The position numbers and the translations under genes are program-made. A stretch of DNA of 64,000 nucleotides from the sequence record NC_017972.1. The stretch is one strand, 5' to 3'. Under the pieces are notes generated by a model. The model saw only the letters and a list, made by a program, of their open reading frames with translations. It did not search any database and was not told the origin of the DNA. Positions 1-64,000 of the stretch are shown piece by piece. Numbering within the stretch: position 1 is the first letter of the stretch; every line of letters starts with the position of its first letter.

Positions 1-682
1 TGCAGGCACCGATATGCCAAACCTTGGCAATCTTTGCAGTTTTTTCCAGCATACGCAGGTAATTAGCCGCATGTTGGAAATCAGTCATCAGGATTTCATC
101 TTGACGACTGCCCACGCCGGATTTGTAACGGATGCTGTACGCTTGCTTACTCGGCACAACGGTAATGGTGATAACGCCACCAGTACCGCTAGCTTTGTAG
201 GTTTGAATCTTGCGCAGCTCCCGCTCGGTCAGCTCCACGCCTTTCGGTGCGCGAGTTTTAATCGAGTCAGAGAATCCAACTGGCGAACCAATATACTCAG
301 CTGCCATTTGCATGAATTCTTTGAGGCCGAAGTAGCACTCACGATCCCGCTTAGAAGCAGCGAGAATTTTCTCCTTCATTTCCTCGACTTTCGACAGTTG
401 CATGTTTTCTTTTTCTGGATGGGAGAACATCAGTTCACCGTCCGAGTACAGATGCACGCTGAACTTGAATTGAGCATCGTTGTAGGCGTCGTACATATCG
501 TACATTACACCAACAAATTTGCGACCTTCGTGTTCACCATCGAACGGCAGGATTTTGCCGTCTACGCTGTAAGCCGTGTTACGGGCAGGCAGCGCGAAAT
601 CAAGAATGCTGTCCAGTTCGGTTCGCAGGGCGATAGTTTCTGCGGCCAGCACAGGAGTTTCAGCAGTCATAGTCGAAGTCAT
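1..682 (-). CDS. hypothetical protein, 3' end runs off window
   Basis: Manual translation from ATG at 682 (MTSTMTAETPVLAAETIALR...) is open to position 1; purine-rich leader upstream; absent from ORF track because it is truncated. Confidence 0.75.
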   Translation of the reverse strand, partial: MTSTMTAETPVLAAETIALRTELDSILDFALPARNTAYSVDGKILPFDGEHEGRKFVGVMYDMYDAYNDAQFKFSVHLYSDGELMFSHPEKENMQLSKVEEMKEKILAASKRDRECYFGLKEFMQMAAEYIGSPVGFSDSIKTRAPKGVELTERELRKIQTYKASGTGGVITITVVPSKQAYSIRYKSGVGSRQDEILMTDFQHAANYLRMLEKTAKIAKVWHIGAC

Positions 683-727
683 GATTTTTCCCTTTGGTAT
701 TTTGGGTTAACTGGGATTGGATTATCC

Positions 728-1471
728 CTAGTTTGCTTCTACAAAAATTTCCGTCATAGGCATGTAGCGCTCACGGAAATATTGCTCATGGCGACCGCTA
801 TCGGGTGCGTTGTGCGTGTACTGCACTTTCACTTCGATAACTTTCGTCAAGCCTTTGGTTTGCAGATAGGCGGCGGTTTTCCCGGTAGGAGGCATGATGC
901 GCCGTCCCTCTTCTACAAAACATTTAATCGGGTCTTTCAGTGGACGATCCGTAGCGGATTTAAACCAGCGATCAACCGAACCCAACAAGAAAGGTTCCGT
1001 CGAGCCTTGCGGGTGAATCAGCAGGCCTTGGCCCTCGGCAGTTACGCCAATGCGCAGCGCTTCGATGCTGGTGCCGTGCAGCTGAATAATCGTCATTGGG
1101 CGGTGACGATAAATCGTAGGAATCTCTTCCACAAAACGTCGAATATGCGAGCGCGCCTGCTTCACAATAGCGGCCAGACAATCTTGGTAATGCGGATGAT
1201 CGAATTGCGCGCGGCTGTAGCATTGCTGGATTTGATCCAGAACATCCTCGGCGCGCAAATCTTTTGGCAAGAAAAGGGAGCCGGAGTTGTAAATTACATG
1301 GATCAAACCGCGCCCATTGTTGACGAGAAACCGACCGTCGTTTTCTTTTGTGGAATCCTCGATGCTAACAGTCATCAGGTCGCTTTGGCATTCGTGATTT
1401 TTATTCGCGTAGTGCCAACCAGCTCCGCCGTTAATCTTTGAGATATGCCGCATCAGATCATTCAGGTCCAT
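728..1471 (-). CDS. hypothetical protein (247 aa)
   Basis: ORF track; collinear with neighbours; no motif recognised. Confidence 0.75.
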   Translation of the reverse strand: MDLNDLMRHISKINGGAGWHYANKNHECQSDLMTVSIEDSTKENDGRFLVNNGRGLIHVIYNSGSLFLPKDLRAEDVLDQIQQCYSRAQFDHPHYQDCLAAIVKQARSHIRRFVEEIPTIYRHRPMTIIQLHGTSIEALRIGVTAEGQGLLIHPQGSTEPFLLGSVDRWFKSATDRPLKDPIKCFVEEGRRIMPPTGKTAAYLQTKGLTKVIEVKVQYTHNAPDSGRHEQYFRERYMPMTEIFVEAN

Positions 1472-1489
1472 CGTCGTCTACCTTTTCGT

Positions 1490-1996
1490 TTATGCTGCGT
1501 TTAAATTTTTCGGCTTGGGTATCTTGAAAGCTGGCGTTGAATCTTTACGCGGCAGCTCTTTGATTGCGTCAAGGAACTTGTGGTGTTCGCGGCTCAGCTT
1601 ATCGCGAGCTTCTGGCAGAGTGAACCACTTGCGTTTGCGCATGTGTTTTTCTTGCCACGAATCGAACTGCGATAGGTATTCCATTGCGTACATGACGACG
1701 ACTTGTTTCATGCCGTCTTTTTCGTATTCAAAGGTTCCGATCTTTTTGGTACATGTGCCGGTGACGCCTGCCTCTTCAAAGCATTCTTTCGCTGCGTTTT
1801 CCCGCGCGTCAAGGTGCTTTTCTTGACCGCCTTTAGTGAATCCCCACCACGCACTTTTCTTCAACTTTTTAACCAGCAGAACCTGCCGGATACCGTCCTT
1901 GTCACGGTAAGGAATACAACCCGATTGCTTGCGTACTTTGAGTTTTGTTTTCGGCAGCTCAGCGGGGGAAGCTTGAAGCGAAACCATCATCTGCAA
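1490..1996 (-). CDS. Nudix hydrolase, DIPP/Aps1-like
   Basis: Nudix box GGQEKHLDARENAAKECFEEAGV; C-terminal WQEKHMRKRKWF motif typical of the DIPP-like subfamily. Confidence 0.88.
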   Translation of the reverse strand: MQMMVSLQASPAELPKTKLKVRKQSGCIPYRDKDGIRQVLLVKKLKKSAWWGFTKGGQEKHLDARENAAKECFEEAGVTGTCTKKIGTFEYEKDGMKQVVVMYAMEYLSQFDSWQEKHMRKRKWFTLPEARDKLSREHHKFLDAIKELPRKDSTPAFKIPKPKNLNAA

Positions 1997-2056
1997 ATCC
2001 TCTAGGTATTAGTCGGGTACGCCGCTGTGCAACGTACCTTCTTAAATTACACCTTA

Positions 2057-2067
2057 TATTTACAGTT
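2057..2067 (-). promoter_or_regulatory. AACTGTAAATA motif copy 1 (candidate phage promoter)
   Basis: Exact copy overlapping the TAA stop of the small ORF, about 60 nt upstream of the Nudix gene. Confidence 0.6.
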
Positions 2068-2236
2068 AACGGCGCATGTCGTGAATGGCTTGCTCAGCCG
2101 CATCCACAAACGTCAAACCGCTATGGCCCCACGACCACGGCGCGGTCCAATCGGGATGGGAAATCAACTTTTTGCGGAAGCAAACGGTCAGCTTGAGGTC
2201 TTCCAAATCTTCAAGGAGTATCCGGTAATCAATCAT
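2066..2236 (-). CDS. small hypothetical protein (56 aa, MIDYRILLEDLEDLK...)
   Basis: Manual translation; fills the gap between two motif copies; below ORF-track size cutoff. Confidence 0.6.
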   Translation of the reverse strand: MIDYRILLEDLEDLKLTVCFRKKLISHPDWTAPWSWGHSGLTFVDAAEQAIHDMRR

Positions 2237-2273
2237 TTTATTCTCAGTGCGAGAGCGTTGTGGTTATACTGTA

Positions 2274-2284
2274 TATTTACAGTT
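2274..2284 (-). promoter_or_regulatory. AACTGTAAATA motif copy 2
   Basis: Exact copy immediately after the stop of 2285..3139, 38 nt upstream of ATG 2236. Confidence 0.6.
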
Positions 2285-3139
2285 TTACGAACGGAAGGTA
2301 ATGATGAATTTTGGCTCTTTGTAAACGCTTTCAGGCGAATCAAGCAAGGCCGCGACGTGCGGGTCAGCGGAACCCAAAACAACCTCGACCATTTCGTGCT
2401 TAACGGATTCCAGACCACGCGCCAGCATATCGAACAGGAAATAACTCGGCTGGTGCATTGTCACGAAACTATTACCGACTTCCACTTGGCGGCGGTGTGG
2501 TTTGGACAAAGCTGCATCGGCAGTCAGGCCAGCGATAACATCGTCAAAGTTTTTGACCAGAGCGCTAGTCGAATCTTCGATGTATCTATAGAAATCGCTG
2601 TAGCGGTCGTTTGCGAACGACGCATCCATTTGTGCATCAGGGTGGCGGTGCGCGTAAAACGCAATCGACAAGATGAAGTGTTTGTCGTTATCTCTTGCGT
2701 CCGGTTTACCGAGGTACAGATCGATACTCTGACCGACTTGCGTTTGGTACGTTTCGATACCGGCTAGACCGAACACATCTTGCACCTGCGCTACGATAGC
2801 TTTTACTTTCGTTTCCAGAACGCCGGAACGCTCAGCCAAATCGACAACGTGCGCAACCAATTGTTGGCGCGTTTTTTCGTCGGTGATGTTGTGGCCCGAC
2901 CATTCCTGTTTACCGCCACCAACCACAGCGAATCTGCGCGCTCCGTCTTCGACTTTGTAGAACCAAATACCGTAACCGTTTTTGACCAGACGGCGATGGG
3001 AATCCGGGCCGCTGTTAACCCACGCATTGCTGTCTGTGTGTTGGTTAGGGCGTTTGTGGGAAACGCTCACAAAACCCAGCTCTTCCAACTCCGTCATCAG
3101 CTGGTTGGCGACTTCGACGGAAATGATATTTTTACTCAT
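2285..3139 (-). CDS. hypothetical protein, member of a divergent ~270-300 aa family
   Basis: ORF track 2285..3244; start moved to MSKNII (3139), which overlaps the upstream stop. Confidence 0.75.
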   Translation of the reverse strand: MSKNIISVEVANQLMTELEELGFVSVSHKRPNQHTDSNAWVNSGPDSHRRLVKNGYGIWFYKVEDGARRFAVVGGGKQEWSGHNITDEKTRQQLVAHVVDLAERSGVLETKVKAIVAQVQDVFGLAGIETYQTQVGQSIDLYLGKPDARDNDKHFILSIAFYAHRHPDAQMDASFANDRYSDFYRYIEDSTSALVKNFDDVIAGLTADAALSKPHRRQVEVGNSFVTMHQPSYFLFDMLARGLESVKHEMVEVVLGSADPHVAALLDSPESVYKEPKFIITFRS

Positions 3140-4043
3140 TGGGTTCGCCCACAAAAGGTTGTTTGAACAGAATGCGTGTATCGGTGACTTTGTAGCTTGC
3201 CGCGTCAAGGTCTTGCTTAACCAACAAACCGTCGATTGTAGCATTGCCGGTTGTCGATCTTACGGTGTGTTCTTTGCTGCCAACGCCCAGCACGCCAAGG
3301 TCGAGCATGTATTGCAGATATTCGCCGGGGCAACCGAGCGTAACGATCAGGCCGTTACCTTCGTTCGCACAAATCAGGAATTTTTTGAAGCGGTCGTGCT
3401 GGTCGCGAATCACGCGCAGGCAGTCTTCCAGCGTTTCGACTTTATTCCGGGGAGTATCGTCGTCTTCGCATTCGCCGTCGTCCGGTTCGGCGCAGCCTGT
3501 ATCCTCGAAAATGCGCCAGTCATTACCGACGAAAATTGCAGACTGCAAAACCATTGCGCCGGGGCGGTTGAATTTCAAGGTAAACAGATCGGGTTTTGCG
3601 TCCGAGTCCGCGTCTTCCAACGGCAGCGCCGGGCTGATATCCAGCTTGAAATGAATTCGTTCTTTTTTCTCGACGCGCAGGAAAGGAATACCTGCCGCTT
3701 CCAGCACAGGCGCCAATTGATCAGCCAGTGCATTGAGTGCGGCGTGTTTCCGATCCAGACTGTTGGCTGCGCTGATAATGCGTTCGGCCAACTTGTTCAC
3801 GTCTTTGGCCTGCTTCGGACCGCATATTCTGAACTTAGGAACAAACGCAGTAAAACTAGCTTCTTTTTTCGGCGTCGTGTAGTAGGAAGTGCGTACCCAC
3901 GCGAGGCCGCGACGGTACATGTTTTCGGTGCGAGCGGTACGCGATTCAGCGTTGCCCGTTTCTACGCCGTGCTCAGTGCAAATAAAACCGGCATCGTGCA
4001 GCAGGGCTTCCAGTTGCTGGATAAATTCTACTTCATAGCGCAT
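3132..4043 (-). CDS. hypothetical protein (303 aa), same divergent family
   Basis: ORF track; abuts 4044 gene. Confidence 0.78.
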   Translation of the reverse strand: MRYEVEFIQQLEALLHDAGFICTEHGVETGNAESRTARTENMYRRGLAWVRTSYYTTPKKEASFTAFVPKFRICGPKQAKDVNKLAERIISAANSLDRKHAALNALADQLAPVLEAAGIPFLRVEKKERIHFKLDISPALPLEDADSDAKPDLFTLKFNRPGAMVLQSAIFVGNDWRIFEDTGCAEPDDGECEDDDTPRNKVETLEDCLRVIRDQHDRFKKFLICANEGNGLIVTLGCPGEYLQYMLDLGVLGVGSKEHTVRSTTGNATIDGLLVKQDLDAASYKVTDTRILFKQPFVGEPNE

Positions 4044-4352
4044 TTAATTTGCCTCCACGGCTGTTCTGTTCCACTGGCTTGCGTTGCGAATCAATACGTC
4101 GTCAATCTCGCCGCGAGAATCCAAATCCAAAGTTTCCGAACGCCCGTGGCAATTAGGATCGCCGCTGACTTCGCAGAAACCTGCGCTAACCACATTCAGC
4201 GTTGGCTTGATATCGCCGCCTGTACGATCCATTGCGCGAATCGTCATTTGCGACATTACATCGTGGTTGATGCACTTTGGAAAAATGATCGGCAGTTCGT
4301 GAATCACGCCGGTCTGATAATCGCGTCCTTGCATAACAATGTACTTCATCAT
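4044..4352 (-). CDS. small protein with Janus/PHPT1-like motif pattern (copy 1)
   Basis: KYIV...IIFPKCINHD...VVSAGFC...CHGRSETL...SR..ID pattern shared with 11270 and 39043; fold assignment is inference. Confidence 0.6.
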   Translation of the reverse strand: MMKYIVMQGRDYQTGVIHELPIIFPKCINHDVMSQMTIRAMDRTGGDIKPTLNVVSAGFCEVSGDPNCHGRSETLDLDSRGEIDDVLIRNASQWNRTAVEAN

Positions 4353-4367
4353 TTCTCGTTTTCCTTG

Positions 4368-4502
4368 TTAACGACGAATAGCGAAACCGGAATGCCCAGT
4401 TTGTGCAGCGAATCCCTTGGAGACTTTTGGTTCGTTGCAACCGATCAACGCGACAAGCGCGAAGACCGGCAACAGCGGCATAATATTGCGGAGATTTTTC
4501 AT
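4368..4502 (-). CDS. small predicted lipoprotein (44 aa)
   Basis: Manual translation MKNLRNIMPLLPVFALVALIGCNEPK...; lipobox LIGC; start overlaps upstream stop. Confidence 0.6.
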   Translation of the reverse strand: MKNLRNIMPLLPVFALVALIGCNEPKVSKGFAAQTGHSGFAIRR

Positions 4503-4930
4503 AGCAATACTTTCCTAAACCCTTGGTCAAAGAAAATCGTTACGCCTTGTGTTTTGGAGCCGTGGCCTGTGATGCACACTGCACCGGGACTGCGTGAAAT
4601 CTTGTGCTCGAAATCTACCCGTTTGAACAAAGCGCCATTCTCTTTGCAGCGCGCTTTCATTTTATTTACAGTTTCGTAGGAGAAGCGTGGCGGCTCACGG
4701 AGCTGGAATTCTGTGTACCAATACTGCGCCCACTCTTCGCGCTTCTGCACATCCCTTGCACGTTCTGCGTGGCGTTCGGAATAGCCGTTAAACGAATTAC
4801 TCTTTGGGCCGTTTATGTACCACACAATCCCGAGGAAAAACAGCAAGGCAAACACAGCAAGGAACAGAGCGGTCAGGGCATCGCTCTTAGCATGACGGTC
4901 GCATTTGCAACAGCAACATTTAGTCGTCAT
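4499..4930 (-). CDS. membrane-anchored hypothetical protein
   Basis: One strong TM segment ALTALFLAVFALLFFLGIVWYI after a Cys-rich N-terminus. Confidence 0.7.
   Translation of the reverse strand: MTTKCCCCKCDRHAKSDALTALFLAVFALLFFLGIVWYINGPKSNSFNGYSERHAERARDVQKREEWAQYWYTEFQLREPPRFSYETVNKMKARCKENGALFKRVDFEHKISRSPGAVCITGHGSKTQGVTIFFDQGFRKVLL
4663..4673 (-). promoter_or_regulatory. AACTGTAAATA motif copy 3 (intragenic)
   Basis: Exact copy inside 4499..4930, about 160 nt upstream of the small lipoprotein gene. Confidence 0.4.
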
Positions 4931-5234
4931 TTTTGCACACCTTTTTGAAGCCTTGGCCTAGCGGCGGAATACCCGGCATCGCAGGCCAGTGTGCGTTAAT
5001 GCGTTTGATCGAACCGTCTGGCGCTTCGCACACAGCAAACACAGGCGTAGGGGCGTTGGCTCGCAAATCGGTTTCTTTGCCTTGGTATTTCAGGCCTTCC
5101 AATTCACAAGTTTTCTTTGCAGAATCGCCCCACGGGTCTTTCGACAAATCACGCTGCGCAGGAGGCACGCACTCTTCTTTGGAACAGCCAACCAGCGCCA
5201 GCGCTACAGCCAAAACAATAGAAATCTTTTTCAC
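4920..5234 (-). CDS. predicted lipoprotein (104 aa)
   Basis: GTG start gives KKISIVLAVALALVGC signal with lipobox; GAGG upstream; ORF track start 5432 looks too long. Confidence 0.75.
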   Translation of the reverse strand: MKKISIVLAVALALVGCSKEECVPPAQRDLSKDPWGDSAKKTCELEGLKYQGKETDLRANAPTPVFAVCEAPDGSIKRINAHWPAMPGIPPLGQGFKKVCKNDD

Positions 5235-5256
5235 GTCATCTGCCTCTTTCGTGGTT

Positions 5257-5278
5257 GGTGCCCGCCGAAGCAGGCACC
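5257..5278 (-). other. intergenic C(UUCG)G stem-loop
   Basis: Minus strand GGTGCCTGC-TTCG-GCGGGCACC; no U tract. Confidence 0.6.
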
Positions 5279-5287
5279 GTTTACTTT

Positions 5288-5503
5288 TTACTTGTTGAAT
5301 TTCTGCCGGATTTTCTGAGCGAGAATACCCAGCCCGGAATGGGCAACATACGCAAACTCGGCGGCACTGAGCACAAAGCCCAGCAGCACCATGACTGCGA
5401 AATCGCCAGCGCCCGACCGACTGTGCTGCCATGCGTATTTAAACGCGGAGTAAATCCACATGGACAGGACAACCAGCAGGAAAAGAGCAAGAATACGCAT
5501 CAC
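5288..5503 (-). CDS. small two-TM membrane protein
   Basis: Two hydrophobic segments; start overlaps stop of the ATP-grasp gene. Confidence 0.7.
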   Translation of the reverse strand: MMRILALFLLVVLSMWIYSAFKYAWQHSRSGAGDFAVMVLLGFVLSAAEFAYVAHSGLGILAQKIRQKFNK

Positions 5504-6888
5504 AGATATTCCTCTTCATCGTCATCTTCGTCTTCGATATCGTCGATCAGAATGTGTGGAATGAACCGCTCATTTTTCCACGACAAAGTAGGCGATTCAA
5601 ATTCACGAATGCACAGCGTAGCGGCAGTGGATTCGCGCATGGTGACGTAGTTGGTCGAAACATCCGGCACCATAAACATGCCGATGATGAAATTGTTGCG
5701 GCCCGGAACTTGGAACGGCGGCGCGTACATTTGATAAACTACGTCGTCACCATCGTATGCGCCATCGGTCGAATAATTATGCGAACCGTCAGCATTGAAA
5801 ATGGTGATGTTGTTCGACATGCGTCCGATTTTTGGCTTGCTTACGAATTTCTCGCCAACTTGCAGGAAGCGCTGGTTGTTGAGGTAGGTCGGCAGCACCG
5901 GAACGTTTTCATAACGAAGCCGGAAATCTTCGTCGGTTTCGATCAGGTGGGTGATGAATGCCCAAATGCCTTTGTTCGACGCAAACCAGCGCCATGCAGG
6001 CTCAAGGAAGGTAACGTGTTGGCCCCAGTTCGTCCATTCCTTGAATGCGTGCGGCGCAACTTTCACCATCGATTCAATCATTTCTTCCCACGGCAGCAGG
6101 GCGAAAATAACCGACGCCGGGGTATCGCCAATCACAAACGGATTGGAGCGGTTGGTGAAGTCGTAATCCATTTCGGTAATGTCGGCGAACATACATTCGT
6201 TTTCTTCACCGAGAATTTGCTGGATAACTTCACTGGTCGCCACGTCTTCAAACGTGTTGTGGTCACAGATTACGGCGGCGGTGCCGGGGATAGCGCCCAT
6301 GTTGCGGATCAGTTCTTGTAGCGTCGGATAGAAACTATTCAACTGCAAGAAATTGTCGCCGGTCAGCGTTTCGCAAATCATGTTTTGCTGCGAAACAGCT
6401 TCAAACAGCATGGTCGGCGTATCGCCGTTGAATTCGTAGATGCCTTCGACTTGATTGGTGTCAGGATTCAGCGTGGCGTCGAAGCGGCCATAAATTGCTT
6501 GGCGGGCACTTCCAACATCGCGGTAAGTGAAGCGGGCATAGTCGAGGAAATACGGGTGGCGGCGCAGGAAAGCGCAACCCATATATTTCATGACTTCTGC
6601 ATCAGGAAGCGCGAACAATTTGCCGACAGCTTCGACCAGCATTGCGTAAGCATTCTCGAATGTGGTTTCGATTTCTGCACACGCGGAAAGCGGCAGTTCG
6701 TAGACCGGCATATTGCGCGAATTTTTGAGGGTAAAATCGAAATAATCATGCACGTCTTTGTAGAACGCTGCGTCGCACGCGGCTTGGCTTTGGCCGGGAG
6801 CTTGGCGGTAGAAGGCCTGCGTATACGGCAGTTCTTCGTTCATCATTTTGTTCAGATCGAAATTGATATCGTAGTGCGTGCAGTGCAT
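5500..6888 (-). CDS. glutathionylspermidine-synthase-family ATP-grasp ligase (YgiC/YjfC-like)
   Basis: YGRFD, EFNGDTPTMLFEA, EPAW..ASNK, KPKIGR motifs match the GspS synthetase domain. Confidence 0.9.
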   Translation of the reverse strand: MHCTHYDINFDLNKMMNEELPYTQAFYRQAPGQSQAACDAAFYKDVHDYFDFTLKNSRNMPVYELPLSACAEIETTFENAYAMLVEAVGKLFALPDAEVMKYMGCAFLRRHPYFLDYARFTYRDVGSARQAIYGRFDATLNPDTNQVEGIYEFNGDTPTMLFEAVSQQNMICETLTGDNFLQLNSFYPTLQELIRNMGAIPGTAAVICDHNTFEDVATSEVIQQILGEENECMFADITEMDYDFTNRSNPFVIGDTPASVIFALLPWEEMIESMVKVAPHAFKEWTNWGQHVTFLEPAWRWFASNKGIWAFITHLIETDEDFRLRYENVPVLPTYLNNQRFLQVGEKFVSKPKIGRMSNNITIFNADGSHNYSTDGAYDGDDVVYQMYAPPFQVPGRNNFIIGMFMVPDVSTNYVTMRESTAATLCIREFESPTLSWKNERFIPHILIDDIEDEDDDEEEYL

Positions 6889-6917
6889 AAATCACTAATC
6901 CTTAGAGAAAGAGAATG

Positions 6918-6940
6918 AGCGGCCCGTTCTCTGAGCCGCT
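6918..6940 (-). other. intergenic hairpin between lipoprotein and ligase genes
   Basis: AGCGGCTC...GGGCCGCT stem with a G-U pair on the minus strand. Confidence 0.45.
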
Positions 6941-6959
6941 TTTGTAGCTTTGATTTTAA

Positions 6960-7631
6960 TCAGCTCGACGAACCGCCATGCGCCGAACTACGGCCACCGC
7001 CACCGGATGCAAATATCGCTTTTGCACGCGATTGCGTAGCACTTTGTACCGAGGCCGGGGCACTGGAAGGCGAAGCGCGCCATTGCGAAACACGGGAATT
7101 CAGGTTTTGTCGGTAGTTCGGCGCAGCGCGGACAGCTGCGCGATTTTGGTTCATCATCGCAGCCGCATAACCTGCGGTGTTGCTGTTACGGCAACGGCGG
7201 CGTTCGTCGCGATTATCACACTGCGTTGTTTGCAGCGGTTGGTGCTGTTGCTGGTATTGCTGTACGCCCCCGGAACTGGTCATTGCTTTTGCCAGCAGAT
7301 AACCGCCCAGCGCACCAGCACCAGCAGAGGCAACCATCGGCCACACGGAATCACTGCTTTGTCCGTTCGCTTCTTCGCGGACAACGTGCATTTGCTTTTT
7401 GCCGTTTTCATCCAAGGTAAAGTAAACGTCTTTTACCGTTGGGTCTTGCGCTTGCAATTCCTTCAACGCGGCTTGACGATCTTTTTCATCATCGGCCAAT
7501 TGCTGGCGGGTCTGCGCGCCCGCTTGTTCATCGACGTAAGCCTGCTCTTCGTCTGGATATGCAGCATCACCGCTGTCACAACCTGCGAGCAAGGCCAAAG
7601 CCGACGCCAAAACGACTACCTTTTTACTCAC
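6960..7631 (-). CDS. lipoprotein, YgiB/DUF1190-like
   Basis: Lipobox LLAGC, internal hydrophobic GAGALGGYLL segment, Gly/Ser tail (GGGGRSSAHGGSSS), directly upstream of a YgiC-like gene. Confidence 0.7.
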   Translation of the reverse strand: MSKKVVVLASALALLAGCDSGDAAYPDEEQAYVDEQAGAQTRQQLADDEKDRQAALKELQAQDPTVKDVYFTLDENGKKQMHVVREEANGQSSDSVWPMVASAGAGALGGYLLAKAMTSSGGVQQYQQQHQPLQTTQCDNRDERRRCRNSNTAGYAAAMMNQNRAAVRAAPNYRQNLNSRVSQWRASPSSAPASVQSATQSRAKAIFASGGGGRSSAHGGSSS

Positions 7632-7984
7632 ACTTTTTTCCTCTTTAGCTTAGTGAATGCTAACGCGGCGAAGTGTTCCGCGCTAACGTGGTTTTTGATG
7701 AATTCGTAACCCTTTTCGTCCACGTACATTATCGTGTCCACGCAAGGGTAAAGCGAAGTTTCCAAACGCTTGCGCTTGTACTCCATAGACGAAACGTGCA
7801 TCGACGTAGGCATACCGTTGGCGTCTTCAAGCAAGATAAAACGCGCTTTCTCGCAAGGGTCAGGTTTGATCAGGCAGCAAACGTAGTCGAAGCCGCTCAG
7901 GGCAATATGCTTGCCCAGCGCTGCGCGGCGAACCACCTCAGACTGCGGAACGAAATGCACATGACCGTTATCCGTTTTCTTCAC
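7628..7984 (-). CDS. hypothetical protein (118 aa)
   Basis: ORF track; preceded by motif copy 4. Confidence 0.7.
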   Translation of the reverse strand: MKKTDNGHVHFVPQSEVVRRAALGKHIALSGFDYVCCLIKPDPCEKARFILLEDANGMPTSMHVSSMEYKRKRLETSLYPCVDTIMYVDEKGYEFIKNHVSAEHFAALAFTKLKRKKV

Positions 7985-7994
7985 GTCTATATCC

Positions 7995-8005
7995 TATTTA
8001 CAGTT
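7995..8005 (-). promoter_or_regulatory. AACTGTAAATA motif copy 4
   Basis: Exact copy overlapping the TAA of 8004..8840. Confidence 0.6.
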
Positions 8006-8840
8006 ACACCGTGTTGAGTTCTTTGCAGTCTTCGTCAGACACCAGTTCTTTGAAGCGGATAGCGTAATAGATATCCTCTTTGCGGTCATTGCCTACAATC
8101 CGGTTCATTCGCTTATCCGGCGCGCAGTAACGAATCTCCGAACGAACGCGTCTGATGCTGGTCAGGCCGTAGCGGAAAAGGAACGAGAAATAATCACAAG
8201 GTTCCAATCGCGTGTACAGCACGTTGTCTTCGATAAACGAACCGCTGTGTGCGTTGTTGAACAGTTCGTGATCCTGCATGTGCGCCATGATTTCTTCGGC
8301 GTTTTTTACGTTGAACGATTGGTAGCACTCTTCCAACCACACGCGCATATCGGCGAAGCCTTTGTGCAGGCTAATTTCCAGCAATTTTTCATTGCGGAAA
8401 CGGAACGTGTAACGGAAATATTCGCGGTCGTAGGCCCAGCGTAGTTTGATACCTTTTTCTGCCGCCAGCACTTTGAACAATGCCGCCGTTTCGCTAAGCA
8501 GTGCCAGCCGCCGCTCAATGGCCTCGATCAATTCGTCCACGTACTTTTGCAAGCCTTCACCTTCTGGCAAGAATTTACCAGTTGGATCGACTTCAATTTC
8601 ATGGCTGGTAAAGCGCACATTTGCCCAGCCGGGTGGCGTGCCTTCGTAAGTGTCGCGGTCGTGCTTCGGCGCGTATTCGATTTTGGTTACGCGAACATCC
8701 AGCGGTGTAAACGGGCGCGAGAAAGTAAACTCGACGTTGCTAATGGATCGGCTTTTGTCGATCTTGAAACCGTGTTTGACTAGCAGGTCGGAAAGAATCT
8801 GAATTCCTTCCGGGCTAAGCCGCACAAATTTCTGACTCAT
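8004..8840 (-). CDS. hypothetical protein, tandem paralogue of 8837..9643
   Basis: Shared C-terminal F.F.F(R/K)YG..S.R motif. Confidence 0.78.
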   Translation of the reverse strand: MSQKFVRLSPEGIQILSDLLVKHGFKIDKSRSISNVEFTFSRPFTPLDVRVTKIEYAPKHDRDTYEGTPPGWANVRFTSHEIEVDPTGKFLPEGEGLQKYVDELIEAIERRLALLSETAALFKVLAAEKGIKLRWAYDREYFRYTFRFRNEKLLEISLHKGFADMRVWLEECYQSFNVKNAEEIMAHMQDHELFNNAHSGSFIEDNVLYTRLEPCDYFSFLFRYGLTSIRRVRSEIRYCAPDKRMNRIVGNDRKEDIYYAIRFKELVSDEDCKELNTV

Positions 8841-9643
8841 TTCAATTCTCCTTCAAGAATCCTGCGATCTGCGTCCGAAACTTTGGAACGCAAGTTGATC
8901 ATTGTATAGGTAAAACTACGCTGTTCATCTTGCAGCAATTTATTCAGATACGAATCATCGGAGGTCATGTTGGCCTTGCCTTCGATTTCCCGCATAGAGC
9001 GCACGCCATACTTGAACATAAACGGGATAAAATTCTGCCAGCCGCCGGTGGAAAGAATACGGGATTCGTAAACGCGAACCGTCCGAACATCGTTATCGAA
9101 ATTCAGGGCGCGCAGAGTGTCCAGCGCCTGCTCATGTGTCATGCAAAGATCGGAAACTTCGCCGCCCGGTGTAAATACCGTGAACTTAACGCCCGACGTA
9201 AAGTCACGCTTTAGTTTTACGTTCATCAGCAATTTGCCTTGCAGCTGGAAAGTCCAGCAGGCCGACAAATGGTTGTAAAACAATTTGGTGCGGATGCCAA
9301 GATTGGCGCTAGCTGCTCTGAGGTTCTCGCAAAACTCTTCGGCGCGACTTACGATGTTTTCTGCGTGGTAAACCCGTTCGTCAATGTACGAAATGATTTC
9401 AGCAAGCGTCGGCTGTTGCACGGTCATGCCGCGATAGGCGATGTACTTACTGCCAATGGCAAACCCGTTAATGGCGGTGTTGCTTTTAGGCCCAACGAAT
9501 TGCAGGCGAACGGACAGCGGCAAGCGCTTGTGCCCGTAGTCAGAGAATGAGGCCCAGTTAGAAATAGAAAAGTTTTTCGATTTCAGGTAGGCCTTGAGGC
9601 GTTTGGTTTCGTCAGTGGTCAAAGGCGCGAAGATCATTTGCAC
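8837..9643 (-). CDS. hypothetical protein, tandem paralogue of 8004..8840
   Basis: FIPFMFKYGVRSMR versus YFSFLFRYGLTSIR. Confidence 0.78.
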   Translation of the reverse strand: MQMIFAPLTTDETKRLKAYLKSKNFSISNWASFSDYGHKRLPLSVRLQFVGPKSNTAINGFAIGSKYIAYRGMTVQQPTLAEIISYIDERVYHAENIVSRAEEFCENLRAASANLGIRTKLFYNHLSACWTFQLQGKLLMNVKLKRDFTSGVKFTVFTPGGEVSDLCMTHEQALDTLRALNFDNDVRTVRVYESRILSTGGWQNFIPFMFKYGVRSMREIEGKANMTSDDSYLNKLLQDEQRSFTYTMINLRSKVSDADRRILEGELK

Positions 9644-10296
9644 ATATCCGCGTAGGTGACGACGGCAGCGTTCTTACCGTTGTCGGTGAAAATTGAGTAA
9701 GATTTTGCGGGCGCCAGCGGGTAGCGGCCCGGCTCACCGTCGCTGATATTCAGCTTCTGGTGCGTACCGTCCGCGTTATGCGCAAGAATCGAAGAGGCAC
9801 TGCTAGGCATTTCGATAAAGGTTTTTTCTTCGACAGTTCGCATGTCGTAGAATTTCCAATTGAACACGATGTAGTAGCGATACGAATAATCGCGAGTGCC
9901 TTTCATCGTGCGGTCGCCTACCTTGAAAACACAGGTAGCCGTGTGCGAGCCGTATTTGTCCCACGCTTGCACGTATTGATCGCGATTATTCCACGCGATA
10001 GCCGCAAGGATGGTCAGCACGCCAGCAATGGCCGACAGCCAACCCACAACCTTCAAGGTTTTAACCAACCAACGAGGCGCCTGCATTTCCTTATCGGATT
10101 CAACCTGCTTTTTCTTCGTCCGGCGAATTTTCCCCAGCATCGATTCCTTGGCCGCTTTGGATTCGGCATCACGTTGGAGAATTTCCGCTTCTTTTTCAGC
10201 GGCGGCGCGAGCATCCGCGTCCAACTGTTGGGCGATTTGTTCGCCAAGGCTTACTTCGCAGATTTCCGGGGCTTGGGATTCGTTAGCGTGTTGCAT
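9634..10296 (-). CDS. membrane-anchored hypothetical protein
   Basis: Charged coiled N-terminus, single TM (VVGWLSAIAGVLTILAAIAW), beta-rich C-terminus. Confidence 0.75.
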   Translation of the reverse strand: MQHANESQAPEICEVSLGEQIAQQLDADARAAAEKEAEILQRDAESKAAKESMLGKIRRTKKKQVESDKEMQAPRWLVKTLKVVGWLSAIAGVLTILAAIAWNNRDQYVQAWDKYGSHTATCVFKVGDRTMKGTRDYSYRYYIVFNWKFYDMRTVEEKTFIEMPSSASSILAHNADGTHQKLNISDGEPGRYPLAPAKSYSIFTDNGKNAAVVTYADMCK

Positions 10297-10327
10297 TGTG
10301 ATTCCTTATCTAGCTTTCGTGGTTGGA

Positions 10328-10852
10328 TCAGAGGTATTTGTTAGCAAAGAACTCGATTCGATCTTTGTGCATCAGGAGCAAAAACGTGTTGTGTGTCCAA
10401 ACCAAATCCGTGCCCATGAATACTTGGGTATCATCGCACACGAATTGACAACGGCTTTGTGCGCGCACGTCCTCGGCCTTTTCCCATTCCATGACCATTT
10501 TTACGCGGGTTAAATTTACCATGACGTTTGCATACGCCACCTGATAAACGTTGGCCTCGCCTCGGGGAATGTAGTTGTAGAGGATCGCCCTACTGGTGCC
10601 CTCTACCCAAAACAAATTCGCGGGCCTTTCCAGAAAATGCTTTTGTGGAAGCCAGCCCTGTTTTTCAATCACGATTCGCTTGCGTAGCTTAGCCACATAT
10701 TCCCGCAAACCGGTGTCACGACCGTAGGCAGCGCCTTCGGCTAATTGCTTGAGCACCATGTAAGCATTTCGCATGGCATTCCGTTTTTCCGCAAGGGCAT
10801 CACGCGTCTGCTTCGACAGCTTGACCTTGGGCGACTCGGAAGTATTTTGCAT
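10328..10852 (-). CDS. hypothetical protein (174 aa)
   Basis: ORF track. Confidence 0.72.
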   Translation of the reverse strand: MQNTSESPKVKLSKQTRDALAEKRNAMRNAYMVLKQLAEGAAYGRDTGLREYVAKLRKRIVIEKQGWLPQKHFLERPANLFWVEGTSRAILYNYIPRGEANVYQVAYANVMVNLTRVKMVMEWEKAEDVRAQSRCQFVCDDTQVFMGTDLVWTHNTFLLLMHKDRIEFFANKYL

Positions 10853-10869
10853 CGGACTTTTCCTTGTAC

Positions 10870-11259
10870 CTAAACCTTACGACCTAGCGTCGTTGGGTCA
10901 GTTTCATCAGTCACGTATTGATAGCCGCCTTTGTTATACAAAGGCGCTACCCGTTTTTTCTTTTTCTCGATTTCTACTTGTGCTGCGGCTTCGCGTTCTT
11001 GCCAGCCATCATACTGCAAAATTTCGTCACGGGAAATCTTGTTGTCGGAGGCCCGTGCTGGCGCCTCAGTAATCAACTTAACATCCAGATGCTTTGCGTT
11101 TTTGCTCACGTCTAAAGTGCTAGACGCTTTCGCCTTTCTTTTCTCTTTGGGCAGAGAACCATCCGGGTTCCGGCCAAGCTGTTTTGCAAGCTTAGCCTTC
11201 TCCGCTGCTTCTTTCTGCTCACGCTGCTTTCGTTGTTGTAACTGCTTGCGTGTAAGCAC
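10870..11259 (-). CDS. basic hypothetical protein with C-terminal APLYNKGGYQY motif
   Basis: Lys/Arg-rich; C-terminal motif resembles ones I recall from myophage hypothetical proteins (unverified). Confidence 0.72.
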   Translation of the reverse strand: MLTRKQLQQRKQREQKEAAEKAKLAKQLGRNPDGSLPKEKRKAKASSTLDVSKNAKHLDVKLITEAPARASDNKISRDEILQYDGWQEREAAAQVEIEKKKKRVAPLYNKGGYQYVTDETDPTTLGRKV

Positions 11260-11269
11260 GGCAAAATCC

Positions 11270-11584
11270 TTATTCGGATTGTTGGATCAGTTGGCGTTCC
11301 TCGGTGGAAAGCTTTTCAGCGATTTCTTCCAGCGGATGCGCGCCAGTTTCTTCGGCTTCGATGTGGTCGGCCATACGTAGCAGGATTTCGTCTTTCAGGC
11401 CCCGGCTGCCGTACTCGACGCCGCCGATGGTTTGTGTGTGCTGGCAGGAAATAAACATGCTCTGCACAACGCCCACGCCAGCGGCTTTGATCGGCCACGG
11501 GAATTGCACTTGATCAAGATCGACCGCGTGCCCGAAAATCATTGGTACTTCTTTGCCATCGATTTCAACAACTACGTATTTCAT
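11270..11584 (-). CDS. degenerate Janus/PHPT1-like protein (copy 2)
   Basis: MKYVV...MIF...IKAAG.G...C...SRG..DE pattern; the putative catalytic His is not aligned. Confidence 0.5.
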   Translation of the reverse strand: MKYVVVEIDGKEVPMIFGHAVDLDQVQFPWPIKAAGVGVVQSMFISCQHTQTIGGVEYGSRGLKDEILLRMADHIEAEETGAHPLEEIAEKLSTEERQLIQQSE

Positions 11585-11823
11585 CAGTGCTTGCTCCCCG
11601 AGACTACATGCTCGAACATGTCCACGATTTCATCGTAGGAAATTTGAACTTCGTTGCGCTCAATGGTGAACGCGGTTTCTGTTGCGGTTGCCACGATTTC
11701 AAACGAACCGGACAGCTCACGCGGCACAGCAACTACGTAGTAATCGCCGTGCTTCTGAATGTCGGTTGCCCTTACGCCCGCAAAGTCGGACATGGAATGT
11801 GAAGCGTATATACGAGTGACCAT
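11584..11823 (-). CDS. hypothetical protein (79 aa)
   Basis: ORF track 11584..11877; GGAG precedes ATG 11823. Confidence 0.65.
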   Translation of the reverse strand: MVTRIYASHSMSDFAGVRATDIQKHGDYYVVAVPRELSGSFEIVATATETAFTIERNEVQISYDEIVDMFEHVVSGSKH

Positions 11824-11938
11824 TTCAATTTCTCCAAAGACATAATTTTCCCTCGACTCCCTTAAAGGCGGTCCCAAAGACTGAACAGCCTATCCATTTC
11901 GCCAGCTGGCGTTGCCATTTTTCTTGTCGGTGTTGCTG

Positions 11939-12142
11939 TTACAGCTCCCGCTCCCACGTTGCTTTTAGGCGAGTGGACTGGGGGAATGCGATTAGCAGTC
12001 TCCGGCTTTGTTCCGATGTGAATTGCCGGGCGCGTAACCTGCTTTTGCATAAATAAGCTCGTTTTAAATCAAAGTTGTAGATATAGTCGCCCGTAGACAA
12101 CCTCACTACATATTTACAGTTTTCATCGACTGGCGTAGCCAT
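11939..12142 (-). CDS. hypothetical protein (67 aa)
   Basis: ORF track. Confidence 0.6.
   Translation of the reverse strand: MATPVDENCKYVVRLSTGDYIYNFDLKRAYLCKSRLRARQFTSEQSRRLLIAFPQSTRLKATWEREL
12111..12121 (-). promoter_or_regulatory. AACTGTAAATA motif copy 5 (intragenic)
   Basis: Exact copy within the 5' end of 11939..12142. Confidence 0.35.
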
Positions 12143-12147
12143 GACCT

Positions 12148-12813
12148 TTACTCCCGTGCAAGCGTCTCCATGACGGCAATACGGGCGTCCAGCGTGGCGT
12201 TCCAGATAAAGCGTCCGGCATCAGTGAACAACTCGCTGCTTTCCATGAATGCAATTTGCGATTTGAGCAGGGACCGAGGGTCAAGGCCCAGCTCAGCGCA
12301 AAGATTATTCATGACATATTCTGTGCCGCGTGGTTCCAGCGATTCCATAATGTCGGCATCGCGCAGCGCCATTTGCACAATGTCTACTGGTGGCACAGGG
12401 AAGCGGCCTTCGTGGAATTCCGTGCAGCGAATGCACGACTCAATGTAGGCAATTGCGTCCGGTTTGAAATACGCTTTCACGCAGTCAGCGGCACGCAAAC
12501 CTGCAATGGCAATTTCAATGTTATGCGAATCGGGCGGCATACCGGTGTGGCCGAAATCATGGAACATCGCAGCCACCAACAAATGCGCATAATCGGTACG
12601 CAAACGCCAGCCAGTTGCCGACAGCAATTCATAGCCGCGCAACGCCACGCGCAGGCAGTGATCGGTGTTGTGGTACGGCTGGTTTGTGTCGAAGTGCGGT
12701 TGCCGAACGTAGTCATAAATTTCGTTCAAGCGGTAGCGGTCGATGATCGCGCCCAGCATTGCCGTGCGGTAATCGGTGGCGAGATTCAGCTGCACATTTG
12801 GATCGATATTCAT
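12148..12813 (-). CDS. HD-domain phosphohydrolase with class I PDE-like motifs
   Basis: PYHNTDH...AAMFHDFGHTG...DADIM; start set at MNIDP. Confidence 0.85.
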   Translation of the reverse strand: MNIDPNVQLNLATDYRTAMLGAIIDRYRLNEIYDYVRQPHFDTNQPYHNTDHCLRVALRGYELLSATGWRLRTDYAHLLVAAMFHDFGHTGMPPDSHNIEIAIAGLRAADCVKAYFKPDAIAYIESCIRCTEFHEGRFPVPPVDIVQMALRDADIMESLEPRGTEYVMNNLCAELGLDPRSLLKSQIAFMESSELFTDAGRFIWNATLDARIAVMETLARE

Positions 12814-12814
12814 T

Positions 12815-13009
12815 TCACTTCCTCTGTTTTCTGATGACGGTGACGTTAAAGCGAAAACGAATTTCTTCGATGTACGAATTAAACAGCCCAATAGCTGCGC
12901 CACCTGCAATCAGAATGGCGCCAGCCGCATAGCCGCCGTTGAACGCACAGAACAGACCTGCAACCAACAGCATGAGGGTTATCAGGTTCCAGAAAGTTTC
13001 CCGTGTCAT
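12815..13009 (-). CDS. small two-TM membrane protein
   Basis: MTRETFWNLITLMLLVAGLFCAF...; start overlaps upstream stop. Confidence 0.65.
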   Translation of the reverse strand: MTRETFWNLITLMLLVAGLFCAFNGGYAAGAILIAGGAAIGLFNSYIEEIRFRFNVTVIRKQRK

Positions 13010-13533
13010 TTGTCGTGCTTTTCCTTGTAGGCCGCAATGTCGGCGTTGAATTTCTTTTTCCAATCGCGCACAACCTGCGAGCGGCACGGAACCTCACGCA
13101 CGATTTTCAGTTGCGGGCCAACCATACGGCGCAGACGACGAATAACCGAGTTAATGTCGCACGACCATTCGTAGTATTTGCCTTTCACGCGGCCTTGCAA
13201 CGCTTCGTCTTCGACCTCAAGGCAGTATTTATATTCGACTACAAACGCTTTGCCTTTTTGCCGTTCGTTCCACACGTAGTCTTCGGCAGTTTCGTTGTGA
13301 TGAACAGCAGTACCGACACAAGGCGAACTGTAGCAGGTGCGCCCACGGTAATACTCGCGCATATCCGTTTCCAGAATACGCAGCGTTGATTTAGCACCAC
13401 GGAACAGCTTGCGGTACTTCGGCATAATCTGAATGTGGTTGCGTTTCCACTTGCGCATGATCCAGCCGCCACCGTAGACCGGGCAGTTTGGATATTCGTC
13501 AGAAAACTCACAAATCTTTTCAATCGCAGCCAC
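13006..13533 (-). CDS. hypothetical protein (175 aa)
   Basis: ORF track. Confidence 0.72.
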   Translation of the reverse strand: MAAIEKICEFSDEYPNCPVYGGGWIMRKWKRNHIQIMPKYRKLFRGAKSTLRILETDMREYYRGRTCYSSPCVGTAVHHNETAEDYVWNERQKGKAFVVEYKYCLEVEDEALQGRVKGKYYEWSCDINSVIRRLRRMVGPQLKIVREVPCRSQVVRDWKKKFNADIAAYKEKHDK

Positions 13534-13589
13534 AATCGTTTCCTTTTTCTTCTACGTCTTCGTCTCTACGGTTTGCCATGGGGCCTAGT

Positions 13590-14564
13590 TTAGCGGGCTT
13601 CTTTTTTGGATTGTTCATACTCAGCCCCAACCGTTTCCAGATAAAGCGCCAGACGTTTTGCATCGCACGGGCCTTGGCGTTTCGCCTGCTTCACCACACG
13701 CCGCACAGCCGCTTCGTGTTTGTGCTTTTTGCGTTCCTTTTCGTACAGCGCCGGAACGTCTTTGTAGAACAGCCGGTCGATGCGTGTAGGGAAGTGCGAG
13801 TAGGAATCCCACAAAACCGTTTTGCCAATGCCCGGTTCGATTTCCATTTCCACTACAGGCGGTGGATTACCGAGATATTTATGAAAACGTTCCAGCGCAT
13901 CTGCGGTAATGTCCGCTTCCAGCCCAGCCAACGGGTCCGGGTCTTCCAAGCAAATATGCGCAATATCTTTGCCTTCGCGCTTCAAACGTTCCAGCACTTG
14001 CTTGTAGAAATAACCAGAGAAACGCGCAGGTGTGCCGAACACCGGAATGACGCCAACCGGAAACCCACCAGTCAGCATACGATTATTCTCGATGATTTCG
14101 CTTACCAGTTTATCGGCACCACAGGTTAAAATGGGCATACGCGGTTTATTCGCTGCATTTTCTGCCAGCTTTGCCATTACATTCGACGCGCCGTGGCTGG
14201 TGTCCGCCATTTTCACAACCAACCCACCAGCACGGACAGCCTGTTCGGCACGGGCACCGTAACGCATACCGAAAAGCGCACTGCGCATTTCACGACGTTC
14301 TGCTTCGGCACCTTCAAAAAACTTTGCAGCATTTTCTTCGTGCATCAGGAACTCCGACAGGAACGTTTGGATTGGGGAATTTTTGGTTTGCTTCGGGATT
14401 TGATCGACGGAAAACGGCGACATTTTCCAGCGACCATGTGCGCGGTTCTGGTAGTCTACAGCGGTGTTGTGGAACGCGCTGTGATCCTCGGGGCCACACA
14501 CGAACAGGTCACGCACGCGGCGCCAGCCAAGACTATCAACGAGTTTTTGGATCGATGGAGACAC
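13590..14564 (-). CDS. hypothetical protein (324 aa)
   Basis: ORF track; no intact motif. Confidence 0.75.
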   Translation of the reverse strand: MSPSIQKLVDSLGWRRVRDLFVCGPEDHSAFHNTAVDYQNRAHGRWKMSPFSVDQIPKQTKNSPIQTFLSEFLMHEENAAKFFEGAEAERREMRSALFGMRYGARAEQAVRAGGLVVKMADTSHGASNVMAKLAENAANKPRMPILTCGADKLVSEIIENNRMLTGGFPVGVIPVFGTPARFSGYFYKQVLERLKREGKDIAHICLEDPDPLAGLEADITADALERFHKYLGNPPPVVEMEIEPGIGKTVLWDSYSHFPTRIDRLFYKDVPALYEKERKKHKHEAAVRRVVKQAKRQGPCDAKRLALYLETVGAEYEQSKKEAR

Positions 14565-14805
14565 AGTTAATTCCTTTCTCTTCCTTCATTACTTTTGCAA
14601 GGTGATCGGCCACAACTTGCTTACCGGTTTTCTGCTTTTGCTGCATCACTTGGCGCACAGCAGATTGCAGAATATTGCTGCGCTTTTTCATTGGCACCGT
14701 TTTGTAACGCTCGGCCAGTTCAGCCAGTACGGTTTGTGCGTTAGCGCCCGCTGCAATACGCTCAGCCATGAATTGCATGGCGTCCTGCTCCATCGACTTA
14801 ATCAC
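14536..14805 (-). CDS. hypothetical protein (89 aa)
   Basis: ORF track. Confidence 0.65.
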   Translation of the reverse strand: MIKSMEQDAMQFMAERIAAGANAQTVLAELAERYKTVPMKKRSNILQSAVRQVMQQKQKTGKQVVADHLAKVMKEEKGINCVSIDPKTR

Positions 14806-15262
14806 GGTTGCGATTCTCTGCGATGGTTTGTTGGCCTTCGACGTAGGCGAATGCGTATTGGATGTTTTTGCGCATCTTGGAAACCGCCATGCGGAATGTG
14901 TCTTTGCTCAATTTCAGCAGCACGGAATCGCGTGGCGTTTCCGCTGCGTTTTCCGGCAGAACAAAATAGGTTTTGATCAGCGGCATTGCAGTGTCATTGC
15001 TTTTGATCAGGGACACCGCTCCCGTTGCTGGCGCAGTTTCAATCGCTTTCTTGATGTGGCGCTCTACCAACATCACAGAAACTTCCAGCATTTCGTCCAG
15101 CGATTCCGCAACCACGCGCTCGCCTTCCACTTCCATCAGAAACAGCGAATTATCGGTGTTGAAATCGTGGTGATACGAACGGCCCATGCCGTTGAAAATT
15201 GCACAGGCAGAATCGCCAATGCTGTTGAGCAGTTCGATTTTGTAAGCGGTGGAATTGTTCAC
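14798..15262 (-). CDS. hypothetical protein
   Basis: GTG start at 15262 overlaps the upstream TGA. Confidence 0.68.
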   Translation of the reverse strand: MNNSTAYKIELLNSIGDSACAIFNGMGRSYHHDFNTDNSLFLMEVEGERVVAESLDEMLEVSVMLVERHIKKAIETAPATGAVSLIKSNDTAMPLIKTYFVLPENAAETPRDSVLLKLSKDTFRMAVSKMRKNIQYAFAYVEGQQTIAENRNRD

Positions 15263-15429
15263 GCAAAAGCCCTCAGTACGAAAGTGATAACATCGCCGCA
15301 ATTCATGATGCCGATAACGTGGAACGCGAAACGCCACGGCCCGTCAGGTCCGTTCGGATGTTCCTCGCTTGGGCGCAGCTGCCACAGGCACAAACCGACC
15401 ATCAGTAAACTCAAAAACAGATTCGTCAT
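15259..15429 (-). CDS. small hydrophobic protein (56 aa)
   Basis: MTNLFLSLLMVGLCLW...; start overlaps NADAR stop. Confidence 0.55.
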   Translation of the reverse strand: MTNLFLSLLMVGLCLWQLRPSEEHPNGPDGPWRFAFHVIGIMNCGDVITFVLRAFA

Positions 15430-15953
15430 TCCACCAGTTCCGCCAGCCGCATCATCGTGTGTTCTTTGCAGACTTTCCACACGTCTACGCCTTTCATAGA
15501 ATCGCGGAATTCCATAAGCAGAACGCCCATCATATCCGCGCCCTTGCCTGCATCGTTCACGCCCCAGCCGCCTTTATCCCACTGCGCTAAATGGGACAGC
15601 TTTGTTTTGCCGGTTGCCAGCAGCGCCAGCAGACGCAGCGGGTTTTGCATATACGATTCTTTGATCATTCGACGCATCGTGTCGATACGTTTTACGTCGT
15701 GATCTTTGCGCTGTTTTCCCTTCGCTTTGTCTGAGCCATAATACTTGGCTTTGTACGGGTCGAAGGCGTTGAGGATTTTGCGGCGCAGTTCCTCTTCTGA
15801 CTTCGCCAGTTTGAAATACTGGTAGCCGTGCTCAATCGATTTGAACGTGAGCTTTTTGTAGATGAACGGCGCAGGCCACAGCGCGCTAAAGACTTCGTTC
15901 TGGTACGAATTGAACTGAATTACTTCAACGCTTTTTCTTGGACTTTTTGCCAC
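15426..15953 (-). CDS. NADAR family protein (YbiA/DUF1768-like)
   Basis: FKSIEHGYQYFK, PYKAKYYG, NP...LLATG, WD..GWG...GKGADMMGVLLMEFRD. Confidence 0.9.
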   Translation of the reverse strand: MAKSPRKSVEVIQFNSYQNEVFSALWPAPFIYKKLTFKSIEHGYQYFKLAKSEEELRRKILNAFDPYKAKYYGSDKAKGKQRKDHDVKRIDTMRRMIKESYMQNPLRLLALLATGKTKLSHLAQWDKGGWGVNDAGKGADMMGVLLMEFRDSMKGVDVWKVCKEHTMMRLAELVE

Positions 15954-16092
15954 TAGGTTCTCCCTTAATCACGCTTTCAATTGCAGCGGATACGCTTGGG
16001 CTAAGTTTTACCAGCACAGGGCGCTTGCGCTTGCCCTGCTCGTCCAGTTCCCACACGGTTGTCCAGAGGCCTTGCGAATTAGGCACGATCAT
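15925..16092 (-). CDS. small basic protein (55 aa, MIVPNSQGLWTTVWELDEQG...)
   Basis: Manual translation filling a gap; ends KKSKKKR. Confidence 0.55.
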   Translation of the reverse strand: MIVPNSQGLWTTVWELDEQGKRKRPVLVKLSPSVSAAIESVIKGEPSGKKSKKKR

Positions 16093-16297
16093 AAATTTCC
16101 AGCAGCACGAAATCGGCGTTGGAGTAATTCTTTTTCAGCGCTTCATCCAACGCTTCAAGTGCGTCGGCTTTTTCGCTGTAGTCGTTGGTCAAATCCAAAT
16201 CGCGATTCGGCGTCATCATCACCGTTTCTTGTTTGGTGTAGTTTTCGTCCCAACGCCAATCCAGTTGGCGCCATTCGTAACGAACTTTAATTGCCAT
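16079..16297 (-). CDS. hypothetical protein (72 aa)
   Basis: ORF track, start moved to MAIKVRY. Confidence 0.65.
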   Translation of the reverse strand: MAIKVRYEWRQLDWRWDENYTKQETVMMTPNRDLDLTNDYSEKADALEALDEALKKNYSNADFVLLEIYDRA

Positions 16298-16357
16298 TTT
16301 ACTTGTACCCTCGGTTGAATTGAGCGAGTGCCGAAACACCCGCCCAATTTTTACGGT

Positions 16358-16921
16358 TTAATCGCAGCCACCGCCACCGCCAGAATCACCGGAGCTGCCG
16401 GAATCACCACCACCGCCCCAGCCGCCAGAATCACGCGAAGGCGTATCGTAGGAATCCGACCGCGACGGACTGCACGAAGGCGCAGGCGTAGAGCGAACAG
16501 CAATTGGATCATCTGCAATAAGAGCAGGGTTAATGTGATAATCCCCGCTGTCATCACGACGGTCAGTGCGGCGACGAACTTCACCGGATTCAACACGCGC
16601 ACCCATGCTTACAGGCAATTGCTTTTCTGGATATTGCGCACGGAGCGGTTCCCGCCGCCCCATATTTTCCCGGTCCAGTTTTTCTTGCTTGTCGCGTTCT
16701 TTCCGCGCCATTTCCGCGTCGTAGAAATCCAGCGTAGGTTTCAACGCGGATTCAACACGCTGCAATTGGAGGCTCAGCTTCTGGCACAAAGACTCTTGCG
16801 CCTTTGCTTTAGCGGCCATAACAGCCGTATTGTCGTTAACGCGAACCAGCTCGTTAAACAGCAACTTGTATTTGCGGCGACCGAACAAAAAGTCGTACCA
16901 GCGCAATGGCAATTGACGCAT
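16358..16921 (-). CDS. hypothetical protein with Gly/Ser/Asp-rich C-terminal tail
   Basis: Ends DSGGWGGGGDSGSSGDSGGGGGCD. Confidence 0.72.
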   Translation of the reverse strand: MRQLPLRWYDFLFGRRKYKLLFNELVRVNDNTAVMAAKAKAQESLCQKLSLQLQRVESALKPTLDFYDAEMARKERDKQEKLDRENMGRREPLRAQYPEKQLPVSMGARVESGEVRRRTDRRDDSGDYHINPALIADDPIAVRSTPAPSCSPSRSDSYDTPSRDSGGWGGGGDSGSSGDSGGGGGCD

Positions 16922-16933
16922 GAAAAATCCCTT

Positions 16934-17785
16934 TTAGTAGTAGAGGGCTTGCAGCAGGTCGTCGTGCGAAACACCTTCGGAAGTGCTCAGGTGCTCAGCG
17001 AAGATTTTCGACCAGTTTTCAAACGTGACGTGCGGGTAAGCATCATGCAGCGCGGTAACGCGAACCGGATCAATGAAATCCAGATGTTTTTCGCGGTTGC
17101 CGATAGTGACGCCCGGTTTCAGTTTCATGCGCCACGCGAACGCCAGATGCAGACGGCCAACGTTGTCGCTGTTGTCGAAAATCAAACCTTCAAAATGCAC
17201 GGAGGCCATGCGGGCCAGATCATGCGCGGTGCCGATCAGAATTTCTTTATCGGTGCCTTCGTTGAGATAGGCCTCGAATTTCAGACCGTCAATGTAGAAG
17301 GACATTTCCTCGAAAGCTTCGCGATAAATGTTATTGATCGCGGTAGCAATTGGGTCGATGATCGAAGTCGGACGGCCTTGAGCGTCGATAACTTTTTCGA
17401 TATCAACCAAATCGCAGTGACCGCCCGGAGCAATGGAGCCACGGCCTTTCAGATCGGATTCACCGGAGCCTTCACGCGAACGCATGTACGGGTAGATTTC
17501 ACCGTCTGCATTTTCGACTACGAAATAGTTGAGCCACTGCGCATAATCGCGGTTGCCTTTGAACGATTCGCCCCAGTTGAAAGCTTCGTCCAAATCTTGG
17601 CGCTGGCCGATAACCAGCGCGTGCTGCACGTAGCGCACCAGACGCATGAAATCTACGTACAGGAAACCGGACGGATTAGGCGAACCCATTGCGGTGAAAG
17701 CATCACGCAGCGCGGTACGGCGGATAGCCAGAATCGACTCAGGATATTTGACTTCGGCAGGTTCAAACTTGAATGGCTTGTACAC
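16934..17785 (-). CDS. Nudix-family phosphoesterase (COG4112-like)
   Basis: Y.R..EGSGESDLKGRGSIAPGGHCD...REAFEEM. Confidence 0.75.
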   Translation of the reverse strand: MYKPFKFEPAEVKYPESILAIRRTALRDAFTAMGSPNPSGFLYVDFMRLVRYVQHALVIGQRQDLDEAFNWGESFKGNRDYAQWLNYFVVENADGEIYPYMRSREGSGESDLKGRGSIAPGGHCDLVDIEKVIDAQGRPTSIIDPIATAINNIYREAFEEMSFYIDGLKFEAYLNEGTDKEILIGTAHDLARMASVHFEGLIFDNSDNVGRLHLAFAWRMKLKPGVTIGNREKHLDFIDPVRVTALHDAYPHVTFENWSKIFAEHLSTSEGVSHDDLLQALYY

Positions 17786-17832
17786 GTTTACTTCCTTTCA
17801 ATGTAGAGGCACACCATTGCACCTCTACTTCC

Positions 17833-17843
17833 TATTTACAGTT
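17833..17843 (-). promoter_or_regulatory. AACTGTAAATA motif copy 6
   Basis: Exact intergenic copy right after the stop of 17845 gene, 48 nt upstream of ATG 17785. Confidence 0.62.
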
Positions 17844-17844
17844 T

Positions 17845-18378
17845 TTACGACAGGCAGCTAAAGCCGTGCGAATGCAGGCGCGGATCATGCGCCAGAATCA
17901 TGCTGGCCGACACATGGCGCAGCACAATCGAGCGCGACGAATTGATAACGTCAGCCAGATTGCGGTCACAGCAAACCAGCGATTGCGGATTGCCGTTAAC
18001 CGGCAGCGACGGAATGATTTTGAACACGTTGAGCAGATCGGCGTAAACGCGGATTTGTTTGTTCGGGTTTTCTTCTGCGCATTGGCGAATCAGCTTAGCC
18101 ATTGCAACAGCGTTACCGAGTTCGACAGTCAGGAACTGCACGTTGGTGTCGTATTCCTGAAAACGTGCGACGTAGGCTTCCGGCGAACCACAGAACAGCG
18201 CCATGCGGCGATGCAAATCTTGCTCGGTCATTTCGTCGTTGAAGAACAGGAAAATCGTGTCTTCGTTACGACCAGCAAAACGGATAACGTCAGCCAGCAA
18301 ACTCAGCATGACTGTATCGGTAGCGCCTACACCAACGCCGCATTTGCCGACAACCACATCAGGAAAAACCGGTTTCAT
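17845..18378 (-). CDS. truncated, probably inactive gp41/DnaB-like RecA-fold domain
   Basis: GVGVGAT..MLSLLADV, FLFFNDEMTEQDLHRR, RVYADLLNV resemble gp41/DnaB motifs with Walker A Lys replaced by Ala. Confidence 0.55.
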   Translation of the reverse strand: MKPVFPDVVVGKCGVGVGATDTVMLSLLADVIRFAGRNEDTIFLFFNDEMTEQDLHRRMALFCGSPEAYVARFQEYDTNVQFLTVELGNAVAMAKLIRQCAEENPNKQIRVYADLLNVFKIIPSLPVNGNPQSLVCCDRNLADVINSSRSIVLRHVSASMILAHDPRLHSHGFSCLS

Positions 18379-18813
18379 TTATTCTTGCTCCATTTCGTCA
18401 ACGAAAATAGACACGACGTTAACGCGCTCGTCGCGCATGATACGCCGGACAAAATCGCTTTTGACTTTGATCGGCAGGCCGAAATTGGAATCGCTGAATT
18501 CGCCTACGGCTTCCTCGTATTCAAACAGTTCAGGCGTAACGAACGCGATATGCACGCGGCGCTGTTCGAGAATCGCTTTTTCCAGCCATTCATCGATAGC
18601 GGTAACGCCTTTGCAGATATGGCAACCGTCTGCAACGCGCACAAGGGATTCGCCTTTGTCGGAGTGGCATTTGAAAGCGAGGATTTCGTCTGCACCCTGC
18701 ACGATCAAAACCGTTTCGTTTAAATCGTCACGGCTACCGATGATGCGACCGATATACAGGTCGCGGATAGTGGCACGCCTTGCGTTGGAAATAACGTTGT
18801 AAGTTTTGAACAT
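18379..18813 (-). CDS. hypothetical protein (144 aa)
   Basis: ORF track. Confidence 0.72.
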   Translation of the reverse strand: MFKTYNVISNARRATIRDLYIGRIIGSRDDLNETVLIVQGADEILAFKCHSDKGESLVRVADGCHICKGVTAIDEWLEKAILEQRRVHIAFVTPELFEYEEAVGEFSDSNFGLPIKVKSDFVRRIMRDERVNVVSIFVDEMEQE

Positions 18814-19499
18814 TACAATTCTCCCATCTGCTCACGCAGCTTCGTGATAAATGCCATCGCGTCATTGTCGGTCAGGAATACCATACGGCGGTGCTGCTTA
18901 CCGATGAACAACATTTGCGAAGGCTGGCGCTGGTTCGGGTCAATTTCGTTTACCGCAATTACCCATGCGTGGTGCGAGCCGTCGCGCTTTTTCGCGTTGT
19001 ACGGTTTGAGGATTGGGAATGCCGCGTTGCTCAATTCCCGGCCACGTCTTGCGGCCTCAACCAGCGCGTCCGCTTGGATTGTGGTATGCGGGGTTTTCCC
19101 TGCGATTACATCCTCACGCTGCACGCGCAATTTGTACTGGCGCGCTTGGGCTTCTTTAGCATCTTTGTCGCGCTTCGCTTCGATTGCCGTTTTATCGTTG
19201 GAAATTTCCGCTTCCAATTCGTCGGCCATTTTGGTCCCAGCGAACATACCGGAAGTGACCAGCGCTTGGCGGGCCTTCATCGCCACGATTGGATTAGCTT
19301 TCAGCTTGGCAGCAGGCACCAGATCAAAGATGCCAGACAGCGCGACTTCGGCGTTTACGCGCAGCTCGGAATGTTCGTCTGCTTTGTTCTGCAAACCACG
19401 GGTAGCCCGGTCTACAATTCGCGCCAGCAGGCTAGGGTTATCTTGCACTGCCTTTTCAACCATCAGCAGCAGCGCTTCGATTTGATCAAAATCTCTCAT
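18813..19499 (-). CDS. hypothetical protein
   Basis: ORF track, start moved to MRDFDQ. Confidence 0.72.
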   Translation of the reverse strand: MRDFDQIEALLLMVEKAVQDNPSLLARIVDRATRGLQNKADEHSELRVNAEVALSGIFDLVPAAKLKANPIVAMKARQALVTSGMFAGTKMADELEAEISNDKTAIEAKRDKDAKEAQARQYKLRVQREDVIAGKTPHTTIQADALVEAARRGRELSNAAFPILKPYNAKKRDGSHHAWVIAVNEIDPNQRQPSQMLFIGKQHRRMVFLTDNDAMAFITKLREQMGEL

Positions 19500-19858
19500 G
19501 CTTTTTCTTGTTCCTTGCACCATTCGTTGAATTGCTGCCACGCGATTTTACGGCCCTTGAAATCTGCAAAGCGTTCGATTGCTTTGTCGAAGTGCTGGCG
19601 CGCTGCTTTCTCGATTTGCGCATCCAGATTTTTCACGTAGGCGCCAGAGTCCCAAAGCTCGTTAAGCTTTTGCTCCACAGCTTCGCGAATCAGCAAATGG
19701 CCTGCACCCTCGACACCGCCCCATTGCTTGCCAAAGGCGCAGCCAGCGTTGAAAAACACATTGAGCGAATTGCGCACCACAGAACTTTGTACGTCAGCGG
19801 CTGCATCGAAAATGCGCTTCTCGATTTCGGTAGTGCTGATTTTAACTTTGATTTCCAC
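19496..19858 (-). CDS. hypothetical protein (120 aa)
   Basis: ORF track. Confidence 0.72.
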   Translation of the reverse strand: MEIKVKISTTEIEKRIFDAAADVQSSVVRNSLNVFFNAGCAFGKQWGGVEGAGHLLIREAVEQKLNELWDSGAYVKNLDAQIEKAARQHFDKAIERFADFKGRKIAWQQFNEWCKEQEKA

Positions 19859-20206
19859 TTAGCTTTCCTTGTTCTTGGTTTTGTGTTCGTCCAGCAGATT
19901 CCACAGGTCTTGGAAATCGGAATCTTGCTGCGCCACGCGACATTTCATAATGGCATTCAGGACCACGCCAGAATCCACATCACTCAGGTATTTGAACAGC
20001 GCCACTTGCAAACGATGCAGGCCGTTCGCTTTTACGCCGAAACGCTTTACCCATTCGTCACGTTCGTTTTCACGGGCAGACGCATAGTGATTGTCACCCG
20101 TGGCGTTTGCGCGTGGCCCGTTGCTGCGCTTTGGCTTGGTGGGCGTTTTCGTTACCTCGCCTTTTTCAGCAAGGAAAGTATCAAGGGTTTTTGGCGTTTT
20201 GGTCAT
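19859..20206 (-). CDS. hypothetical protein (115 aa)
   Basis: ORF track. Confidence 0.72.
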   Translation of the reverse strand: MTKTPKTLDTFLAEKGEVTKTPTKPKRSNGPRANATGDNHYASARENERDEWVKRFGVKANGLHRLQVALFKYLSDVDSGVVLNAIMKCRVAQQDSDFQDLWNLLDEHKTKNKES

Positions 20207-20708
20207 TTTTGATTTCCTCGTCTTTCTTCTCTTCTTTTTTCGGCAGGCCCGGATTCGCGATGGTCATAGACTTCGGCGTAAACTGGGAGCCGAACCGGCA
20301 TTTCGTGTAGATGCGCTCCAGCGCCATATCGGCAGGCGTCTGGCCGTTGTAACCCTTGCGGCCAAATTTCCGTTCCATCCGATCCAGATCGACCTTGTAA
20401 GAAATGCTGGATTCCCGCAGGAACAACGCGCCAACCATTGCGTCTTTCCATTGCTGCTTTGCCGTGTTGTGTTTCGCCGCGTTGGCTTCGTTGTAGAAAC
20501 CCCACGCCATGCGCTGCGCCACGTCGTCAAGGTCGATCAATTTACGGTCGGCAGGTTTCAGGTCCAGATACTGGTTGCCCACTTCCATACCGATTTGATA
20601 CATACGCCCGCAAATGTTGTCGTCCAGCGTATAGGTCACGTCGGTTGTAACCACGTCGGCATTTGCCAGCACAGGAACAAACAGCAGAGACAGCAGAATC
20701 TTTTTCAT
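20181..20708 (-). CDS. secreted/periplasmic hypothetical protein
   Basis: Sec signal MKKILLSLLFVPVLANA. Confidence 0.75.
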   Translation of the reverse strand: MKKILLSLLFVPVLANADVVTTDVTYTLDDNICGRMYQIGMEVGNQYLDLKPADRKLIDLDDVAQRMAWGFYNEANAAKHNTAKQQWKDAMVGALFLRESSISYKVDLDRMERKFGRKGYNGQTPADMALERIYTKCRFGSQFTPKSMTIANPGLPKKEEKKDEEIKNDQNAKNP

Positions 20709-21481
20709 TTCAGTTTTACATCCTTGGATGGCATCAGCACATAAACGGAAGTCGAGCCAGCGCACGGAGGCACGGCGAATTCGCTTTCGTACTGGTAGGT
20801 TTCTCGCGCAGGCACCAGCGTATAAGGCCCGGTCATGAAGTTGTAGCCGTCGAGCTGCACCCGATGATCAACGTTGAAAGCGGGCGCTTCTTTTTCGATA
20901 GAAATGCCGCCTTCAATCGCGTTACGAATCGCCGGGAAATTGTTGTCCATAACGCGGGTCGTGCTGCCGCCGTATTTGCCGTTAATGACGCGGAAATTAT
21001 CGCGTGCCAAAAACACATAGCGGCGGACGACTTCGTGTTTCTTGTGGCCTTCGTCGTCATCCTCGGGCATGATTTCGTCCAGCGCACACCACAGCGCCAC
21101 GTCCATCGAGCCAATGCCCTTGTACCGCGACAGCTTGTAATCGCAGACGATATGAATGTAATCAGGCAGGTTGAAATGCCCGCGTGTTTCGTGTGCGAAG
21201 TGGATAGCGCACAACGCCGATTTGAGCAATTCCAAATCCGGCTCATTTACGTCGAGGTCCACGGTCTGCCAATAAATATCAGCGTGGTTTACCTCTTTGA
21301 AACTGACCGTGAATTTGTAATCGCTGTAGGCGAAGCAAACGCACTCGGTTTCGAGGATGTTGCCGCCGAACGCTTCGCCTTGGCCGTGGGTGAAAGGCAC
21401 GACGTAGCTATGCAGATAATGCACAATCATATCGACACAGCTTTGCACTTTTTCGTTATTCATTTTCAGCATTGGGAACAA
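20705..21481 (-). CDS. hypothetical protein (258 aa)
   Basis: ORF track. Confidence 0.75.
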   Translation of the reverse strand: MFPMLKMNNEKVQSCVDMIVHYLHSYVVPFTHGQGEAFGGNILETECVCFAYSDYKFTVSFKEVNHADIYWQTVDLDVNEPDLELLKSALCAIHFAHETRGHFNLPDYIHIVCDYKLSRYKGIGSMDVALWCALDEIMPEDDDEGHKKHEVVRRYVFLARDNFRVINGKYGGSTTRVMDNNFPAIRNAIEGGISIEKEAPAFNVDHRVQLDGYNFMTGPYTLVPARETYQYESEFAVPPCAGSTSVYVLMPSKDVKLK

Positions 21482-22268
21482 TCCTCGGTACTTGCACCAG
21501 ATAGAAAATTTCTTTTGGTTTTGCCAGCGTTGCTTTCAAGTCAACGCCCAGCTTTCGCAGATTGCCTTCGTCGCCCGGTGCCAGAATGGAACTGACTTCG
21601 GTGCGGTAAAGCTTTGCGGTGAATTCCGGCATCGGCACACGGAAGCCGCTGTAGCCGTCCCACAGGTGCGGAACAAACGGCAATTCTCGCGTAGCCAATC
21701 GGCGGTTGATCTTGTAGCGCTCTTCCAGATAGCGCGGGCGTTTATAGCCGTCCACGTCATACGGCGGCGCGTAGCGCTTTGCCAGCCCGTGGTCGTCATG
21801 CAGCTGGATATAATCGGAGCGCTTATGGTTGATCGAATCGAGCCGATAAAACAGCGTCATACCGACCGATTCTTTTCCGGTGTCGCCGAACGTGTGGTTA
21901 AGCGCGTCCGGTTTCATTGCGCACACCAGCTCTTCGCGATTGTGGTAGCAGTCACACCAGAGCAGCAATTCTTTAGCCACGCAAATAAACACATTCAACA
22001 AACGGAAATGTTCTACACGCCCGGTTGCGGTCTTTGCGTACTGGCGCGCTGCGCATTTCTTGTTGAGCGTTACCTTGTCGTCCATCCACGTTTCGTCAAC
22101 GTTGGCGTAGAGGGTAAAACCATGTTTGCGCATTGCAATACGCATGGCGGTTGCGCCCAGTGTGAAAACGCCGTCGCTTTCACTGAATGGAATATCCACA
22201 GTGCGCAGGCGTTTGCGCAGATATTCCATGTACGGCTCGCCCCATGCAGATTCGCGTGGCCCATTCAT
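21456..22268 (-). CDS. hypothetical protein (270 aa)
   Basis: ORF track. Confidence 0.75.
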   Translation of the reverse strand: MNGPRESAWGEPYMEYLRKRLRTVDIPFSESDGVFTLGATAMRIAMRKHGFTLYANVDETWMDDKVTLNKKCAARQYAKTATGRVEHFRLLNVFICVAKELLLWCDCYHNREELVCAMKPDALNHTFGDTGKESVGMTLFYRLDSINHKRSDYIQLHDDHGLAKRYAPPYDVDGYKRPRYLEERYKINRRLATRELPFVPHLWDGYSGFRVPMPEFTAKLYRTEVSSILAPGDEGNLRKLGVDLKATLAKPKEIFYLVQVPRIVPNAENE

Positions 22269-23356
22269 TACTTCGCTTCCTTGTGTTCGATGCCCAGCAG
22301 CGAAAGAATGCCGCTGTAAAAATCAGGGAATTCGCCCGGCATGTTACAGGCCAAAACGGTATTGAAATTGTCAACGTGGTGGAAACGCGCAGACAACGCG
22401 AAACCTTCGCCTTCAACGTCACCGACTTTGAAAACAGTCATTGTTACGTGGACGCCTTTGTTACTTTTCCGGCGCAGCATGAAAGTGGTGCCGCTACGGT
22501 CGCGCAGAATCTCCAGCTCTTCGTTGTCGAGCATTTGATTCATGACTTTGTGGACGGCGCCAACGTTGCCGAAAAACATTGCCGGGTCTTGCAGATCAAT
22601 CCACGCATTTACATATGCGTAGAACGCAGGCATTTCGTTATAGCTGCGCGTGAAGCGGGCAATCTCGCCGCCGTCGTATTTGCAGGTCATGCCTGCCGCG
22701 TCTACGACGATGCAAAGATTATTCTTTCTGCCGGTAATGTAGACTTCGGTTTTCCACGTAGTAGGTTCAAACTTCACCTCAAAGCGCATACCCGCCTCGG
22801 AGGCAGAACGCCACAAACCGAACTCGATTTCCCAAATGTGGGTATCGTGCTCGCTCCAATCAAAATGCGCTTCGTGTCGTCGGAAATACCGGGCAGCAGC
22901 CATATCGTTGAAGTGCGTAGCGCAGGCACGGCGCAGCTCATGCGTATCACTCAGCAACGCGCTGTCTGCCAGCGTGATATATTCGCCCAATTGCGTCGGA
23001 TTTTCGTCCGGGTTTTTGTGAACGCGCAGGCCGTGGCCGACAGAAAGGCTTTCGATTTTTCCGGTGAGCAAATCCACGACTTTATCGCGGTTCAAACCAA
23101 AGAACGGAATGCAGCTTACTTGCCCGTTGTAGCCAGCCGGGAAATCTTCACGCGCCGCAACGTGATTCCACAATGCCTTGTTAAGAACTTTCGGATCATA
23201 ACGCAGGCTTTTCGATTCCGCCGGATCGCGCAGAGACAGGCGACCAAAGATCGAACGGATATACAAACCGGCGCCGTCGAATACCGCGACTTCAAAAGCT
23301 GGGCGGTCGTGCTCGCCGCAGTAATCAACGTTGAAAGCTTTGTCGAAATGGGTCAC
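22268..23356 (-). CDS. hypothetical protein (~362 aa)
   Basis: ORF track; GTG start after GAGGA. Confidence 0.75.
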   Translation of the reverse strand: MTHFDKAFNVDYCGEHDRPAFEVAVFDGAGLYIRSIFGRLSLRDPAESKSLRYDPKVLNKALWNHVAAREDFPAGYNGQVSCIPFFGLNRDKVVDLLTGKIESLSVGHGLRVHKNPDENPTQLGEYITLADSALLSDTHELRRACATHFNDMAAARYFRRHEAHFDWSEHDTHIWEIEFGLWRSASEAGMRFEVKFEPTTWKTEVYITGRKNNLCIVVDAAGMTCKYDGGEIARFTRSYNEMPAFYAYVNAWIDLQDPAMFFGNVGAVHKVMNQMLDNEELEILRDRSGTTFMLRRKSNKGVHVTMTVFKVGDVEGEGFALSARFHHVDNFNTVLACNMPGEFPDFYSGILSLLGIEHKEAK

Positions 23357-23360
23357 GAAA

Positions 23361-23705
23361 TTATTCCTCTTCTTCCTGTTTTCTTTTGCGGTGATCGTCC
23401 ACAAAACGCTCGCGCATTTCCATAGCTTCGATCAGTTTAGTTTCGTAGTTGCGCTCGTATGTGTTCTGGTTGCCGATGTAAATAATCACTGGTCGGCGTG
23501 CGCCCGGATCGCATACCGCAAAACGGTGTTTCGTTTGATTGCCGTCCTGCACGGTGTAATGGGTGATCCCCACAACATCGCATGACAATTTGTTTGACCG
23601 CGCTTGCGTTTCGGTTTCGCGCAGTTTGTGCCGCGCTCGCGTTTTCCGCTGGGGCACGGCGGCGGGAATGTCCTTACCGCCTTTGGGTTTCTTTTGCGTG
23701 TTCAT
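23361..23705 (-). CDS. basic hypothetical protein (114 aa)
   Basis: ORF track. Confidence 0.7.
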   Translation of the reverse strand: MNTQKKPKGGKDIPAAVPQRKTRARHKLRETETQARSNKLSCDVVGITHYTVQDGNQTKHRFAVCDPGARRPVIIYIGNQNTYERNYETKLIEAMEMRERFVDDHRKRKQEEEE

Positions 23706-24361
23706 TAGGCCACGTACAACGCAACAGGCGGCACATTGGAACCAATCACCGCTGTAAGCGTCCCTGTGAGGTCTAGGCGATGCAAACGCCCTTCATCGAT
23801 CAGCTGCACGCCACACGCCAACAAACGATTCCTAAGCGCGTCTAGGGCCTCCTGTGAGGTCGCCAGATACACGCACGCGCCCGGTGCGAATTCGTGGAAG
23901 CGGTAAACGTCGCCGTCAATCTCCAGCGCGGTGCGGCGCATGTCCAGCGTCAGGACTGGCCCCGGCTTTGCGACGTAAACGAATCGACGACTGACCGGCA
24001 CTTCGTCCATGTCAACGCCAAAAGTTTCTTTGATCGCTTTCAGCTTTTGCGTGGAAATTCCAGCGCGACCGAGAACCCAAGCGCGGAAAGTTTCCGGCTT
24101 TGCGATTTCGTAGATTTTCGCGCCGTGCAAACGCTCCAACTCCAGAACGTGGTAGGAATACAGCGCGTTGCGCCATTCCTTCAAAAACGAATCGGAACGG
24201 CTGATTGCTCGCATTTGTTCGTAGGTGGGGAAATACAGGCCAGACGCGAAGGCACGCATTGCAGATTGCGCGTGGACATAATCCACATTGAGCGCACGGG
24301 CGTAACCTTCCACGACATTTCGGTTTTCCGCCAGCGCGCTAACCGATACGTTAAACATCAT
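23705..24361 (-). CDS. hypothetical protein (218 aa)
   Basis: ORF track. Confidence 0.72.
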   Translation of the reverse strand: MMFNVSVSALAENRNVVEGYARALNVDYVHAQSAMRAFASGLYFPTYEQMRAISRSDSFLKEWRNALYSYHVLELERLHGAKIYEIAKPETFRAWVLGRAGISTQKLKAIKETFGVDMDEVPVSRRFVYVAKPGPVLTLDMRRTALEIDGDVYRFHEFAPGACVYLATSQEALDALRNRLLACGVQLIDEGRLHRLDLTGTLTAVIGSNVPPVALYVA

Positions 24362-24408
24362 TCTTATTCCCTTAGAGTAGCGACTACGTTCTGCTACTGG
24401 TGTGCGGA

Positions 24409-24430
24409 AAGCGGGGCGCGAACCCCGCTT
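24409..24430 (-). terminator. GC-rich stem-loop, possible intrinsic terminator
   Basis: AAGCGGGG-TTCGCG-CCCCGCTT just after the 578-aa gene; short U tract. Confidence 0.55.
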
Positions 24431-24436
24431 ATTTTG

Positions 24437-24446
24437 TATTTACAGG
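24437..24446 (-). promoter_or_regulatory. variant motif CCTGTAAATA
   Basis: One mismatch to the repeated motif; overlaps the stop of 24440 gene. Confidence 0.35.
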
Positions 24447-26176
24447 AAAACGATTTTGCTGACTGCCAGTTGCGGATTCAGATCGTCCAGCACGGATTCA
24501 TCGTAAGGAATATGCAGCGTGTTGGTTTCCGTGTCGAACCACAGACCGAACGAAAGCAGCTCGCGACGGCCCTGCGCGGTTTTCAGGAATTCCGGCATTG
24601 CCGATAGTGGCGCAGCAGCCGGGTAGACGCCGTGACTGCGATTCTGCGTGTAACCGATCAGTGATGCTTCGATTTCAAAATCTTGATCGGGCGAAACGCC
24701 GCTGATAATGATGGCGCCGTTGTCCTCGTAGGAGGCCTGCACGTTGCGCGAAACGTGGCCGACCATGCTCAGGATTTTACGCAGTGGCAATTGATCGCCG
24801 TCCACGTCAATCGTTGGCTCGCGGTTGTCGAGCGAATAAAACGCAGCGATGTTTTCGGTGGAATCCGCTTCGATTTCAACCGCCGATTGGAAACCGAGGG
24901 TGATTTGACGTTTTTCGATCAGGAAGCCTGCCGAATCCAGCAGCTCGCCAATGGTGCCGCCAGTGGCGTACTCTTCGTCGTCGCCCAGCGTATCGAAATA
25001 ATCGAAAACGTGATTCATGCAATTGCGCAGCGAGCTGGTTGGCGTCGGTTTGCTGTAGGTGGCAAAACCGTCACCAATCGGAACCTGCACAGTGATGCGG
25101 GATTCATAAACCGAAATTTTCAGTTTGTAGAATTCCAGCACCAGACAATCGATAAACGCGCCATTCATTACCAGATTGTGCCCAAAGTCCGGCCACATGG
25201 TCATGATCGAAATCATGTTGGGCGCACGCAGCGCGCTTTGGTAGGATTCCAGCGCGTATTCATGGTCGGATTTCCCGGCGTCGTTATCGTCGGGAATAGT
25301 GTTGATCCTTTCCAAGCAGGAAACGAAATCGTTAAACAGGTGCGGGCAGTGCTCATGCTTGCGCACGTCGAGCGTTTCAAGGAACAGATTCGATTCTGGC
25401 GAGATTGGCAGCTCTTTAACCACGTCTGCCGTTTTCACTGCCAGCAGTGCGTCGTCATGCGCTGCGCGCTTTGGAGACGGACGGCCTTTAGCTTTCGGCT
25501 TCGCGGCTACTGCCTTTTTCAGCACGGGTTTTGCGACCGCCTGCTTTTTCGCCGCTGGTTTTTTCACAGCAACGGTTTTGATCGGGGCGATTGCTTGCGG
25601 CTGGGTGTTTTTCATTGCGTCGTCTTCCTTCGATTTTTTGGTTTGCTTTTTCTGTTTAGGGTTAGCAGCTTTTTGGTGGAACAGGTTGGCGTGGTCGTAG
25701 TGACCGGCCAGCAGATCAATGCCCAATTCGACAAAGGCGCGCTCAATAGTTTTCGAGCTAGGCACCGCTTTGCCTTTCAGCCACGCGCCGATAGATTGCG
25801 CGGAAATCATGCCGCGCAGTGCGTCCCATTGCGAGCGGTTCAGCTTCCAGACGTTGTAGGCGACCAACGCTTTGTAATAAGCGTGCTGCCAATCCGGGTG
25901 CGCACGAAAAAGAATACGCAAATCTTGCTCGCGCAGATCGGGCGCGTGGCGGTGGCCCGACCATTGGTTGTAAAGATCGCTCAGCAGCTCTTCGCAATCG
26001 TGCTCGGTCAGTTCGCCGCTGATTTCCTCGCCCAGCAGCCACGTCATGAAATCAATCGGGTTTTGATCTTCTGGCGTTTTTGGCGCACCGGGCAGCGATT
26101 GCCAGAATTCGGTAAAGGCTTTCAGGCCGGGGGCTTGTGAGGCAGGTACAGGGGAGCCGAGTTTTGCAGAGGTCAT
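24440..26176 (-). CDS. multidomain protein with Xre-like HTH and Lys/Ala/Pro-rich linker (578 aa)
   Basis: AQSIGAWLKGKAVPSSKTIERAFVELGI HTH pattern; VKKPAAKKQAVAKPVLKKAVAAKPKAK linker. Confidence 0.7.
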   Translation of the reverse strand: MTSAKLGSPVPASQAPGLKAFTEFWQSLPGAPKTPEDQNPIDFMTWLLGEEISGELTEHDCEELLSDLYNQWSGHRHAPDLREQDLRILFRAHPDWQHAYYKALVAYNVWKLNRSQWDALRGMISAQSIGAWLKGKAVPSSKTIERAFVELGIDLLAGHYDHANLFHQKAANPKQKKQTKKSKEDDAMKNTQPQAIAPIKTVAVKKPAAKKQAVAKPVLKKAVAAKPKAKGRPSPKRAAHDDALLAVKTADVVKELPISPESNLFLETLDVRKHEHCPHLFNDFVSCLERINTIPDDNDAGKSDHEYALESYQSALRAPNMISIMTMWPDFGHNLVMNGAFIDCLVLEFYKLKISVYESRITVQVPIGDGFATYSKPTPTSSLRNCMNHVFDYFDTLGDDEEYATGGTIGELLDSAGFLIEKRQITLGFQSAVEIEADSTENIAAFYSLDNREPTIDVDGDQLPLRKILSMVGHVSRNVQASYEDNGAIIISGVSPDQDFEIEASLIGYTQNRSHGVYPAAAPLSAMPEFLKTAQGRRELLSFGLWFDTETNTLHIPYDESVLDDLNPQLAVSKIVFL

Positions 26177-26211
26177 CGTCTTCTTCCTTCTTTCTTCGCA
26201 GTAATTGCGGG

Positions 26212-27012
26212 TTAGGCTTCTTTTGCAACCAATTCAGCAAAGCGCGAATCGATTGCACAAAGGCGTTTCAGGTTGCGTTTCGGGAAATCCAGCAGCGAGA
26301 TAGCGCCGCTGTAAAAATCGCACGACGAATAGGTGCCGTTGTTCATATCGTGGAAGAACAGCAGCTCGCCAGCAGTCATGCCGTAGTAACGGGTAACGCC
26401 AAAATTCGGCATGGATTCGCGCAGCTTATCCCACGCGACCATTGAACCACAGCCATTGGCGCAGGCGTCGAATTCATCTTGCGAAATCACGCGCAGCACG
26501 TAGGCGCGACCGTATTTTTCAACGGTGTTTTCAAACCACTTCGCACGGAATTCCTGTTGAACCAATGCGTCAATGTGTTCGGCGCGCACGCCCAATTCAT
26601 CGGCCAGAATGTGAATGTGTTCGGGCGTAGGAATTGTGGTGCCACGGTGGCGCAACAATTGATCGCGCAGCTTTGGCATTGGCAGCGCTGCAATACCGGA
26701 TTTGTAAAGCTTCACAAAATCAGTGAACGGCGTAGGCGAAGCATCACCTTCCAGATAAGGCCCGACGTGCGAAACGTGCGAGCGATTCATTTTCACTTTA
26801 CGACCGCCAATGATCCACGCTTTGCCGATTCCCAGCTCGCGAACGTCGATCATAAACCACACGTTCGGGCACTTTTGGCGGAAAAGCATATCAGCCTCTT
26901 CGCGGCTCAGTGCGAAAACGTGGGCTTCCATACGCTGCACGGTGATTTCTTTTACGGTGTACAGGTAGTGGAATTGCAGCAGTGGGGCAGCAGTGCGAGA
27001 AAGAATAGCCAT
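26212..27012 (-). CDS. hypothetical protein, possible Xre-like HTH
   Basis: RGTTIPTPEHIHILADELGV resembles the HTH_3 C-terminal helix motif. Confidence 0.65.
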   Translation of the reverse strand: MAILSRTAAPLLQFHYLYTVKEITVQRMEAHVFALSREEADMLFRQKCPNVWFMIDVRELGIGKAWIIGGRKVKMNRSHVSHVGPYLEGDASPTPFTDFVKLYKSGIAALPMPKLRDQLLRHRGTTIPTPEHIHILADELGVRAEHIDALVQQEFRAKWFENTVEKYGRAYVLRVISQDEFDACANGCGSMVAWDKLRESMPNFGVTRYYGMTAGELLFFHDMNNGTYSSCDFYSGAISLLDFPKRNLKRLCAIDSRFAELVAKEA

Positions 27013-27025
27013 GACAAGAACCTTA

Positions 27026-27322
27026 TTAGACGGAGACGACGTTAAAAGCGAGCAGAGCGAACAGGAGGCTAAAGGCGCACATATTAAAGCGCTCCAGCTT
27101 TCGCGTTGCCGCGTCCGTTTCCTTGCCGACGAAAATTTGCATGGCCCAGCTTAATGCAAAGCCAACGGTTGCGACTTCCGTTTGATAGCCGATCAATACA
27201 GGCGACCACATAAAGGCACTAAGGCCGACGACCGCTATTGAATGCGGGCGCCTAACCAGTGACCAAACTTTACTTGTACCTAAGCGATTGGGGCGCATCG
27301 GGGCGCCCGTATTGATGTTCAT
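27026..27322 (-). CDS. membrane protein (98 aa)
   Basis: Three hydrophobic segments; first gene after a sigma70-type promoter. Confidence 0.7.
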   Translation of the reverse strand: MNINTGAPMRPNRLGTSKVWSLVRRPHSIAVVGLSAFMWSPVLIGYQTEVATVGFALSWAMQIFVGKETDAATRKLERFNMCAFSLLFALLAFNVVSV

Positions 27323-27394
27323 CGGAAACTTCCCTAAAACCGTGAGTTAGAACCTAGCGGGCACATTTCGGCCCTGACCTAAGCCAGGGCCGCC

Positions 27395-27423
27395 ATAGTG
27401 CCAGCATAGGGCGCCCCTGTCAA
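27395..27423 (-). promoter_or_regulatory. sigma70-type promoter TTGACA-N17-CACTAT
   Basis: Perfect -35, 17-nt spacer, TG-extended near-consensus -10, followed by GGCGGC and a 7-bp hairpin (27370..27391). Confidence 0.65.
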
Positions 27424-27472
27424 GTAGTGCTTACCAGACAAGGGCTTACACGCGGTTAGAGGCCCGTGCGCG

Positions 27473-27961
27473 TTAGGCTTCGGCGTGGTCTTCGTCTTCG
27501 GCCAGTGCTTCGGCTTCGTCCGCTACAACGCCCGCGATTTGCGCACGCAATACAGCCTGATACTGGTGCGGCGCCATTTGCTTTGCCAGTTCATCGTTGA
27601 TTTCAAACCATTCACGGCGGCGCAATTGGAACTCTTCCCAAGGCACGTTAGAAAGGAACGACGCACGGAAATAAACTTCGCGCTGAATTTTTGCCGGTTG
27701 GGTATCGGTTGCCTCGTATTGCAGAACCTCGTCATATACGGATTCGTGCAAGGTAACAGCCATACCCGCTTCCTCGCGCATTTCTTTCTGCGCGTTTTCC
27801 TCATGGGTCAGATTTGGTTCCAAACCGCCTTTCGGCAAAACCCACAGGCCGGGGAATTTAAGCGAAGTAACCAGCAGCACTTTCTTTTTGTCGTCGCTCA
27901 GCAGCGCAACGCCGGTAGCGATACGGATGTAGTTTTTGATTTTAGCGATAGAAACGTTCAT
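27473..27961 (-). CDS. Nudix hydrolase, DIPP/Aps1-like (paralogue of 1490..1996)
   Basis: WVLPKGGLEPNLTHEENAQKEMREEAGM; WEEFQLRRREWF. Confidence 0.9.
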   Translation of the reverse strand: MNVSIAKIKNYIRIATGVALLSDDKKKVLLVTSLKFPGLWVLPKGGLEPNLTHEENAQKEMREEAGMAVTLHESVYDEVLQYEATDTQPAKIQREVYFRASFLSNVPWEEFQLRRREWFEINDELAKQMAPHQYQAVLRAQIAGVVADEAEALAEDEDHAEA

Positions 27962-27985
27962 AGGTCAATGCCTCTTCTGTAGTGA

Positions 27986-28756
27986 TTAGTTTGCGGAGAA
28001 ATCAAGCGGAGACAAGCCACCGATATGATCGGTCAAGTCGTCTTTAAAGCTTTGGCACAGCGCCCTGTAGACACCGAACGGCAACATAAACGAGATTTCA
28101 AAATCGATGCAACGCACAAAGAATTTAAAGCTCCCCCACGGGCTGGGGAAACTCACTTCATACTGAATATCCAGAATGTCAGAATCTTGCACGACGCGGT
28201 AACTGATTGGCGCACGCGCTAACCGCTGGGCGCCGGACGTGTGGCGCACGTTCATCAGCAGGTTTTCCATTGCGTGAGAATACAGCATAGCCATAGGCAT
28301 TCCGTTGAGAATGTCAGAGCGCTGCATTCCCTGCAAACCGATTGCGCATTGCGGCTTAACCCAAACGTCGTGGTAATAACGCAACGTATTGAGCAGAGTG
28401 GCAAGGCCCAACAGATCGTGCATGGACAATTCATCAGTGGCTTTTGCGTATTGCGTGATGCAGGTCATGCCCGGACCGTGACGCAACCAACCAAAGCCAT
28501 TTTTAAACAACGTTTCGCGCTGCACGTCGCTGATTCGTTTCCAGTCAAACGCAGCAGCGTTCAACGGCATACCGGACAGCGAACGGCCACCATCGCGGAT
28601 ATGCTTTTCGAGCAGAGTTGCAATAACGAATTCCCCGTGCGGGAATTTTTCCATCGCAGCGTACATGTAGAAACCTGAAACCTGTGTGTTCAGGCAGGCG
28701 TCCAGATCGAAAGAAACATTAATAGATGGAATCGCATATTGCAGAGTAATGTTCAC
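27986..28756 (-). CDS. hypothetical protein (256 aa)
   Basis: ORF track. Confidence 0.72.
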   Translation of the reverse strand: MNITLQYAIPSINVSFDLDACLNTQVSGFYMYAAMEKFPHGEFVIATLLEKHIRDGGRSLSGMPLNAAAFDWKRISDVQRETLFKNGFGWLRHGPGMTCITQYAKATDELSMHDLLGLATLLNTLRYYHDVWVKPQCAIGLQGMQRSDILNGMPMAMLYSHAMENLLMNVRHTSGAQRLARAPISYRVVQDSDILDIQYEVSFPSPWGSFKFFVRCIDFEISFMLPFGVYRALCQSFKDDLTDHIGGLSPLDFSAN

Positions 28757-29127
28757 AGCAGTCCCCGTTCTTCCAGAATTGATAGTGCGGCTTCGCGTGC
28801 AACGTGATCGATTTGTTGCGCACGTTTTGTCTTCTTTGCAGCTTTTAATTTTTCACGCCGGGAACGCATCATACGGTCATGCACCAACATGCCCGCAACC
28901 CAACCTGCACCGGCCCCGAAACAGCCGAACAACGCAAGGTAAGGATTTTCAGTTTTCAACGCAGCGGATGCCAGCGTAAGAGTCACCAGCAACTCACACG
29001 CAGACATTGCAGCACCGCCAATAAACGACAAGGTTTTATGACCACCTGCTACGCTTTTGTTTTGGATGCCGCGTAGAAAAGTCGTCACAAACAAAACAGA
29101 CGCTGTTGTGAGGACCGTTTGAATCAT
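28753..29127 (-). CDS. three-TM membrane protein, paralogue of 52143..52412
   Basis: FV..FL(R/K)G.Q.K.V...E...G..A...VH.(R/K) shared pattern. Confidence 0.72.
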   Translation of the reverse strand: MIQTVLTTASVLFVTTFLRGIQNKSVAGGHKTLSFIGGAAMSACELLVTLTLASAALKTENPYLALFGCFGAGAGWVAGMLVHDRMMRSRREKLKAAKKTKRAQQIDHVAREAALSILEERGLL

Positions 29128-29477
29128 TTCGGTGGCCTCTCGTCTTCATATGTCGTATTCAATTCGCCGTTTGCTTTTCGAGCGTTGTACAGCTTATTGA
29201 GGTAATCCCGTTGAACCGGTGCGCAGGTTGTACCATCGTCGCCAATGCTGTAACAGGCTAAATTGGTGTCGGCGTCAAAGCAGCGCGTAACACTGATTTG
29301 ATTTGCGATGTAAGTATCACACATGATTGGCATGATTACTTTTGCGGCCTCAGCTTCTTGCGCTTCGCGCTCAGCTTCGGAAATGCCGCGTGCGTCTGCT
29401 TTTGGTGGCGCGCTAATCAGCAAGGCAGCACCAATAACCAGCAGAGGGAGCCAGTGTTTTTCAATGAACTTGTGCAT
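29124..29477 (-). CDS. secreted hypothetical protein
   Basis: Signal-like N-terminus; four Cys. Confidence 0.7.
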   Translation of the reverse strand: MHKFIEKHWLPLLVIGAALLISAPPKADARGISEAEREAQEAEAAKVIMPIMCDTYIANQISVTRCFDADTNLACYSIGDDGTTCAPVQRDYLNKLYNARKANGELNTTYEDERPPK

Positions 29478-29793
29478 TCGCTTTTTCCTCGGGCAGCATG
29501 TAGCGGGCGCGGCTAATCGTTTTCACTTCGTCACAATCCATAATGCGCTGGCTGGCGCCGTTGGGATTGGTGCGCACCGAGTACAGATAGCAAATTTTGT
29601 TGAAGTCGGGATCGTAGTAGCGCATCACGGTTCCACTCGGGGAATCCACGATAATTTCCATCGGCAACATTTCTTTGTTGCGGATAATCTCGGACGAACG
29701 CTTTTCCAGTTCGCCAGTAATGGTCGCTTCTTTGTTGCAGCCCGCTACGGACAGCAGGGCAACGGTAATCAGTAGTGCTCTTCGGATTATCAT
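29461..29793 (-). CDS. predicted lipoprotein
   Basis: MIIRRALLITVALLSVAGC lipobox. Confidence 0.75.
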   Translation of the reverse strand: MIIRRALLITVALLSVAGCNKEATITGELEKRSSEIIRNKEMLPMEIIVDSPSGTVMRYYDPDFNKICYLYSVRTNPNGASQRIMDCDEVKTISRARYMLPEEKANAQVH

Positions 29794-30263
29794 TCTTTCT
29801 CTTCCTCTTCCTTGCGCAAAATTGCGGATTCCAACAGGTCAAAAAATTGGTCTACACTGTCGGCAAATTTGTGGGCTTCATACGGCGAATTGTAGCGCGT
29901 CGCTAGCGACAATCCCCACGGGCGCCCAGCCTCTTCCAAATCCAGCATGTTCGGGATCAAGCGGACGAAATAAAATCCACGGTCCCAATATACCCGCGTC
30001 CATTTACTTTCTGGACGGCTATGCAGCAAGCGCGGCATTTCAGGCAGCTTGGAAACATCGCCGGTCACACCCATCATTTCAGCGGTGTATTTTCCGATGG
30101 TTGTTACGTGCAATTCCGGCACGGTTTCCATGTACGCTTTTGCCACACGGTTGCAGCAAGGCGTAGTAAACGTTGGTTCTGCGTATTCCTTTAACGGCGT
30201 GTTGCAGTAGGGGCACCAAATCGGATCGGGGCCGAGTACCGCAAAAAGTTGTTGATTTTCCAT
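29790..30263 (-). CDS. hypothetical protein with possible Zn-binding motif
   Basis: CPYC...TPCC. Confidence 0.7.
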   Translation of the reverse strand: MENQQLFAVLGPDPIWCPYCNTPLKEYAEPTFTTPCCNRVAKAYMETVPELHVTTIGKYTAEMMGVTGDVSKLPEMPRLLHSRPESKWTRVYWDRGFYFVRLIPNMLDLEEAGRPWGLSLATRYNSPYEAHKFADSVDQFFDLLESAILRKEEEEKE

Positions 30264-30278
30264 GTCAAGTCTCGGTGA

Positions 30279-31079
30279 TTATTCGTCTTCTTCCAGTATG
30301 GATAGAGCGTGTTTCAGTGCTGGCTCAACCAGCGGTTGGATTCGTTCGGCACAGCGCTTCAAAAACTCTGGCGATAGTGCGGTTTCTTTTACGGTGCGCT
30401 GGCCTCGCATAATGTCGATGATTGCATCCGCGCCTTCGTTGGCGCCGCGTGTGGAATGCGCACGCAAACCAAAGTCTTCCAGCGTTGGCGTAACGGTGCC
30501 ATTTTCAACAACGAAAGAGATAACGCATTTTACTGCGTCGTCACAGTGCTCGCCGCCGTACATGGACGATTTGAAACGCAGATAAGGGAACGCCTCAGCC
30601 AGCGCAAGCAAATCTTCATAATACGATTGCGTACTCGGGTAGCTGCCACGCGAATTGTCGCAGTAGAAAATTTTACCTTCGGGGCTACAGAAACCGTAAG
30701 CGCCATGCAGGTAAGACGAAGCGGCCCAAGTGTTGTGGATGCACTCGAACGAACAAAAGCCAAGCGCATCACGAATGTATTTTTGCGCGTGGTATTTCAA
30801 AAAGAAAACTACGCCTTCGTGGTCGTGCTTGTTAGCAGCCTTGACGATTGCGTCCATACCGCTTTGCTTGTGGATCAAAGCGCGTAGCTGGGTAAAGCGA
30901 CGGCTCATCGGTTCGGAAATTCCGGTGATGAATTTGTCGGTACGCAGGATGATATCCAGCGCCTGCTCTTCGGTTACGCTGTCACCGACAATCATGATTT
31001 GCGGCCACTTCGGCAAACCTAGATCAGCCATTTCTTTCGGCAGCTGCGGGAACAGCTTTTCTTCTTCCTTATCTTCCAT
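30279..31079 (-). CDS. hypothetical protein (266 aa)
   Basis: ORF track. Confidence 0.78.
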   Translation of the reverse strand: MEDKEEEKLFPQLPKEMADLGLPKWPQIMIVGDSVTEEQALDIILRTDKFITGISEPMSRRFTQLRALIHKQSGMDAIVKAANKHDHEGVVFFLKYHAQKYIRDALGFCSFECIHNTWAASSYLHGAYGFCSPEGKIFYCDNSRGSYPSTQSYYEDLLALAEAFPYLRFKSSMYGGEHCDDAVKCVISFVVENGTVTPTLEDFGLRAHSTRGANEGADAIIDIMRGQRTVKETALSPEFLKRCAERIQPLVEPALKHALSILEEDE

Positions 31080-31090
31080 TTACAGATTCC

Positions 31091-31333
31091 TCAGCAGGAC
31101 ACGTTTAGGGAGCGGACGTATTGAACGTTACCGCAATTAGGGCAGACGTGACGGTAACGCATACCACGCGGAACAACCATACCCGTTGGCGGGTTGTGGC
31201 TGTAGCTGGTGCATGGATTGTATTGCGCGTATTCAGGATCAGGCTCAAAACCAGAAACAGATTTGTGATCGAAATCTTCTGGCAATTCCATACCGTTAAG
31301 CGCAGCAAACAAAATCGGATCGGAGGTGTACAT
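31091..31333 (-). CDS. small Zn-ribbon protein
   Basis: C.S..HNPP...HVCPNCG; start at MYTSDP overlapping the upstream TAA. Confidence 0.68.
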   Translation of the reverse strand: MYTSDPILFAALNGMELPEDFDHKSVSGFEPDPEYAQYNPCTSYSHNPPTGMVVPRGMRYRHVCPNCGNVQYVRSLNVSC

Positions 31334-31881
31334 TAAAAGCCCTCGGATTTTTCGACCAAAACTCTTACGTCTTCCTCGCCCGGTTCGGCGCCCATGCAGG
31401 TAATCCAACCGAGGGGAGAAACGCTACTTTTCAGGCCCATACCGATTGCCACTTTTTCACCCAGCTGCATAGCCTCGCCTAAAGTCAACCAGCGGTGCAA
31501 AACTTCGCGGCGAGTTTCCACATTGTCCACGTCGTAAACAATGCTGACTTTCCATTTTTCTCTGGAGGCTTGCAGATCAACCAGAACGCCGTGGCGTTGT
31601 GCAATTTCTGCCGCCAGTTGTGCGTAGATTGGATGGTTTTCCGGGTAGCGGTCCATGTAGTCGTATTGGTGCATACGCATACGCTGCTCCAGCGCAAACA
31701 ATTCATCCTCTTTGTCACGAATGTAATTGATTGCTTGCTCAACGTTTTTGAACTGGCCACCACAGCCGGGCAGGAAACGCCCGCCGTGCCGCTCGCGCTC
31801 CATTTGCTCAAGTTCTTGCTTACGGTCATTAACACGTTTGTGCAGCGCGTTGTAAATGGCGATCAGGTCGCTTTTCAGCAT
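31333..31881 (-). CDS. hypothetical protein
   Basis: ORF track; start MLKSDL in a TAATG overlap. Confidence 0.72.
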   Translation of the reverse strand: MLKSDLIAIYNALHKRVNDRKQELEQMERERHGGRFLPGCGGQFKNVEQAINYIRDKEDELFALEQRMRMHQYDYMDRYPENHPIYAQLAAEIAQRHGVLVDLQASREKWKVSIVYDVDNVETRREVLHRWLTLGEAMQLGEKVAIGMGLKSSVSPLGWITCMGAEPGEEDVRVLVEKSEGF

Positions 31882-31994
31882 TAGCATTTTTTGGCCTTCG
31901 GTTTGTACACGTATTTCTTTTTGACCAGCGCCCACACCAGAACGGCAGCAGGCAGCAGGGACACGACAAATACCAGCGCAGCAATCGCAGTCAT
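31881..31994 (-). CDS. single-TM peptide with basic tail (37 aa)
   Basis: Manual translation MTAIAALVFVVSLLPAAVLVWALVKKKYVYKPKAKKC; overlaps both neighbours' start/stop codons. Confidence 0.6.
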   Translation of the reverse strand: MTAIAALVFVVSLLPAAVLVWALVKKKYVYKPKAKKC

Positions 31995-32317
31995 TTTGCT
32001 TTCTTCTTTTTCTTTACAGGTTTCGTGTTGATCGGCTCTTCTTCGACTTCCAGTTCATCGTCATCTGCGAAGTCTTCTGGCGGAGTAACCATGAATTTCA
32101 TTTCACAACCGAGCGCACCTGCGAAAATAATCAGGCGAGAAAGCGCAACTTGGCGCCCGGTAATGATGTTGTGTACGTCGGCCTTGTTGACCGCGAACTG
32201 GCGTTGCAGCTCTTCGATTGGCAAATTGCGTTTTGCCAGCTCCGATTTTACTGCTTGGCGCAAAGACGAATCGATTTCTTCAATGGCAACACGGCCACGC
32301 TCTTCGCACGGGTGCAT
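31991..32317 (-). CDS. Xre/HigA-like HTH DNA-binding protein
   Basis: LPIEELQRQFAVNKADVHNIITGRQVALSRLIIFAGALG. Confidence 0.75.
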   Translation of the reverse strand: MHPCEERGRVAIEEIDSSLRQAVKSELAKRNLPIEELQRQFAVNKADVHNIITGRQVALSRLIIFAGALGCEMKFMVTPPEDFADDDELEVEEEPINTKPVKKKKKAK

Positions 32318-32682
32318 TAGACGGCCTCAGTGCGAACGTAAACGGAGTGACCTTGGTTGGTTTTACGGGTCAGTTTGTACGGAACTTTTTCAGTGCGAGC
32401 CTTGCGCGCCAAGCGACGGCCCAGCATCTTTTTCATCATAGGTTCCAGTTGTTCGCCATCGGTCAGGGCGCTAACCGTGAACTCTTCACCGACCGGCAAA
32501 CCGTCAATCTGTTTTACCAGTTCATTAAAACGCGAAGTAACCGGGCAAGTTTCTTTCAGCTCTTCGGTATTCAGGCCCAACCACATGTATTGCACGATAG
32601 CCTGTTCCAGCTTTTCACCGCCAGTTGCTACGACCAGTTTGTGCAGCAGGTCGTCGGGTACATCGATCAGAATTTTAGGCAT
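32317..32682 (-). CDS. RHH-like N-terminus plus DUF1413-like domain
   Basis: MPKILIDVPDDLLHKL; LPVGEEFTVSAL...LGRRLAR...Y..T. Confidence 0.55.
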   Translation of the reverse strand: MPKILIDVPDDLLHKLVVATGGEKLEQAIVQYMWLGLNTEELKETCPVTSRFNELVKQIDGLPVGEEFTVSALTDGEQLEPMMKKMLGRRLARKARTEKVPYKLTRKTNQGHSVYVRTEAV

Positions 32683-33109
32683 TGCTTTTTCCTTGGAGGT
32701 CTTTGATTAGTTCGCTGCGCACTTGTTGCTCGATGTTTTCGCCGGTCAGCCAGCGGAAAGCTTCCAGCACTTTCGTAAATTCATCCAGCAATTCGTTGAT
32801 CGAAACGACGACGTTTTGGAAGGGTTCTTTGTCGAACAACAGCTGCGGCGGTCGGGGCTGTACGTAGATGGTATTCGGCTCTACAAACGCATCGCGCTCG
32901 GTGTAGACTAGCGAATAATTACCGAGGCCTTCCAACAGGCCGCGCTGCATCTGCACAATTTCTTTTTGCAGAAACTCGACGTAGTGCCTGCGCTCGGAGA
33001 AAGTCAGCGATGAAAGCTTACGTTTTCCTTCGCGGCATTCTCGCACCGCTTCGTCAAGCATTGCACGATCTAAAAGGCTAGGCACGTTTACGGGACTCCA
33101 CAGGAACAT
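32675..33109 (-). CDS. hypothetical protein (144 aa)
   Basis: ORF track. Confidence 0.7.
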   Translation of the reverse strand: MFLWSPVNVPSLLDRAMLDEAVRECREGKRKLSSLTFSERRHYVEFLQKEIVQMQRGLLEGLGNYSLVYTERDAFVEPNTIYVQPRPPQLLFDKEPFQNVVVSINELLDEFTKVLEAFRWLTGENIEQQVRSELIKDLQGKSNA

Positions 33110-33605
33110 GCGCGTTTTTCTGTACCGTCATTGGTACGCCTTTGGTCTTCATACTCGGGCCTTTCTTGGCTTTCGGTTTCGGACCTTTTTTCGCTTCGGC
33201 ATTCGCTTTTGCTGGCGCTTTGAGAACCTTTTTCTTCGGTGGCGACAACTCGGTTTCGCGCAGAATCAATTCGATCAGTGCCAGTGGGCGCGGGTGAATC
33301 ACTACGGCTTCCATAACAACGGCGGTTTCTACATAAACTTTCTGCTCGCCGTTTTGATCGGGCAGCGCTTCGGAATCGTAGACCGGAGTACGCGTGCAAT
33401 TTTGCAGCATTCCCCAAGCGGCGCGACGCACAGCTTTGTCGGTGCCGTGAATACGCGCAGCCATCATGCAAACAACCAGCGCATGGAAGTAATCACGCGG
33501 CTGTTTTTTCTCGGTCTTCGGGAACAGAATAAAGTGAACCCAAATGCGCAACGGGGAGCGGGGAAACGGCGCGTTCGGCACCATAGAATTACCCATGTAC
33601 TTCAT
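33078..33605 (-). CDS. hypothetical protein with Lys-rich tail
   Basis: ORF track. Confidence 0.7.
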   Translation of the reverse strand: MKYMGNSMVPNAPFPRSPLRIWVHFILFPKTEKKQPRDYFHALVVCMMAARIHGTDKAVRRAAWGMLQNCTRTPVYDSEALPDQNGEQKVYVETAVVMEAVVIHPRPLALIELILRETELSPPKKKVLKAPAKANAEAKKGPKPKAKKGPSMKTKGVPMTVQKNAHVPVESRKRA

Positions 33606-33618
33606 TACTACTCTTCCT

Positions 33619-34017
33619 TCAATTTACCGGCATTTTGTGGGACCAGAGCGGCCCGGTGTACTGCGGCAGGTACGGGATCAGGCGCCACAGACGTTGTTCA
33701 ACATCGAACCCGGCATTTTTGACTTCTTCCAGACGATCTACGTGCTCCACGAAAATGCAGCGCGCCCACGCTTTCATGTCGGTGGGGATACGGAAATACG
33801 GGCTTTCGCCTTCGCGCACTTTTACTTGAGCACGCAGAATCTGATACGGCACAGGGTTTACTGCGATTTCTTCCAGATAAAACGTGGACACGAAACGAGG
33901 CAGGAACTGGCGGTCTTCGTCGTAAACCAAACCACACGAACGTGCGAGCTTTTCCATGCAAACTTGTTGGCTGAAAACGAAAACAAGATTTACGCTTTTG
34001 AGGTCTGCCGGACTCAT
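33619..34017 (-). CDS. hypothetical protein (132 aa)
   Basis: ORF track. Confidence 0.7.
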   Translation of the reverse strand: MSPADLKSVNLVFVFSQQVCMEKLARSCGLVYDEDRQFLPRFVSTFYLEEIAVNPVPYQILRAQVKVREGESPYFRIPTDMKAWARCIFVEHVDRLEEVKNAGFDVEQRLWRLIPYLPQYTGPLWSHKMPVN

Positions 34018-34589
34018 GCTTGTTGCTCCGTCAAAGTGTGCAGCAAACCAGCAGCTTTCAGCTTGCGGATTTCGCCAAGGGATTTTCCGTATTTCGCTGC
34101 CAGTTCTTTTACCGTGCCTTCCGGCGCTGGCGCGTGCTGGCTGTTGAATTGCTCGCGCTGTTGCTGGGCCGCACGTTCTTTGCGTTGCACGTCAGCCCGC
34201 ACGGTATCGCGCCAATCCTGCATTTTCATGATGGTAGGCTTTTCCGGCTGGCGCATCAGCGCAGTCACCATCTGTATCATTTCTTCATTGATAAAAGGCA
34301 TGAGCGCTTTTGCCTGTTTGATACGATGTTCCTGCGCCCAGTCTTTCGCTTCCTGAATCAGGCTGTTGTAAATGTCGCTGAAAATTTCGCCAGCGTCTTC
34401 CATCGAATTCAGATCGACCAAACGACCATTCAGCGACCAGAAAATCGCCATGCGAATTTCCATGTCGAATTGGCCGCTCAGCAGCTCGCGGGTGAACTGG
34501 AATTGCTTTTCGTAGCTGTCCAGATAAAGCTTGTAGCCAATGCGGGTACGTTGTTCTACGGTGAATTCTTCTGCCAGTGGAGATTTCAT
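34014..34589 (-). CDS. helical protein with C-terminal HTH-like motif
   Basis: TVKELAAKYGKSLGEIRKLK; start at MKSPLA. Confidence 0.7.
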   Translation of the reverse strand: MKSPLAEEFTVEQRTRIGYKLYLDSYEKQFQFTRELLSGQFDMEIRMAIFWSLNGRLVDLNSMEDAGEIFSDIYNSLIQEAKDWAQEHRIKQAKALMPFINEEMIQMVTALMRQPEKPTIMKMQDWRDTVRADVQRKERAAQQQREQFNSQHAPAPEGTVKELAAKYGKSLGEIRKLKAAGLLHTLTEQQA

Positions 34590-34924
34590 TTGATTTCCTG
34601 AATGTTGTGCAGCGAGCCTTGCGCCGAACCGTTGAACATGTCTTTCACTTCGACAAACAGCAGGGTGTAGGCGCGGTCGCCACACAGCACAGGCGGCGCA
34701 TAGATAACGTGCGAAACTTTGTCGCCGTTTTCGTTGTTCAAAGTGACAACGTGTGTGGCTTCATCGAACATGTGGTGCTTGGCGATTTCGCGTTGCTCTT
34801 CGATCCACTTGCTTTTGCTGCGATGTTCGTCCGCGTTGCTATGGCGAACACTCAGGATTTTCTTACGCAGGTTTTCGTGGCGCTCCCACGCGGCAGTAGG
34901 GATCACAGAAATACGTTTAATCAC
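34586..34924 (-). CDS. hypothetical protein (112 aa)
   Basis: ORF track. Confidence 0.7.
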   Translation of the reverse strand: MIKRISVIPTAAWERHENLRKKILSVRHSNADEHRSKSKWIEEQREIAKHHMFDEATHVVTLNNENGDKVSHVIYAPPVLCGDRAYTLLFVEVKDMFNGSAQGSLHNIQEIK

Positions 34925-35337
34925 TTTGACAGCTCTCCGATGCTTTTAATGTCATAGATGAAATAGTCCGGTTCGTGCTGCAACCGGGGGTCACACATTT
35001 TGTAGATATGCGGCAGCATTTCAGGGCGACGCAGAATAGGCGGCACCTGAATAGCCATTGCGTACAGGAATTGCTGTTCGCGCACGTTGTCATCGTCGTC
35101 CAAAAGATTCCGATAAATTTCGACAACGTGTGTCGCGTTAGCGAAGGCGGCGAACTTGTTTTTCAGCACGGCGCTAGCTTCGTCCACCTTGCTTTGCAAA
35201 TCCTTTTTATTTCCGCCAGTCAGCCGCACATGAACCAGCGCACCGCTGTAAGAGGAAAACGCAAAGAGCGTGGCTTTGTAGTCGTCATAAAACTTAGGCG
35301 TCAGGTCGCCCAAGAAAATAATACCAGCGAATGCCAT
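34921..35337 (-). CDS. hypothetical protein (138 aa)
   Basis: ORF track. Confidence 0.7.
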   Translation of the reverse strand: MAFAGIIFLGDLTPKFYDDYKATLFAFSSYSGALVHVRLTGGNKKDLQSKVDEASAVLKNKFAAFANATHVVEIYRNLLDDDDNVREQQFLYAMAIQVPPILRRPEMLPHIYKMCDPRLQHEPDYFIYDIKSIGELSK

Positions 35338-35341
35338 AGCG

Positions 35342-35566
35342 TCACCTGTAGTTGTAAATCAGCAGGCCGGTCATGCAGATCGAGATAAGAACAATCACGA
35401 CGTTAAGCGCAACGCGCAGCACACGATTGTCGCTCTTTTCCACGTAACCGAGGATGGTCGAAGCCACTAGGAAGATCAGCAGCATTCCCAATACAAGCGA
35501 AGAGGTAGAGAGGGCAGTTACGCCCTCCCTTGCAGCTTCGCCGTTTTTCAAAATGATAACGGACAT
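35342..35566 (-). CDS. two-TM membrane protein
   Basis: Two hydrophobic segments. Confidence 0.7.
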   Translation of the reverse strand: MSVIILKNGEAAREGVTALSTSSLVLGMLLIFLVASTILGYVEKSDNRVLRVALNVVIVLISICMTGLLIYNYR

Positions 35567-35567
35567 T

Positions 35568-35744
35568 TTATTTAACGTTTACCCATTCTTTCAAATCAGC
35601 AATCCACATTTTCGTATTCTTTGGCGTCATGCGGATTGCTACACCTTGTTTGTAGACACACCAACCGCCCTTGGAGAAATTCACCAGCCAAGGGGAAGTG
35701 CTGGACGCCCGCACATACAGCAAACGAGTTTTATCACGCGCCAT
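35568..35744 (-). CDS. small hypothetical protein (58 aa, MARDKTRLLYVR...)
   Basis: Manual translation; GGAGG upstream; fills a gap. Confidence 0.65.
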   Translation of the reverse strand: MARDKTRLLYVRASSTSPWLVNFSKGGWCVYKQGVAIRMTPKNTKMWIADLKEWVNVK

Positions 35745-35764
35745 TGTGTGAGCCTCCGTCGTTT

Positions 35765-36283
35765 TTACGTTCCTGTTTGTTCATGTTGTCTCCGAGTTTT
35801 CAGCACCGGGCCAACACGATGGGTATGCCCTTGCCACGCGAAGCGGTTGCCAATGTACAGGCGTTTACGCATACGCGGCGACGTGGGGATTTCGTGCTGG
35901 CCGTTGTTTACCAGTGTGCAATTGATGAAGTCTACGGCCTTCTGCATGTCAGAGAAAAACTTGCGCGTAGACACGACTTGATATTGTGTAATCTCGACAC
36001 AAAAATCACGGTGTTCGTATTTGCCGATCCGTTCCGTTACGCTGATTTCTTTGTCGAAGTCGGAACAGTCGATTTTGATTCGGTGACTGATGTGCGGGAC
36101 ACGCCCGCGCTCTTTGAACGTCGTGACTGCTACCGGACGGGGCGTGGTGCCAGCGTCCATTTTCATACAGAGCAACTGCGCTGTTTTAACGAATTCCGAT
36201 TTGTAACGTGAGTCGAACACGGCACGCAACCATGCGAAGCGTACAGGTTCCTTTTTCATTTCCGTAGCCAGAACAATCGCCAT
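35765..36283 (-). CDS. hypothetical protein (172 aa)
   Basis: ORF track. Confidence 0.7.
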   Translation of the reverse strand: MAIVLATEMKKEPVRFAWLRAVFDSRYKSEFVKTAQLLCMKMDAGTTPRPVAVTTFKERGRVPHISHRIKIDCSDFDKEISVTERIGKYEHRDFCVEITQYQVVSTRKFFSDMQKAVDFINCTLVNNGQHEIPTSPRMRKRLYIGNRFAWQGHTHRVGPVLKTRRQHEQTGT

Positions 36284-36289
36284 GTCTTA

Positions 36290-36874
36290 TTACTCATTTA
36301 CAGATTTGAGATTTTTCGTGTAGTGGTATTCAACCAGACTCATATCGTCATCCGGCTTCATACCCTTCAAATTACGCGCATAGCCGTAACGCTCCAACGC
36401 TGCGCGCAATACTTCATTGCCGACCAGCTCAACGTGCAACCCAACAAAACCCATTTCTTTTGCTACCGTTTCGAGGTGGCGCAGGAAGGCGCGGAAATGG
36501 CCTTTGCCTCGTTGCTTGTAAGCGGTGGAAACGTTGGCGATGGTTACGCCCGGTTCCCATTCGTGCAGCGCATGGTTGAACGTGGGACCGGCGCGCAGGT
36601 AAACGCGCAATTCGCCACAGAGGAATTCAACCGAACGCGGGAATTTGGAATCAACTTGACGCACCAGAAATGCGGCAATGTTTGAAAAATCGGTGAGAAA
36701 ATCCTGCTTTCGTTTCAGGTCCATGTTTTTGTAGTCTGTCGAGAAGCCGTGCTCATGTTCGCGGGTGTCCATCCTCTGCCTCAACTTCTTGTTTTTACTT
36801 GTACCTTGTGGAGAGGCGGGAGGTTTTAATTCCCGCCTCGGTTTTATTACTTGGCGAACAGTTGCACGCCGCAA
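36290..36874 (-). CDS. GNAT-fold acetyltransferase
   Basis: IANV....KQRGKGHF (motif A), VELVGNEVLRAALERYGY (motif B). Confidence 0.75.
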   Translation of the reverse strand: MRRATVRQVIKPRRELKPPASPQGTSKNKKLRQRMDTREHEHGFSTDYKNMDLKRKQDFLTDFSNIAAFLVRQVDSKFPRSVEFLCGELRVYLRAGPTFNHALHEWEPGVTIANVSTAYKQRGKGHFRAFLRHLETVAKEMGFVGLHVELVGNEVLRAALERYGYARNLKGMKPDDDMSLVEYHYTKNLKSVNE

Positions 36875-37677
36875 TCAACCATGCGACGGAGAACGTATTC
36901 AGCGTTGCGCTGGGTCAGTGGCATTTCACGCATACGGCCAATCACGATTTGGAAAATTGGCAGCGGCAGCGCGGTGGTTTCGGTTGCCGGTTCTTTCTTG
37001 CGCACGCTGGTATGGTGGAAGAAATTCACCGACACGTTCAAACGCGTTTCGATCAGCTCGCGCAGTTGGTTAAGATCGGTATCAACGTGCGGAATGTTCG
37101 CCTCGTCTTGCGTGATGTAATCGGTAGTGCAGAAGCCGCCTTTGTATGCAGGACCGACGATGATTTGCGGTGGCGCCGGTTTGCAGGCAAACGTGTTTTC
37201 TTCTTCACGTTCTACCGGGATTTCTTCATCGGTTTCTTCGTCGTCTTCTTCGTCGTCGATGCCGCAAATGTCTTCGGCCAGTTCAGGGAATTGCCCACGA
37301 ATGGATTCAGCGAACTGTTGGGCAAACCAATCAGGCGATTTCTCGACCACTTTCAGGACGGTGCCACCTTTGGACATTTTCGAGTCTTTGGTATCGAAAA
37401 CCCAATCGGCCAGCGTCTGCACTTGACCGAGCAACTCTTCAATTTTTTCTTCGGTGAAATCGCGCAGTGCGTATGCCGCTTCACGTTGGGATTTGTCGTC
37501 GCAATTTGCGTCGTTGTCGAGGAACTGTTCGCAAAGGTGTTCGTATAACGTGCTATCAACGAAACGTTCGCAAAGGATTTTACGCAGCGCTTTAATACCT
37601 TCCGCTGCGCGACCGTCGCATTCACCGCCCAGCAAAACGTTGGCGATATCCCGAGTGATTGCTTTATGCTTTTTCAT
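36847..37677 (-). CDS. acidic hypothetical protein (276 aa)
   Basis: First gene after a sigma70-type promoter; DDEEDDEETDEE tract. Confidence 0.75.
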   Translation of the reverse strand: MKKHKAITRDIANVLLGGECDGRAAEGIKALRKILCERFVDSTLYEHLCEQFLDNDANCDDKSQREAAYALRDFTEEKIEELLGQVQTLADWVFDTKDSKMSKGGTVLKVVEKSPDWFAQQFAESIRGQFPELAEDICGIDDEEDDEETDEEIPVEREEENTFACKPAPPQIIVGPAYKGGFCTTDYITQDEANIPHVDTDLNQLRELIETRLNVSVNFFHHTSVRKKEPATETTALPLPIFQIVIGRMREMPLTQRNAEYVLRRMVDCGVQLFAK

Positions 37678-37765
37678 GTCTCTAAACCCTTTCGTAAACT
37701 TACGCTAATTCGTGAGTGTTGTTCGCTGGGCGAAGGCTAGCCGTGCCAAGTGCAGGCCAGCCGCC

Positions 37766-37795
37766 ATTATACCCGTGCTAGGGCCTCCCGGTCAA
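37766..37795 (-). promoter_or_regulatory. sigma70-type promoter TTGACC-N18-TATAAT
   Basis: Perfect -10; -35 overlaps the TGA stop of the upstream gene; followed by GGCGGC. Confidence 0.72.
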
Positions 37796-38685
37796 GCTTG
37801 GGGTGCCTGCTCGCGGTGGTCTACTGCGCCCGGTCCGCGCCCCTCAATGGGCCACGTCTCTAACGGGGTGCCATCGCCGTATACCGCATGACGCAAGCGC
37901 TCATACAAACCCAAATGAACGGCGTGTACCCGTTCCATTAGGTAGCGTTTGTTTTTGAACGTTGGTTGCACACGCGAACCCAAGAACGTGTTAAGCGTGT
38001 AATTGGTTGGCGCTTTATCACCAAAGAACGCCCAGCGGTAAGTTTCGTGAATATGCCGAACGTGTTCATCTTCAATCTGGCCGTGTTGCTCAACCGCGTT
38101 GAAGAAATCCATAACGTTCATGAACGGGAAATACTTGGCGTTCCGGCACGGATAGAATTCCGCACCTTCGGCAATGTGCAGCAGCTGGCGACCGATGAAA
38201 ACGTAGCGGAACATCTGCTTGCGGTATTTCGCCAGCAATTCGGGATCGTCTTTCGCGTGCTCCATTTTCTGCAAACGCTGTATCGTGTTGCCGATACACG
38301 ACCGCAGGATTTCCCGCGAATCGTAGCAGGTATCGAACAGCTCGACCAGATCGTTACGGATTTCTTCGGAACCCCACGCCAGCGGCGAATGCAGGTTTTC
38401 GTAAGCTGCAAAAGACGACTTGGAAATCAGCTGCAAGAACCGCTCAATCGTGCAGAACTGGAATTCAAAATCTTGCCCAGTGACCAAACATTTGATCTTG
38501 CGGCGTTTCGAGCCACGCGGGAAGTGCATGAAACTCAGCTCGCGATCAAAGCCGACCATTGCGATATCGAAGTCGGAATCAGGGCGGTTAGTGCCCCATG
38601 CGCGGCTACCAACGTTCGACACAAGAATCGGTTTTACTTTCAGGGCGTGCTCTGCCCAAGAATACGGCAAATCAGGCAGGATCAT
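37792..38685 (-). CDS. Pol-beta superfamily nucleotidyltransferase (RlaP/PF10127-like)
   Basis: GSRAWGTNRPDSDFD; L..KSS..AYE.L.SP. Confidence 0.85.
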   Translation of the reverse strand: MILPDLPYSWAEHALKVKPILVSNVGSRAWGTNRPDSDFDIAMVGFDRELSFMHFPRGSKRRKIKCLVTGQDFEFQFCTIERFLQLISKSSFAAYENLHSPLAWGSEEIRNDLVELFDTCYDSREILRSCIGNTIQRLQKMEHAKDDPELLAKYRKQMFRYVFIGRQLLHIAEGAEFYPCRNAKYFPFMNVMDFFNAVEQHGQIEDEHVRHIHETYRWAFFGDKAPTNYTLNTFLGSRVQPTFKNKRYLMERVHAVHLGLYERLRHAVYGDGTPLETWPIEGRGPGAVDHREQAPQA

Positions 38686-39040
38686 TTTCGTTCTCAGGCT
38701 TTGCCATAGTCAGCGTGATTGTTGGTGGGTTATTTTTGATTGCTTCGTAAACCGCGCCTTGCTCCAGAATGCTAACGCGTTTGCCTTTGTAGGATTTCGC
38801 GTTGCCCTTGTCGTCAACCACGAACACAGCCGACGCCACATGCGTGTAGGAATTCGGCGGCACTTCGCATTCGATTTGCAGACCGATGAAACCACGCACA
38901 CGAAACGCATTACCGATCAGATGGTCAATGTATTTGTGAATTTGCGCAGGCTGGATTACCTTGCGCGATTCTTCCGCCGCCTTTTCGGCAACGATGCGCA
39001 ATGCGGCTGGCGCCGGGTAAAGCAGGATGAACTTTTGCAT
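38672..39040 (-). CDS. hypothetical protein (122 aa)
   Basis: ORF track. Confidence 0.7.
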   Translation of the reverse strand: MQKFILLYPAPAALRIVAEKAAEESRKVIQPAQIHKYIDHLIGNAFRVRGFIGLQIECEVPPNSYTHVASAVFVVDDKGNAKSYKGKRVSILEQGAVYEAIKNNPPTITLTMAKPENENDPA

Positions 39041-39042
39041 TT

Positions 39043-39900
39043 TTAATCGTCCCCTTCGTCGCTGTCGTCGTCTACGTCAAACTCGAAACGTTTAGCCAGA
39101 TCGGCAACCGAACCCTTCATTACCTGCACCACGGAATCGGATGCAGAGCCACGGAAAGAAAGTTGCATTTCTTCGTGGTCATCAGTGAGCGGCCACGGGT
39201 CATCTAGGCGCACAATGCGTCCGCGTTGGTCATTGTCCAGAAACACGGTTTCATTTTTGGCAATTGCTTCGGCGAAACGATCAATGCGGGTCGAACGCTC
39301 AAACACGACTTTCATTGCGCTAGGCAGGAACTGATAAACCTCGTCGTAGTCGCCAGCCTCGTAGTCGGTGTGCGCCGGTTGGTTTTCACTCAAATGGAAC
39401 AGATGCACAGCACGCGCCGCGTAACCAAACGACGGGCCGCGATAGACCAGCCGCGTACCGGCGTCGAGATAGCGCATTTCGTTGCGGCCATTCAACACTT
39501 CGATATCGCTGGTGATGATGAATTCTTTTTCCTGCATTTGCTTCACTTGCTGATAGCAGGAATGCTCGAAGTTATGCAGGACCGAGGAAATCAAATCGAA
39601 ACCAGAATACGGCGGCGATTTGATATTGAGGTTGGTGGATTCCAGCACGGCTTCGTCAGCTGCGCCGCGTGTGCTGATGCCCAGCGTATCCGACGTACCA
39701 AAGCAGGAAAAACCGAGCAGGCCAGTGGTGCAGAAACCGGCGCCGACTACCGTAACTTTTTCTACTGGAATGTCGTACATTTCAGCCATGCGTTTCTTGG
39801 CGTCTTCCGCAACGTCTGCGTGAACAAACATTTCATGGAAGGTCATACCCAGTTCAAAAAGCATTTCGTTTTTCTGAGCTTGCAGCGTGATGTATTTCAT
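39043..39900 (-). CDS. Janus/PHPT1-like N-terminal domain fused to an unknown domain (copy 3)
   Basis: MKYI...VHADV...VVGAGFC...CFGTSDTLG. Confidence 0.6.
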   Translation of the reverse strand: MKYITLQAQKNEMLFELGMTFHEMFVHADVAEDAKKRMAEMYDIPVEKVTVVGAGFCTTGLLGFSCFGTSDTLGISTRGAADEAVLESTNLNIKSPPYSGFDLISSVLHNFEHSCYQQVKQMQEKEFIITSDIEVLNGRNEMRYLDAGTRLVYRGPSFGYAARAVHLFHLSENQPAHTDYEAGDYDEVYQFLPSAMKVVFERSTRIDRFAEAIAKNETVFLDNDQRGRIVRLDDPWPLTDDHEEMQLSFRGSASDSVVQVMKGSVADLAKRFEFDVDDDSDEGDD

Positions 39901-40217
39901 TTCTCTTCCTCGATTGCTTCAACTTTTACGATGCGGAAACAAGTTTCTTTGACTTCCGCAATCAATGCTTTTGCCTTACAGCCTAATGTCCGCCAGTCTG
40001 TGAAACCGGGCAGCCTATAGGTTGCGCATTCCACACCGTAAGTATTTTCAATTTTGTAATAGGTTCCGGCTGGTTTGTAAGGCAACTCGAATTCGCGATA
40101 ATGCGTGGCACCATCGGGCGGACGAAACATAACCCGTAAAACCCGCCCGTCTACGTCATACAAGTTCCAACCCTCTTTGGGGCGGAGTTGAACAGATTCT
40201 GTAGGGGCTATTTTCAC
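39897..40217 (-). CDS. hypothetical protein (106 aa)
   Basis: ORF track. Confidence 0.7.
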   Translation of the reverse strand: MKIAPTESVQLRPKEGWNLYDVDGRVLRVMFRPPDGATHYREFELPYKPAGTYYKIENTYGVECATYRLPGFTDWRTLGCKAKALIAEVKETCFRIVKVEAIEEEK

Positions 40218-40432
40218 TTCTTCTCTTTCTCGAAAATGTAGGCGCCTAGCGGTCTGATAAAGAACGGCAGCGGGATCACGATGATCAGCACAAGCTGCAC
40301 GAACTCTACCGCCAGTTTGTATTCACTAAAACCAAAGTGAGCGATCAGGGCGATTACCGTGTAGATAACAGAACACCAGATTAGCCATCTTGCTTTGCGG
40401 CTAATTGGTGACGCTTTAGCGTCGTGTGTCAT
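40214..40432 (-). CDS. two-TM membrane protein
   Basis: Hydrophobicity pattern. Confidence 0.7.
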   Translation of the reverse strand: MTHDAKASPISRKARWLIWCSVIYTVIALIAHFGFSEYKLAVEFVQLVLIIVIPLPFFIRPLGAYIFEKEKK

Positions 40433-40992
40433 ATTTTGCCCTCACGTTTAGCGCGTCTGTATGACTCAAGGAACTGGCGTTTTCTGTAGCGCCGAACATC
40501 CTTGAACAAACGGCCAAAAGTCACCGACGTGTAATCGCCTTCGACATACGAAACGCCTGTGCGTTCGGCAGCAGCTTTCATGTCGGCGGGGCCGAAACCA
40601 GTGTCGGGAACATACACAAAGTTTTTGGCAAAGAATTGTTGCGAACCTTCCCAGCCAACTTCGCCGGTAATTACCCGGTCGCCTTGCCCACCAGCAGTAC
40701 GCAAAGCGCGCAGCATTTTTGTAGCAATGCCTTGGCGACGATGCTCGGGCTTCACGTAAAATTCTGCGTGCCCTTTGTTGACGTAGAAAACCAGAACGCC
40801 AATCGCGTCGGTGTCACGCTGGTTTTCGTAGGCGACGATCAGCATCACTTTCTGTTTGCGGTACGTGCCTACGCTTGCCAGCTCGGGCCACACGTAACGC
40901 AAGTTGCCAATCTTTTCGTACAGGTTTTGGTGGCACAGAAAAGAAGCGGCGTGGCGGACTGATTCTGGCGATGTGTGCAGGAGAAAAATCAT
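40429..40992 (-). CDS. GNAT-fold acetyltransferase
   Basis: FYVKPEHRRQGIATKML motif A. Confidence 0.82.
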   Translation of the reverse strand: MIFLLHTSPESVRHAASFLCHQNLYEKIGNLRYVWPELASVGTYRKQKVMLIVAYENQRDTDAIGVLVFYVNKGHAEFYVKPEHRRQGIATKMLRALRTAGGQGDRVITGEVGWEGSQQFFAKNFVYVPDTGFGPADMKAAAERTGVSYVEGDYTSVTFGRLFKDVRRYRKRQFLESYRRAKREGKI

Positions 40993-41486
40993 TGCGGGAA
41001 CCGCTTTTTAGCCATGAAACGGTTATCGACCAGCGGGCGAGTGAATTCCGCAAACTCGATTTCATCCAGCACGAAATGCGCGCCCATGCACATACGTTCG
41101 ATGTGGGAGAAAACCGAATCCATACGCGCATGATCAGCAGGCCACGTACACAGCAATTGCGTGATGTAGCAGGCAAACACGGTCGCCAACTCTTCGACAA
41201 CAATGCTGCGTTTTTCTGGATCGGCAGGCAGGTGAATTTCTGCGCCCATGAATTCCAGCGGCTTACGGGAACGCATACAGTTGTACCAGCCTTCCCAATC
41301 GGCCTGCACATATTTGTTCACGTATTTGCCGTAAGCATCGCGCTCTTTAACATACGACGGATTGCATTTCTCGAAATCGGCACGCCATACAGCTTCGCGT
41401 TCGGCATTCGCCTTGGCTGCGTCTTCTGGCAGAGTTTTCAGGCGGCGCACGATTTCAGCGGCGGCTTCTTTGTTGATTTTGGTCAT
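40989..41486 (-). CDS. hypothetical protein (165 aa)
   Basis: ORF track. Confidence 0.72.
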   Translation of the reverse strand: MTKINKEAAAEIVRRLKTLPEDAAKANAEREAVWRADFEKCNPSYVKERDAYGKYVNKYVQADWEGWYNCMRSRKPLEFMGAEIHLPADPEKRSIVVEELATVFACYITQLLCTWPADHARMDSVFSHIERMCMGAHFVLDEIEFAEFTRPLVDNRFMAKKRFPQ

Positions 41487-41707
41487 TTCTTCTTCCTCGA
41501 TTGCTTCCGCATTTTCTTCTTCGCTTTACGTGCTGCGCGATGCTTTTGCGCACCCGGTTGACCAGCACCAGAGGTACGCGAAGCGGTGCGCCCCGTGTAA
41601 CGCGGGCTGTCCCATTCCGGCGCTGCCTTTTGCGGCGACAGGGAATTCATTGCACCGAGGCTAGCAGCCAACGCCAGCGCAGAAAATTTCAACATACCGG
41701 AACTCAT
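41483..41707 (-). CDS. small very basic protein
   Basis: ATGA overlap at 41704-41707; ends KHRAARKAKKKMRKQSRKKK. Confidence 0.6.
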   Translation of the reverse strand: MSSGMLKFSALALAASLGAMNSLSPQKAAPEWDSPRYTGRTASRTSGAGQPGAQKHRAARKAKKKMRKQSRKKK

Positions 41708-42360
41708 TGCGGGTAATCCTCGTTCGGACAATCTTTCGCGATCAGGCTGTAATTCTTAATCATCTTGAGCCATTCTTTCCACGGCAGACGCGGCAGGAAA
41801 TCAGTCGCACCACGTTTGACTATGTAACCGGTCAGATACCGACGCATTCGTTTGCACACAAAACGGATACCGGCGTCGCTAACATCGGCCACATAAAAAT
41901 CGCCGTATATTTTCAGCACGTCGCCATCTTTGATTTCGGCGGGCAGATTGTCGGTATGCGGCAAGTCCACTTCAATTGCACGTTCTGAATACTGAATGCA
42001 GTCCGCTTCATAGTCCGCGACCATGCCTATGCGCATGTTGTACATGCTGCCGGGGTCGCGAATGCTTTCTAGCTCAGCTTTAAGCAGGCGCTCGTAGTTT
42101 TCTTTGATAATTTTTTCTACGATAACAATGCCTGCGTCTGTGAGCGCGGTAGTGCCTTCGTCACCGCCTTTTACGTAGGCCGTCGCAAGGTGAACGTTTT
42201 CAACGCCGTTAACGTCCACGCCTGTGTAAACGATCACGCCGAAATCAGATTCTTCGTTGTCGATTACCACGAAATCTTTGTAGTTCGGCGACAGAGTGTC
42301 AAGCCAGTTATCTACCAGTTCGCTGATTGCGTATTTCAGGTTAGAAAAATCGAGATTCAT
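41704..42360 (-). CDS. hypothetical protein (218 aa)
   Basis: ORF track. Confidence 0.72.
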   Translation of the reverse strand: MNLDFSNLKYAISELVDNWLDTLSPNYKDFVVIDNEESDFGVIVYTGVDVNGVENVHLATAYVKGGDEGTTALTDAGIVIVEKIIKENYERLLKAELESIRDPGSMYNMRIGMVADYEADCIQYSERAIEVDLPHTDNLPAEIKDGDVLKIYGDFYVADVSDAGIRFVCKRMRRYLTGYIVKRGATDFLPRLPWKEWLKMIKNYSLIAKDCPNEDYPQ

Positions 42361-42369
42361 AAGTCTTCC

Positions 42370-42726
42370 TCAAAGTTCCGTCAATGGTCGGCGCTCAATC
42401 AAATGCGCACGGGTTTTCTTGAAAGCAACCTGTCCGTCAAAGAAGCACAGCGCGCTAGACCTTGTGACTTCATACACACCAACAGCGAAGCCGTGGGCGT
42501 GGAATTTTTCCCGGTGGCGCTTCGGTACAAATTGACGCATTAATTTCAGGTTGCGCCAGCCGTACACGTATTCAGACAATTGCTTGAACTGCTTAGGCGT
42601 GTGGCCGATTGATTCCAGCATTCCGGGCGAGTCTGGATCGTGGTGCTGTTTTAGCCACATGCAGCATTCTTGCTCGCCGTAGAAAGGCCCGTGCCCGTCT
42701 ATGGTTTCCAGCCGGTAAATCACCAC
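42370..42726 (-). CDS. hypothetical protein, possible ADP-ribosyltransferase-like fold
   Basis: IYRLE..DG.GPF, YVYGW+helix, GVYEV, GQVAF strand order; fold call is weak inference. Confidence 0.45.
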   Translation of the reverse strand: MVIYRLETIDGHGPFYGEQECCMWLKQHHDPDSPGMLESIGHTPKQFKQLSEYVYGWRNLKLMRQFVPKRHREKFHAHGFAVGVYEVTRSSALCFFDGQVAFKKTRAHLIERRPLTEL

Positions 42727-43070
42727 GGCGACACGCGCCAGTATTCCAAACTACTGCGCAGCTTTTTCATGTCGTTTTCACTAACGCCACGCGATTCTGC
42801 CAGTTGGAAAATTTCTTCACGCACTTGATCGACCAGATTGCAGCGCGCTTTGTACTCAGGATTCCATTTGCATTCACTGACCAAACCGACCTTCATAAAG
42901 TTCGGAGTGAATTCGTATTTCGCACCACAGGAAAACTCAACGGATTCGTTCCAGTGACCGTTGCAGTGTTTGCCCCAGCGGCGAGTTTCCTTTACGTCGG
43001 ATTTGCCGCACTTCGGGCAGCAAGTTACTTCGGAAATGCGGTTGATACCAATCTGATAGTTAGGCTGCAC
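42720..43070 (-). CDS. Zn-finger-like protein
   Basis: CPKC...HCNG....FSCG. Confidence 0.7.
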   Translation of the reverse strand: MQPNYQIGINRISEVTCCPKCGKSDVKETRRWGKHCNGHWNESVEFSCGAKYEFTPNFMKVGLVSECKWNPEYKARCNLVDQVREEIFQLAESRGVSENDMKKLRSSLEYWRVSPW

Positions 43071-43329
43071 GTTTCTTCTTTCCTTGTACCTTGGTTATGA
43101 AGTGGGCGCGTTCATCATCGCTCCACCTTTCGGTAATCATCCCACAGCATTTGGCGATTTGCCCATTGCCTAAACCGGGGAATAATTTCAGAAGTTCATC
43201 CTTGATAAACTCTGCTTTGGATTTCGGGTAACGGCGAACCAGATTGACGATGCAGCGCACCACGTCGAAGTCGTCATGATCAATGTCAAACGGTTCGTCT
43301 TCTTCCGCTTTTTTCTTCGCCATACCCAC
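43060..43329 (-). CDS. hypothetical protein (89 aa)
   Basis: ORF track; GAGGTG upstream. Confidence 0.7.
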   Translation of the reverse strand: MGMAKKKAEEDEPFDIDHDDFDVVRCIVNLVRRYPKSKAEFIKDELLKLFPGLGNGQIAKCCGMITERWSDDERAHFITKVQGKKKRAA

Positions 43330-43336
43330 CTCGGTA

Positions 43337-43358
43337 GGAGGGGACCGAAATCCCCTCC
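43337..43358 (-). other. intergenic UUCG stem-loop
   Basis: GGAGGGGAT-TTCG-GTCCCCTCC after the LemA-like stop. Confidence 0.6.
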
Positions 43359-43366
43359 AACTCTAA

Positions 43367-43963
43367 TCAGTTTTTCTTGGCGCCGGGCAGATCGTACAGG
43401 CCTTGGTCTTGGCCGGTTTCAAACGACAGTTTTGCTTTGTCGTTCATCAGCGGCGCGTACTTGTCGAGGCCATCATTACAGCCGATTGCCAGCTTGGCCG
43501 AACCCATGATACCGATCACAATGTTATTCGGGAAAGTACCGCGATAGGTACAGGCAGCAGTTTTGCGGTCGGTCATCATGTTTTCTTGAACCAAAAACTT
43601 CTCACGGCCTTGGTCAATCAGGTTGATGATTTTCTCAGCCAGCGCCTGCGAAGGTGCAATGTTGTTTTCTTGCAGGAACAGCATGGTCGCTTTCAGACCG
43701 CCATCACCGGCACGGGTAGCGATTTGTTCGTTAACCGTTTTGCGGATGTTTTCAACGTTCATGTCTTGAACGCCAATTGCTTCTTTGATTTTCTGGCTGA
43801 TGTTGGACAGGGTAGCTTGACGCGCTTTGTTCGCGCCTACGATACCCGCTTCCTGCCGAACCACGTTGTTGTTGATCGACGCGCCCCACACAACCAGCAG
43901 GACTACGATGCCTAGTGCAACCAGACCAATGACGCCAGCGCTACCACGTTGCTTCGATTTCAT
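43367..43963 (-). CDS. LemA-like membrane-anchored helical protein
   Basis: N-terminal TM, NNNVVRQEAGI, LQENN, IDQGREKF, FPNNIV pattern. Confidence 0.68.
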   Translation of the reverse strand: MKSKQRGSAGVIGLVALGIVVLLVVWGASINNNVVRQEAGIVGANKARQATLSNISQKIKEAIGVQDMNVENIRKTVNEQIATRAGDGGLKATMLFLQENNIAPSQALAEKIINLIDQGREKFLVQENMMTDRKTAACTYRGTFPNNIVIGIMGSAKLAIGCNDGLDKYAPLMNDKAKLSFETGQDQGLYDLPGAKKN

Positions 43964-44203
43964 TTACTGCTTTTCCTTTTGAGGATCAAAGTTCCAGTTT
44001 GTGTTGACGCCGCACCAGTGCAGCGCCGATATTACTTCGCGTTGTTTCTTGCAGGTGTCGAAATACATTTTGAAGCAGCTAGGCATTTCTTTCACACGTA
44101 CAAAATCCACCGCGAATCCTTCTGCCAAGTGATAGATAATGTCGTTCATGTTCGGAACGACATACCCGCGATACACGTCCTTTCGGATGCGTACCTTAAT
44201 CAC
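43964..44203 (-). CDS. hypothetical protein (79 aa)
   Basis: ORF track; preceded by motif copy 7. Confidence 0.65.
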   Translation of the reverse strand: MIKVRIRKDVYRGYVVPNMNDIIYHLAEGFAVDFVRVKEMPSCFKMYFDTCKKQREVISALHWCGVNTNWNFDPQKEKQ

Positions 44204-45255
44204 CAGTATGCCCGCCGTCTGCTAAACAAACGGTAGCGGTCGCTCATATTATTTACAGTTAACGTCATGCCGATAACGATCAGCGCAACGATCAGAATAT
44301 CCAGCCACAAAGGCGGCGCGTATTCAGCTTCAAGGAAGTCGTATTTGCGCAGGTCTTCCCGGTAGAACAGAGGCAACGCACCATTGAGAACGTTTACGAC
44401 TTTTTCCGGGCTGTATTCGCCCAGCGCTTTCGACTCTTCCAGCAGACGCTGGGTAAACGACCGGCCCTTTTCGTCGGTAGCGTTATCGGACGAACGCCCG
44501 AACACACGCACGTCGTCAACTTTGTTTTCGTTGTCGAGTTTCAGAATCAAAACAGCATCGTTTTTCTTGCCGCCCTGCCATTTGGTGTAAAGCGCTTCTT
44601 TGAACGACGCAATGTCAGTGCCGCTGTTCAGAATTACCACAATTGCGTTTACGCCATACGACGGTCCCCAACTGCGGTGGGCAATGCTCAGCGCTTTCGA
44701 CAATTCGCGCTGGTCTACGGAGTCCACCAGCGAGAACGCCCGCGCCACTTTGAAACCGCCGTAGATTGCCGGGTAAGGAGGCAACCAACCTTTGTATTCC
44801 AGTTCGCGATTGAACTTCACCGTCTGACTAGAAACACGCTGGTAATTCTTGAAGGTTCGCGTATCGGAATACGGATCACCAATGTGCGTAGCGGCATAGA
44901 TTTCCGGCTCACGGTTTTTGTTATAGGTGTAATCGCTATAACTATCCCCGATGTTGGAAATAACATCCCAACGCCAGCGCGGAATTTCCCGCGTGCAATA
45001 CTTTGCGTTGCCATGCGAGTCGTGGCCGCAAATGTAGGTTTCGATTTCCGCATCATACACACGCTGTTTCTTGACGACGGCACCGCTAATCAGTTCGGTA
45101 TCGTTTGCAGAAACTGCGAGCGGAACGTAGTAACCAGCCAAGGCAATTACTGCGCCCAAAACAGCAGCGTAAAGCGTTGGTTCCGGGTCGCGAAACTTGG
45201 CGTACAAAATCCCAAGCAACAACACGACCACAAACAGGTAAATGAAAAGTGACAT
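44200..45255 (-). CDS. membrane protein with TPM-like periplasmic domain
   Basis: Two N-terminal TMs and one C-terminal TM; YGVNAIVVIL...KWQGGKKNDAVLIL resembles the TPM core; next to a LemA-like gene. Confidence 0.62.
   Translation of the reverse strand: MSLFIYLFVVVLLLGILYAKFRDPEPTLYAAVLGAVIALAGYYVPLAVSANDTELISGAVVKKQRVYDAEIETYICGHDSHGNAKYCTREIPRWRWDVISNIGDSYSDYTYNKNREPEIYAATHIGDPYSDTRTFKNYQRVSSQTVKFNRELEYKGWLPPYPAIYGGFKVARAFSLVDSVDQRELSKALSIAHRSWGPSYGVNAIVVILNSGTDIASFKEALYTKWQGGKKNDAVLILKLDNENKVDDVRVFGRSSDNATDEKGRSFTQRLLEESKALGEYSPEKVVNVLNGALPLFYREDLRKYDFLEAEYAPPLWLDILIVALIVIGMTLTVNNMSDRYRLFSRRRAYW
44250..44260 (-). promoter_or_regulatory. AACTGTAAATA motif copy 7
   Basis: Exact copy in the 3' end of the TPM-like gene, 47 nt upstream of ATG 44203. 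Confidence 0.5.
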
Positions 45256-45263
45256 GGCGGTCC

Positions 45264-45503
45264 TTAGCAGCTACGGCTAGTCAGTTTGTTTTTCGCTTCG
45301 TCCCACGGCACAACACCGGCGCTGATGTTTTGCGGATCGCGCACGACCAGCTCATAGCGGAAACCGTGTTTGCTATCACCGTAACCAGCAACCAGCCTGC
45401 CGCACTGGCAATTCATCCAGCGGAACGGAAAGCCTGCGCTATGGAGCGCGTAAGCGATATGGATTTTATCGTTCGTCGTCAGCAGACCGTTATCCTCAGT
45501 CAT
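45264..45503 (-). CDS. hypothetical protein (79 aa)
   Basis: ORF track. Confidence 0.65.
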   Translation of the reverse strand: MTEDNGLLTTNDKIHIAYALHSAGFPFRWMNCQCGRLVAGYGDSKHGFRYELVVRDPQNISAGVVPWDEAKNKLTSRSC

Positions 45504-45918
45504 AGTGACGATCCTTGACGAATTTGTACATGTCGGCGAACGATTTGAAATGATCTACCGAGTAATCGGGAATTTCCATTTCAAACTCTTCTTCGAGGGC
45601 CAGAACCATTTCGATTCGGTCCAGATCGTCTACGCCTGTATCCTCAAACGATTCGGCCATATTCTCATGCGTGATTTCTTCACCGAGAATATTTTGCACG
45701 GCGCTGAAAAAGCGACCGGCAAAAGAATGCTTATCGCCGTAGTCGATGTGGGCGCAAGCTTGCGTGCGCGGCAGCTCAGGCGCCGGGGCAGGTTCGGCAT
45801 CAGGCAGCACGCCGGTAATTTGCTCGACAGCAGCAAACAGGGTTTTCAGCTTGTGTACTACGAGCGGACTGCTAGCCATCGCAGTCAGCACGGCACGTTG
45901 TTCATTTTGAGTCAGCAT
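45496..45918 (-). CDS. acyl-carrier-protein-like protein lacking the Ppant Ser (Ser to Asp)
   Basis: ESFEDTGVDDLDRIEMVLALEEEFEMEIPD versus AcpP [30 protein letters not shown]; codon GAT checked in the DNA. Confidence 0.85.
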   Translation of the reverse strand: MLTQNEQRAVLTAMASSPLVVHKLKTLFAAVEQITGVLPDAEPAPAPELPRTQACAHIDYGDKHSFAGRFFSAVQNILGEEITHENMAESFEDTGVDDLDRIEMVLALEEEFEMEIPDYSVDHFKSFADMYKFVKDRHYD

Positions 45919-46168
45919 TGTTTTCCACTCCGTACAGCAGGGTTTGTCGTGCGAGTTGGTACGCACTATCAATCGGCGCAGGCGGAACATTTGGGAAATA
46001 TTGCACCGCTTGCAGGTACTCGACGATCATAGCCTCGGCTTTTTGGTCGTCCGCTTCGTAAAACAGCTCGGTCCAAACGCCTTTGATATAATCGCTCACA
46101 AAAGCTTGACCTAAGCGCTCGCTTGGGCGGTTTGCTTTCGTCCGCTTTTTCCACTCTTCAAAAGTCAT
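45902..46168 (-). CDS. hypothetical protein (88 aa)
   Basis: RLGQAF...ELFYEADD motif. Confidence 0.7.
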   Translation of the reverse strand: MTFEEWKKRTKANRPSERLGQAFVSDYIKGVWTELFYEADDQKAEAMIVEYLQAVQYFPNVPPAPIDSAYQLARQTLLYGVENNADSK

Positions 46169-46425
46169 CGCATCAGCTTCCGAACAAGGTAGGAATTGCG
46201 GGCGTAACCAATCACGCGACAGCCCGCATGAATGTGCCCAACTTTTCCGTAGCCGCGATGGGTTTTGAAATCCGGTCGCCCGCTACGCCCATACCAAAAA
46301 CCAGAGAACAAATACATGCCCGGTTTCAACACGTCCACACGGCGCATATCCCGCTTCGTTACCGGCAGCGCAATGTAGTGTTTGCGCCATTTGCTGGTAG
46401 TGCGAACAATGGCAAACTTTTTCAT
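46165..46425 (-). CDS. basic hypothetical protein (86 aa)
   Basis: ORF track. Confidence 0.65.
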   Translation of the reverse strand: MKKFAIVRTTSKWRKHYIALPVTKRDMRRVDVLKPGMYLFSGFWYGRSGRPDFKTHRGYGKVGHIHAGCRVIGYARNSYLVRKLMR

Positions 46426-46790
46426 AGCGGCTCCGCTGGAATTGGATTGCGGCGAACGAAACCAAAACTCAAAACGTAGCGCGTACCGGCAACCACAGGC
46501 GACACGCTATGCAAGTGCAGGTCCGGGCGGAACAGCGTGAAAAAGCGATTGGTGAAAATCGCATCGTGGTGCTCCGGTACGCCACCAGATTTCGCGTTCC
46601 ACAAATACACGTTTAACCGGTAGTGCCGGTGGTCTGGCACAGGATCACAATGCAGGGGAATGCCAGCGCCAACCGGGTAGCGCAGAAGGTACAAATCCCA
46701 CTTGAAACGGCTGAAAAACTTCCAGCGATTAAACAGCTTTAGTTTTTCGTAGCCGGTGCCTTGTCGGCCCGCTTCCCATTTGAGTCCCAC
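46422..46790 (-). CDS. 2OG-Fe(II) oxygenase, minimal
   Basis: LLRYPVGAGIPLHCD (HxD), LHSVSPV (distal His), GTRYVLSF (2OG-binding Arg). Confidence 0.85.
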   Translation of the reverse strand: MGLKWEAGRQGTGYEKLKLFNRWKFFSRFKWDLYLLRYPVGAGIPLHCDPVPDHRHYRLNVYLWNAKSGGVPEHHDAIFTNRFFTLFRPDLHLHSVSPVVAGTRYVLSFGFVRRNPIPAEPL

Positions 46791-46793
46791 GAT

Positions 46794-47030
46794 TCACTTC
46801 CAGAAAAACTTGGCCGGGTAACGACGGTCGGTTTTGCGCTGGGCTTCCATTGCGTAAAACAGACGGGTCAGGTCGGAGGCAGCGTGTGGCGCGTAGCGCA
46901 TCATACGGTCGCGCACAGCGCTTTCGACAGGGCCATTCGTGTGGCCGTGGCCGTCAAACAGAACGTCAAGATTTGCACCTTCGCGAAGCATACCGCGCTG
47001 GTCAAAGAATGCGTCAAGATTGAAATCCAT
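46794..47030 (-). CDS. hypothetical protein (78 aa)
   Basis: ORF track. Confidence 0.65.
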   Translation of the reverse strand: MDFNLDAFFDQRGMLREGANLDVLFDGHGHTNGPVESAVRDRMMRYAPHAASDLTRLFYAMEAQRKTDRRYPAKFFWK

Positions 47031-47062
47031 TTTTTTATCCTCAGTCTACCGTCATAAAAGAC

Positions 47063-47085
47063 GCACGTTTTTGAACAGAACGTGC
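47063..47085 (-). terminator. probable intrinsic terminator
   Basis: GCACGTT...AACGTGC stem followed by GTCTTTTAT, after the 136-aa gene. Confidence 0.55.
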
Positions 47086-47100
47086 AAACTGTTTTACTCG

Positions 47101-47511
47101 TTACAGCGCGTCGCGCATTTTCTTGAGTTCAGCAGGCGACAGCTTTTTCAGCTCTTCGTCTTCTGCCTGCTCGATCAAACGATCCAGATGCTCACGCTTG
47201 GCTTGCTTGCTGTTTTCAGCAGCCGCCGCGTCAGCCTCGGCTTGGCGAACATCGATGATGTGTTTGACGATATCGAATTTCAGTTGCAGGATTTCGTCTT
47301 TCTTTTTGGTTTTCACGAAGCTGGTAACGCCCTGCGCTTCGATTTGCTGGTACAGGTCCAGCGCGATTGCGTCGAGATTCGGCTTGTCCGCAACCTTGCT
47401 GGTCAGCGGCAGCTCCCACAGGTTTTCCACGGTCATCAGGCCACGGGAAGTTTCGTAACGCAGTTTAGCGCGGGAAGCTTGCTCGAAAATGTTTGCGGTT
47501 TGTGCAGTCAT
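47101..47511 (-). CDS. helical hypothetical protein paired with the 703-aa gene
   Basis: FEQASRAKLRYETSRG..VENLWELPL...LKFDIVKHII. Confidence 0.8.
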   Translation of the reverse strand: MTAQTANIFEQASRAKLRYETSRGLMTVENLWELPLTSKVADKPNLDAIALDLYQQIEAQGVTSFVKTKKKDEILQLKFDIVKHIIDVRQAEADAAAAENSKQAKREHLDRLIEQAEDEELKKLSPAELKKMRDAL

Positions 47512-47543
47512 GGTGTTTTCCTTTTTACGATTTGATTTGGTGA

Positions 47544-49655
47544 TTAGAACTTGATGTTGAGGATGCGGCTCATGGAACCTTTCACCCGCACTTGCATTTC
47601 GTGACGCTGGCCGACCGAGAAGCCAAGGCCGCTCAATTGGTTTTCGCTGTACGGCGCACGCATTTGCGAAGCAACTACTTCAAACACTTTGCGATGTTGG
47701 TGCAGATCATCACGCAGGAATTCGTTGTAGAAACCACGCGACGACTCTTCGTTTGCGCAGCCTTTCAGCATGAAGAAAACGTGCTCATGGCCGATCTTCT
47801 GATCATTCCAGAAATTCGGCGAGCGGGTAATCAGATCAACCGGCACCCACGATTCGGTCGAAATACCCCACTGCTCTTTGCTCACCGAGTTGCAAGGCAG
47901 GTGGTGCTCGATGCTGAATACGCCCTTTTTCAGGGTAACGGTTGCAACGTGTACCCATTCTTTGTTTTCCAGCGGACGGTCTACTTCGTACTCGAAAATC
48001 TGACCAGCAAATTCGATTTCCGCTTTGAAGCCACCGAGGGTCGGAGCGCGCAAATCCCAGTTGTGGATTTTGCATTCGTATTTGCCGTCTTTCAGCCTCG
48101 ACAAATCAGGGAACGTGATGTTTTCAACAGGCACGTAACCTTCTGGTGCGCGATCAACATAATCCACGTCTTGTACACCACCAGAAATGCGGTCGGTGCG
48201 GTTGTTCCAGCCTACACGCTGGCCGTGGCCGTATTGGTCATGCTTGCCGTTCTTGTGTTCGCAACCCGGCATGAATACGTGCAGGTCCATCAGCGAAGCA
48301 TTGCGTTTGCCGTAGTTCCAGCTATGCGAGAAACGCAGCACGCCGTCTACACGACCGCCCTTTTCTTGCACTGCGCGGCGAATATCGGAATCGGTCATGT
48401 CGCCGTAGTACGACCACGAAAAACCGTTATCCCATTTGAACAGCGGATTTGCATCAGGATGAACCGGCGCCAGCAGGCTCACCATTTGCGGCAGGTGAAC
48501 GTTTTTCACGAACGCTTCAACGGTATCGACTTTCGGCAGAACTTTCTTGATGAAATCCTGAATCGAAATGTCTTCGGCGTGGTCGAACTTCGGCACTTCT
48601 TTTTTGGTCGGCTTGATCGAATCGAACGCACCGCCCAGCAGTTGCTTTTTGACCGAACCGTCTACGAACAAAACGTCGTTTACGGAAATGTCTTCACGCA
48701 CAGCGTAACGGCGCGGCAACGCGGTTTCCAGTTCCAGTTTCTCGACAGTCTTTTGCGCTTCGTCAATCATTTTCTGAGTGACCAGAGCTTTCGGGCGCTT
48801 GTAGTTCGGGCCTGCGACAACAGCCTCGAATTTCTTCACTGCAATTTCCAGCTCTTCGCCGCCGGTAATGTCCAGCAGTAGAGTACCGATTGCTTTGGAG
48901 TGGATGCGAGTTTTCGGCGAGCAGTTCAGCCACAGGAAAATTTCGCGATCACGATCGGTTTTCAGCTTGTTGTATTTCTGTTTCAGCTTGATCAGCAGTT
49001 CGACCGAGTGGCGGAATTCAGCGCCTTTGTACAGCGAATCTTGGTCGATCAAATCGAGCACAATTTCCGCAGCAGCATCGCTGATTTCAGTAATCGAACG
49101 GCGCAGGCCGTTAACGTCGTCTTTTGCTTGGCCGACATAATCGGATTTGTTGTTGGCCCACTGGAAAATCTTCGGTACGTCACCGTGGAAGTGGTGCCAC
49201 GTTTCGCCGGTAATTTTGCTGGTGTTTTTCGCGCAGCCGTAGCTTGGCATTTCAACCACGAACGGATGGGAGATTGGCAGCAGCTTAACCAGCGCCGACA
49301 TGGAATCCGCGACGTGCTGATAAGTCGGGTCTTCGACTTCTACGTCCCACACGGTTTTAATACCGTCTTTGTCCATGTAAATCACGGCGCCGAGATTGCG
49401 CACGAAGTTGCGGCAGTTATCGCAATCGTACTCGGTACGCTCGCGGAACATTTTGTTGGTGCCTTCGGGGAACGAGGCAAGATAATGCGCCCACAGTTGG
49501 TCGCCGGTGCTCGGGCCGTCGATCACATCACCGTTTTCGTCGAGTGCATCAGGGAATTTCACAACGAAAACATTCTGCTTTTCGCCGCCGTCCTTTTGCA
49601 GGATGGTGTTGTAGGCGTTGGTTACTGCTTGGCCGAACTTAATGAAGTTGCTCAT
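47544..49655 (-). CDS. 703-aa multidomain protein with CxxC motif and C-terminal YfaP/TerD-like beta domain
   Basis: EYDCDNCRNF; LRFSHSW...SLMDLH...DVD...PVENI...GKYECKIHNW. Confidence 0.7.
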   Translation of the reverse strand: MSNFIKFGQAVTNAYNTILQKDGGEKQNVFVVKFPDALDENGDVIDGPSTGDQLWAHYLASFPEGTNKMFRERTEYDCDNCRNFVRNLGAVIYMDKDGIKTVWDVEVEDPTYQHVADSMSALVKLLPISHPFVVEMPSYGCAKNTSKITGETWHHFHGDVPKIFQWANNKSDYVGQAKDDVNGLRRSITEISDAAAEIVLDLIDQDSLYKGAEFRHSVELLIKLKQKYNKLKTDRDREIFLWLNCSPKTRIHSKAIGTLLLDITGGEELEIAVKKFEAVVAGPNYKRPKALVTQKMIDEAQKTVEKLELETALPRRYAVREDISVNDVLFVDGSVKKQLLGGAFDSIKPTKKEVPKFDHAEDISIQDFIKKVLPKVDTVEAFVKNVHLPQMVSLLAPVHPDANPLFKWDNGFSWSYYGDMTDSDIRRAVQEKGGRVDGVLRFSHSWNYGKRNASLMDLHVFMPGCEHKNGKHDQYGHGQRVGWNNRTDRISGGVQDVDYVDRAPEGYVPVENITFPDLSRLKDGKYECKIHNWDLRAPTLGGFKAEIEFAGQIFEYEVDRPLENKEWVHVATVTLKKGVFSIEHHLPCNSVSKEQWGISTESWVPVDLITRSPNFWNDQKIGHEHVFFMLKGCANEESSRGFYNEFLRDDLHQHRKVFEVVASQMRAPYSENQLSGLGFSVGQRHEMQVRVKGSMSRILNIKF

Positions 49656-49695
49656 TTACTACACTTCCTCTTTCGTCTTGGGGTGTTGCTTTTCG

Positions 49696-49962
49696 TTATT
49701 TGGCAGCGTCTATGAACGCGTCCAGAAGTTTTTGCGAGTCGGCAGGTTCCATGTCGAATATTTCGATTTCGTCAGTGGCTCGCCATTCTTGTTGCAGGTT
49801 GCCCCACGGGTCGATATACATGACCGCGTAGTCTTTACCGCTGCCCGGTGTTGCGGACGTTGAAAAATCTTGAACGATCAAACCGACAGCGTAGTACGAC
49901 ACGCCGTAGATAAGATTTGCTTCGTGCGTTTTATCACGAAAGCCTTGCAGCCTTTCGCACAT
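49696..49962 (-). CDS. hypothetical protein
   Basis: ATG at 49962 overlaps the upstream TGA. Confidence 0.65.
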   Translation of the reverse strand: MCERLQGFRDKTHEANLIYGVSYYAVGLIVQDFSTSATPGSGKDYAVMYIDPWGNLQQEWRATDEIEIFDMEPADSQKLLDAFIDAAK

Positions 49963-50321
49963 CACCGACGTGATTCCAAAAACGCCACTTCTTTCTGGAA
50001 CGCGTCCTGCCACAATTCGGCGCGGTCGTCTCCAACAAACGGGTTTTCGCCTACGTCGCGTTCGCCTTCCTGCGCCATCATTTTACCGAGCTGCGCTGGG
50101 CTGTATTCATCGAATTCATGCTCGCGAACATACAGCACGGAAATGGAAGCGTTACCGCGATGTTTGATTTCGTCCAGCACTGGCTGCGACAGCAGGCGCA
50201 GCGAAGGGCCGTATGCCCATACACAAACGCTGCCCTCAAAAATAACGCGGTCGCCGCTCACGTCTTCTGCGACTTTTACGGTCACGTCAAAACGGCGTTT
50301 GCATTTGGTGAAGTTCATCAT
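49962..50321 (-). CDS. hypothetical protein with C-terminal Rmf-like motif
   Basis: LGKMMAQEG....NPF....AELWQDAF resembles G..A...G...CPY...W..GW. Confidence 0.5.
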   Translation of the reverse strand: MMNFTKCKRRFDVTVKVAEDVSGDRVIFEGSVCVWAYGPSLRLLSQPVLDEIKHRGNASISVLYVREHEFDEYSPAQLGKMMAQEGERDVGENPFVGDDRAELWQDAFQKEVAFLESRR

Positions 50322-50335
50322 ACAACGTGTTTCCT

Positions 50336-51193
50336 TTAAAGGTGGGTAATACCCAATTGAATTTTGTAGTAGCCGGGCGAACCGTAGACACTATCTACGA
50401 TATCTGCATTTTGGAATTGCAGCAGACCGGCATTGTTGGTCAGTACCACGTCGCCGCTATTCAGCGCGAAGTAGGTAAGGGTTACGCCGTTTTCGTCTAC
50501 GACGGAATCAGGAAAATAAATGATTGCCCGATCCAGCGTCGATACAGCGCCCTTGCTGTCTTTAACATTTACAGTTAATGCGTAGGTGAAGCCACGGCGC
50601 CAAGTGGTACGCCTCGGGCTAAGCAAATGGCCCAACATGGAACGGCCATTCATGACCTTTGCCAGTGGCGTCGGGTTCTCTACCGCATCTTCCTGTTTCG
50701 GCTCTTCGACAGCCGGGCGCATGTCGATATATTGCATACGGAAAGTGAGATTGAAATGGTGCTTGCGCATTGCTTCGCTGCACTGCTCATTGAACTTCGC
50801 ATTATCGGCAGGCCAGATGGTTGCGATATCGCGAAACTTCGCAGGCGACAGCCGCAGAAACGGCGCGTCGGTTTCTTCAAAAATGGACACAAGGCGGTTG
50901 CAAATGTTGTCGATCAACGCAGGCCATTGAGACTCGTCCACGTTGGTGACAGGAAGGCGAGAAATAAAGACTGCCGATCCGATTTGAATTTTGTACCCGC
51001 GTTCGCGCATCGCATTGCGCAAATTGGTGCGGGTAGTTGTGTGCTTTAGCAGGCCCACATTATCCATATGAGAATCGACGGTAGAGGCGAGGGCGAGGCG
51101 GGACATACGCAGCCGCGATTTGCCAGCGGCTTCGTAGGTTTTGATCAGGTTGCTGGTGATGTTCAGAAGTTGTTGCGAATATTGCTGAGTCAT
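50336..51193 (-). CDS. hypothetical protein (285 aa)
   Basis: ORF track. Confidence 0.75.
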   Translation of the reverse strand: MTQQYSQQLLNITSNLIKTYEAAGKSRLRMSRLALASTVDSHMDNVGLLKHTTTRTNLRNAMRERGYKIQIGSAVFISRLPVTNVDESQWPALIDNICNRLVSIFEETDAPFLRLSPAKFRDIATIWPADNAKFNEQCSEAMRKHHFNLTFRMQYIDMRPAVEEPKQEDAVENPTPLAKVMNGRSMLGHLLSPRRTTWRRGFTYALTVNVKDSKGAVSTLDRAIIYFPDSVVDENGVTLTYFALNSGDVVLTNNAGLLQFQNADIVDSVYGSPGYYKIQLGITHL

Positions 51194-51225
51194 TTTCTTT
51201 TAATCTCGTCTTCCGTCGATTTTCG

Positions 51226-51666
51226 TCAGTTGCTTTCTTGCAGGTCGAGCGTTTCGTGCAGGCCGTCGATAAACGGGTTTTTGATTGCCCGCACTTGGCC
51301 CCAAGGTTTCAAACCAATGTCAGGCATTTCGCGTGCCTGCATATCCCAAAACCATTCATCCGCATGGCGTATCACAGCACCGAGGTTGCTGGCGACCATT
51401 GCGATATAGACCGGATACGTATCCCAGCCTTTGTAGAAATAGCATTTGAAAAACGCAATTACAGCAGCACCGCTATAGGCGCACATTTGCCAGCCGGTCG
51501 GCTCACCTTTCAGGCCTACCACATGAACCGGCGCATCCGGGCACATGGCTTGAATCAGCTCTTTACGCTCTTCGATGAATGGCGCGAAAGGCTGCGACCA
51601 ATCGGCGTAAAACTTCGCAGAATGAAACGAATGCTTTTCAGCAAACGATTCGTATGTAAGTGGCAT
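51226..51666 (-). CDS. hypothetical protein (146 aa)
   Basis: ORF track; AGGAGG RBS; preceded by motif copy 8. Confidence 0.78.
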   Translation of the reverse strand: MPLTYESFAEKHSFHSAKFYADWSQPFAPFIEERKELIQAMCPDAPVHVVGLKGEPTGWQMCAYSGAAVIAFFKCYFYKGWDTYPVYIAMVASNLGAVIRHADEWFWDMQAREMPDIGLKPWGQVRAIKNPFIDGLHETLDLQESN

Positions 51667-51691
51667 AACTCTTCCTCCTGTTCCTACATAC

Positions 51692-51702
51692 TATTTACAG
51701 TT
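51692..51702 (-). promoter_or_regulatory. AACTGTAAATA motif copy 8
   Basis: Exact intergenic copy 26 nt upstream of ATG 51666. Confidence 0.65.
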
Positions 51703-51710
51703 TCGCTAGA

Positions 51711-51740
51711 CTACGCACTCCCGTGCAGGCGAATGCGTAG
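51711..51740 (-). repeat. GCATTC/GAGTGC hairpin family, copy A
   Basis: CTACGCATTC-gcctgcacgg-GAGTGCGTAG. Confidence 0.6.
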
Positions 51741-51752
51741 ACGAACCAGCTG

Positions 51753-52082
51753 TTAGTAATACAACCAACCGTCACGCAGCGGACGGCGAATGCTCATATC
51801 GTCCCATTCATCGAACCGCAAATTGAGTTTGATTACCCGTTTGCAATAACGACGGAAAGGGCGGTCTTGCAAATGGGAACGGAACCAGCGAGGCAATGCG
51901 CCTTTGGTGCCCGTGCCCAAGTAGGAACGACCGTCGCTATGGAACCGCGCTTCGGTTTTTTCTTTGTACTGTTCGTAGGTCAATCCGGCGCTGAAACGCG
52001 ACCGCCACCATTCGTTGCTTTCTTCGCAAATGTAACGGTGACGGACACAGGCCAGATCGGTACGGCGGAAAGTACGGGACAT
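51753..52082 (-). CDS. basic hypothetical protein (MSRTFRR...)
   Basis: ORF track, start moved to MSRT after GGAG. Confidence 0.7.
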   Translation of the reverse strand: MSRTFRRTDLACVRHRYICEESNEWWRSRFSAGLTYEQYKEKTEARFHSDGRSYLGTGTKGALPRWFRSHLQDRPFRRYCKRVIKLNLRFDEWDDMSIRRPLRDGWLYY

Positions 52083-52142
52083 GCAGGAAACTCCAGTTTG
52101 AATTGGCTTAATGCCACTGGGTTTCCACATACTGGAAAAACA

Positions 52143-52412
52143 TTAGTTCTCCTTTGGACCGAACCACTTATTATGTACCCACGTTGCTAGCACGATTGAG
52201 CAAGCTGCCGATGTGCCAGAAACAAGTGAATACCACCAATCGCCTTGCATGAATATTTTTGCGTAGCTGCCAACGGCCAGCACTTCAAAAACGCCCATGA
52301 CGTAAGACGTAACGAACATCCCAATCCATTTGTTATGCACCACGTTTTTGTACTGAAAACCTTTGAGGAAAACAGCAACGAACGTGATGCAGAACGCAGT
52401 CACATACAGCAT
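52143..52412 (-). CDS. three-TM membrane protein, paralogue of 28753..29127
   Basis: FVAVFLKGFQYKNV...FEV...SG..A...WVHNK. Confidence 0.72.
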   Translation of the reverse strand: MLYVTAFCITFVAVFLKGFQYKNVVHNKWIGMFVTSYVMGVFEVLAVGSYAKIFMQGDWWYSLVSGTSAACSIVLATWVHNKWFGPKEN

Positions 52413-52609
52413 TCGATCTTGGGCCTTTGCTTGCGGAACGATTTAGCGGCTTTTGTCATGCGCTTAACGTTGTTATGCAGCACGACCGCTAAGTCGTTCG
52501 GTTCCCACGAAAAGCCAGTTATTGCGTCGAAGCTTTCGGTCACGGCATCGCGCTGCGCTTGCACAGCCATACCGCTAAAGCTAGACAGGTGATTTCTCAG
52601 TTTGTTCAT
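52400..52609 (-). CDS. hypothetical protein (69 aa)
   Basis: ORF track. Confidence 0.55.
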   Translation of the reverse strand: MNKLRNHLSSFSGMAVQAQRDAVTESFDAITGFSWEPNDLAVVLHNNVKRMTKAAKSFRKQRPKIECCM

Positions 52610-53261
52610 CGCCGTTTGCCTCTTCTACCTTGAACACGAACCAGCCCGGCAGCTCGCGCAGCGGGTGCGGCTCTTCGATAAGCGACAGGCCGGTTTGTTT
52701 ACCGAATTCGCTCAGGATGTATTCAAACCAATTGCGCAGCTTTGCGGCGCGCTCGTTATCGACCGGCATAGACTGGCCGGTTTGGAAACCGGTGCCGTTG
52801 CCGGTTTCCATTGTGTAAATTGCGCGGCGAATTTCTTGCAGCTCAGAGCACAGGCACGCCATCGATGCAGGCATTGGAGCGTGGCCGCGATTCTCTTTCG
52901 TATCGGCACGCAACCATTCCAACAATGCGGCGCCTTTTTCGCACTTTTCGTTGATATCGAAACGCTGGTCTTGCGTGCATGTCAGCTGCCCATAATGCGC
53001 GATTGGGTACTGGTTATGCCAGACGGTGCCGTCAGCCTCTTTCAAAATGTAGCCGTCATTTTCCGGCTCTTTGTCGTCGGCGTCCCACTCGCCTTTTACT
53101 TTGTGATGTTCGGTGACTTCCAGCAGGCGGAATTGCACGGCTGGATAATTGCCCGGCTCATGCTTGTCGAAGTTTTCCAGACGCGAATAAAACGGGTACA
53201 TGAAAGCGCCGATATTATCAGCCCACATTGTCCAGATTTTTTGACCGACTTGATAGCGCAT
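52581..53261 (-). CDS. hypothetical protein (226 aa)
   Basis: ORF track. Confidence 0.75.
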   Translation of the reverse strand: MRYQVGQKIWTMWADNIGAFMYPFYSRLENFDKHEPGNYPAVQFRLLEVTEHHKVKGEWDADDKEPENDGYILKEADGTVWHNQYPIAHYGQLTCTQDQRFDINEKCEKGAALLEWLRADTKENRGHAPMPASMACLCSELQEIRRAIYTMETGNGTGFQTGQSMPVDNERAAKLRNWFEYILSEFGKQTGLSLIEEPHPLRELPGWFVFKVEEANGDEQTEKSPV

Positions 53262-53272
53262 TGTGTGATTCC

Positions 53273-53674
53273 TTAGCGAGTGGTGACGGTGAACGATTGG
53301 CGTTCCATCAGTTTGGCGAAGCGGCGTTTTTCAAACGGGGTGAAGTCGTATGCAAGCATTCGCTCCCCGTAGGCCTTGGCTTCGTCTTTGCAGAAGAAAG
53401 CAGCGTTAAACGTGTGCTTGTTCGGCACGATGCCAGCAGCGCGTAAATCAAGCGTGCCGGTGTTCGACGGGCCTTGCTGGTACTTGATCGAAGGGTAGCC
53501 AGACGCCGAAAAGAATACTGCACCTTTCAGCGAGCGTTTCGCTACTTCCAAATGCCCGCCGCAGGGAATCACACGCACACAAAAGATTGTGATTCCATCG
53601 GCAATGTCTTCGGGGCGAACGCGCTGTGTTTCGATTTTGCCGATTACATTATTCGTCGTCATGGTGTCCCTCAT
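53273..53674 (-). CDS. hypothetical protein, tandem paralogue of 53649..54206
   Basis: RVRPEDIADGITIFCV...F...FFCKDEAKAY. Confidence 0.7.
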   Translation of the reverse strand: MRDTMTTNNVIGKIETQRVRPEDIADGITIFCVRVIPCGGHLEVAKRSLKGAVFFSASGYPSIKYQQGPSNTGTLDLRAAGIVPNKHTFNAAFFCKDEAKAYGERMLAYDFTPFEKRRFAKLMERQSFTVTTR

Positions 53675-54206
53675 AATTCACTGGCTCTTCCTCGGGAATC
53701 GGGTCCGGTTCATGACACTCCGGGTAGTCTTCTTCGTACAGCGGGTAGCTCCACGAATTGAACATTTTGTCGAATTCGTCATTGTCTAACGCAGCTTCGT
53801 AGCGCTTTCTTTCGTCGGCGGTAAAGCAGCCGCGATTGATTCGATCCAGATAACGCTGCGCGGCTCGACGTGTGCGGAACGTCGAATGGAAACTGTTTGT
53901 GCGCGGCTCGCTGATTGGCGTGCGGATGCACTGGTCGCCGGTAAAGAAACCTTCGTGAATACTCGGCACATGTTTGCCGGTTTTCGGAATGTAGATCAGA
54001 TCGGGTTTATTGCGGTGAATGTGAGGGCCTTTCTTCGGTGCAGTAAACACACGATACGACTTGATGCTTTTGCTGTAGATCGGCAGATGCGCCACACGTT
54101 CTTTTTCCACCCAACCCGTACCGCGATTAGGACCGAAAGCGTGAACGGTGTAAACGGTGACGCCTTGGCGCAATTCCTTGAACTTAATGCGGTTCGGTTT
54201 AGCCAT
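53649..54206 (-). CDS. hypothetical protein, tandem paralogue of 53273..53674
   Basis: RIKFKELRQGVTVYTV...FHSTFRTRRAAQRY. Confidence 0.72.
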   Translation of the reverse strand: MAKPNRIKFKELRQGVTVYTVHAFGPNRGTGWVEKERVAHLPIYSKSIKSYRVFTAPKKGPHIHRNKPDLIYIPKTGKHVPSIHEGFFTGDQCIRTPISEPRTNSFHSTFRTRRAAQRYLDRINRGCFTADERKRYEAALDNDEFDKMFNSWSYPLYEEDYPECHEPDPIPEEEPVNYEGHHDDE

Positions 54207-55191
54207 CTGCTCGGGTGTCCTTTAAGCGCGGGTCTTGTGAAATTTGAACGCGGAAATCTCGCAGGATTTCTTCGTATTTGTCTTCGTATGTAGACAGCGC
54301 CGATTGCACTGCCCGTTCCGTGCCGTGTTCCTTACGCAGCGCCAAGTCAGCGTCGTGTAAGAAATCCATATAGGGAACGCTCCTCTCGAAACCGTTAACG
54401 TAGATCAGGTGCAGGCCAACTTCGTCAAAATAAACCTTGGCAACTTCCCACGCGGCGTAGCGGATGAATTGGTCGCGCTCGCTGCCCGTATGCCCAAAGC
54501 TGAAACGCTCGCGATGGTTAATTACTTGGTGCGCCTTTGCATAGGCTTCGCCTCGCGGCACAGGCTCTGCATAATCCTCGGGGAACATCAGGCGATACGT
54601 GCGAATAATGCCTTTCGTGTGGCAGTGAATTGCCGTCATGAGTTTGGAGCACACGTCGGCGGTTTCTACGTCGGGATAATTCCTCAGAAATTCTTTGAGA
54701 AACGCCACAAGTTCCCGGCTGGTGCCACGCAGCAAAAGCGAACCGTGCGTTTTGTCAGGATAACCGATGCAACCGGGCGCCTTTGCTTTCAGGTTCGGGA
54801 AAATGTCGTACATGTGCTCGACATTGGAACCGAACATTGTAGGCCTGCCGGTACTCAGGTCCACGCAAATCTCGCGCATGATATTGCGCAATTTGATACC
54901 GGGCGACAGTATCGCATTGGCGTGTTTGATCGAAGCGAACTCAGCCAGAACGTGTTCACATTCTCGCTTCACTTTATCGCCATAATGCTCTGCGAACATT
55001 TGCACAAAAGCTTCGCATTCATCGTAGCCGCCAGAAATGCAGAACGTGTGCTCACCGCCGTTGTGCGGGTAGCCAGAACAACCGGGCGCTAAGTCACGCA
55101 TTGCACGATTGGAATAATACATGTGCCCAACGCACTTACCGAATTCCGTGTGTTGCCCGTAACTCAAATCAATGAAATATCTGCGGTCCAT
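54199..55191 (-). CDS. hypothetical protein with internal duplication
   Basis: PGCSGYP...FAEHYGD and PGCIGYP...FLRNYPD repeats. Confidence 0.75.
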   Translation of the reverse strand: MDRRYFIDLSYGQHTEFGKCVGHMYYSNRAMRDLAPGCSGYPHNGGEHTFCISGGYDECEAFVQMFAEHYGDKVKRECEHVLAEFASIKHANAILSPGIKLRNIMREICVDLSTGRPTMFGSNVEHMYDIFPNLKAKAPGCIGYPDKTHGSLLLRGTSRELVAFLKEFLRNYPDVETADVCSKLMTAIHCHTKGIIRTYRLMFPEDYAEPVPRGEAYAKAHQVINHRERFSFGHTGSERDQFIRYAAWEVAKVYFDEVGLHLIYVNGFERSVPYMDFLHDADLALRKEHGTERAVQSALSTYEDKYEEILRDFRVQISQDPRLKDTRADG

Positions 55192-55200
55192 CGTGCGTCC

Positions 55201-55701
55201 TCAAATCAAAACGATTTTGTCTTCATCTGCCAGCACAACGCCGTGGTGTAACTCGGCCCACATTTCGGCATAGTGCATTACACATTTACAGAAATTCATC
55301 GGTGCGCGGTTACGCAACAAACCGGGCGGGTTTTCCGTAGGACCGGATTCACCAAAGGCGCCTTGAATTTCGATACTGCCGTCTGCGCCCCAGCCTTGAT
55401 GAAAGTCCACGCGAAGGCCCATATAAGCCGCTACAGCGACGGCAGCGTTTGCATCGGTGTACGGATCGAATTCAGCACGCAAACGCTCAGGGCGTTGCGG
55501 TAGGGGCTGATACAGGCCGCTAACGCATTTGCCTTTGCCCATTGCGCTAAGGCCTACGTCTTCATAACCCAGCAGGCGGGCAAACAGCGCGCTTACCGGG
55601 TGTACCTTTTCCGTGCGAACAATCGTAAAGACGCTGGCGTGATCGGTGCGCGAACTGGTTTTAATCGGCGCAGGAGGTTTGTGCATGTATTTGCTCGTCA
55701 T
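55201..55701 (-). CDS. hypothetical protein (166 aa)
   Basis: ORF track. Confidence 0.7.
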   Translation of the reverse strand: MTSKYMHKPPAPIKTSSRTDHASVFTIVRTEKVHPVSALFARLLGYEDVGLSAMGKGKCVSGLYQPLPQRPERLRAEFDPYTDANAAVAVAAYMGLRVDFHQGWGADGSIEIQGAFGESGPTENPPGLLRNRAPMNFCKCVMHYAEMWAELHHGVVLADEDKIVLI

Positions 55702-56077
55702 CTTTCGTCTCTACCAAAATTGTTTTTTCACGAACCATACGCAACATGCGCGGCTCGCCTTTACTACCGACCACAACGTACCCTAGCGATTCGTAAAGCT
55801 GGCGCGCTTCGGTGTTGTATTCGTAAACGTGCAAAGAGCTGCGCCCTTTACCGGATGCGGTGCCCAACAGCAGCCGTGCAATTCCTTGACGGCGGTAAGG
55901 CTCCAAAATAAATAAATCGTGAATGACTACGCACTGCTTTGTTTTGTATGCGGTCACGCCGCCAGCGTATAGAAAACAACCGCTGCCATCGTCCGCAAAA
56001 ACTTCGTAGCGGTGGCGCTTGAAAAGAGCATGATGCGTGAGGCGCAAAGTCAGCGCGCCCAAAGTAACAATTGCCAT
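55661..56077 (-). CDS. GNAT acetyltransferase, RimI-like
   Basis: IHDLFILEPYRRQGIARLLL; LHVYEYNTEARQLYESLGY. Confidence 0.9.
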   Translation of the reverse strand: MAIVTLGALTLRLTHHALFKRHRYEVFADDGSGCFLYAGGVTAYKTKQCVVIHDLFILEPYRRQGIARLLLGTASGKGRSSLHVYEYNTEARQLYESLGYVVVGSKGEPRMLRMVREKTILVETKDDEQIHAQTSCAD

Positions 56078-56102
56078 TTGTTAACGTCCTAGTTTCACTC
56101 AG

Positions 56103-56126
56103 ATGCGCACTCAAAAGAATGCGCAT
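56103..56126 (-). repeat. GCATTC/GAGTGC hairpin family, copy B
   Basis: ATGCGCATTC-tttt-GAGTGCGCAT. Confidence 0.65.
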
Positions 56127-56131
56127 GAAAG

Positions 56132-56524
56132 TTAACGAGCCAGACAGGTAATGTCGTAAGGCAGCAGGTACAGGCGCACAGGCTCAGGCAAGCCCGGTGC
56201 GAATACTTCCGCGAATTCAGGCAAGGCCATTGCATCGCGCAAATCGCGTGCGGTGCTCAGCAGCGTTACCATGCCTTCCAGCGCTTCAAGGTCGTTACCC
56301 CGCACGCTGGTTTCGACGGTGCGCACCAGATCATCGCAGGCAGCTTCGATCAGGTTGCGGAAATCGTAGGCCGCAACGGAAATAATTTCCCTGAAATCGC
56401 GCTGCCAGAATTTGTCCTTGCAGTGCTTGCCGATGCCGGTGGCCGCTGCGCTGGAAAAACTGATATTCAGGTAACGGTTTTTGAGGCAGACGAAAACGTC
56501 ATTGCCGGTGTGTCCAGTAGTCAT
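56132..56524 (-). CDS. hypothetical protein (130 aa)
   Basis: ORF track. Confidence 0.7.
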   Translation of the reverse strand: MTTGHTGNDVFVCLKNRYLNISFSSAAATGIGKHCKDKFWQRDFREIISVAAYDFRNLIEAACDDLVRTVETSVRGNDLEALEGMVTLLSTARDLRDAMALPEFAEVFAPGLPEPVRLYLLPYDITCLAR

Positions 56525-56790
56525 TATTTCTCTACCAATTTATTGATTTTGATTTTGGTGCGAACGTAAAGCGGATTCAGCACCGCCCAATAGACAATCG
56601 CGCTACCCGCTGCGCCGTATATGTACCACTCCACCAGCCCATAGTCCGGGTCAACGTCCACAAACGGACGTATTATGAAAATGGCTGCAATCCCGGCGAC
56701 CAGTGAAAGGGCATTAATCACAACCACGGTGCAGATAACGAACAGAACCCACTTACATGTAATTAACAGTTTTCTTTTCATGGTCAGCAC
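56524..56790 (-). CDS. two-TM membrane protein
   Basis: Hydrophobicity pattern. Confidence 0.72.
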   Translation of the reverse strand: MLTMKRKLLITCKWVLFVICTVVVINALSLVAGIAAIFIIRPFVDVDPDYGLVEWYIYGAAGSAIVYWAVLNPLYVRTKIKINKLVEK

Positions 56791-57131
56791 GCGTCAAACT
56801 CTTCGCGGTCTTCAACCAGCAACTCGACTTGCGTGTCGTGGTGCAGGCCAACGCGCAAAAGCTTATCGCGCAGAATGTTTATCAGCATACCGGCCTGAAA
56901 AACCTGAATGCGTTCTGGTATCTGCTCGCGCTTAACCAGCTCTTCCAGCAATTCGTCCTCGGCGTTATCCAGCGCCGTTTGGAATTCATGCAGCGCCATC
57001 GGCTGTGATTTCGTGCCCACGGTCAGCATCAGCGGGCGATTGGACGAATCGACAAATTTTTGCACCAGCAGATACTGCTCAACGGTCCATTCTGCCAGCA
57101 GAGTGTCGCCTTTCAAAAGCTGCATTACCAA
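56784..57131 (-). CDS. hypothetical protein (115 aa)
   Basis: ORF track. Confidence 0.7.
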   Translation of the reverse strand: MVMQLLKGDTLLAEWTVEQYLLVQKFVDSSNRPLMLTVGTKSQPMALHEFQTALDNAEDELLEELVKREQIPERIQVFQAGMLINILRDKLLRVGLHHDTQVELLVEDREEFDAC

Positions 57132-58111
57132 TCCTTAAATACAGAGTAATCGTCAGGGTTAAACGTGTTTTTGGTATTGAGTACCAATTGTTTCAGGCTG
57201 TCCCGGTCGAGTGTAGTGGAAAGCAAGTCAATAATGGCATTCCGTTTCCGCATCGGCTGCATTTTATTCAAGGTTTCCAGATCGGCAGCTTTTTGCAGGA
57301 AGCGATTCCAATCGTCAGAGTGCAGCGCCAGATTAAACAGCGCCACAAGTCCGGGCATGGAAACGTAGGAAAGCGTATCAGCAATAACGTCCCAAATTTC
57401 CAACCGTGCTTTGTCTTCGTCGGGACGCAAAGGCTGCTCGTAGTCTACCGAGTGGAATTGTTCCAAACGCGCAGCGTGCGATTGCGCATCGCTAGGGCCG
57501 ATTTCGACAGGAATACATTCCTTCGCCGGTTCCACAAACGAATCATCCAAAAATTCGCGGTAGGAATCGCGGTGCTGGTTGATCAGCTCCGGGTCGGTAA
57601 TGAACGCATTGAACGTGTCGTCGGAGAACGTCACGCCCAGCTGCTCGGCAATGCGCGCTAGGGTAGGCTCCGGGTCTTTGCCGTTATGCAGCGCGCAGAG
57701 GCTCACAGCGGCCTTTGCAACGCGCCGTAAGCGCAGGTCGATACAATCCGACAGCCACACGCCTAAACCTTCGTCAGGGTCCGTGTATTGCTCAGAAAAC
57801 GGCTGGCAAAGGTTATTGCCCCATGCGGTTGCAGCCAAGCGCTCGATGGTGGTACGCGCCCCGATGTTGTGCGAGTGCAAAAGAACACGGCCCGCACCTT
57901 CTGGCGTAACTGCGCAGTAATGCACGCCGTTAAAGAATTCGCCAAGCTCGACAATGACGACCGCAACAGAGCGACCGGATTTCGCAGACTTTACGGTAAG
58001 CACGGCGCCCGACGAACCGTAAGAAACCGTTTTGTTGCCTTTGAGTGCTTTTGCTACGCGGCTAACAAGATGCACCGCATCGGCGTGCGACAGCGACAGT
58101 TTTAAGCTCAT
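57125..58111 (-). CDS. hypothetical protein (328 aa)
   Basis: ORF track. Confidence 0.75.
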   Translation of the reverse strand: MSLKLSLSHADAVHLVSRVAKALKGNKTVSYGSSGAVLTVKSAKSGRSVAVVIVELGEFFNGVHYCAVTPEGAGRVLLHSHNIGARTTIERLAATAWGNNLCQPFSEQYTDPDEGLGVWLSDCIDLRLRRVAKAAVSLCALHNGKDPEPTLARIAEQLGVTFSDDTFNAFITDPELINQHRDSYREFLDDSFVEPAKECIPVEIGPSDAQSHAARLEQFHSVDYEQPLRPDEDKARLEIWDVIADTLSYVSMPGLVALFNLALHSDDWNRFLQKAADLETLNKMQPMRKRNAIIDLLSTTLDRDSLKQLVLNTKNTFNPDDYSVFKDW

Positions 58112-58120
58112 GGTTTTTCC

Positions 58121-58315
58121 TCAGAGACTGCCGACCAGTTTGGCCGACAAAGCGGGAACGAAAATATCTTGATCCAGATTGCAGTAGCCGCAACGCACGC
58201 GCCACAGCGGCGGCATGGTGTGCAGTGGTTTGAAATCTTTTTCTTCGCCTTGGCAAGTGGCGCCGCATTTCGAGCAAGTGAAAATCAGCGGCGGTGCCGA
58301 CAATACTTTGACCAT
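58121..58315 (-). CDS. small Zn-ribbon protein
   Basis: FTCSKCG...RCGYC. Confidence 0.72.
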   Translation of the reverse strand: MVKVLSAPPLIFTCSKCGATCQGEEKDFKPLHTMPPLWRVRCGYCNLDQDIFVPALSAKLVGSL

Positions 58316-58344
58316 TTTATTTCCCTCCTATCAAACGTCACTGC

Positions 58345-58370
58345 AATAGGCACTCTCGCGAATGCCTATT
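58345..58370 (-). repeat. GCATTC/GAGTGC hairpin family, copy C
   Basis: AATAGGCATTC-gcga-GAGTGCCTATT. Confidence 0.65.
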
Positions 58371-58379
58371 AAAGCTGGT

Positions 58380-59105
58380 TTAAGCTTCGGGTTTTTCCGC
58401 TGGTTTTTCTACCGAGTCGCACCAGTACATCATGTCGTTCCACGTATGACGCAGCAGGTAGTAAACCGGCTCCACCATATCAGCAGGCGTTACCGATTGA
58501 ACGGCCTGCAAAAGCGTCAGGCGGTAAAACTGATTTGTATCGAAAATGCCGTACAGATATGCGTGCGGCGCGTTCGCTTCTCTTGCGGCTTCGGCTTCGG
58601 CCTCTTTCTCGATGCGCATTTGCTCGCACGCTTCTTTGTCGAAAGAGTTTTCATGCGCGGCAGCAGAGGCACGCACCCACGCGGCGAGCTGCGCAGCAAT
58701 AGCCGGGGATTTCATCAGCGGTTCTGGCGAGGTTTCGGTCGGCGCTACGGTTTCTTCTCCCAGTTCGTAAGCTTTTCTGAGTTCTTCTTTTTCAGCCTCG
58801 CTGGCAGGGCGCGTAACGCGGGTGACGGTCAGTTCCATCATTTGGTGCCAGTCAGGGTCAGCAACGGCCTTTTCGCAGTAGGCGATAATGTCACCAATGG
58901 TTTCCCATTCCTGCATCACGTCTTCGGGAATTTCGATGCAGAATTCGCCTTCCAGAATAAGGGTAATTTCGGCACGATCCGTTTCGTCGGCAAGCACGGA
59001 TTCCAACGAAGAGGCGACAAAGATATGCTCGCGCATTTCGTCCGTCACGGTGCAGATGGTGTCGAAAACCTGATTGGCGAGTTTTTTGATAGTGATAGTT
59101 GGCAT
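58380..59105 (-). CDS. N-terminal ACP-like domain lacking the Ppant Ser (Ser to Glu), fused to an unknown helical domain
   Basis: SSLESVLADETDRAEITLILEGEFCIEIPEDVMQEWETIGDIIAYC; codon GAA checked in the DNA. Confidence 0.78.
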   Translation of the reverse strand: MPTITIKKLANQVFDTICTVTDEMREHIFVASSLESVLADETDRAEITLILEGEFCIEIPEDVMQEWETIGDIIAYCEKAVADPDWHQMMELTVTRVTRPASEAEKEELRKAYELGEETVAPTETSPEPLMKSPAIAAQLAAWVRASAAAHENSFDKEACEQMRIEKEAEAEAAREANAPHAYLYGIFDTNQFYRLTLLQAVQSVTPADMVEPVYYLLRHTWNDMMYWCDSVEKPAEKPEA

Positions 59106-59130
59106 TTGTTCGATTCCTTGAAATGGGTTA

Positions 59131-59148
59131 GGGGCGCCGTAGCGCCCC
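59131..59148 (-). other. intergenic C(UACG)G stem-loop
   Basis: GGGGCGC-TACG-GCGCCCC. Confidence 0.6.
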
Positions 59149-59155
59149 AGTGGGA

Positions 59156-59587
59156 TTAGTTGCGGAACTGGCCGTCAGGGTGGCAGAAGTCGTAAATGGT
59201 ACGCTTCACGCCATTATCTTCGACCTTGCGCGCCCGACGAATTTTGTACGGGTCCAGCGCGTAAACAAAATTGTCCACGCGGAATTCAATGCGGCACCAC
59301 GGCGCGCTGTTGTATTCTTCCCACGCGACCAGTGCATCGCGCAGGCTGGCGAAGTCGTCGCAGTAATCGCAATCCTCGCCGTCTTCGGTGAGTTTACCGG
59401 CTGCAACGCCGTAGATGAAAATTTCACCTTCCAGCTTTTCCAGCTCTTCGGCACCCATCAGGCCGGTGCGTTTTGCCAGCGAGATTTGCGCCCGATACAT
59501 TTCCGTTTCGGTAATCAAACCTTGTTGGAACTGGCCGATCAGCTCAGCCGATTCAGGGCAGGGGAAAGCGATTTTGAATTGGGTCAT
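59156..59587 (-). CDS. hypothetical protein (143 aa)
   Basis: ORF track. Confidence 0.72.
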   Translation of the reverse strand: MTQFKIAFPCPESAELIGQFQQGLITETEMYRAQISLAKRTGLMGAEELEKLEGEIFIYGVAAGKLTEDGEDCDYCDDFASLRDALVAWEEYNSAPWCRIEFRVDNFVYALDPYKIRRARKVEDNGVKRTIYDFCHPDGQFRN

Positions 59588-59640
59588 TTTTCTTCCTCGG
59601 TGTTATCGTCGTTTTGCGTCAAAAGGTTTTTCTACCGACA

Positions 59641-59661
59641 AACCCCGCACTAGGCGGGGTT
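59641..59661 (-). terminator. probable intrinsic terminator
   Basis: AACCCCGC-CTAGT-GCGGGGTT followed by TGTC. Confidence 0.55.
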
Positions 59662-59671
59662 CTGATTGTCG

Positions 59672-59827
59672 TTAGAGGGCGTTGATTTCTTCCTCGGTCA
59701 GCACTGGCGTTCCGGGGAAACGTTCTTTCATGTACTGCTCATACTCTTCGCGGAGGATCAAACCGCAAGCGCGGAAACCGGCGTAGTCTTGAGCGGTGAA
59801 ACCGAGGTGGCAGCGTTGTGCGTTCAT
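59672..59827 (-). CDS. small hypothetical protein (51 aa)
   Basis: ATG 59827 lies downstream of the promoter; ORF-track start 59899 lies within it. Confidence 0.55.
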   Translation of the reverse strand: MNAQRCHLGFTAQDYAGFRACGLILREEYEQYMKERFPGTPVLTEEEINAL

Positions 59828-59889
59828 CGTAAACTTCCCTAATGGCGTGAGTGTTAATCTATCAGGCACGCTTTGCCCGATTCGCCAGC

Positions 59890-59918
59890 AGGTTATCAAA
59901 CGCCCTACCGCCTGTCAA
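59890..59918 (-). promoter_or_regulatory. sigma70-type promoter TTGACA-N17-TAACCT
   Basis: Perfect -35 overlapping the TGA stop of 59915 gene; 17-nt spacer. Confidence 0.65.
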
Positions 59919-60595
59919 CCCTCATACAGCATAGGCCGCTCAGGCTCCACCTTGAACGTCAGCACGTCGCGGTTAATCCATACGCCGTTAAGCGCTGCTA
60001 GGTATTCAATCGCGTTGTGCTTGCCGTCGATCATATGGCGCGGGTACATGACTGCAACAGAATCAATTCCCTTTCCATAATATTGCACGGTGCGCAGAAG
60101 GCGAACCAAAGTCAGACCGAGCAAAGTTTCCATTCCGGCAGATTCTGGATGCAACGCCAGAAAAGAATGCTGCTTGCCGTCCTGCATGATTGTGGAAACA
60201 AAACAATCCATCGTCTCGCGAACCTTCAAATCAGGATCGGCATAAGAAACGTCGAGGCGAATAATTGTCTGGTTACGTTCCAGCGCATAACCGAGCTGTG
60301 TCAGCCAGCGGGAATTTCCGGTGACGTGGTTTTTGGTGCCTTCCCGGTACGAATAGGAAATGTCCGGCTTGCGCAGCGTTACGGTGTAATCCAGCTGGAA
60401 AATGTAAGCGCGCCAGATATGACGCAGGCATTTCTTCCAGATTGGCCCGGTCGGCAAATCTAATACCTTTGCCGCTTTGACGTGGTGGCGGAAAGCGTAG
60501 ATCGCGCCGAGAAACCAAAGCGGATTCGGCAGCACGTAGCGGAAAACCAGAATCAGCACAGCGAGCGACAGCGCGATAATAAGCACGGTAGTCAT
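59915..60595 (-). CDS. membrane-anchored hypothetical protein
   Basis: MTTVLIIALSLAVLILVF TM start. Confidence 0.72.
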   Translation of the reverse strand: MTTVLIIALSLAVLILVFRYVLPNPLWFLGAIYAFRHHVKAAKVLDLPTGPIWKKCLRHIWRAYIFQLDYTVTLRKPDISYSYREGTKNHVTGNSRWLTQLGYALERNQTIIRLDVSYADPDLKVRETMDCFVSTIMQDGKQHSFLALHPESAGMETLLGLTLVRLLRTVQYYGKGIDSVAVMYPRHMIDGKHNAIEYLAALNGVWINRDVLTFKVEPERPMLYEG

Positions 60596-60596
60596 T

Positions 60597-60854
60597 TTAT
60601 TTCTCCCCAGCGGCGTTACGCTTGAATGGCTTGCGTTTGTCTTCGGCTTCAAACCACGCCAGCAGTTCGGAGCGTTTGTATAGAGTCGCTTTCTTTTTAC
60701 CGCCGCGTGCCATCATCGGGCGACCAAAACCGCCAGCAGGCGCGCAAGGCTGCGGCGCGTCTGCGCAATTGGCGTAACGTGATTGCAACGTGGTGCGCGC
60801 TACTTTTTTATTGTCGGCCAGATCAGCCATAGACCAGCAAGGTTCGTGTGCCAT
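60597..60854 (-). CDS. AlpA/excisionase-like winged-HTH protein
   Basis: SMADLADNKKVARTTLQSR...P.......LYKRSELLAW. Confidence 0.65.
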   Translation of the reverse strand: MAHEPCWSMADLADNKKVARTTLQSRYANCADAPQPCAPAGGFGRPMMARGGKKKATLYKRSELLAWFEAEDKRKPFKRNAAGEK

Positions 60855-60901
60855 TTTGTTTCTACTCCAATTGAATTAGTTTGCGTTCTGTTTCATCCAG
60901 T

Positions 60902-60923
60902 TGCGCACTCGCTAGAATGCGCA
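60902..60923 (-). repeat. GCATTC/GAGTGC hairpin family, copy D
   Basis: TGCGCATTC-tagc-GAGTGCGCA. Confidence 0.65.
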
Positions 60924-60930
60924 GCCGTGA

Positions 60931-61215
60931 TTATTTCAGAAGCCAGCTTTTATCGTTCGTCCAGACCGTGCCGTGCTCGACAAGCTGCTTGTGCATTTCC
61001 TCGGTAATGATGCACACCTTCGGCGGGCCGTCCACGTAACTGAATTCCTGATAGGAACCGGCAGCTTTAATTTTTTCTGCGCGGGCGTTGAATGCTTCCT
61101 CGGTCAGCGCGATTAGGTATCCGTCGAAGCGCGAACCCCAACCGGCCTCGGATTCCGTTACCGTGTTGTAAAAAGCGGTGAATTGTTTTTCAGCGGTGTT
61201 TACTTTGTTGTCCAT
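60931..61215 (-). CDS. hypothetical protein (94 aa)
   Basis: ORF track. Confidence 0.72.
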   Translation of the reverse strand: MDNKVNTAEKQFTAFYNTVTESEAGWGSRFDGYLIALTEEAFNARAEKIKAAGSYQEFSYVDGPPKVCIITEEMHKQLVEHGTVWTNDKSWLLK

Positions 61216-61218
61216 CGC

Positions 61219-61731
61219 TCAAACCTCGGAGTCTGCATCTGTTGCTTTTCGGTATGTCGGGTAGTCCATGCGCATTTTCGGATTGCTGATTGTGAACATC
61301 GCATAGTCGTTCAAGACGTTCAGGTGCGAAGCAACCGCGTCCATGTTTATTTTAGGAATGAGGCCCATGCGCGGCCAGTGGCATTCGTCTTCTGCGAAAA
61401 TCTCAACGTTACCTGCAAAGTAGAATTCGTTTTCCATGATCGCCTGCGCCATGAGGCGTTCCTTGTGGCTCAGAGCGGCAGGCGCCAGATAAAACATACG
61501 CAGCATTTTAATTGCTGGCACTTCGCCCTGTTCGGCGTAGCCTACGGCAGTTGTCAAAGGAATGAGTCCCATGCAGCCGTCCACACAACGCTCGGTAGCT
61601 GCGCGCTCCACCATACCAGAAATAATTGCCGTTTCCGTGGTATTGTCGAGGTTGGATAACGCGACTATATAGCGCTTGTGCTCGGGGGTAACGCGCAGAT
61701 GAATAATGCTGCTTTTGGCTCGGTTTGCCAT
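61219..61731 (-). CDS. protein with N-terminal ribbon-helix-helix-like motif
   Basis: KSSIIHLRVTPEHKRYIVALS...TETAIISGMV. Confidence 0.65.
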   Translation of the reverse strand: MANRAKSSIIHLRVTPEHKRYIVALSNLDNTTETAIISGMVERAATERCVDGCMGLIPLTTAVGYAEQGEVPAIKMLRMFYLAPAALSHKERLMAQAIMENEFYFAGNVEIFAEDECHWPRMGLIPKINMDAVASHLNVLNDYAMFTISNPKMRMDYPTYRKATDADSEV

Positions 61732-61735
61732 TTCC

Positions 61736-61942
61736 TCAGTCCTCGTTTAATTCCGCAAAGCGGGTTTGTAGCGCTGCGCTCAAATTGGCTTCCAGCGTTC
61801 CCGGCTGGCTCTTGGCGTCTGCATCGAAATCGCCAACCTGCGATTCCACATAGCGCCACTCAGAAATCAGCTCGCGGAGTGTGTAGCTATTCCAGCGAGC
61901 GCGTAGGGTTTTCAACAGAACCGGACTCAAAACGATAGCCAT
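61736..61942 (-). CDS. hypothetical protein (68 aa)
   Basis: ORF track; GGAG leader. Confidence 0.68.
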   Translation of the reverse strand: MAIVLSPVLLKTLRARWNSYTLRELISEWRYVESQVGDFDADAKSQPGTLEANLSAALQTRFAELNED

Positions 61943-61950
61943 TATTTTTG

Positions 61951-62368
61951 CTCCCGTTGTAATCCCAATGTGCGGCAGTGATTACTTCTTTTTGTTGGCG
62001 CGGGCTTCTTTGATCGAATTGGCGCGGTTGAAATCCTTTTCAAAGCTCCAGCGGAAAATGCCGTACCATCCCGCTACGTTGTTGGTGACTCGCGTTACGC
62101 TGCCGTTCATCAAACCCCAAAACGGCAGGTCGATCAGCACGGCGCGCACAAAGCGTTTAAACACACGCCAGAAAGAAACGCCGCACTTGTAGAAAATCAC
62201 CACTTCCCAAAGGCCGTGGCTCAGGCCGCGCAGCAGCGGGCGCATAGCGATTGCGGTCATGATCGGCAGCACGACAAAACCAGTGATAAGGCACGCGGCG
62301 ATATACCAATCAGGGAACCACGACATAAAAGTGTTAATCATTTTGAATCTCCTGTTGTAATCCCAATG
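61951..62368. repeat. 20-nt direct repeat pair flanking one gene
   Basis: CTCCCGTTGTAATCCCAATG (61951..61970) and CTCCTGTTGTAATCCCAATG (62349..62368); each paired with CAGTGATTA (61976..61984, 62390..62398). Confidence 0.8.
61982..62341 (-). CDS. membrane protein (119 aa)
   Basis: TM segments; start MINTF after the repeat's GGAG. Confidence 0.72.
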   Translation of the reverse strand: MINTFMSWFPDWYIAACLITGFVVLPIMTAIAMRPLLRGLSHGLWEVVIFYKCGVSFWRVFKRFVRAVLIDLPFWGLMNGSVTRVTNNVAGWYGIFRWSFEKDFNRANSIKEARANKKK

Positions 62369-62389
62369 CGCACTCCATCGAATGCGCAT
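62366..62389 (-). repeat. GCATTC/GAGTGC hairpin family, copy E
   Basis: ATGCGCATTC-gatg-GAGTGCGCAT. Confidence 0.65.
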
Positions 62390-62429
62390 CAGTGATTAGC
62401 TCAGTTTCTTTTTAAGCACGATCACACCG

Positions 62430-62777
62430 CTAGGCCTCAATCCACGACGCCAGAATGTTGTGGGCTTTCAGGAATTTGCACCACTCAACAATGCCGTGAC
62501 CGGCGCCCAAAACCTTGCCGTTTTTCTGCACGCTGAAATCAGGCAGCAGCGCGTCATCTGCTCGCGTAACGGTCAACGTGCCGAAAATTTCGTTGCCGTG
62601 GTACAGGTCGAAAACCACGGTGGCAATTTTCGTGGCTTCGTCATATTTACGCTCAATCAGCATTGTGCCCGGACGCACGCGGGTAACAGTGCAATTGAGC
62701 ATTGAGCGGCGAACGTCTTCGCTCAGGTTCAGCGCCATTTTAATATGGTGGCGCGGCTCACTTACTGGTTGGATCAT
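62430..62777 (-). CDS. hypothetical protein (115 aa)
   Basis: ORF track. Confidence 0.72.
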   Translation of the reverse strand: MIQPVSEPRHHIKMALNLSEDVRRSMLNCTVTRVRPGTMLIERKYDEATKIATVVFDLYHGNEIFGTLTVTRADDALLPDFSVQKNGKVLGAGHGIVEWCKFLKAHNILASWIEA

Positions 62778-62791
62778 TTTGTAGCTCCCTG

Positions 62792-63082
62792 TTAGTTTTT
62801 GTGCCAGCCGCTTTTGGTTATGTAGGCGTTCAATTCGCCCATACCAGAACCACTATGCAGCTTGGTTTGCGTTCGGTCGTAAACAGCAAAATCGAAAAGG
62901 TTTAAATCTACATCCGACACAGTGAACGCGATTCCGACAAGCCACGTCTCTGCACCGCGTTCACGAATCTGCAAATGCAGCGAGTACGGATATTCGACTA
63001 CGTTGGTTTGCATACGTTTGCCGAACAGGCTTTGCGCCACGTTCATGCAAATGCGCAGCGATTCGTCTACCCTTTCCGTCAT
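62792..63082 (-). CDS. hypothetical protein (96 aa)
   Basis: ORF track. Confidence 0.72.
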   Translation of the reverse strand: MTERVDESLRICMNVAQSLFGKRMQTNVVEYPYSLHLQIRERGAETWLVGIAFTVSDVDLNLFDFAVYDRTQTKLHSGSGMGELNAYITKSGWHKN

Positions 63083-63108
63083 TTTCCTACCCTCCTAGTT
63101 TCACCCCC

Positions 63109-63134
63109 TAAGCGCACCGTTCTAGATGCGCTTA
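63109..63134 (-). repeat. variant of the hairpin family, copy F
   Basis: TAAGCGCATC-tagaac-GGTGCGCTTA, followed by GTGAAACTAGG as in copy B. Confidence 0.45.
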
Positions 63135-63147
63135 ATGGATTAACTGT

Positions 63148-63504
63148 TTATTTGTTGCTGTCGCGGAAACCGAGGCCGTCGATAAAACGCATCCATGCGC
63201 CCCAGCCTGTGCCAGTGCGAATTACCGCACCGTGACGCAGCGCTTCAAAGTTCGGCTCTGCGTCGTCGTCGCCTTGCGCGAAGTGAACCCACACGTTAGG
63301 ACCGCCATCAGTGAGCGTGTAGGTGGCGAGCGCCTGCTTGCCGTCTTCGTCGTATTCGCCATTGCGAATCATGCTGAAAACGGAATCGCGCATTTTGCTC
63401 AGGTATTCAGCATCCACCAGCGAGCGCAGTTTGAATTCCATTTGATCGGCGTGCGAAAGGACCGGGAAAACAGTTGCTTCGGTTTGCTTGATAACGTTGT
63501 TCAT
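63148..63504 (-). CDS. hypothetical protein (118 aa)
   Basis: Start MNNVIK after GGAG. Confidence 0.7.
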   Translation of the reverse strand: MNNVIKQTEATVFPVLSHADQMEFKLRSLVDAEYLSKMRDSVFSMIRNGEYDEDGKQALATYTLTDGGPNVWVHFAQGDDDAEPNFEALRHGAVIRTGTGWGAWMRFIDGLGFRDSNK

Positions 63505-63523
63505 GGTTTTGATTCTCCGTAGA

Positions 63524-63649
63524 TTAGAATTTGGTGGCGCCGCGTGGTTTTGGCTGGGCTTTCTTTTTGCGGTATTCGATAGCAACCGGAATTGCGAACA
63601 GGGCAGCGAAAGCAACAATAACAGCGATATCAATAACGGGATTAAACAC
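63524..63649 (-). CDS. single-TM peptide with basic tail (41 aa)
   Basis: Manual translation MFNPVIDIAVIVAFAALFAIPVAIEYRKKKAQPKPRGATKF; AGGA upstream. Confidence 0.6.
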   Translation of the reverse strand: MFNPVIDIAVIVAFAALFAIPVAIEYRKKKAQPKPRGATKF

Positions 63650-63660
63650 AGTGGTATTCC

Positions 63661-63885
63661 TTACTCGGCGGTGAAATTGGAAAGGGTGCAGGTGACTTTG
63701 TGCTGGTGCTGCTGGGGAATGACCGTGGCGATTACCATGCGGGCACGCTCGGCGGTATTCGTTTTGGCGATTGCTTCCTCCGCGCTTTCCGCGCTTACCG
63801 GAAAGCTAACGGTCTTGTTTACAGCTGCGTTCGTTTCGTTGCTGGTGAACGTGGCAGTGAATTTAACGTTGTAGATGCGTTTCAT
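63661..63885 (-). CDS. hypothetical protein (74 aa)
   Basis: ORF track. Confidence 0.7.
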   Translation of the reverse strand: MKRIYNVKFTATFTSNETNAAVNKTVSFPVSAESAEEAIAKTNTAERARMVIATVIPQQHQHKVTCTLSNFTAE

Positions 63886-63903
63886 GGTTAGAACCCTCGG
63901 TGG

Positions 63904-64000
63904 TTACTGGGAAATGGTTTTGCGGAAACGGCGGGCAGCGTCGGAAACTTCGCGCTGGCGATTTTCGTCAGCAACGCGCAGTTCGATTTCCCAAGCCCAG
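63904..64000 (-). CDS. 3' end of a gene starting beyond the window
   Basis: ...WAWEIELRVADENRQREVSDAARRFRKTISQ*. Confidence 0.6.
   Translation of the reverse strand, partial: WAWEIELRVADENRQREVSDAARRFRKTISQ

Follow-up and report, generated by a model that had tools for sequence, protein, structure and literature searches.

A two-domain protein of Pseudomonas phage Lu11 with a putative PHPT1-like N-terminal domain shared by a family of small phage proteins

Main

The P. putida jumbo phage Lu11 (Pseudomonas phage Lu11) encodes a hypothetical protein, gp339, whose N-terminal domain (N-domain) probably belongs to the Janus/PHPT1 superfamily, the fold of the eukaryotic phosphohistidine phosphatase PHPT1. 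We classify it as a minimal Janus domain, carried by a phage, in which the residue set is altered and to which a novel domain is fused. Family alignments and structural models together modestly favour the reading of gp339 as a metal-independent phosphoramidate (phosphohistidine, pHis) hydrolase with a trimmed Janus/PHPT1 N-domain; for phosphoramidate or pHis hydrolysis by the N-domain itself, we consider the chances about even. The N-domain is a family, never characterised, that is common to hundreds of phages. Since it likely combines the PHPT1 fold with the key residues, phages may carry histidine-dephosphorylating enzymes of their own.

Results

gp339 is an intact two-domain protein

The window analysed here is a stretch of 64,000 nucleotides (record NC_017972.1), which comes from the 280.5-kb genome of Lu11 (100% DNA identity). 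The gp339 reading frame is intact (ATG start, TAA stop), with exactly the boundaries given in Table 1, and sits within a long, densely packed minus-strand gene array in which the stop codon of gp340 overlaps the gp339 start (ATGA). The protein is acidic (pI 4.6, net charge about −23) and matches phrog_3988, labelled ‘unknown function’, over its full length in PHROGs. Pfam returned no match even at E ≤ 10, whether gp339 was searched whole or split by domain, and no histidine-phosphatase (His_Phos-type, SixA superfamily) Pfam match at E ≤ 1; NCBIfam and PADLOC scans gave nothing meaningful.

Table 1. Positions in the window of gp339, its predicted domains and candidate site residues, and other genes discussed in the text.
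Feature	Position	Strand	Description
gp339 (LU11_gp339, YP_006382869.1)	39043..39900	−	285 aa; annotated ‘hypothetical protein’
N-terminal domain, residues 1–92	39625..39900	−	Predicted minimal Janus/PHPT1-like fold (AlphaFold2 models, Foldseek match to 2nmm_A, Pfam Ocnus matches of relatives)
C-terminal domain, residues 100–271	39088..39603	−	Long helix and beta-rich module in the model
Acidic tail, residues 272–285	39046..39087	−	Net charge −9; low model confidence
Lys2 codon	39895..39897	−	Putative equivalent of PHPT1 Lys21
His27 codon	39820..39822	−	Candidate catalytic general base; putative equivalent of PHPT1 His53
Ser70 codon	39691..39693	−	In the G68-x-S70 loop before helix alpha2; putative equivalent of PHPT1 Ser94
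gp338	38672..39040	−	122 aa, basic (pI 8.7); within the Lu11-like clade, invariably the next gene downstream of that for the fusion protein
gp337	37792..38685	−	RlaP-family Pol-beta nucleotidyltransferase (RNA-repair NTase family); PF10127, 34.2 bits against a cutoff of 23
Stand-alone N-domain paralogue	4044..4352	−	102 aa; family HMM 92.6 bits; phrog_3988

The original prediction, which likened the protein to PHPT1 on the strength of four motifs, quoted these correctly: all were found in the translation, in the order and spacing given (KYI, residues 2–4; VHADV, 26–30; VVGAGFC, 51–57; CFGTSDTLG, 66–74). They also exceed what chance would place there, because they coincide with the best-conserved columns of a 122-sequence family. 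The same prediction had seen a second domain fused behind the first, and here two observations agree with it. Close relatives of gp339 are rare (two proteins, 87–92% identity). An alignment of gp339 and these close relatives, searched exhaustively with HMMER against 1.84 billion representatives, gave 38 matches, comprising about nine full-length relatives of 269–285 aa, several fusions whose C-termini are different or more divergent (P0011, P0013, P0015, P0018, P0020 and P0023) and many stand-alone proteins of 83–120 aa that match residues 1–87 only. The AlphaFold model shows an N-domain (1–92), a lower-confidence linker (93–99) and a C-terminal domain (C-domain; 100–271).

The N-domain is a large and strongly conserved phage family

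Searches of phage genomes with tblastn found a full-length gp339 homologue in the jumbo phage HRDY3 (35% identity) and stand-alone N-domain homologues in Xylella phage Sano, Stenotrophomonas phage Suzuki and the Pbunaviruses. A 42-sequence N-domain profile reached at least 187 clusters (90% identity), all named ‘hypothetical’, with Pseudomonas phages and Salmonella, Serratia and Klebsiella genomes as their sources; the Pbunavirus form (14-1 ORF14) occurs in about 325 phage records, and all three PHROGs covering the N-domain are labelled ‘unknown function’. Like gp339, the family is acidic overall (median pI 5.5). Several genomes hold more than one copy: Lu11 has 2–3, among them a stand-alone paralogue whose conserved residues are visible in both its HMM alignment and its translation, and contig L023 has three, two of them adjacent.

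Conservation across 122 N-domains is concentrated at few positions. His27 and Gly55 are invariant (122/122 each), and Lys2 (121/121), Ser70 (121/122), Gly68 (121/122), Arg78 (118/122) and Cys66 (116/122) are nearly so; K2, Y3, F21, A54, C66, G68, S70, L73, R78 and D82 are each conserved in at least 90% of the sequences, and E16, P18, P22, F56 and S77 are common. Position 56 is Phe in 95 of the 122 and Glu in 14, and Ala28 is present in half of them (61/122). Lu11 gp339 retains K2, Y3, E16, F21, H27, A54, G55, F56, C66, G68, S70, L73, R78 and D82, and differs from the majority in having G18, H22 and T77 in place of P18, P22 and S77.

Relatives of gp339 match the Janus/Ocnus family in one register

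Each relative was scanned singly against 24,736 Pfam models. The Janus/Ocnus family PF05005 (HMM length 108, gathering score 23 bits), which had been named beforehand as the family to look for among all of these, was matched by more relatives than any other Pfam family, with 3 of 42 sequences in one set and 5 of 122 in the other. The best case is P0035, a stand-alone protein of 104 aa that was itself retrieved with the gp339 profile; it scored 24.7 bits (E = 2.6e-5), above the gathering score, with its residues 2–82 aligned to HMM positions 14–93. Sub-threshold matches were given by P0020 (residues 94–177 on HMM 3–89), P0053 (residues 1–59 on HMM 15–74) and P0077 (residues 1–72 on HMM 15–86). 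P0020 is 46% identical to P0035, and the others from the same search are at most about 40% identical to it. All four matches fall in one common register, in which Met1 and Lys2 of the family occupy HMM positions 15 and 16; such agreement is predicted by homology and is not predicted by chance. By way of P0035, a clear homologue above the gathering threshold, gp339 would itself count, transitively, as a member of PF05005.

The link is not visible everywhere in the family. Only about 4–5% of N-domain relatives touch the Ocnus HMM, and both Lu11 copies are among those that do not: no PF05005 match was found in gp339 (E ≤ 10) or in the stand-alone paralogue. Profiles built from the N-domain family and from the P0035 sub-family, and the P0035 sequence alone, were run against the PDB and did not reach the PHPT1 chains.

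Predicted structure of the N-domain

AlphaFold2, run with the 122-sequence alignment, modelled whole gp339 with a mean pLDDT of 91.3 and residues 1–95 alone with a pLDDT of 93.4 and a pTM of 0.84. The modelled N-domain consists of strands 2–10 and 13–21, helix 27–41, strands 49–60 and 63–67, and helix 80–90, with the G68-x-S70 loop lying between the last strand and the last helix; His27 is the first helical residue of alpha1 in both models.

Foldseek found no match for gp339 at E ≤ 0.001 among 350,542 PDB chains. Among the matches listed, human PHPT1 (2nmm_A) was the only one to span nearly the full domain: it aligned with the full model over 92 columns (probability 0.95, TM 0.56 on PHPT1 length, rmsd 3.4 Å) and with the domain model over 80 columns (TM 0.57 on query length, probability 0.84, E = 0.67), and over both searches it had a TM of 0.49–0.57, an rmsd of 3.4–3.5 Å and an E-value of 0.67–0.8, which is not significant. 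Other PHPT1 entries were absent among the 50 matches listed per model, and matches to ribosomal protein LX/eL20 had a similar E-value and covered only about half of the N-domain (53–63 columns). In the BFVD viral library, solely uncharacterised phage proteins were matched, including those of PaBG, Pbunaviruses, Stenotrophomonas phage AXL_3, Agrobacterium phage Atu_ph07 and Pantoea phage Vid5, together with an unnamed 102-aa entry, I1TQS3, which from its length and accession series we take to be the Lu11 stand-alone paralogue.

The interpretation put forward in the original prediction is thus supported in part. The PF05005 matches of the relatives and the Foldseek match to 2nmm_A speak for the resemblance to PHPT1, and the lack of a Pfam match in gp339 itself, the failure of the profiles to reach PHPT1 chains in the PDB and the Foldseek E-value of about 0.7 speak against it. 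Taken as two independent lines of evidence, which are not decisive, the Pfam and Foldseek matches leave a PHPT1-like fold of the gp339 N-domain moderately well supported.

Candidate site residues and proposed chemistry

The catalytic site of PHPT1 comprises Lys21, His53, Ala54, Arg78, Ser94 and Ala96, with phosphate contacted by the backbone NH groups of His53, Ala54 and Ala96 and by the Ser94 hydroxyl, and its loop 29–39 lies far from the active site (PMC4817053). His53 is the general base: it activates the water that hydrolyses the substrate directly, and no phospho-enzyme is formed on the way. His102 has also been named as important for activity, and in vitro PHPT1 can remove phosphate from bacterial CheA (PMC11277029).

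By order and spacing, we infer that His27 of the phage domain corresponds to PHPT1 His53, and in the same way Lys2 would correspond to Lys21 and Ser70 to Ser94. The distance from His to Ser is 43 residues in the phage N-domain (His27–Ser70) and 41 in PHPT1, and that from Lys to His is 25 compared with 32; a plausible origin of the latter gap is the 11-residue loop 29–39 of PHPT1, in whose place the model has a two-residue hairpin turn. Arg78 of PHPT1, which serves in substrate anchoring or transition-state stabilisation, would fall at Phe56 of the N-domain, judged by spacing and by the GGGR motif that the original prediction gave for PHPT1. The near-invariant Arg78 of the N-domain lies 8 residues after Ser70, an offset that corresponds to 102 in PHPT1 numbering, and may substitute for PHPT1 Arg78. 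Cys66, Asp82 and Glu16 are near-invariant and have no stated PHPT1 counterpart, so the chemistry could be different.

We propose the following scheme. gp339 is an intact phage protein of two domains, cytoplasmic and strongly acidic, the first ~92 residues of which would adopt a trimmed Janus/PHPT1 fold that has lost the first strand of PHPT1, as suggested by the Pfam register and the strand count. This N-domain is the founding module of a large family in phages of Proteobacteria, whose stand-alone forms of ~95 aa occur in Pbunaviruses, Mu-like prophages, Sano-like phages and jumbo phages and whose fusions occur in the Lu11-like jumbo phages. Its chemistry would most likely be PHPT1-like: metal-independent hydrolysis of a phosphoramidate (N–P) bond such as that of phosphohistidine, in which no phospho-enzyme is formed. 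Water would be activated by His27, the invariant residue that opens helix alpha1, and the phosphate would be held by the start of this helix together with Ser70 and the G68-x-S70 loop. Lys2 would anchor the substrate, and the family-specific Arg78 would probably take the place of PHPT1 Arg78. Catalysis is plausible because the residues that are important in PHPT1 are the invariant ones in the N-domain family.

The C-domain is found only in fusions

In the model the C-domain opens with a long helix (100–123) that is followed by a beta-rich module, and its conserved motifs are Y-x-G-P-S/T, V-H-L-F and D-P-W-P-L-T-D-D-H-D/E. Across the 1.84 billion representatives searched, it occurs only fused to the N-domain. 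Profile searches found no relatives of it in Pfam or the PDB, the latter giving noise only, and Foldseek gave only low-probability fold matches. The idea that it is a diverged duplicate of the N-domain was rejected (hhalign probability 0.1%). Within the proposed scheme, the C-domain, which is present in fusions only, probably regulates the enzyme or selects its target.

Gene neighbourhoods and alternative readings

Among the loci compared, no recurrent neighbour family was found for the stand-alone N-domain proteins. Genes of nucleotide metabolism are found around them again and again. The Sano gene lies near genes for MazG and NADAR, and the stop codon of a P-loop kinase gene overlaps its start; a second locus, also with a stop/start overlap, carries DNA polymerase A, a PurZ-like adenylosuccinate synthetase, a deoxyribosyltransferase and an HD hydrolase; and other loci carry NT5C, QueC with PTPS and GTP cyclohydrolase I, or NUDIX. 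In Salmonella a Mu-like prophage carries the gene in its early accessory region, behind the genes for the transposase and a MuB-like ATPase. Early or accessory positions of N-domain genes, which we count in favour of the proposed scheme, were seen both in this Mu-like early region and in Pbunavirus 14-1 (ORF14).

One alternative, which we consider unlikely, is that the Janus-like pocket binds or cleaves a small molecule that bears phosphate (nucleotide, nucleoside phosphoramidate or nucleotide-type immune signal), and that the protein is a nucleotide-pool or counter-defence factor, not a protein-directed enzyme. This would suit the stand-alone members: many unrelated phages carry one, ~95 aa long, as an early or accessory gene, no phage-encoded neighbour is common to them, they adjoin nucleotide enzymes (MazG, NADAR, PurZ-like, NT5C, QueC/PTPS and NUDIX among them), and they occur as paralogues in several genomes, as in Lu11 and L023. 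Adjacency to nucleotide genes is, however, weak evidence, because early and middle phage regions are generally rich in such genes; moreover, PADLOC gave no match, and the invariant His/Lys/Ser pattern fits a hydrolase site as well as it fits a binding site.

The fusions have a neighbourhood of their own. In Lu11, HRDY3 and two metagenomic lineages at 30–40% identity, the fusion protein is followed by a gp338-like gene (116–130 aa, basic) and then by an RlaP-like gene, in that order; a third contig, L006, retains the gp338-like gene at the least before it breaks off, the RlaP homologue in L009 scores 30.1 bits against PF10127, and a different fusion subtype, P0015, has an RlaP nucleotidyltransferase gene two genes away, which is the one independent recurrence. 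A gp338 profile gave noise only against the PDB. RlaP enzymes extend the 3'-OH of damaged RNA by one or two NMPs, and their genes are part of RtcB RNA-repair operons (PMC12776372), and RlaP of jumbo phages has been linked to RNA repair (PMC7824862). It is conceivable, though we think it quite unlikely, that the fusion protein, gp338 and the RlaP protein gp337 form a phage RNA-repair module that processes damaged tRNA ends, either by removing a 3'-phosphate so that RlaP can extend the end or by acting on a ligase–nucleotide (N–P) intermediate. The conserved trio, its recurrence and the published RlaP biochemistry would fit such a module, but many other neighbours are also syntenic over long distances throughout the Lu11-like clade and the adjacency may therefore simply be inherited. 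In addition, the flanks examined showed neither an RNA ligase nor a polynucleotide kinase, the net charge of −23 makes gp339 a poor fit to direct RNA binding, and the stand-alone members have no RNA-repair context at all.

For a hydrolase of the proposed kind, these contexts bear on the choice of target. The original prediction had suggested that a phage pHis phosphatase could silence host stress or defence signalling by acting on sensor kinases, Hpt domains or PTS proteins. In the contexts examined, no neighbours point specifically to two-component or PTS signalling, and silencing of host signalling is possible as one of several roles, with the context appearing to favour nucleotide or RNA metabolism instead. 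Because an RlaP nucleotidyltransferase gene lies beside the fusions and nucleotide-pool enzymes lie beside the stand-alone forms, a pHis-enzyme or nucleotidyl-enzyme intermediate of nucleotide or RNA metabolism, nucleoside diphosphate kinase being one example, would be at least as likely a target as a sensor kinase or PTS protein.

It is also very unlikely, in our view, that the resemblance to PHPT1 is convergent or spurious and that the N-domain is an unrelated small alpha/beta phage domain. That reading would account for the absence of a Foldseek match at E ≤ 0.001, for the negative profile searches of the PDB and for most relatives having no PF05005 match. It is harder to reconcile with the rise of a family named in advance to the top of 24,736 Pfam models, through four co-linear matches of which one exceeds a curated threshold, with the independent Foldseek result in which PHPT1 was the only near full-domain match listed from 350,542 PDB chains, or with conserved residues that follow the order and spacing of the PHPT1 site residues.

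Finally, a phmmer search of the PDB with gp339 matched Thermotoga TsaB (E = 1.5e-4, residues 5–121, pairing VVGAGFCTTGLLGF with VVGVGIGPGGLTGL), which could suggest a TsaB/YeaZ-like (ASKHA) N-terminus mimicking the t6A-synthesis scaffold, but we rejected this reading, to which we give almost no credence, as a chance local similarity, because the Thermotoga protein alone was matched and no other TsaB/YeaZ structure, the match was lost entirely with the 42-sequence family profile, Pfam and NCBIfam gave no TsaB/TsaD match, no TsaB was among the best 50 Foldseek matches for either model, and the alignment crosses the domain boundary of the model.

Discussion

Bacteria rely on phosphohistidine for two-component signalling, the PTS, nucleoside diphosphate kinase and several central enzymes. 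Pbunavirus phages are studied for the therapy of Pseudomonas aeruginosa infections. The view that pHis phosphatase activity had not been described for phage proteins agrees with the searchable literature: our search found no paper linking PHPT1 or Ocnus with phages, nothing relevant on 14-1 gp14 and no characterised phage enzyme that removes pHis, the sole viral prediction being of the SixA type and not validated.

A bolder interpretation of the family is that phages widely encode PHPT1-type protein phosphoramidases, as a core gene of Pbunaviruses, in Mu-like Salmonella prophages and in jumbo phages, and use them to strip pHis from the host at takeover. We offer this only tentatively, and the host target that it invokes, a conserved enzyme or signalling protein such as Ndk, a PTS protein or a two-component kinase, is proposed with the same reserve. 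If true, these proteins would be a new class of phage host-takeover effector and, to our knowledge, the first functional members of the PHPT1 fold outside eukaryotes. If the N-domain is active, three PHROG families labelled ‘unknown function’ and a conserved gene of about 300 sequenced Pbunaviruses (14-1 ORF14) would gain a testable function, the PHPT1 fold would extend into bacterial viruses, and small (~95 aa), metal-independent pHis phosphatases would become available as tools for the technically difficult pHis field.

Comparison with known systems

TsaB/YeaZ proteins share with gp339 a local pattern of beta-hairpin, helix and strand and a G-rich strand-loop motif; the match vanishes with the family profile, and the fold is unsupported by the model searches. 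The end-healing phosphatases of RNA repair, such as the phosphatase domain of T4 Pnkp, offer a possible functional analogy only, by way of the RlaP neighbour; they have no sequence or fold relation to gp339, which is strongly acidic and has no ligase or kinase partner seen nearby. SixA, which acts on ArcB, NPr and Ndk (PMC6282199, PMC7948535, PMC12934123), is alike in its activity on bacterial pHis proteins, which is the activity proposed for gp339, and unlike it in having an unrelated fold and mechanism.

The closest comparison is with PHPT1 itself (PF05005, 2NMM). As modelled, the phage domain is, like PHPT1, a small alpha/beta domain whose elements come in the same order: helix alpha1 begins with a His, the matching strand begins with a Lys, and a G-x-S loop leads into helix alpha2. 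A shared activity is putative. The phage domain is shorter, its matches beginning at positions 14–15 of the 108-position HMM with the first strand apparently absent, and a tight hairpin takes the place of PHPT1 loop 29–39. Phe would stand at the position of PHPT1 Arg78, and the near-invariant Cys66, Arg78, Asp82 and Glu16 are extra to the phage domain, which is phage-encoded and which, unlike PHPT1, is fused in Lu11 to a novel domain of 170 aa.

Identity and neighbourhood of gp339

A single-sequence phmmer search aligned residues 5-121 of gp339 (window 39043-39900, minus strand), the two-domain Lu11 protein with a PHPT1-like N-domain, with Thermotoga TsaB at an apparently significant E value (1.5e-4), although family profiles and models identify this match as spurious; we therefore caution against PDB matches obtained with a single sequence. 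Near gp339 lies gp337, a Pol-beta nucleotidyltransferase of the RlaP family (PF10127), members of which were recently demonstrated to extend damaged RNA 3′ ends by 1-2 NMP (PMC12776372). The stretch around gp337, inspected from 36 to 43 kb of the window, showed neither an RNA ligase nor a polynucleotide kinase. The neighbourhood also holds the GNAT acetyltransferase gene gp342 and an ORF with a weak GNAT match, and GNAT genes likewise flank gp339 relatives at two other loci (L009 and L013).

Features of Lu11 and of loci carrying gp339 relatives
Feature	Sequence	Position	Strand	Match
Stand-alone gp339 N-domain paralogue, 102 aa	Window	4044-4352	-	Family HMM, 92.6 bits
Third, weak family-HMM match	Window	11273-11629	-	16.7 bits, E 1.5e-4 among 608 ORFs
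ORF with weak GNAT match	Window	36290-36874	-	
gp337, Pol-beta nucleotidyltransferase, RlaP family	Window	37792-38685	-	PF10127
gp342, GNAT acetyltransferase	Window	40429-40992	-	Acetyltransf_7, E 8e-9
gp34-gp36 run, Xylella phage Sano	L003	1331-2806		
P0064 region, stand-alone homologue, Salmonella Mu-like prophage	L015	3830-5668		

Relatives in other phages and prophages

In Xylella phage Sano, a stand-alone PHPT1-like protein (gp36) closes a tightly packed run that begins with a NADAR-domain protein (gp34) and continues with a P-loop AAA_33 kinase whose tail is weakly cytidylyltransferase-like (gp35); the starts of gp35 and gp36 each overlap the end of the preceding gene, and the run may constitute a nucleotide/NAD-related module. 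Another stand-alone homologue, P0124, directly follows genes for a PurZ-like adenylosuccinate-synthetase-like protein, a nucleoside deoxyribosyltransferase and an HD (YfbR-like) hydrolase (L022 1577-4300), a set that we take to recall phages modifying their own DNA bases. P0064 lies in the early accessory region of its prophage; a MuB-like ATPase immediately precedes it, and two DUF2528 genes, as well as Gam and GemA, follow. A 205-kb metagenomic phage contig (L023) encodes three family members (650-892, 4001-4282 and 4285-4938), two of them adjacent, and one of this pair has a C-terminal extension (218 aa).

A free and a possibly degenerate paralogue in Lu11

The 102-aa paralogue carries the family motifs MKYIV, ELPIIFP, H, SAGF, C-x-G-x-SE-x-L and SRG-x-x-D. 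The third match retains MKYVV, P-x-IF, SRG-x-x-D and a possible H-A-x-D, lacks the AGF and G-x-S of the family and had no match in a PHROG search; this ORF is possibly a degenerate paralogue. Because of the stand-alone paralogue, Lu11 encodes both a fused (gp339) and a free copy of this domain, the same arrangement as in the jumbo phage HRDY3 (P0062).

Follow-up and report, generated by a model that had tools for sequence, protein, structure and literature searches.

The Locus and Its Genes

The window, i.e., the whole stretch of 64,000 nucleotides of record NC_017972.1 that was analyzed, comes from the right end of the genome of the Pseudomonas putida jumbo phage Lu11. The gene under study is Lu11_0346, whose product carries the label 'hypothetical' in GenBank. 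The gene, its neighbors, its subdivisions and a second acyl carrier protein (ACP)-like domain in the window are located as follows.

45496..45918, minus strand: Lu11_0346 (AFH14884.1), CDS of 140 aa plus stop (ORF and GenBank), a two-module Ser-less ACP-like protein
45902..46168, minus strand: Lu11_0347, upstream gene, 88 aa, function unassigned; its last 17 nt are shared with the start of Lu11_0346
45264..45503, minus strand: Lu11_0345, downstream gene, 79 aa, Cys-rich; its ATG overlaps the stop of Lu11_0346 (ATGACTGA, 8 nt)
45739..45918, minus strand: N-terminal module of Lu11_0346, residues 1-60, with predicted helices at 4-15 and 18-35 and then an Ala/Pro-rich low-confidence linker at ~36-60 (AF2)
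45499..45738, minus strand: AcpP-type ACP-like domain, residues 61-140 (Pfam PP-binding, NCBIfam, AF2, Foldseek)
45625..45627, minus strand: codon GAT of Asp98, at the position of the phosphopantetheine-attachment Ser (translation GVDDLDR; phmmer alignment to DSLD of solved ACPs)
45583..45627, minus strand: helix II, the 'recognition helix', residues 98-112 DLDRIEMVLALEEEF, beginning at residue 98 in the AF2 model
58380..59105, minus strand: Lu11_0371, 241 aa, ACP-like domain (residues ~1-85) fused to an unrelated C-terminal domain

The start of Lu11_0346 is an ATG at 45918 with GGAG 9 nt upstream, and MLT[QR]NEQ is the N-terminus of all its orthologues. The gene belongs to a long co-directional cluster that lies behind 'putative middle/late promoters' according to the GenBank record, and a gene for a virion structural protein (PHROG 1383) is found close to it. 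Our scan of positions 43000-52500 for promoters and terminators returned counts at the level of shuffled sequence and is thus uninformative on the transcription unit. Lu11_0347 had no match in Pfam and Lu11_0345 none among the Pfam, PHROG and NCBIfam profiles; the latter has a homologue in phage HRDY3 (XDJ15388, 38% identity). The order of the 88 aa, ACP-like and 79 aa genes is conserved in four relatives (L004, L006, L007, and L009). No PADLOC defence family matched Lu11_0346, Lu11_0371, the neighboring genes or the HRDY3 ACPs described below.

Family and Fold of the ACP-Like Domain

The original prediction held that the C-terminal ~80 aa of Lu11_0346 resemble AcpP, and profile searches confirm it. 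The PF00550 (PP-binding) model, whose use had been proposed, scored 25.7 bits on residues 86-134 (E 1.4e-5) and so passed its gathering score of 20.8, while PHROG 5934 'acyl carrier protein' matched residues 80-136 (E 5.4e-12, 46.7 bits) and the NCBIfam AcpP models matched at E ~1e-11. A phmmer search of the PDB returned ACPs at E ~1e-8, in which 'GVDDLD' of Lu11_0346 is aligned to 'G(A/L)DSLD'. The protein nevertheless scores under every cut-off of the NCBIfam AcpP equivalog/subfamily models (e.g., 43.7 vs 70.45 bits for TIGR00517). Judged by these profiles, Lu11_0346 is a member of the ACP family at the domain level and not an AcpP equivalog.

An ACP fold is predicted by the AlphaFold2 model, which was built on a 71-sequence alignment: residues 61-140 reach pLDDT 83-92 and form helices at 66-81, 98-112, 118-123, and 127-138. 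A single-sequence model was unusable (pLDDT 43) and was replaced by this MSA-based run. The top 50 Foldseek matches in the PDB are all ACPs, with rmsd 1.5-2.0 A and target TM 0.73-0.83, the best being the holo-AcpP of P. putida KT2440 (7pdi, 38% identity, rmsd 2.0 A, target TM 0.73). Helix II and the EEEF.EIPD stretch are kept, as had been noticed at first, and residues 95-118 share 16 of 24 positions with residues 33-56 of E. coli AcpP (local alignment).

The domain is also very acidic, with a net charge of -14 and a pI of 4.35. Such a charge, ~-14 on 80 residues, could suggest a general acidic nucleic-acid mimic of the Ocr/gp5.9 type that blocks a DNA-binding host defence or repair protein. 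Acidic DNA mimics of phages are known, and one of them is described as inhibiting the AcpP-containing MukBEF complex (PMC7617805). However, the charge of the Lu11_0346 domain is simply that of any AcpP, the conserved positions are those typical of ACPs (helix II, EEEF.EIPD) and do not trace an array of charges resembling DNA, and neither known anti-defence proteins nor PADLOC families showed any similarity to it. We therefore consider this explanation very unlikely.

The N-terminal module has no match in Pfam and is modeled with lower confidence (pLDDT 65-70 for the helices and ~50 for the linker). It is more variable than the ACP domain among the orthologues, one of which carries a 19-residue insertion in it, while the motif 'KLK.LFAAVEQ(I/L)TGVLP' is invariant in all four full-length orthologues.

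Replacement of the Attachment Serine

In carrier proteins, 4'-phosphopantetheine is attached by phosphopantetheinyl transferases (PPTases) to the Ser of a D-S-L motif at the N-terminus of helix II. In Lu11_0346 the equivalent of Ser36 of AcpP is Asp (GAT), as both the translation and the phmmer alignment confirm, and this Asp98 is the first residue of helix II in the AF2 model. Orthologues of 68-93% identity were recovered from four independent metagenome assemblies. A word-indexed search of 5.8 billion proteins gave three of them besides Lu11_0346 itself, and a fourth, partial one was added when 1.84 billion representatives were searched exhaustively with HMMER; in IMG/VR and the phage collection the only close match was Lu11 itself. 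Given so few matches in such large searches, the orthologous family is narrow. The four other sequences carry Asp (three) or Glu (one) at the Ser position, the codon being GAT in four of the five sequences including Lu11 and GAA in the fifth. The possibility that close homologues mostly keep Ser, raised with the original prediction, is thus not borne out: all orthologues are acidic here. A sequencing error or a very recent loss of Ser can likewise be ruled out, since conversion of a Ser codon to GAT takes at least two base changes and the acidic state is repeated in the four other assemblies.

A domain with no Ser at the start of helix II receives no 4'-phosphopantetheine, and acyl groups are consequently not carried. 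It follows from established ACP biochemistry that Lu11_0346, going by its translated sequence, could neither be loaded with 4'-phosphopantetheine nor carry acyl groups; the earlier description of a non-loadable protein is thereby strengthened, the ACP fold being kept while its attachment Ser is replaced. Lu11_0346 thus probably works through binding to other proteins only. The term 'phosphomimetic', which accompanied that description, is one reading of Asp/Glu at this position. An acidic side chain at the first residue of a helix is structurally favorable anyway, and the residue may reflect a preference for helix stability and not mimicry of the phosphodiester.

Could Lu11_0346 still be a carrier, loaded at another residue or by an unconventional modification of Asp/Glu? 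The one feature in favor is Ser90, in the loop before helix II; this residue is Thr in one orthologue, and PPTases are established to modify the D-S-L Ser at the start of the helix. Nor was any PPTase or acyl-handling gene found in the window by Pfam, or in the whole of Lu11 by a low-sensitivity tblastn search. We regard a retained carrier function as extremely improbable.

In agreement with the statement that fatty-acid, PKS or PPTase genes are not nearby, none was detected by Pfam and PHROG among the ten neighbors of Lu11_0346, nor by a Pfam scan of 119 minus-strand ORFs covering the whole 64 kb window. The complete list of matches in that scan consists of NUDIX, GNAT, GSP_synth, Phage_g100, NADAR, DUF7740, RlaP, and the PP-binding domain of Lu11_0346. 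E. coli AcpS and B. subtilis Sfp, used as tblastn queries of low sensitivity against all phages, retrieved nothing in Lu11 or HRDY3. Lu11_0281, a 'metal-dependent phosphohydrolase', was considered as an AcpH-like enzyme and dropped, as it shows a generic HD-domain match at threshold only and no AcpH family match.

Viral ACPs and a Second Ser-Less Domain

The next related phage, HRDY3, carries two Ser-bearing ACP genes (XDJ15383 and XDJ15384; motifs HMDSLDH and GGDSLDM) at the syntenic position, between the homologues of Lu11_0348 and Lu11_0345. Their identity to Lu11_0346 is 41-45%, confined to the last 44-55 residues, and no homologue of Lu11_0347 is detectable beside them. In IMG/VR, Ser is kept in 77 of 80 viral ACP-like loci, the only exceptions being Lu11 (Asp), L020 (Glu), and L047 (Glu). 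Taken together with the HRDY3 pair, this indicates that the Lu11 form is a rare derived variant, and by sequence relationship Lu11_0346 falls, by descent, inside a group of phage ACPs in which Ser is as a rule retained.

Among the ACP domains that resemble Lu11_0346 most closely in a library of 1.8 billion proteins, ~10% have Asp or Glu instead of Ser. A FastTree phylogeny of 174 ACP domains, which has too few columns, places 10 changes to Asp/Glu on the tree, of which well-supported branches force only 1, and these variants may have arisen either once or repeatedly. The clustered neighbors of 79 viral ACP-like loci include no acyl-handling enzymes, and the recurrent ones are ordinary replication or structural genes (ribonucleotide reductase-like, SbcCD-like, and others, judged on sequence starts only); this context thus gives no clue to function. 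The other Asp/Glu ACP-like loci (L011-L016, L020, and L047), on contigs that are short or have unrelated neighbors, share no neighbor with Lu11. Our literature search found no description of a phage Ser-less ACP or of a phage protein targeting AcpP.

The window encodes a second domain of this kind in Lu11_0371, where the Ser position is taken by Glu41 (motif LADETDR, codon at 58983-58985). NCBIfam AcpP models match it at E 7e-7, and hhalign with the ACP profile A2 gives 95% probability (E 2.9e-8). A BFVD model of 241 aa (I1TR29), equated with Lu11_0371 by length only, superposes with rmsd 1.7 A over 77 columns. The presence in the same phage of a second Ser-to-Glu ACP-like domain with a different fusion partner suggests that the Ser-less ACP fold has been reused as a binding module in Lu11. 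This domain, the HRDY3 pair and the N-terminal module with its Ala/Pro-rich linker all lie beyond the original prediction.

Selection on Lu11_0346

Among the five sequences, dN/dS is 0.21-0.36 for the whole gene and 0.21-0.28 for the ACP domain, with dS up to ~0.6; most neighboring genes show lower values (0.01-0.2). Helix II is invariant in all five except for the Asp98/Glu exchange, and only 3 of 37 positions vary from Thr94 to Met130; in the region of helix I, 9 of 32 do. The ACP domain is under purifying selection, and the predicted partner-binding face of helices II and III is almost invariant. Lu11_0346 is a genuine, selected phage gene.

These data also bear on the view that Lu11_0346 is the decaying remnant of a Ser-bearing auxiliary ACP gene with little or no function now. 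Such a view would agree with the derived state of Lu11 relative to both syntenic HRDY3 ACPs and the 77 of 80 viral loci, with a dN/dS somewhat above that of the neighboring genes, and with the score under the NCBIfam equivalog cut-offs. However, each of the five independent sequences has an intact ORF, with a dS of up to ~0.6 and a dN/dS of only 0.2-0.3, helices II and III are nearly invariant, and the sole change at the key position among the orthologues, Asp to Glu, conserves the charge. A remnant is therefore unlikely in our opinion.

Proposed Role and Candidate Targets

In the structural model, the protein begins with a helical hairpin, and a flexible linker rich in Ala and Pro joins it to the C-terminal AcpP-type four-helix domain. 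We tentatively propose, at somewhat less than even chances, that Lu11_0346 mimics an AcpP that is never loaded and acts by protein-protein binding alone. It would use the acidic face of helices II and III, as is canonical for ACPs, to occupy an ACP-docking site of a host protein during infection, with the N-terminal module as a tether or a second binding site. A decoy of host enzymes would be plausible, its one support being the retained acidic face of helices II and III. AcpP is among the most abundant proteins of the cell, and a specific high-affinity target is thus likelier than general competition with AcpP. It is also among the most connected bacterial proteins, serving the synthesis of fatty acids, phospholipids, lipid A, biotin, and lipoate, and its moonlighting partners include SpoT, MukB, and IscS.

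The likeliest kind of target would be a host protein that binds ACP without need of the pantetheine arm, for example at the glycerol-3-phosphate acyltransferase step, the transferase PcpS or an SMC-type ATPase. Glycerol-3-phosphate acyltransferase is inhibited strongly by apo-ACP, more so than by holo-ACP, and growth stops (PMC3896788); for the activation of MukB, the apo and holo forms of AcpP are equally effective (PMC8602292). Furthermore, a Ser-less ACP that works by binding only exists in Plasmodium (PMC8547962). Three of the targets first suggested fit poorly. Apo-ACP was reported not to interact with SpoT (PMC3896788); MukBEF is described as enterobacterial, Pseudomonas having Smc-ScpAB and MksBEF (bioRxiv 10.1101/2020.05.18.101659); and Pseudomonas ACPs are loaded by the PPTase PcpS and not by AcpS (PMC5686131).

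Several observations argue against a mimic. To rival host AcpP, which is very abundant, the protein would have to be highly expressed or bind with far higher affinity, and a middle/late-promoter cluster near a virion gene is atypical for an early host-takeover gene. In addition, conservation of helix II is typical of all ACPs and may in part reflect a folding constraint rather than a host partner, and the dN/dS of 0.2-0.3 exceeds that of most neighboring genes (0.01-0.2).

Some of the same observations fit a Ser-less ACP fold that serves as a docking module or structural subunit of a phage complex, e.g., with the small, translationally coupled Lu11_0347 and Lu11_0345 or with a virion or assembly component, and inhibits nothing in the host. 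Lu11_0346 overlaps both neighbors at its start and stop, the three-gene order is strictly kept in all relatives, and the cluster is annotated with middle/late promoters and adjoins the virion structural protein gene. In the AF2 model a helical anchor is followed by an Ala/Pro linker and a small domain, an arrangement that is classic for tethered swinging domains, and in Lu11_0371 the second ACP-like domain is covalently joined to another phage domain. Mitochondrial ACP, a subunit of complex I, may be likened to such an adaptor, and a precedent is offered by the Plasmodium mACP, which stabilizes Isd11-Nfs1 (PMC8547962). Yet neither Lu11_0345 nor Lu11_0347 belongs to a family recognizable in profile searches, Lu11_0347 has no detectable homologue beside the Ser-bearing ACPs of HRDY3, and the retained AcpP-like helix II would be equally expected for binding to a host protein. 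We consider a role within a phage complex a real possibility, though on balance an unlikely one.

Returning to the AcpP mimic, a broader version may be formulated, in which Lu11 and its relatives would use hard-wired 'apo' AcpP mimics, with Asp/Glu in place of phosphoserine, that dock into an ACP-binding site of a host enzyme or an ACP-licensed machine to stop or redirect it, the module being reused for targeting in Lu11_0371. The sites in question would be those of the acyltransferase step of phospholipid synthesis, the sole PPTase PcpS, lipid A acyltransferases, or an SMC-type ATPase or defence complex. This version is speculative, and we hold it to be doubtful.

If a non-loadable phage ACP with a retained binding face is confirmed, it would constitute a natural probe of the ACP interactions that are important in infection, possibly a new route of host takeover or counter-defence, and a starting point for the design of peptides or proteins that inhibit ACP-dependent enzymes. 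With an AcpP mimic proper, a virus would for the first time be seen to imitate a carrier protein, and this would suggest that ACP-like proteins with Asp/Glu for Ser form a broader class that has been overlooked in both phages and bacteria. Should Lu11_0346 prove to be a relic, or to serve purely as a structural subunit, the gain would be a modest one in annotation, from 'hypothetical protein' to 'Ser-less ACP-like protein'. Ser-less ACPs were earlier reported essentially only from apicomplexan mitochondria (PMC8547962). The ~10% of Asp/Glu among the most similar ACP domains, along with two Ser-less domains in one phage, indicates that binding-only ACP folds may be commoner than appreciated.

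Comparison With Known Systems

Lu11_0346 shares with bacterial AcpP (P. putida KT2440, 7pdi; E. coli) the four-helix fold, the same net negative charge and a largely identical segment of helix II and EEEF.EIPD, and its best NCBIfam matches are AcpP models. It differs in the Asp/Glu at the equivalent of Ser36, which makes the prosthetic group impossible, in an extension of 60 residues at the N-terminus that includes a Pro/Ala linker, in a shorter loop between helices I and II, and in being encoded by a phage with no FAS context. Phage ACPs (PHROG 5934 and 4154: the HRDY3 pair and g153 of Yersinia phage fHe-Yen9-04) are of the same family, and some of them also have N-terminal extensions; they keep the DSL serine, however, whereas Lu11_0346 does not.

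The P. falciparum mACP has lost the conserved Ser while retaining the ACP fold, works by binding only, and has a replacing residue that is functionally important (Falekun et al., 2021; PMC8547962). Lu11_0346 is alike in having an ACP fold without the conserved Ser that is maintained by selection. However, the replacement in the P. falciparum protein is a hydrophobic Phe113 that packs into the LYR protein Isd11 (PMC8547962), while that in Lu11_0346 is acidic, and the setting is an organelle that lost FASII in one case and a virus in the other.

For the decoy reading, a mechanistic model is provided by excess apo-ACP in E. coli, where the unmodified protein inhibits an ACP-using enzyme, glycerol-3-phosphate acyltransferase, and thereby growth and lipid synthesis (PMC3896788). 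There the host's own apo protein is overproduced, whereas in Lu11_0346 the apo state would be genetically hard-wired and carried by a phage. Finally, Ocr and T7 gp5.9 are small, very acidic, helical phage proteins that occupy a site meant for a host macromolecule, as is proposed for Lu11_0346. These proteins mimic DNA and their folds are unrelated, while Lu11_0346 would mimic a protein cofactor carrier.

Genomic position and ACP domain of Lu11_0346

The 280.5 kb genome of Lu11 (JQ768459), a jumbo phage that infects Pseudomonas putida, contains the window at record positions 216539-280538, and the 4 kb surrounding the gene under study match it at 100% identity. This gene lies within a long run of closely packed minus-strand genes.

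45496-45918, minus strand: Lu11_0346 (AFH14884.1), 140 aa, 'hypothetical protein' in GenBank
45625-45627, minus strand: GAT codon of Asp98 in Lu11_0346

The C-terminal part of this protein had been described as an acyl carrier protein (ACP) look-alike in the original prediction, and by every test employed the C-terminal half is indeed an ACP domain. It scored 25.7 bits against Pfam PP-binding (PF00550; gathering score 20.8) and matched PHROG 5934, 'acyl carrier protein' (E 5e-12). The top NCBIfam matches were all AcpP-type models of fatty-acid-synthesis ACPs (E 8e-12 to 3e-10), all below the equivalog cut-offs, and over 100 ACPs among PDB sequences were matched by phmmer, at E values down to about 1e-8. 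An AlphaFold model whose 71-row input alignment combined orthologues with viral ACP domains (the single sequence alone gave a pLDDT of 43) presented four canonical helices in residues 61-140 at pLDDT 83-92. Foldseek searches of the PDB with this model returned ACPs only, the first match being holo-AcpP of the host species P. putida (KT2440; 7pdi), with 38% identity and an rmsd of 2.0 Å.

In the phmmer alignments listed, GVDDLD of Lu11_0346 is aligned on G(A/L)DSLD, and therefore the position of the 4'-phosphopantetheine serine is occupied by Asp98, in agreement with the Ser to Asp (GAT) replacement initially reported. Helix II of the model starts exactly at residue 98. In a local alignment, segment 95-118 (GVDDLDRIEMVLALEEEFEMEIPD) is identical to E. 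coli AcpP 33-56 at 16 of 24 positions; apart from Ser to Asp and Thr to Arg, the other changes are mostly conservative. The domain has a net charge of about -14 and a pI of 4.35, as in AcpP; that the protein acts as a generic acidic or DNA mimic seems very improbable.

Conservation and selection

Three full-length orthologues (68-93% identity) and one truncated by its contig end were found in independent metagenome assemblies, and the gene order 88 aa, ACP-like, 79 aa, 351 aa is common to all orthologue contigs long enough. None of the four keeps the serine, which is replaced by Asp in three and Glu in one. With Lu11 included, the codon is GAT in 4/5 and GAA in 1/5, and every Ser codon is more than one base change from GAT. 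The loss of the serine is thus real and maintained.

The ACP domain is clearly under purifying selection (Nei-Gojobori dN/dS 0.21-0.28, with dS up to about 0.6), while most neighbouring genes are tighter (dN/dS 0.01-0.2). Among the five sequences, only 3/37 positions vary in Thr94-Met130, which spans helices II and III, the loop and the beginning of helix IV, and the Asp/Glu site is one of these three. In the helix I region 9/32 positions vary, indicating that constraint is strongest on the canonical face by which ACPs bind their partners. A decaying relic of a phage ACP is an improbable explanation, given that the ORFs are intact, dN/dS is 0.2-0.3 and the change seen at the Ser position is Asp-to-Glu.

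Origin and relatives

Among sequenced phages, Pseudomonas phage HRDY3 (313 kb) is the closest; homologues of Lu11_0351, 0350, 0349, 0348, 0345, 0344 and 0342 occur there in the same order. Between those of 0348 and 0345, syntenic with Lu11_0347/0346, lies an adjacent, overlapping pair of ACP genes.

L003 (HRDY3 locus) 5208-6177, PQ015379 300916-301885: XDJ15383 (236 aa, much extended at the N-terminus) and XDJ15384 (90 aa)

Both proteins keep the DSL serine (HMDSLDH and GGDSLDM), and they share 41% and 45% identity with the last 44-55 residues of Lu11_0346. An IMG/VR scan with a degenerate pattern from which the Ser position was left out gave 121 viral ACP-like matches. Serine was present in 77 of the 80 loci taken from these, the exceptions being Lu11 with Asp and, with Glu, the unrelated contigs L020 and L047. 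Together with the HRDY3 pair, this indicates that Lu11_0346 is a derived, rare variant of phage-encoded ACPs.

HMMER was also run exhaustively over 1.84 billion proteins, and the ACP domains of the best 150 representatives carried Ser in 151 cases, Asp in 11, Glu in 7 and other residues in 6, so an acidic residue is the usual replacement where Ser is lost, in a tally slightly biased by the Asp of the query. Small ACP-like proteins with DDLD or DELD in place of DSLD are scattered through metagenomes and IMG/VR and account for about 10% of the ACP domains nearest to the query (P0060, P0066, P0067, P0072, P0087, P0093, P0100, P0101, P0123, P0131, P0134 and P0135, and the viral loci L020 5950-6186 and L047 5842-6156). 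These lie on short contigs, some phage-like and one bacterial-looking, and no neighbours in common with Lu11 were found on them. P0060 (135 aa), likewise extended at its N-terminus, is the closest non-orthologue in a 174-domain tree, whose branching is compatible with a single loss of the serine as well as with several.

Modular layout and genomic context

Residues 1-35 of Lu11_0346 form a helical hairpin in the predicted model (pLDDT 65-70), followed by an Ala/Pro-rich linker of low model confidence at residues 36-60 (…LPDAEPAPAPELPRTQ…). Tethered swinging domains consist of an anchor, a flexible linker and a small domain, and the layout of Lu11_0346 resembles theirs. The N-terminal module gave no match in a family search, evolves faster than the ACP domain among orthologues and carries a 19-residue insertion in one of them. 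Window 45496-46425 was compared with 3104-4039 of the metagenomic Lu11-like locus L007. The ACP domain showed 0 synonymous and 1 non-synonymous differences and the N-terminal module 10.5 and 11.5, respectively; the two upstream genes 0347 and 0348 had dS above 1 (dN 0.5 for 0348), whereas the ACP domain and genes 0349 and 0351 were almost identical (dS 0-0.02). This pattern implies recombination with its breakpoint at the linker, an argument for two separable modules.

A second ACP-like domain is encoded elsewhere in the window.

58380-59105, minus strand: Lu11_0371, 241 aa, ACP-like N-terminus and 156-aa C-terminal domain

A viral fold search matched I1TR29 (241 aa), equated with Lu11_0371 by protein length. 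The first ~85 residues of Lu11_0371 are ACP-like (hhalign against an ACP profile, 95% probability, E 2.9e-8; NCBIfam AcpP models, E 7e-7), and its motif LADETDRAEITLILEGEFCIEIPED (LADETDR) places Glu41 at the Ser position. The HRDY3 homologue XDJ15349 has only the C-terminal domain in common, its N-terminus being different. Lu11 therefore carries two Ser-less, acidic-substituted ACP-like modules, each joined to a different partner sequence, a pattern that suggests a binding module put to use twice rather than random decay.

The end of Lu11_0347 (88 aa) overlaps the start of Lu11_0346 by 17 nt, and the ATG of Lu11_0345 (79 aa) overlaps its stop (ATGACTGA). Such coupling of translation to two small, conserved genes, the tether-like architecture, the second, fused ACP-like copy and a GenBank annotation placing the gene near putative middle/late promoters and a virion gene all favour a role as adaptor or subunit in a phage complex, an explanation we regard as rather unlikely.

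No fatty-acid synthase (FAS), polyketide synthase (PKS) or phosphopantetheinyl transferase (PPTase) genes were found among the ten flanking genes or by Pfam scan of 119 minus-strand ORFs spanning the 64 kb, which bears out their reported absence nearby. Low-sensitivity tblastn likewise found no AcpS- or Sfp-like gene in Lu11 or HRDY3. Besides PP-binding in Lu11_0346, all Pfam matches were NUDIX (2), GNAT (2), GSP_synth, Phage_g100, NADAR, DUF7740 and RlaP. The NADAR protein, the two NUDIX hydrolases, the two GNAT acetyltransferases and the RlaP-type nucleotidyltransferase look auxiliary, as do Lu11_0271 and the generic HD-domain protein Lu11_0281, whose match is at threshold and not AcpH-like. 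Other observations concern the following genes.

5503-6888, minus strand: Lu11_0271, glutathionylspermidine synthase-like (GSP_synth, E 4e-37)
44200-45255, minus strand: Lu11_0344, 351 aa, two genes downstream of Lu11_0346; hydrophobic segments visible at both termini; weak TPM-domain-like match below threshold (E 3.6e-3); very strongly conserved in Lu11-like phages (dN/dS 0.01-0.07), 48% identity in HRDY3
46422-46790, minus strand: Lu11_0349, 122 aa, PHROG 13746; weak 2OG-Fe(II) oxygenase-like match below threshold (E 1.3e-3); conserved more strongly than any other gene of the neighbourhood, with 88% identity to HRDY3 XDJ15377

Possible action of Lu11_0346

On the basis of established biochemistry, Lu11_0346 is unable to become holo-ACP or carry acyl chains; a carrier loaded at an unconventional site is the least probable of the explanations considered. 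We tentatively favour the reading, somewhat short of probable, that it is a hard-wired mimic of apo-AcpP that takes up an ACP site of the host, and it would bind an ACP-recognising protein through the canonical acidic face. AcpP is extremely abundant, so general competition seems unrealistic and a specific, high-affinity target more likely.

A decoy action is plausible by analogy with the literature on apo-ACP, MukB and Plasmodium mitochondrial ACP (mACP). Apo-ACP inhibits glycerol-3-phosphate acyltransferase more strongly than holo-ACP does, and growth is arrested (PMC3896788). Apo- and holo-AcpP activate MukB equally (PMC8602292), and thus some ACP partners need no pantetheine arm. Plasmodium mACP lacks the serine, fills an essential role by binding alone and has the replacement residue at the interface (PMC8547962). 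Three of the targets first suggested have lost ground for this host: SpoT reportedly does not bind apo-ACP (PMC3896788), MukBEF is described as enterobacterial, Pseudomonas having Smc-ScpAB and MksBEF (bioRxiv 10.1101/2020.05.18.101659), and the Pseudomonas PPTase is PcpS rather than AcpS (PMC5686131). A phosphomimetic role for Asp/Glu is possible; as the first residue of helix II, an acidic side chain is also favourable to helix stability, and the acidic preference is therefore no proof of phosphodiester mimicry.

Naming and comparison with known systems

At the domain level Lu11_0346 is a member of PF00550. Since the serine, the defining functional feature of ACPs, is absent, the annotation 'acyl carrier protein' does not fit, and 'Ser-less ACP-like protein' is more accurate. 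The observation is solid, slightly stronger than the original prediction knew, and the proposed function is putative. A literature search of limited reach found no description of a phage-encoded Ser-less ACP or a phage mimic of AcpP. The action of Lu11_0346 would be most like that of apo-ACP or of the phosphopantetheine-independent ACP of apicomplexan mitochondria. The latter, however, has a hydrophobic residue in place of the serine whereas Lu11_0346 has an acidic one, and the setting also differs.

What the first reader, a model, noticed from the sequence alone, without database searches (positions are those of the whole stretch)
58380..59105. Second, divergent ACP-like domain with Ser to Glu, fused to an unknown domain
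Seen: the N-terminal ~80 aa read LAD-E-TDRAEITLILEGEFCIEIPEDVMQEWETIGDIIAYC. The Ppant Ser is again acidic (GAA) and again followed by x-D-R, as in the 45496 copy (DDLDR versus DETDR). The two copies differ strongly in sequence and architecture (C-terminal versus N-terminal domain). Inference: two acidic substitutions at the same catalytic position suggest selection rather than decay. The ACP mimic may act as a docking module that brings the C-terminal ~150 aa domain (LLRHTWNDMMYW) to an ACP-binding host target. Together the two genes are my best candidate for an undescribed ACP-mimic system.
Basis: partly seen in the sequence, partly recalled or inferred. Interest (0 to 1): 0.85.

Follow-up and report, generated by a model that had tools for sequence, protein, structure and literature searches.

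The report
Serine-less ACP look-alike on phage protein
Gene gp378 of Pseudomonas phage Lu11 joins a recently acquired acyl-carrier-protein look-alike, which has glutamate where the cofactor serine should be, to a conserved phage-only helical domain of unknown function; the same acidic swap recurs in phage but not cellular carrier proteins, which suggests a decoy role that has not been tested.

Summary
ORF 58380-59105(-) is LU11_gp378 (241 aa) of Pseudomonas phage Lu11. Residues ~8-82 are ACP-like, and Glu41 (GAA) sits exactly on the phosphopantetheine serine. The second copy, gp353, has Asp there.

- **Only two copies:** these are the only ACP-like domains in the 280-kb genome. They are not recent paralogues.
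- **Acidic swap is recurrent in viruses:** in motif-based samples that do not constrain the serine position, 6 of 78 viral ACP-like domains carry Asp/Glu there and no other non-Ser residue occurs. The count is 0 of 115 in cellular genomes.
- **gp353 is conserved:** DDLDR is kept in relatives down to 68% identity (omega 0.26).
- **The gp378 ACP module is very young:** a syntenic relative with 91-93% nucleotide identity encodes only the C-terminal domain (122 aa), and phage HRDY3 carries a different N-domain there.
- **The constant part is new:** it is a ~100-aa all-helical domain (pLDDT 95) with no Pfam or PDB match.
- **Not a system:** the "two-gene ACP-mimic system" is not supported, because gp353 occurs without the gp378 module and HRDY3's orthologous ACPs keep Ser.

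A non-modifiable ACP decoy or docking role is plausible but untested.

The parts
58380..59105 (-). gp378 CDS (241 aa, LU11_gp378)
   Evidence: ORF list. Annotated as a hypothetical protein. A 99% identical protein, P0001, lies on a 97% identical metagenome contig.
58851..59105 (-). ACP-like module, aa 1-85 (pI 4.05, net charge -15)
   Evidence: ACP homology from PDB phmmer, PHROG 5934, NCBIfam and hhalign at 95.4%. Charge.
58983..58985 (-). GAA codon of Glu41, at the position of the phosphopantetheine-bearing Ser
   Evidence: Alignments; sequence.
58701..58850 (-). Acidic linker, aa 86-135
   Evidence: No family hit. BLASTP to HRDY3 XDJ15349 starts at aa 96.
58401..58700 (-). Conserved all-helical C-terminal domain, aa 136-235 (motifs E-x-S-[FY]-D, VD-x3-FY, EPVYLLL-x3-WND-x3-W)
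   Evidence: 79 relatives among 1.84 billion representative proteins, most of them matching only this part. Alignments A1 and A4. AlphaFold2 pLDDT 95.4. No Pfam, PHROG-function or PDB match.
58671..59102 (-). Lineage-specific segment (aa 2-145: ACP module, linker and a diverged start of the C-domain). A relative at 91-93% nt identity has only 75 nt here.
   Evidence: blastn of L376 against the window breaks right after the ATG (59103) and resumes at 58670. L253 shows the same architecture.
59131..59148 (-). GC-rich hairpin GGGGCGC-TAC-GGCGCCCC between gp379 and gp378, conserved in relative L253
58345..58370 (-). Imperfect hairpin AATAGGCATT-cgcgag-AGTGCCTATT just after the gp378 stop codon
59892..59918 (-). 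Annotated sigma-70-like promoter upstream of gp380-gp379-gp378
   Evidence: GenBank annotation and sequence. A terminator-like hairpin at 59661-59641 lies between gp380 and gp379, so read-through into gp378 is not shown.
45496..45918 (-). gp353 CDS (140 aa): N-terminal extension plus C-terminal ACP-like domain (aa 63-140 = 45499-45732) with Asp98 (GAT, 45625-45627) at the Ser position
   Evidence: Pfam PP-binding at 25.2 bits, above the gathering score. Homologues P0088-P0090 keep DDLDR. Omega 0.26.

Best explanation
gp378 is a modular accessory protein of jumbo phage Lu11.

**Constant part.** A ~100-aa all-helical domain (aa 136-235) belongs to a family seen so far only on phage or phage-like contigs. 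It is a free-standing protein in the closest relatives.

**Added part.** In Lu11 and a 97% identical strain, a segment directly behind the start codon adds a complete ACP-like domain plus an acidic linker. This domain cannot be modified, because Glu41 replaces the phosphopantetheine serine.

**Proposed mechanism.** The module is a cofactor-less ACP decoy that keeps the charge of the real thing.
1. Through the conserved acidic helix II (D40, D43, E46, E52, E54) it docks on the basic ACP-binding surface of a host ACP client, such as fatty-acid, phospholipid or lipid A enzymes.
2. The carboxylate occupies the place of the phosphopantetheine phosphate.
3. It therefore cannot be loaded by AcpS and cannot carry an acyl chain.
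4. It either blocks the client or holds the C-terminal domain next to it.

**gp353** (Asp at the same site) would be an independent, older decoy of the same kind.

**Shown:** gene anatomy, ACP homology, Ser->Glu/Asp, the indel, the new domain family and its confident model, purifying selection on gp353 and on the C-domain, and recurrence of acidic substitutions in viral ACP-like proteins.

**Inferred:** binding to ACP clients, phosphate mimicry, inhibition or tethering, and early expression.
For: **ACP homology and charge.**
- ACP homology with Glu on the invariant Ser.
- Helix II acidic residues are retained, and the domain has pI 4.05 and net charge -15.

**No carrier role in Lu11.**
- gp378 and gp353 are the only two ACP-like domains in the whole genome, and neither has Ser.
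- No FAS or PPTase gene is annotated.

**Acidic substitution is selected.**
- Viral sample chosen without reference to the Ser position: 72 Ser, 4 Glu, 2 Asp and nothing else. A second viral sample gave 50 Ser and 1 Glu.
- Cellular sample: 114 Ser, 1 Thr, 0 acidic. Fisher p=0.004.
- The acidic variants are scattered on the tree.
- Asp and Glu need at least 2 nt changes from any Ser codon, whereas Thr, Asn, Gly and Ala, which are one step away, are not seen in viruses.
- gp353 DDLDR is invariant in relatives of 92, 91 and 68% identity, with omega 0.26.
- The rare Arg at +3 is shared by both Lu11 copies.

**Modularity of gp378.**
- There are three N-terminal states at one syntenic locus.
- The C-domain is under purifying selection, omega 0.22.

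**Literature.**
- Excess ACP stops E. coli growth by inhibiting glycerol-3-phosphate acyltransferase, and apo-ACP is the stronger inhibitor (PMC3896788).
- The Ppant phosphate is read by a conserved Arg of an ACP partner (PMC8547962).
Against: - No interaction, toxicity or expression data exist.
- The ACP module of gp378 is absent from a relative at 91-93% nt identity. It has no close homologue among 15 billion proteins, so its conservation cannot be tested. The 6 differences from the 97% strain are 3 synonymous and 3 non-synonymous.
- HRDY3's orthologous ACPs keep Ser, so the ancestral phage ACP function may need the cofactor.
- Asp is also a good helix N-cap residue, so charge mimicry is not the only reason for an acidic residue.
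- The fold of the N-domain was not modelled: single-sequence AlphaFold2 failed.
The filtering HMM was built from relatives of gp378.
- SpoT is reported not to bind apo-ACP, so not every ACP client is a candidate target.
Confidence: 0.35

Rival explanations
1. Passenger module. The ACP-like segment is a recent domain accretion with no ACP-related activity, at most a soluble acidic spacer. The acidic residue only caps helix II once the cofactor is no longer needed. All function of gp378 lies in the C-terminal domain.
For: - The C-domain stands alone in close relatives, and the indel sits right behind the ATG.
- No homologue of the module exists other than a 99% identical one.
- Three of the four differences within aa 1-130 against the 97% strain are non-synonymous.
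- Pfam PP-binding is below threshold.
Against: - All ACP hallmark positions and the extreme acidity are intact.
- The same rare pair of features, acidic residue plus Arg at +3, is found in the independently conserved gp353.
- In viral ACP-likes only Asp/Glu replace Ser, never the mutationally closer Thr, Asn, Gly or Ala.
Confidence: 0.25
2. Cofactor-independent scaffold. As in apicomplexan mitochondrial ACP, the Ser-less ACP-like domains are structural subunits or adaptors of a complex, phage or host. That complex is not a classical acyl-ACP enzyme. gp378's own C-domain is one possible partner.
For: - There is a precedent for Ppant-independent ACP function with a substituted Ser (PMC8547962).
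- gp353 is stably conserved with an N-terminal extension.
- Jumbo phages often carry duplicated ACP genes of unknown role (PMC13573597).
- HRDY3 has two adjacent ACP genes.
Against: - No LYR-type or other known ACP-binding partner was found. The C-domain has no Pfam hit and no Foldseek hit to PDB, which holds ISD11 and LYRM structures.
- The C-domain needs no ACP module in close relatives.
Confidence: 0.2
3. General polyanion mimic. The very acidic module imitates nucleic acid or another polyanion and blocks a DNA- or RNA-binding host defence protein, as the acidic early proteins of other phages do.
For: - Net charge is -15 in 85 aa and -27 over the whole protein.
- The gene lies in a block of small unknown genes downstream of an annotated sigma-70-like promoter.
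Against: - Homology is specifically to ACP over helices II-IV, not just acidic composition.
- There are no PADLOC hits.
- This reading does not explain why the Ser position specifically is acidic.
Confidence: 0.1
4. Two-gene ACP-mimic system. gp353 and gp378 act together as one undescribed system.
For: Both are Ser-less with D-[DE]-x-D-R, and they are the only ACP-like domains in the genome.
Against: - The genes are 12.5 kb apart with no shared conserved neighbours.
- A syntenic relative keeps gp353 (DDLDR) while its gp378 orthologue lacks the ACP module.
- HRDY3 has Ser-bearing ACPs at the gp353 locus and a different N-domain at the gp378 locus.
Confidence: 0.05
5. Genuine carrier protein modified on another residue, for example one of S32, S33 or S36.
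For: Serines lie 5-9 residues upstream of the motif.
Against: - PPTases act on the Ser at the N-terminus of helix II in the D-S-L context. All alignments put Glu41 there.
- No PPTase or acyl-processing gene is annotated in Lu11.
Confidence: 0.02

Closest known systems
Bacterial type II acyl carrier protein (AcpP; Pfam PF00550 PP-binding)
   Same: Homologous over about 75 residues. The acidic recognition helix II, the EEEF-x-IEIP core, similar size and pI ~4 are shared.
   Different: Glu (gp378) or Asp (gp353) replaces the phosphopantetheine Ser, so no cofactor or acyl chain can be carried. gp378 is below the Pfam and NCBIfam cut-offs. It is fused to an unrelated domain. It is not a recent copy of host acpP: E. 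coli AcpP matches only at E ~0.03-0.05.
Phage-encoded ACPs (PHROG 5934; HRDY3 XDJ15383/XDJ15384, Yersinia phage fHe-Yen9-04 g153, Ralstonia phage RP13 ORF197)
   Same: These are the closest sequence relatives. gp353 sits at the locus syntenic with the HRDY3 ACP pair. The architecture of an N-terminal extension plus a C-terminal ACP is shared with XDJ15383 and g153.
   Different: All of these keep the DSL serine. Their function is itself unknown; they are usually annotated as auxiliary metabolic genes.
Apicomplexan mitochondrial ACP without a phosphopantetheine site (Plasmodium mACP, Ser->Phe; Toxoplasma Cys/Gly)
   Same: An ACP fold kept under selection after loss of the modified Ser, working purely through protein-protein contacts (PMC8547962).
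   Different: The replacement there is hydrophobic or small, and the partner (Isd11) co-evolved by losing its phosphate-binding Arg. Here the replacement is always acidic, which would instead fit partners that still expect the phosphate. No partner is known.
Growth inhibition by excess ACP or apo-ACP in E. coli (inhibition of glycerol-3-phosphate acyltransferase)
   Same: Shows that an unmodified ACP can act as a potent competitive blocker of an ACP client (PMC3896788).
   Different: That is an artificial overproduction phenotype of the host's own protein. Nothing of the kind has been shown for a phage protein or in Pseudomonas.
Undescribed phage helical domain family (A0A8S5UGH5 of Myoviridae sp. 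ctshb19; HRDY3 XDJ15349; P0002-P0086)
   Same: The gp378 C-domain is a clear member: E down to 5e-49, with invariant Asp and Trp and nearly invariant S, D, Y, P and ND.
   Different: Only gp378 and its 99% twin carry an ACP-like N-terminal module. Other members stand alone or carry other unknown N- or C-terminal extensions.

Membership tests
Acyl carrier protein / PP-binding superfamily (PF00550) | Sequence match above the curated family threshold | tested here: not met
   gp378 scores 14 bits against the Pfam gathering score of 20.8. NCBIfam ACP models give 17-29 bits against cut-offs of 66-106. gp353 does pass Pfam, at 25.2 bits.
Acyl carrier protein / PP-binding superfamily (PF00550) | Homology to bona fide ACPs over helices II-IV | tested here: met
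   phmmer against PDB: 57 of the 58 hits are ACP or other carrier-protein chains, best E 6.4e-5. hhalign against 30 cellular ACPs: 95.4% probability, E 2e-8. PHROG 5934: E 1e-6.
Acyl carrier protein / PP-binding superfamily (PF00550) | Four-helix-bundle fold | tested here: inconclusive
   Single-sequence AlphaFold2 gave pLDDT 40.
Acyl carrier protein / PP-binding superfamily (PF00550) | Conserved Ser of the D-S-L motif that carries 4'-phosphopantetheine | tested here: not met
   Glu41 (GAA) in gp378 and Asp98 (GAT) in gp353 occupy the Ser column.
Acyl carrier protein / PP-binding superfamily (PF00550) | Acidic recognition helix II and overall pI ~4 | tested here: met
   D40, D43, E46, E52 and E54 are aligned to E. 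coli D35, D38, E41, E47 and E49. E48 is replaced by Gly. pI 4.05, net charge -15.
Acyl carrier protein / PP-binding superfamily (PF00550) | Actual phosphopantetheinylation or acyl carriage | not testable with these tools
   Needs mass spectrometry. It is chemically excluded at Glu or Asp.
Phage auxiliary-metabolic acpP (Ser-bearing phage ACPs) | Retains the DSL serine like host AcpP | tested here: not met
   HRDY3, fHe-Yen9-04 and RP13 ACPs keep Ser, and both Lu11 copies do not. Whole-genome HMM scan of Lu11.
Cofactor-independent ACP scaffolds (apicomplexan mACP type) | Ser lost but the domain maintained by selection | tested here: met
   gp353: omega 0.26 and DDLDR invariant down to 68% identity. 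For the gp378 module there is too little divergence to tell.
Cofactor-independent ACP scaffolds (apicomplexan mACP type) | Defined protein partner (LYR-motif protein) bound without the cofactor | not tested
   No partner is known. The C-domain shows no Pfam LYR hit and no PDB fold match.
New phage helical domain family (gp378 C-domain) | Conserved motifs E-x-S-[FY]-D, VD-x3-FY and PVYLLL-x3-WND-x3-W in a ~95-aa helical domain | tested here: met
   Alignments A1 and A4: D26 and W98 invariant; S24, D59, Y64, P83, N93 and D94 at 90% or more. AlphaFold2 pLDDT 95.4, pTM 0.82.
Known anti-defence or defence proteins | Match to a PADLOC model or a named PHROG function | tested here: not met
   No PADLOC hit for gp376-gp379 or gp353. 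The only PHROG match for the C-domain is the weak phrog_26826, of unknown function.

The most novel reading that the evidence does not exclude
Phages have repeatedly evolved non-modifiable, phosphate-mimicking ACP decoys (Ser->Asp/Glu). These would jam or hijack host ACP-dependent enzymes or ACP-sensing regulators during takeover. Lu11 carries two of them: an old conserved one (gp353), and a newly captured one spliced onto a novel-fold effector domain (gp378) that it may deliver to the ACP client.
Probability: 0.25. Interest if true: 0.75.

Novelty: new variant of a known kind. Interest (0 to 1): 0.5.

Why it matters
ACP is the most connected small protein of bacterial lipid metabolism. In E. 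coli an unmodified copy is already known to be toxic.

If phages use serine-less, acidic ACP look-alikes as decoys, that would be a new host-takeover strategy. It would also be a natural source of protein inhibitors of fatty-acid, phospholipid or lipid A synthesis in Pseudomonas.

The survey result stands independently of gp378. Acidic residues, and only acidic residues, replace the cofactor serine in about 7% of sampled viral ACP-like domains and in none of 115 cellular ones. This gives a simple sequence rule for splitting the many "phage acpP auxiliary metabolic genes" into probable carriers and probable non-carriers.

The C-terminal domain is a confidently modelled helical fold with no solved relative. 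It is widespread on phage-like contigs and combines with different partner modules, so it is a good target for structural and functional work.

Tried and rejected
- **Full-length model:** single-sequence AlphaFold2 of full-length gp378 was unusable (pLDDT 40).
- **Combined alignment:** one alignment holding both ACPs and C-domain relatives, so that the whole protein could be modelled, failed. MAFFT placed the ACPs on the C-domain columns (5-15% identity). The last structure job therefore went to the C-domain alone.
- **Locus search with A1:** The search for related loci with the broad C-domain alignment found no stretch conserved enough. Single-protein scans of IMG/VR returned only Lu11 itself.
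- **Wasted scan:** the first DNA-pattern scan was mis-framed by one N and returned no ACPs. The pattern was validated locally and re-run.
- **Function of the C-domain:** Pfam, PHROGs, NCBIfam, PADLOC and PDB sequence and fold searches gave nothing for the C-domain or its fusion partners.
- **LYR idea:** the conserved F-Y-R could in principle be an LYR-like ACP-binding motif. It was dropped: no Pfam LYR hit, no Foldseek hit to PDB, and the Arg is not conserved.
- **C-domain as diverged ACP:** rejected, hhalign probability 0.05%.
- **4 of 24 Ser-less ACPs among gp378's nearest hits:** not used as a frequency. All four sit at the E-value cut-off (35-37 bits), where the query's own Glu lifts them in.
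- **Antisense ORF:** the 265-aa ORF 58362-59159(+) is treated as a shadow ORF. Its Arg/Phe/Gly-rich product has no homologues, while the minus-strand protein has many.
Full report
**Where we are.** The window is the last 64 kb of Pseudomonas phage Lu11 (NC_017972.1, 280.5 kb, host P. putida). Window coordinate equals record coordinate minus 216538. The finding is the annotated hypothetical gene LU11_gp378 (58380-59105, minus strand, 241 aa). The 'other copy' is LU11_gp353, annotated as 45496-45918 (140 aa). Both lie in long co-oriented blocks of small unknown genes. GenBank annotates a sigma-70-like promoter at window 59918-59892, upstream of gp380-gp379-gp378. A terminator-like hairpin follows gp380, so early expression of gp378 is plausible but not shown.

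- Searching the whole protein against PDB returns 57 ACP or other carrier-protein chains among its 58 hits (best E 6.4e-5; the one exception is a weak match in the linker). 'LADETD' is laid on 'GADSLD'.
- PHROG 5934 (acyl carrier protein) matches at E 1e-6, and NCBIfam ACP models at E 7e-7.
- An hhalign comparison with a profile of 30 cellular ACPs taken from an independent genome sample gives 95.4% probability, E 2e-8, with Glu41 on the invariant Ser.
- gp378 is nevertheless a diverged member. It is below the Pfam gathering score (14 against 20.8 bits) and far below the NCBIfam cut-offs.
- The helix II acidic residues are kept (D40, D43, E46, E52, E54), and the module has pI 4.05 and net charge -15.
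- gp353 passes Pfam PP-binding at 25.2 bits and has Asp98 (GAT) on the Ser column.
- The two ACP-like domains show no significant pairwise similarity, so they are not recent duplicates.
- An HMM scan of all six-frame ORFs of the whole genome finds only these two ACP-like domains. No fatty-acid-synthesis or phosphopantetheinyl-transferase gene is annotated. Lu11 therefore has no serine-bearing carrier protein at all.

**Is the acidic residue chance or decay?** I sampled ACP-like domains with patterns that do not constrain the Ser position.
- A peptide pattern on the EEEF-x2-EIPD core returned 51 viral loci: 50 Ser and 1 Glu.
Of these, 78 are ACP-like by HMM: 72 Ser, 4 Glu, 2 Asp and nothing else. 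As unique motifs that is 63, 3 and 2.
- The same pattern on bacterial and archaeal genomes gave 115 ACP-like matches: 114 Ser, 1 Thr and no acidic residue. Fisher p is 0.004, or 0.024 on unique motifs.
- On a poorly resolved tree of 82 viral domains, the eight acidic rows need eight changes and each sits next to Ser-bearing relatives.
- Asp and Glu are at least two nucleotide changes from every Ser codon. The one-step neighbours that would also cap a helix (Thr, Asn, Gly) do not appear in the viral sample.
- Arg three residues later is rare (at most 1 of 68 viral and 2 of 74 cellular unique motifs) yet present in both Lu11 copies.
- gp353 has relatives at 92, 91 and 68% identity that all keep GVDDLDRIEMVLALEEEFEMEIPDYSVD. 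Against the 91% relative its omega is 0.26.

**What gp378 really is.**
- An exhaustive HMMER search of 1.84 billion representatives found 79 relatives. Most match only residues ~136-235, a minority match only the ACP part, and none matches both.
- The C-terminal part defines a ~95-aa family, mostly free-standing 100-130-aa proteins. It has an invariant Asp and Trp and nearly invariant S, D, Y, P and N-D in the motifs E-x-S-[FY]-D, VD-x3-FY and PVYLLL-x3-WND-x3-W.
- With 56 sequences AlphaFold2 gives a very confident all-helical model (pLDDT 95.4, pTM 0.82).
- The model has no Foldseek match in PDB. In BFVD it matches only itself and one homologue.
- Neither the domain nor its varied fusion partners hit Pfam, PHROG functions, NCBIfam or PADLOC.
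- Its genomic contexts are unidirectional arrays of small unknown genes on large phage-like contigs.

**The ACP module is a very recent add-on.** Three orthologous states exist at one syntenic locus.
1. Lu11 and a 97% identical metagenomic strain (L007) have ACP(Glu), linker and C-domain.
2. Contig L376 aligns to the window at 91-93% nucleotide identity over 14 kb with identical gene order. It encodes a 122-aa protein that is the C-domain only. Homology stops right after the ATG (window 59103) and resumes at 58670, so 432 nt in Lu11 face 75 nt in the relative. L253 shows the same, including the conserved upstream hairpin and ribosome-binding site.
3. Phage HRDY3 is syntenic over at least ten genes. 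It carries a different ~65-aa N-domain on the same C-domain.

The C-domain is under purifying selection (omega 0.22). It is therefore the constant, self-sufficient core, and N-terminal modules are swapped onto it. L376 still has gp353 with DDLDR, so the two Lu11 genes are not a co-inherited system. At the gp353 locus, HRDY3 has two adjacent ACP genes that keep Ser.

**Mechanism.** The best-supported reading is that the Ser-less acidic ACP-like domains are cofactor-independent ACP look-alikes that act by protein-protein contact.
- I favour a decoy or docking role on host ACP clients, at about 0.35.
- The recognition helix is intact, and the negative charge sits where the phosphodiester would be.
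- Unmodified ACP is already known to inhibit glycerol-3-phosphate acyltransferase and to stop E. coli growth (PMC3896788).
- ACP partners read the phosphate through a conserved Arg (PMC8547962).
- In gp378 the module could block a client on its own or hold the C-domain next to it.
- Because the C-domain works alone in close relatives, delivery cannot be its essential mode of action.
- Rivals, scored separately in the report: a functionless passenger module, a scaffold for another complex as in apicomplexan mACP, a general polyanion mimic, and a true carrier modified elsewhere.
- No paper describing acidic Ser substitutions in phage ACPs turned up in the literature searches I ran. Phage ACPs are reported as auxiliary genes or unexplained duplicates.

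**Verdict.** I class it as a new variant of a known kind (Ser-less ACP-like proteins) attached to an undescribed domain family. Interest is moderate. The gp378 fusion itself is confined to Lu11 and one 97% identical strain, but the virus-enriched acidic-ACP class and the novel-fold domain are worth following.

Noticed in passing
L020:6001-6237 (bacterial MAG GCA_052840945.1): A 78-aa ACP with ADELD (Glu at the Ser position) sits between plsX and rnc, the canonical acpP slot of Firmicutes-type genomes. This may be a cellular organism whose lipid-pathway ACP cannot be modified.
   Followed up: partly
window 59131-59148, 58345-58370 and 59641-59661 (- strand): GC-rich stem-loops sit in the intergenic gaps around gp378-gp380. 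The one before gp378 (GGGGCGC-TAC-GGCGCCCC) is conserved in relative L253. Only the one after gp380 looks like an intrinsic terminator.
   Followed up: partly
window 58121-58315 (-), gp377: This 64-aa protein has a CxxC...CxxC zinc-ribbon pattern directly downstream of gp378. It is conserved in L376 but absent downstream in L253.
   Followed up: no
L007 (ENA ERZ15184938 contig), positions 1-3048 versus the window end: This 97% identical Lu11-like contig runs from the right end of the Lu11 record into genes of its left end (gp006...). The deposited linear record is therefore a permuted or terminally redundant genome, and gp378 belongs to one block with gp001-gp020.
   Followed up: partly
L209 (viral contig), P0059 and P0041: Some ACP-like proteins carry an N-terminal signal peptide, lipoprotein signal or transmembrane segment. 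L209 has DELD and P0059 has DDLD. This suggests exported, cofactor-less ACP-like proteins.
   Followed up: no
L004:2208-3177 (phage HRDY3 XDJ15383/XDJ15384): Two adjacent, overlapping ACP genes, one with a 160-aa N-terminal extension, both keep the DSLD serine. They sit at the locus orthologous to Lu11 gp353.
   Followed up: partly
P0003, P0005, P0009, P0026, P0037 (C-domain family members): A second conserved ~70-aa module (…NMLHAAF-x2-GQ-x-F…DF-x-I/V-P) follows the C-domain in several members. P0010 and P0025 instead carry a Cys-x2-Cys tail. All are of unknown function.
   Followed up: no
L362:5663 (+), cellular sample: The single non-Ser cellular ACP-like motif has Thr and also Arg at +3 (DTLDRIELVLALEEEF). 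It resembles gp353's helix II.
   Followed up: no
window 45496-45990 (-): The gp353 ORF can be extended 24 codons upstream (MFRLRRLIVRTNSHDKPCCTEWKT...). The annotation and all homologues start at MLT(Q/R)NEQ, so the shorter start is probably right.
   Followed up: partly
window 58362-59159 (+): A 265-aa antisense ORF fully overlaps gp378. It has an odd Arg/Phe/Gly-rich composition and no homologues, so it is a shadow ORF.
   Followed up: partly
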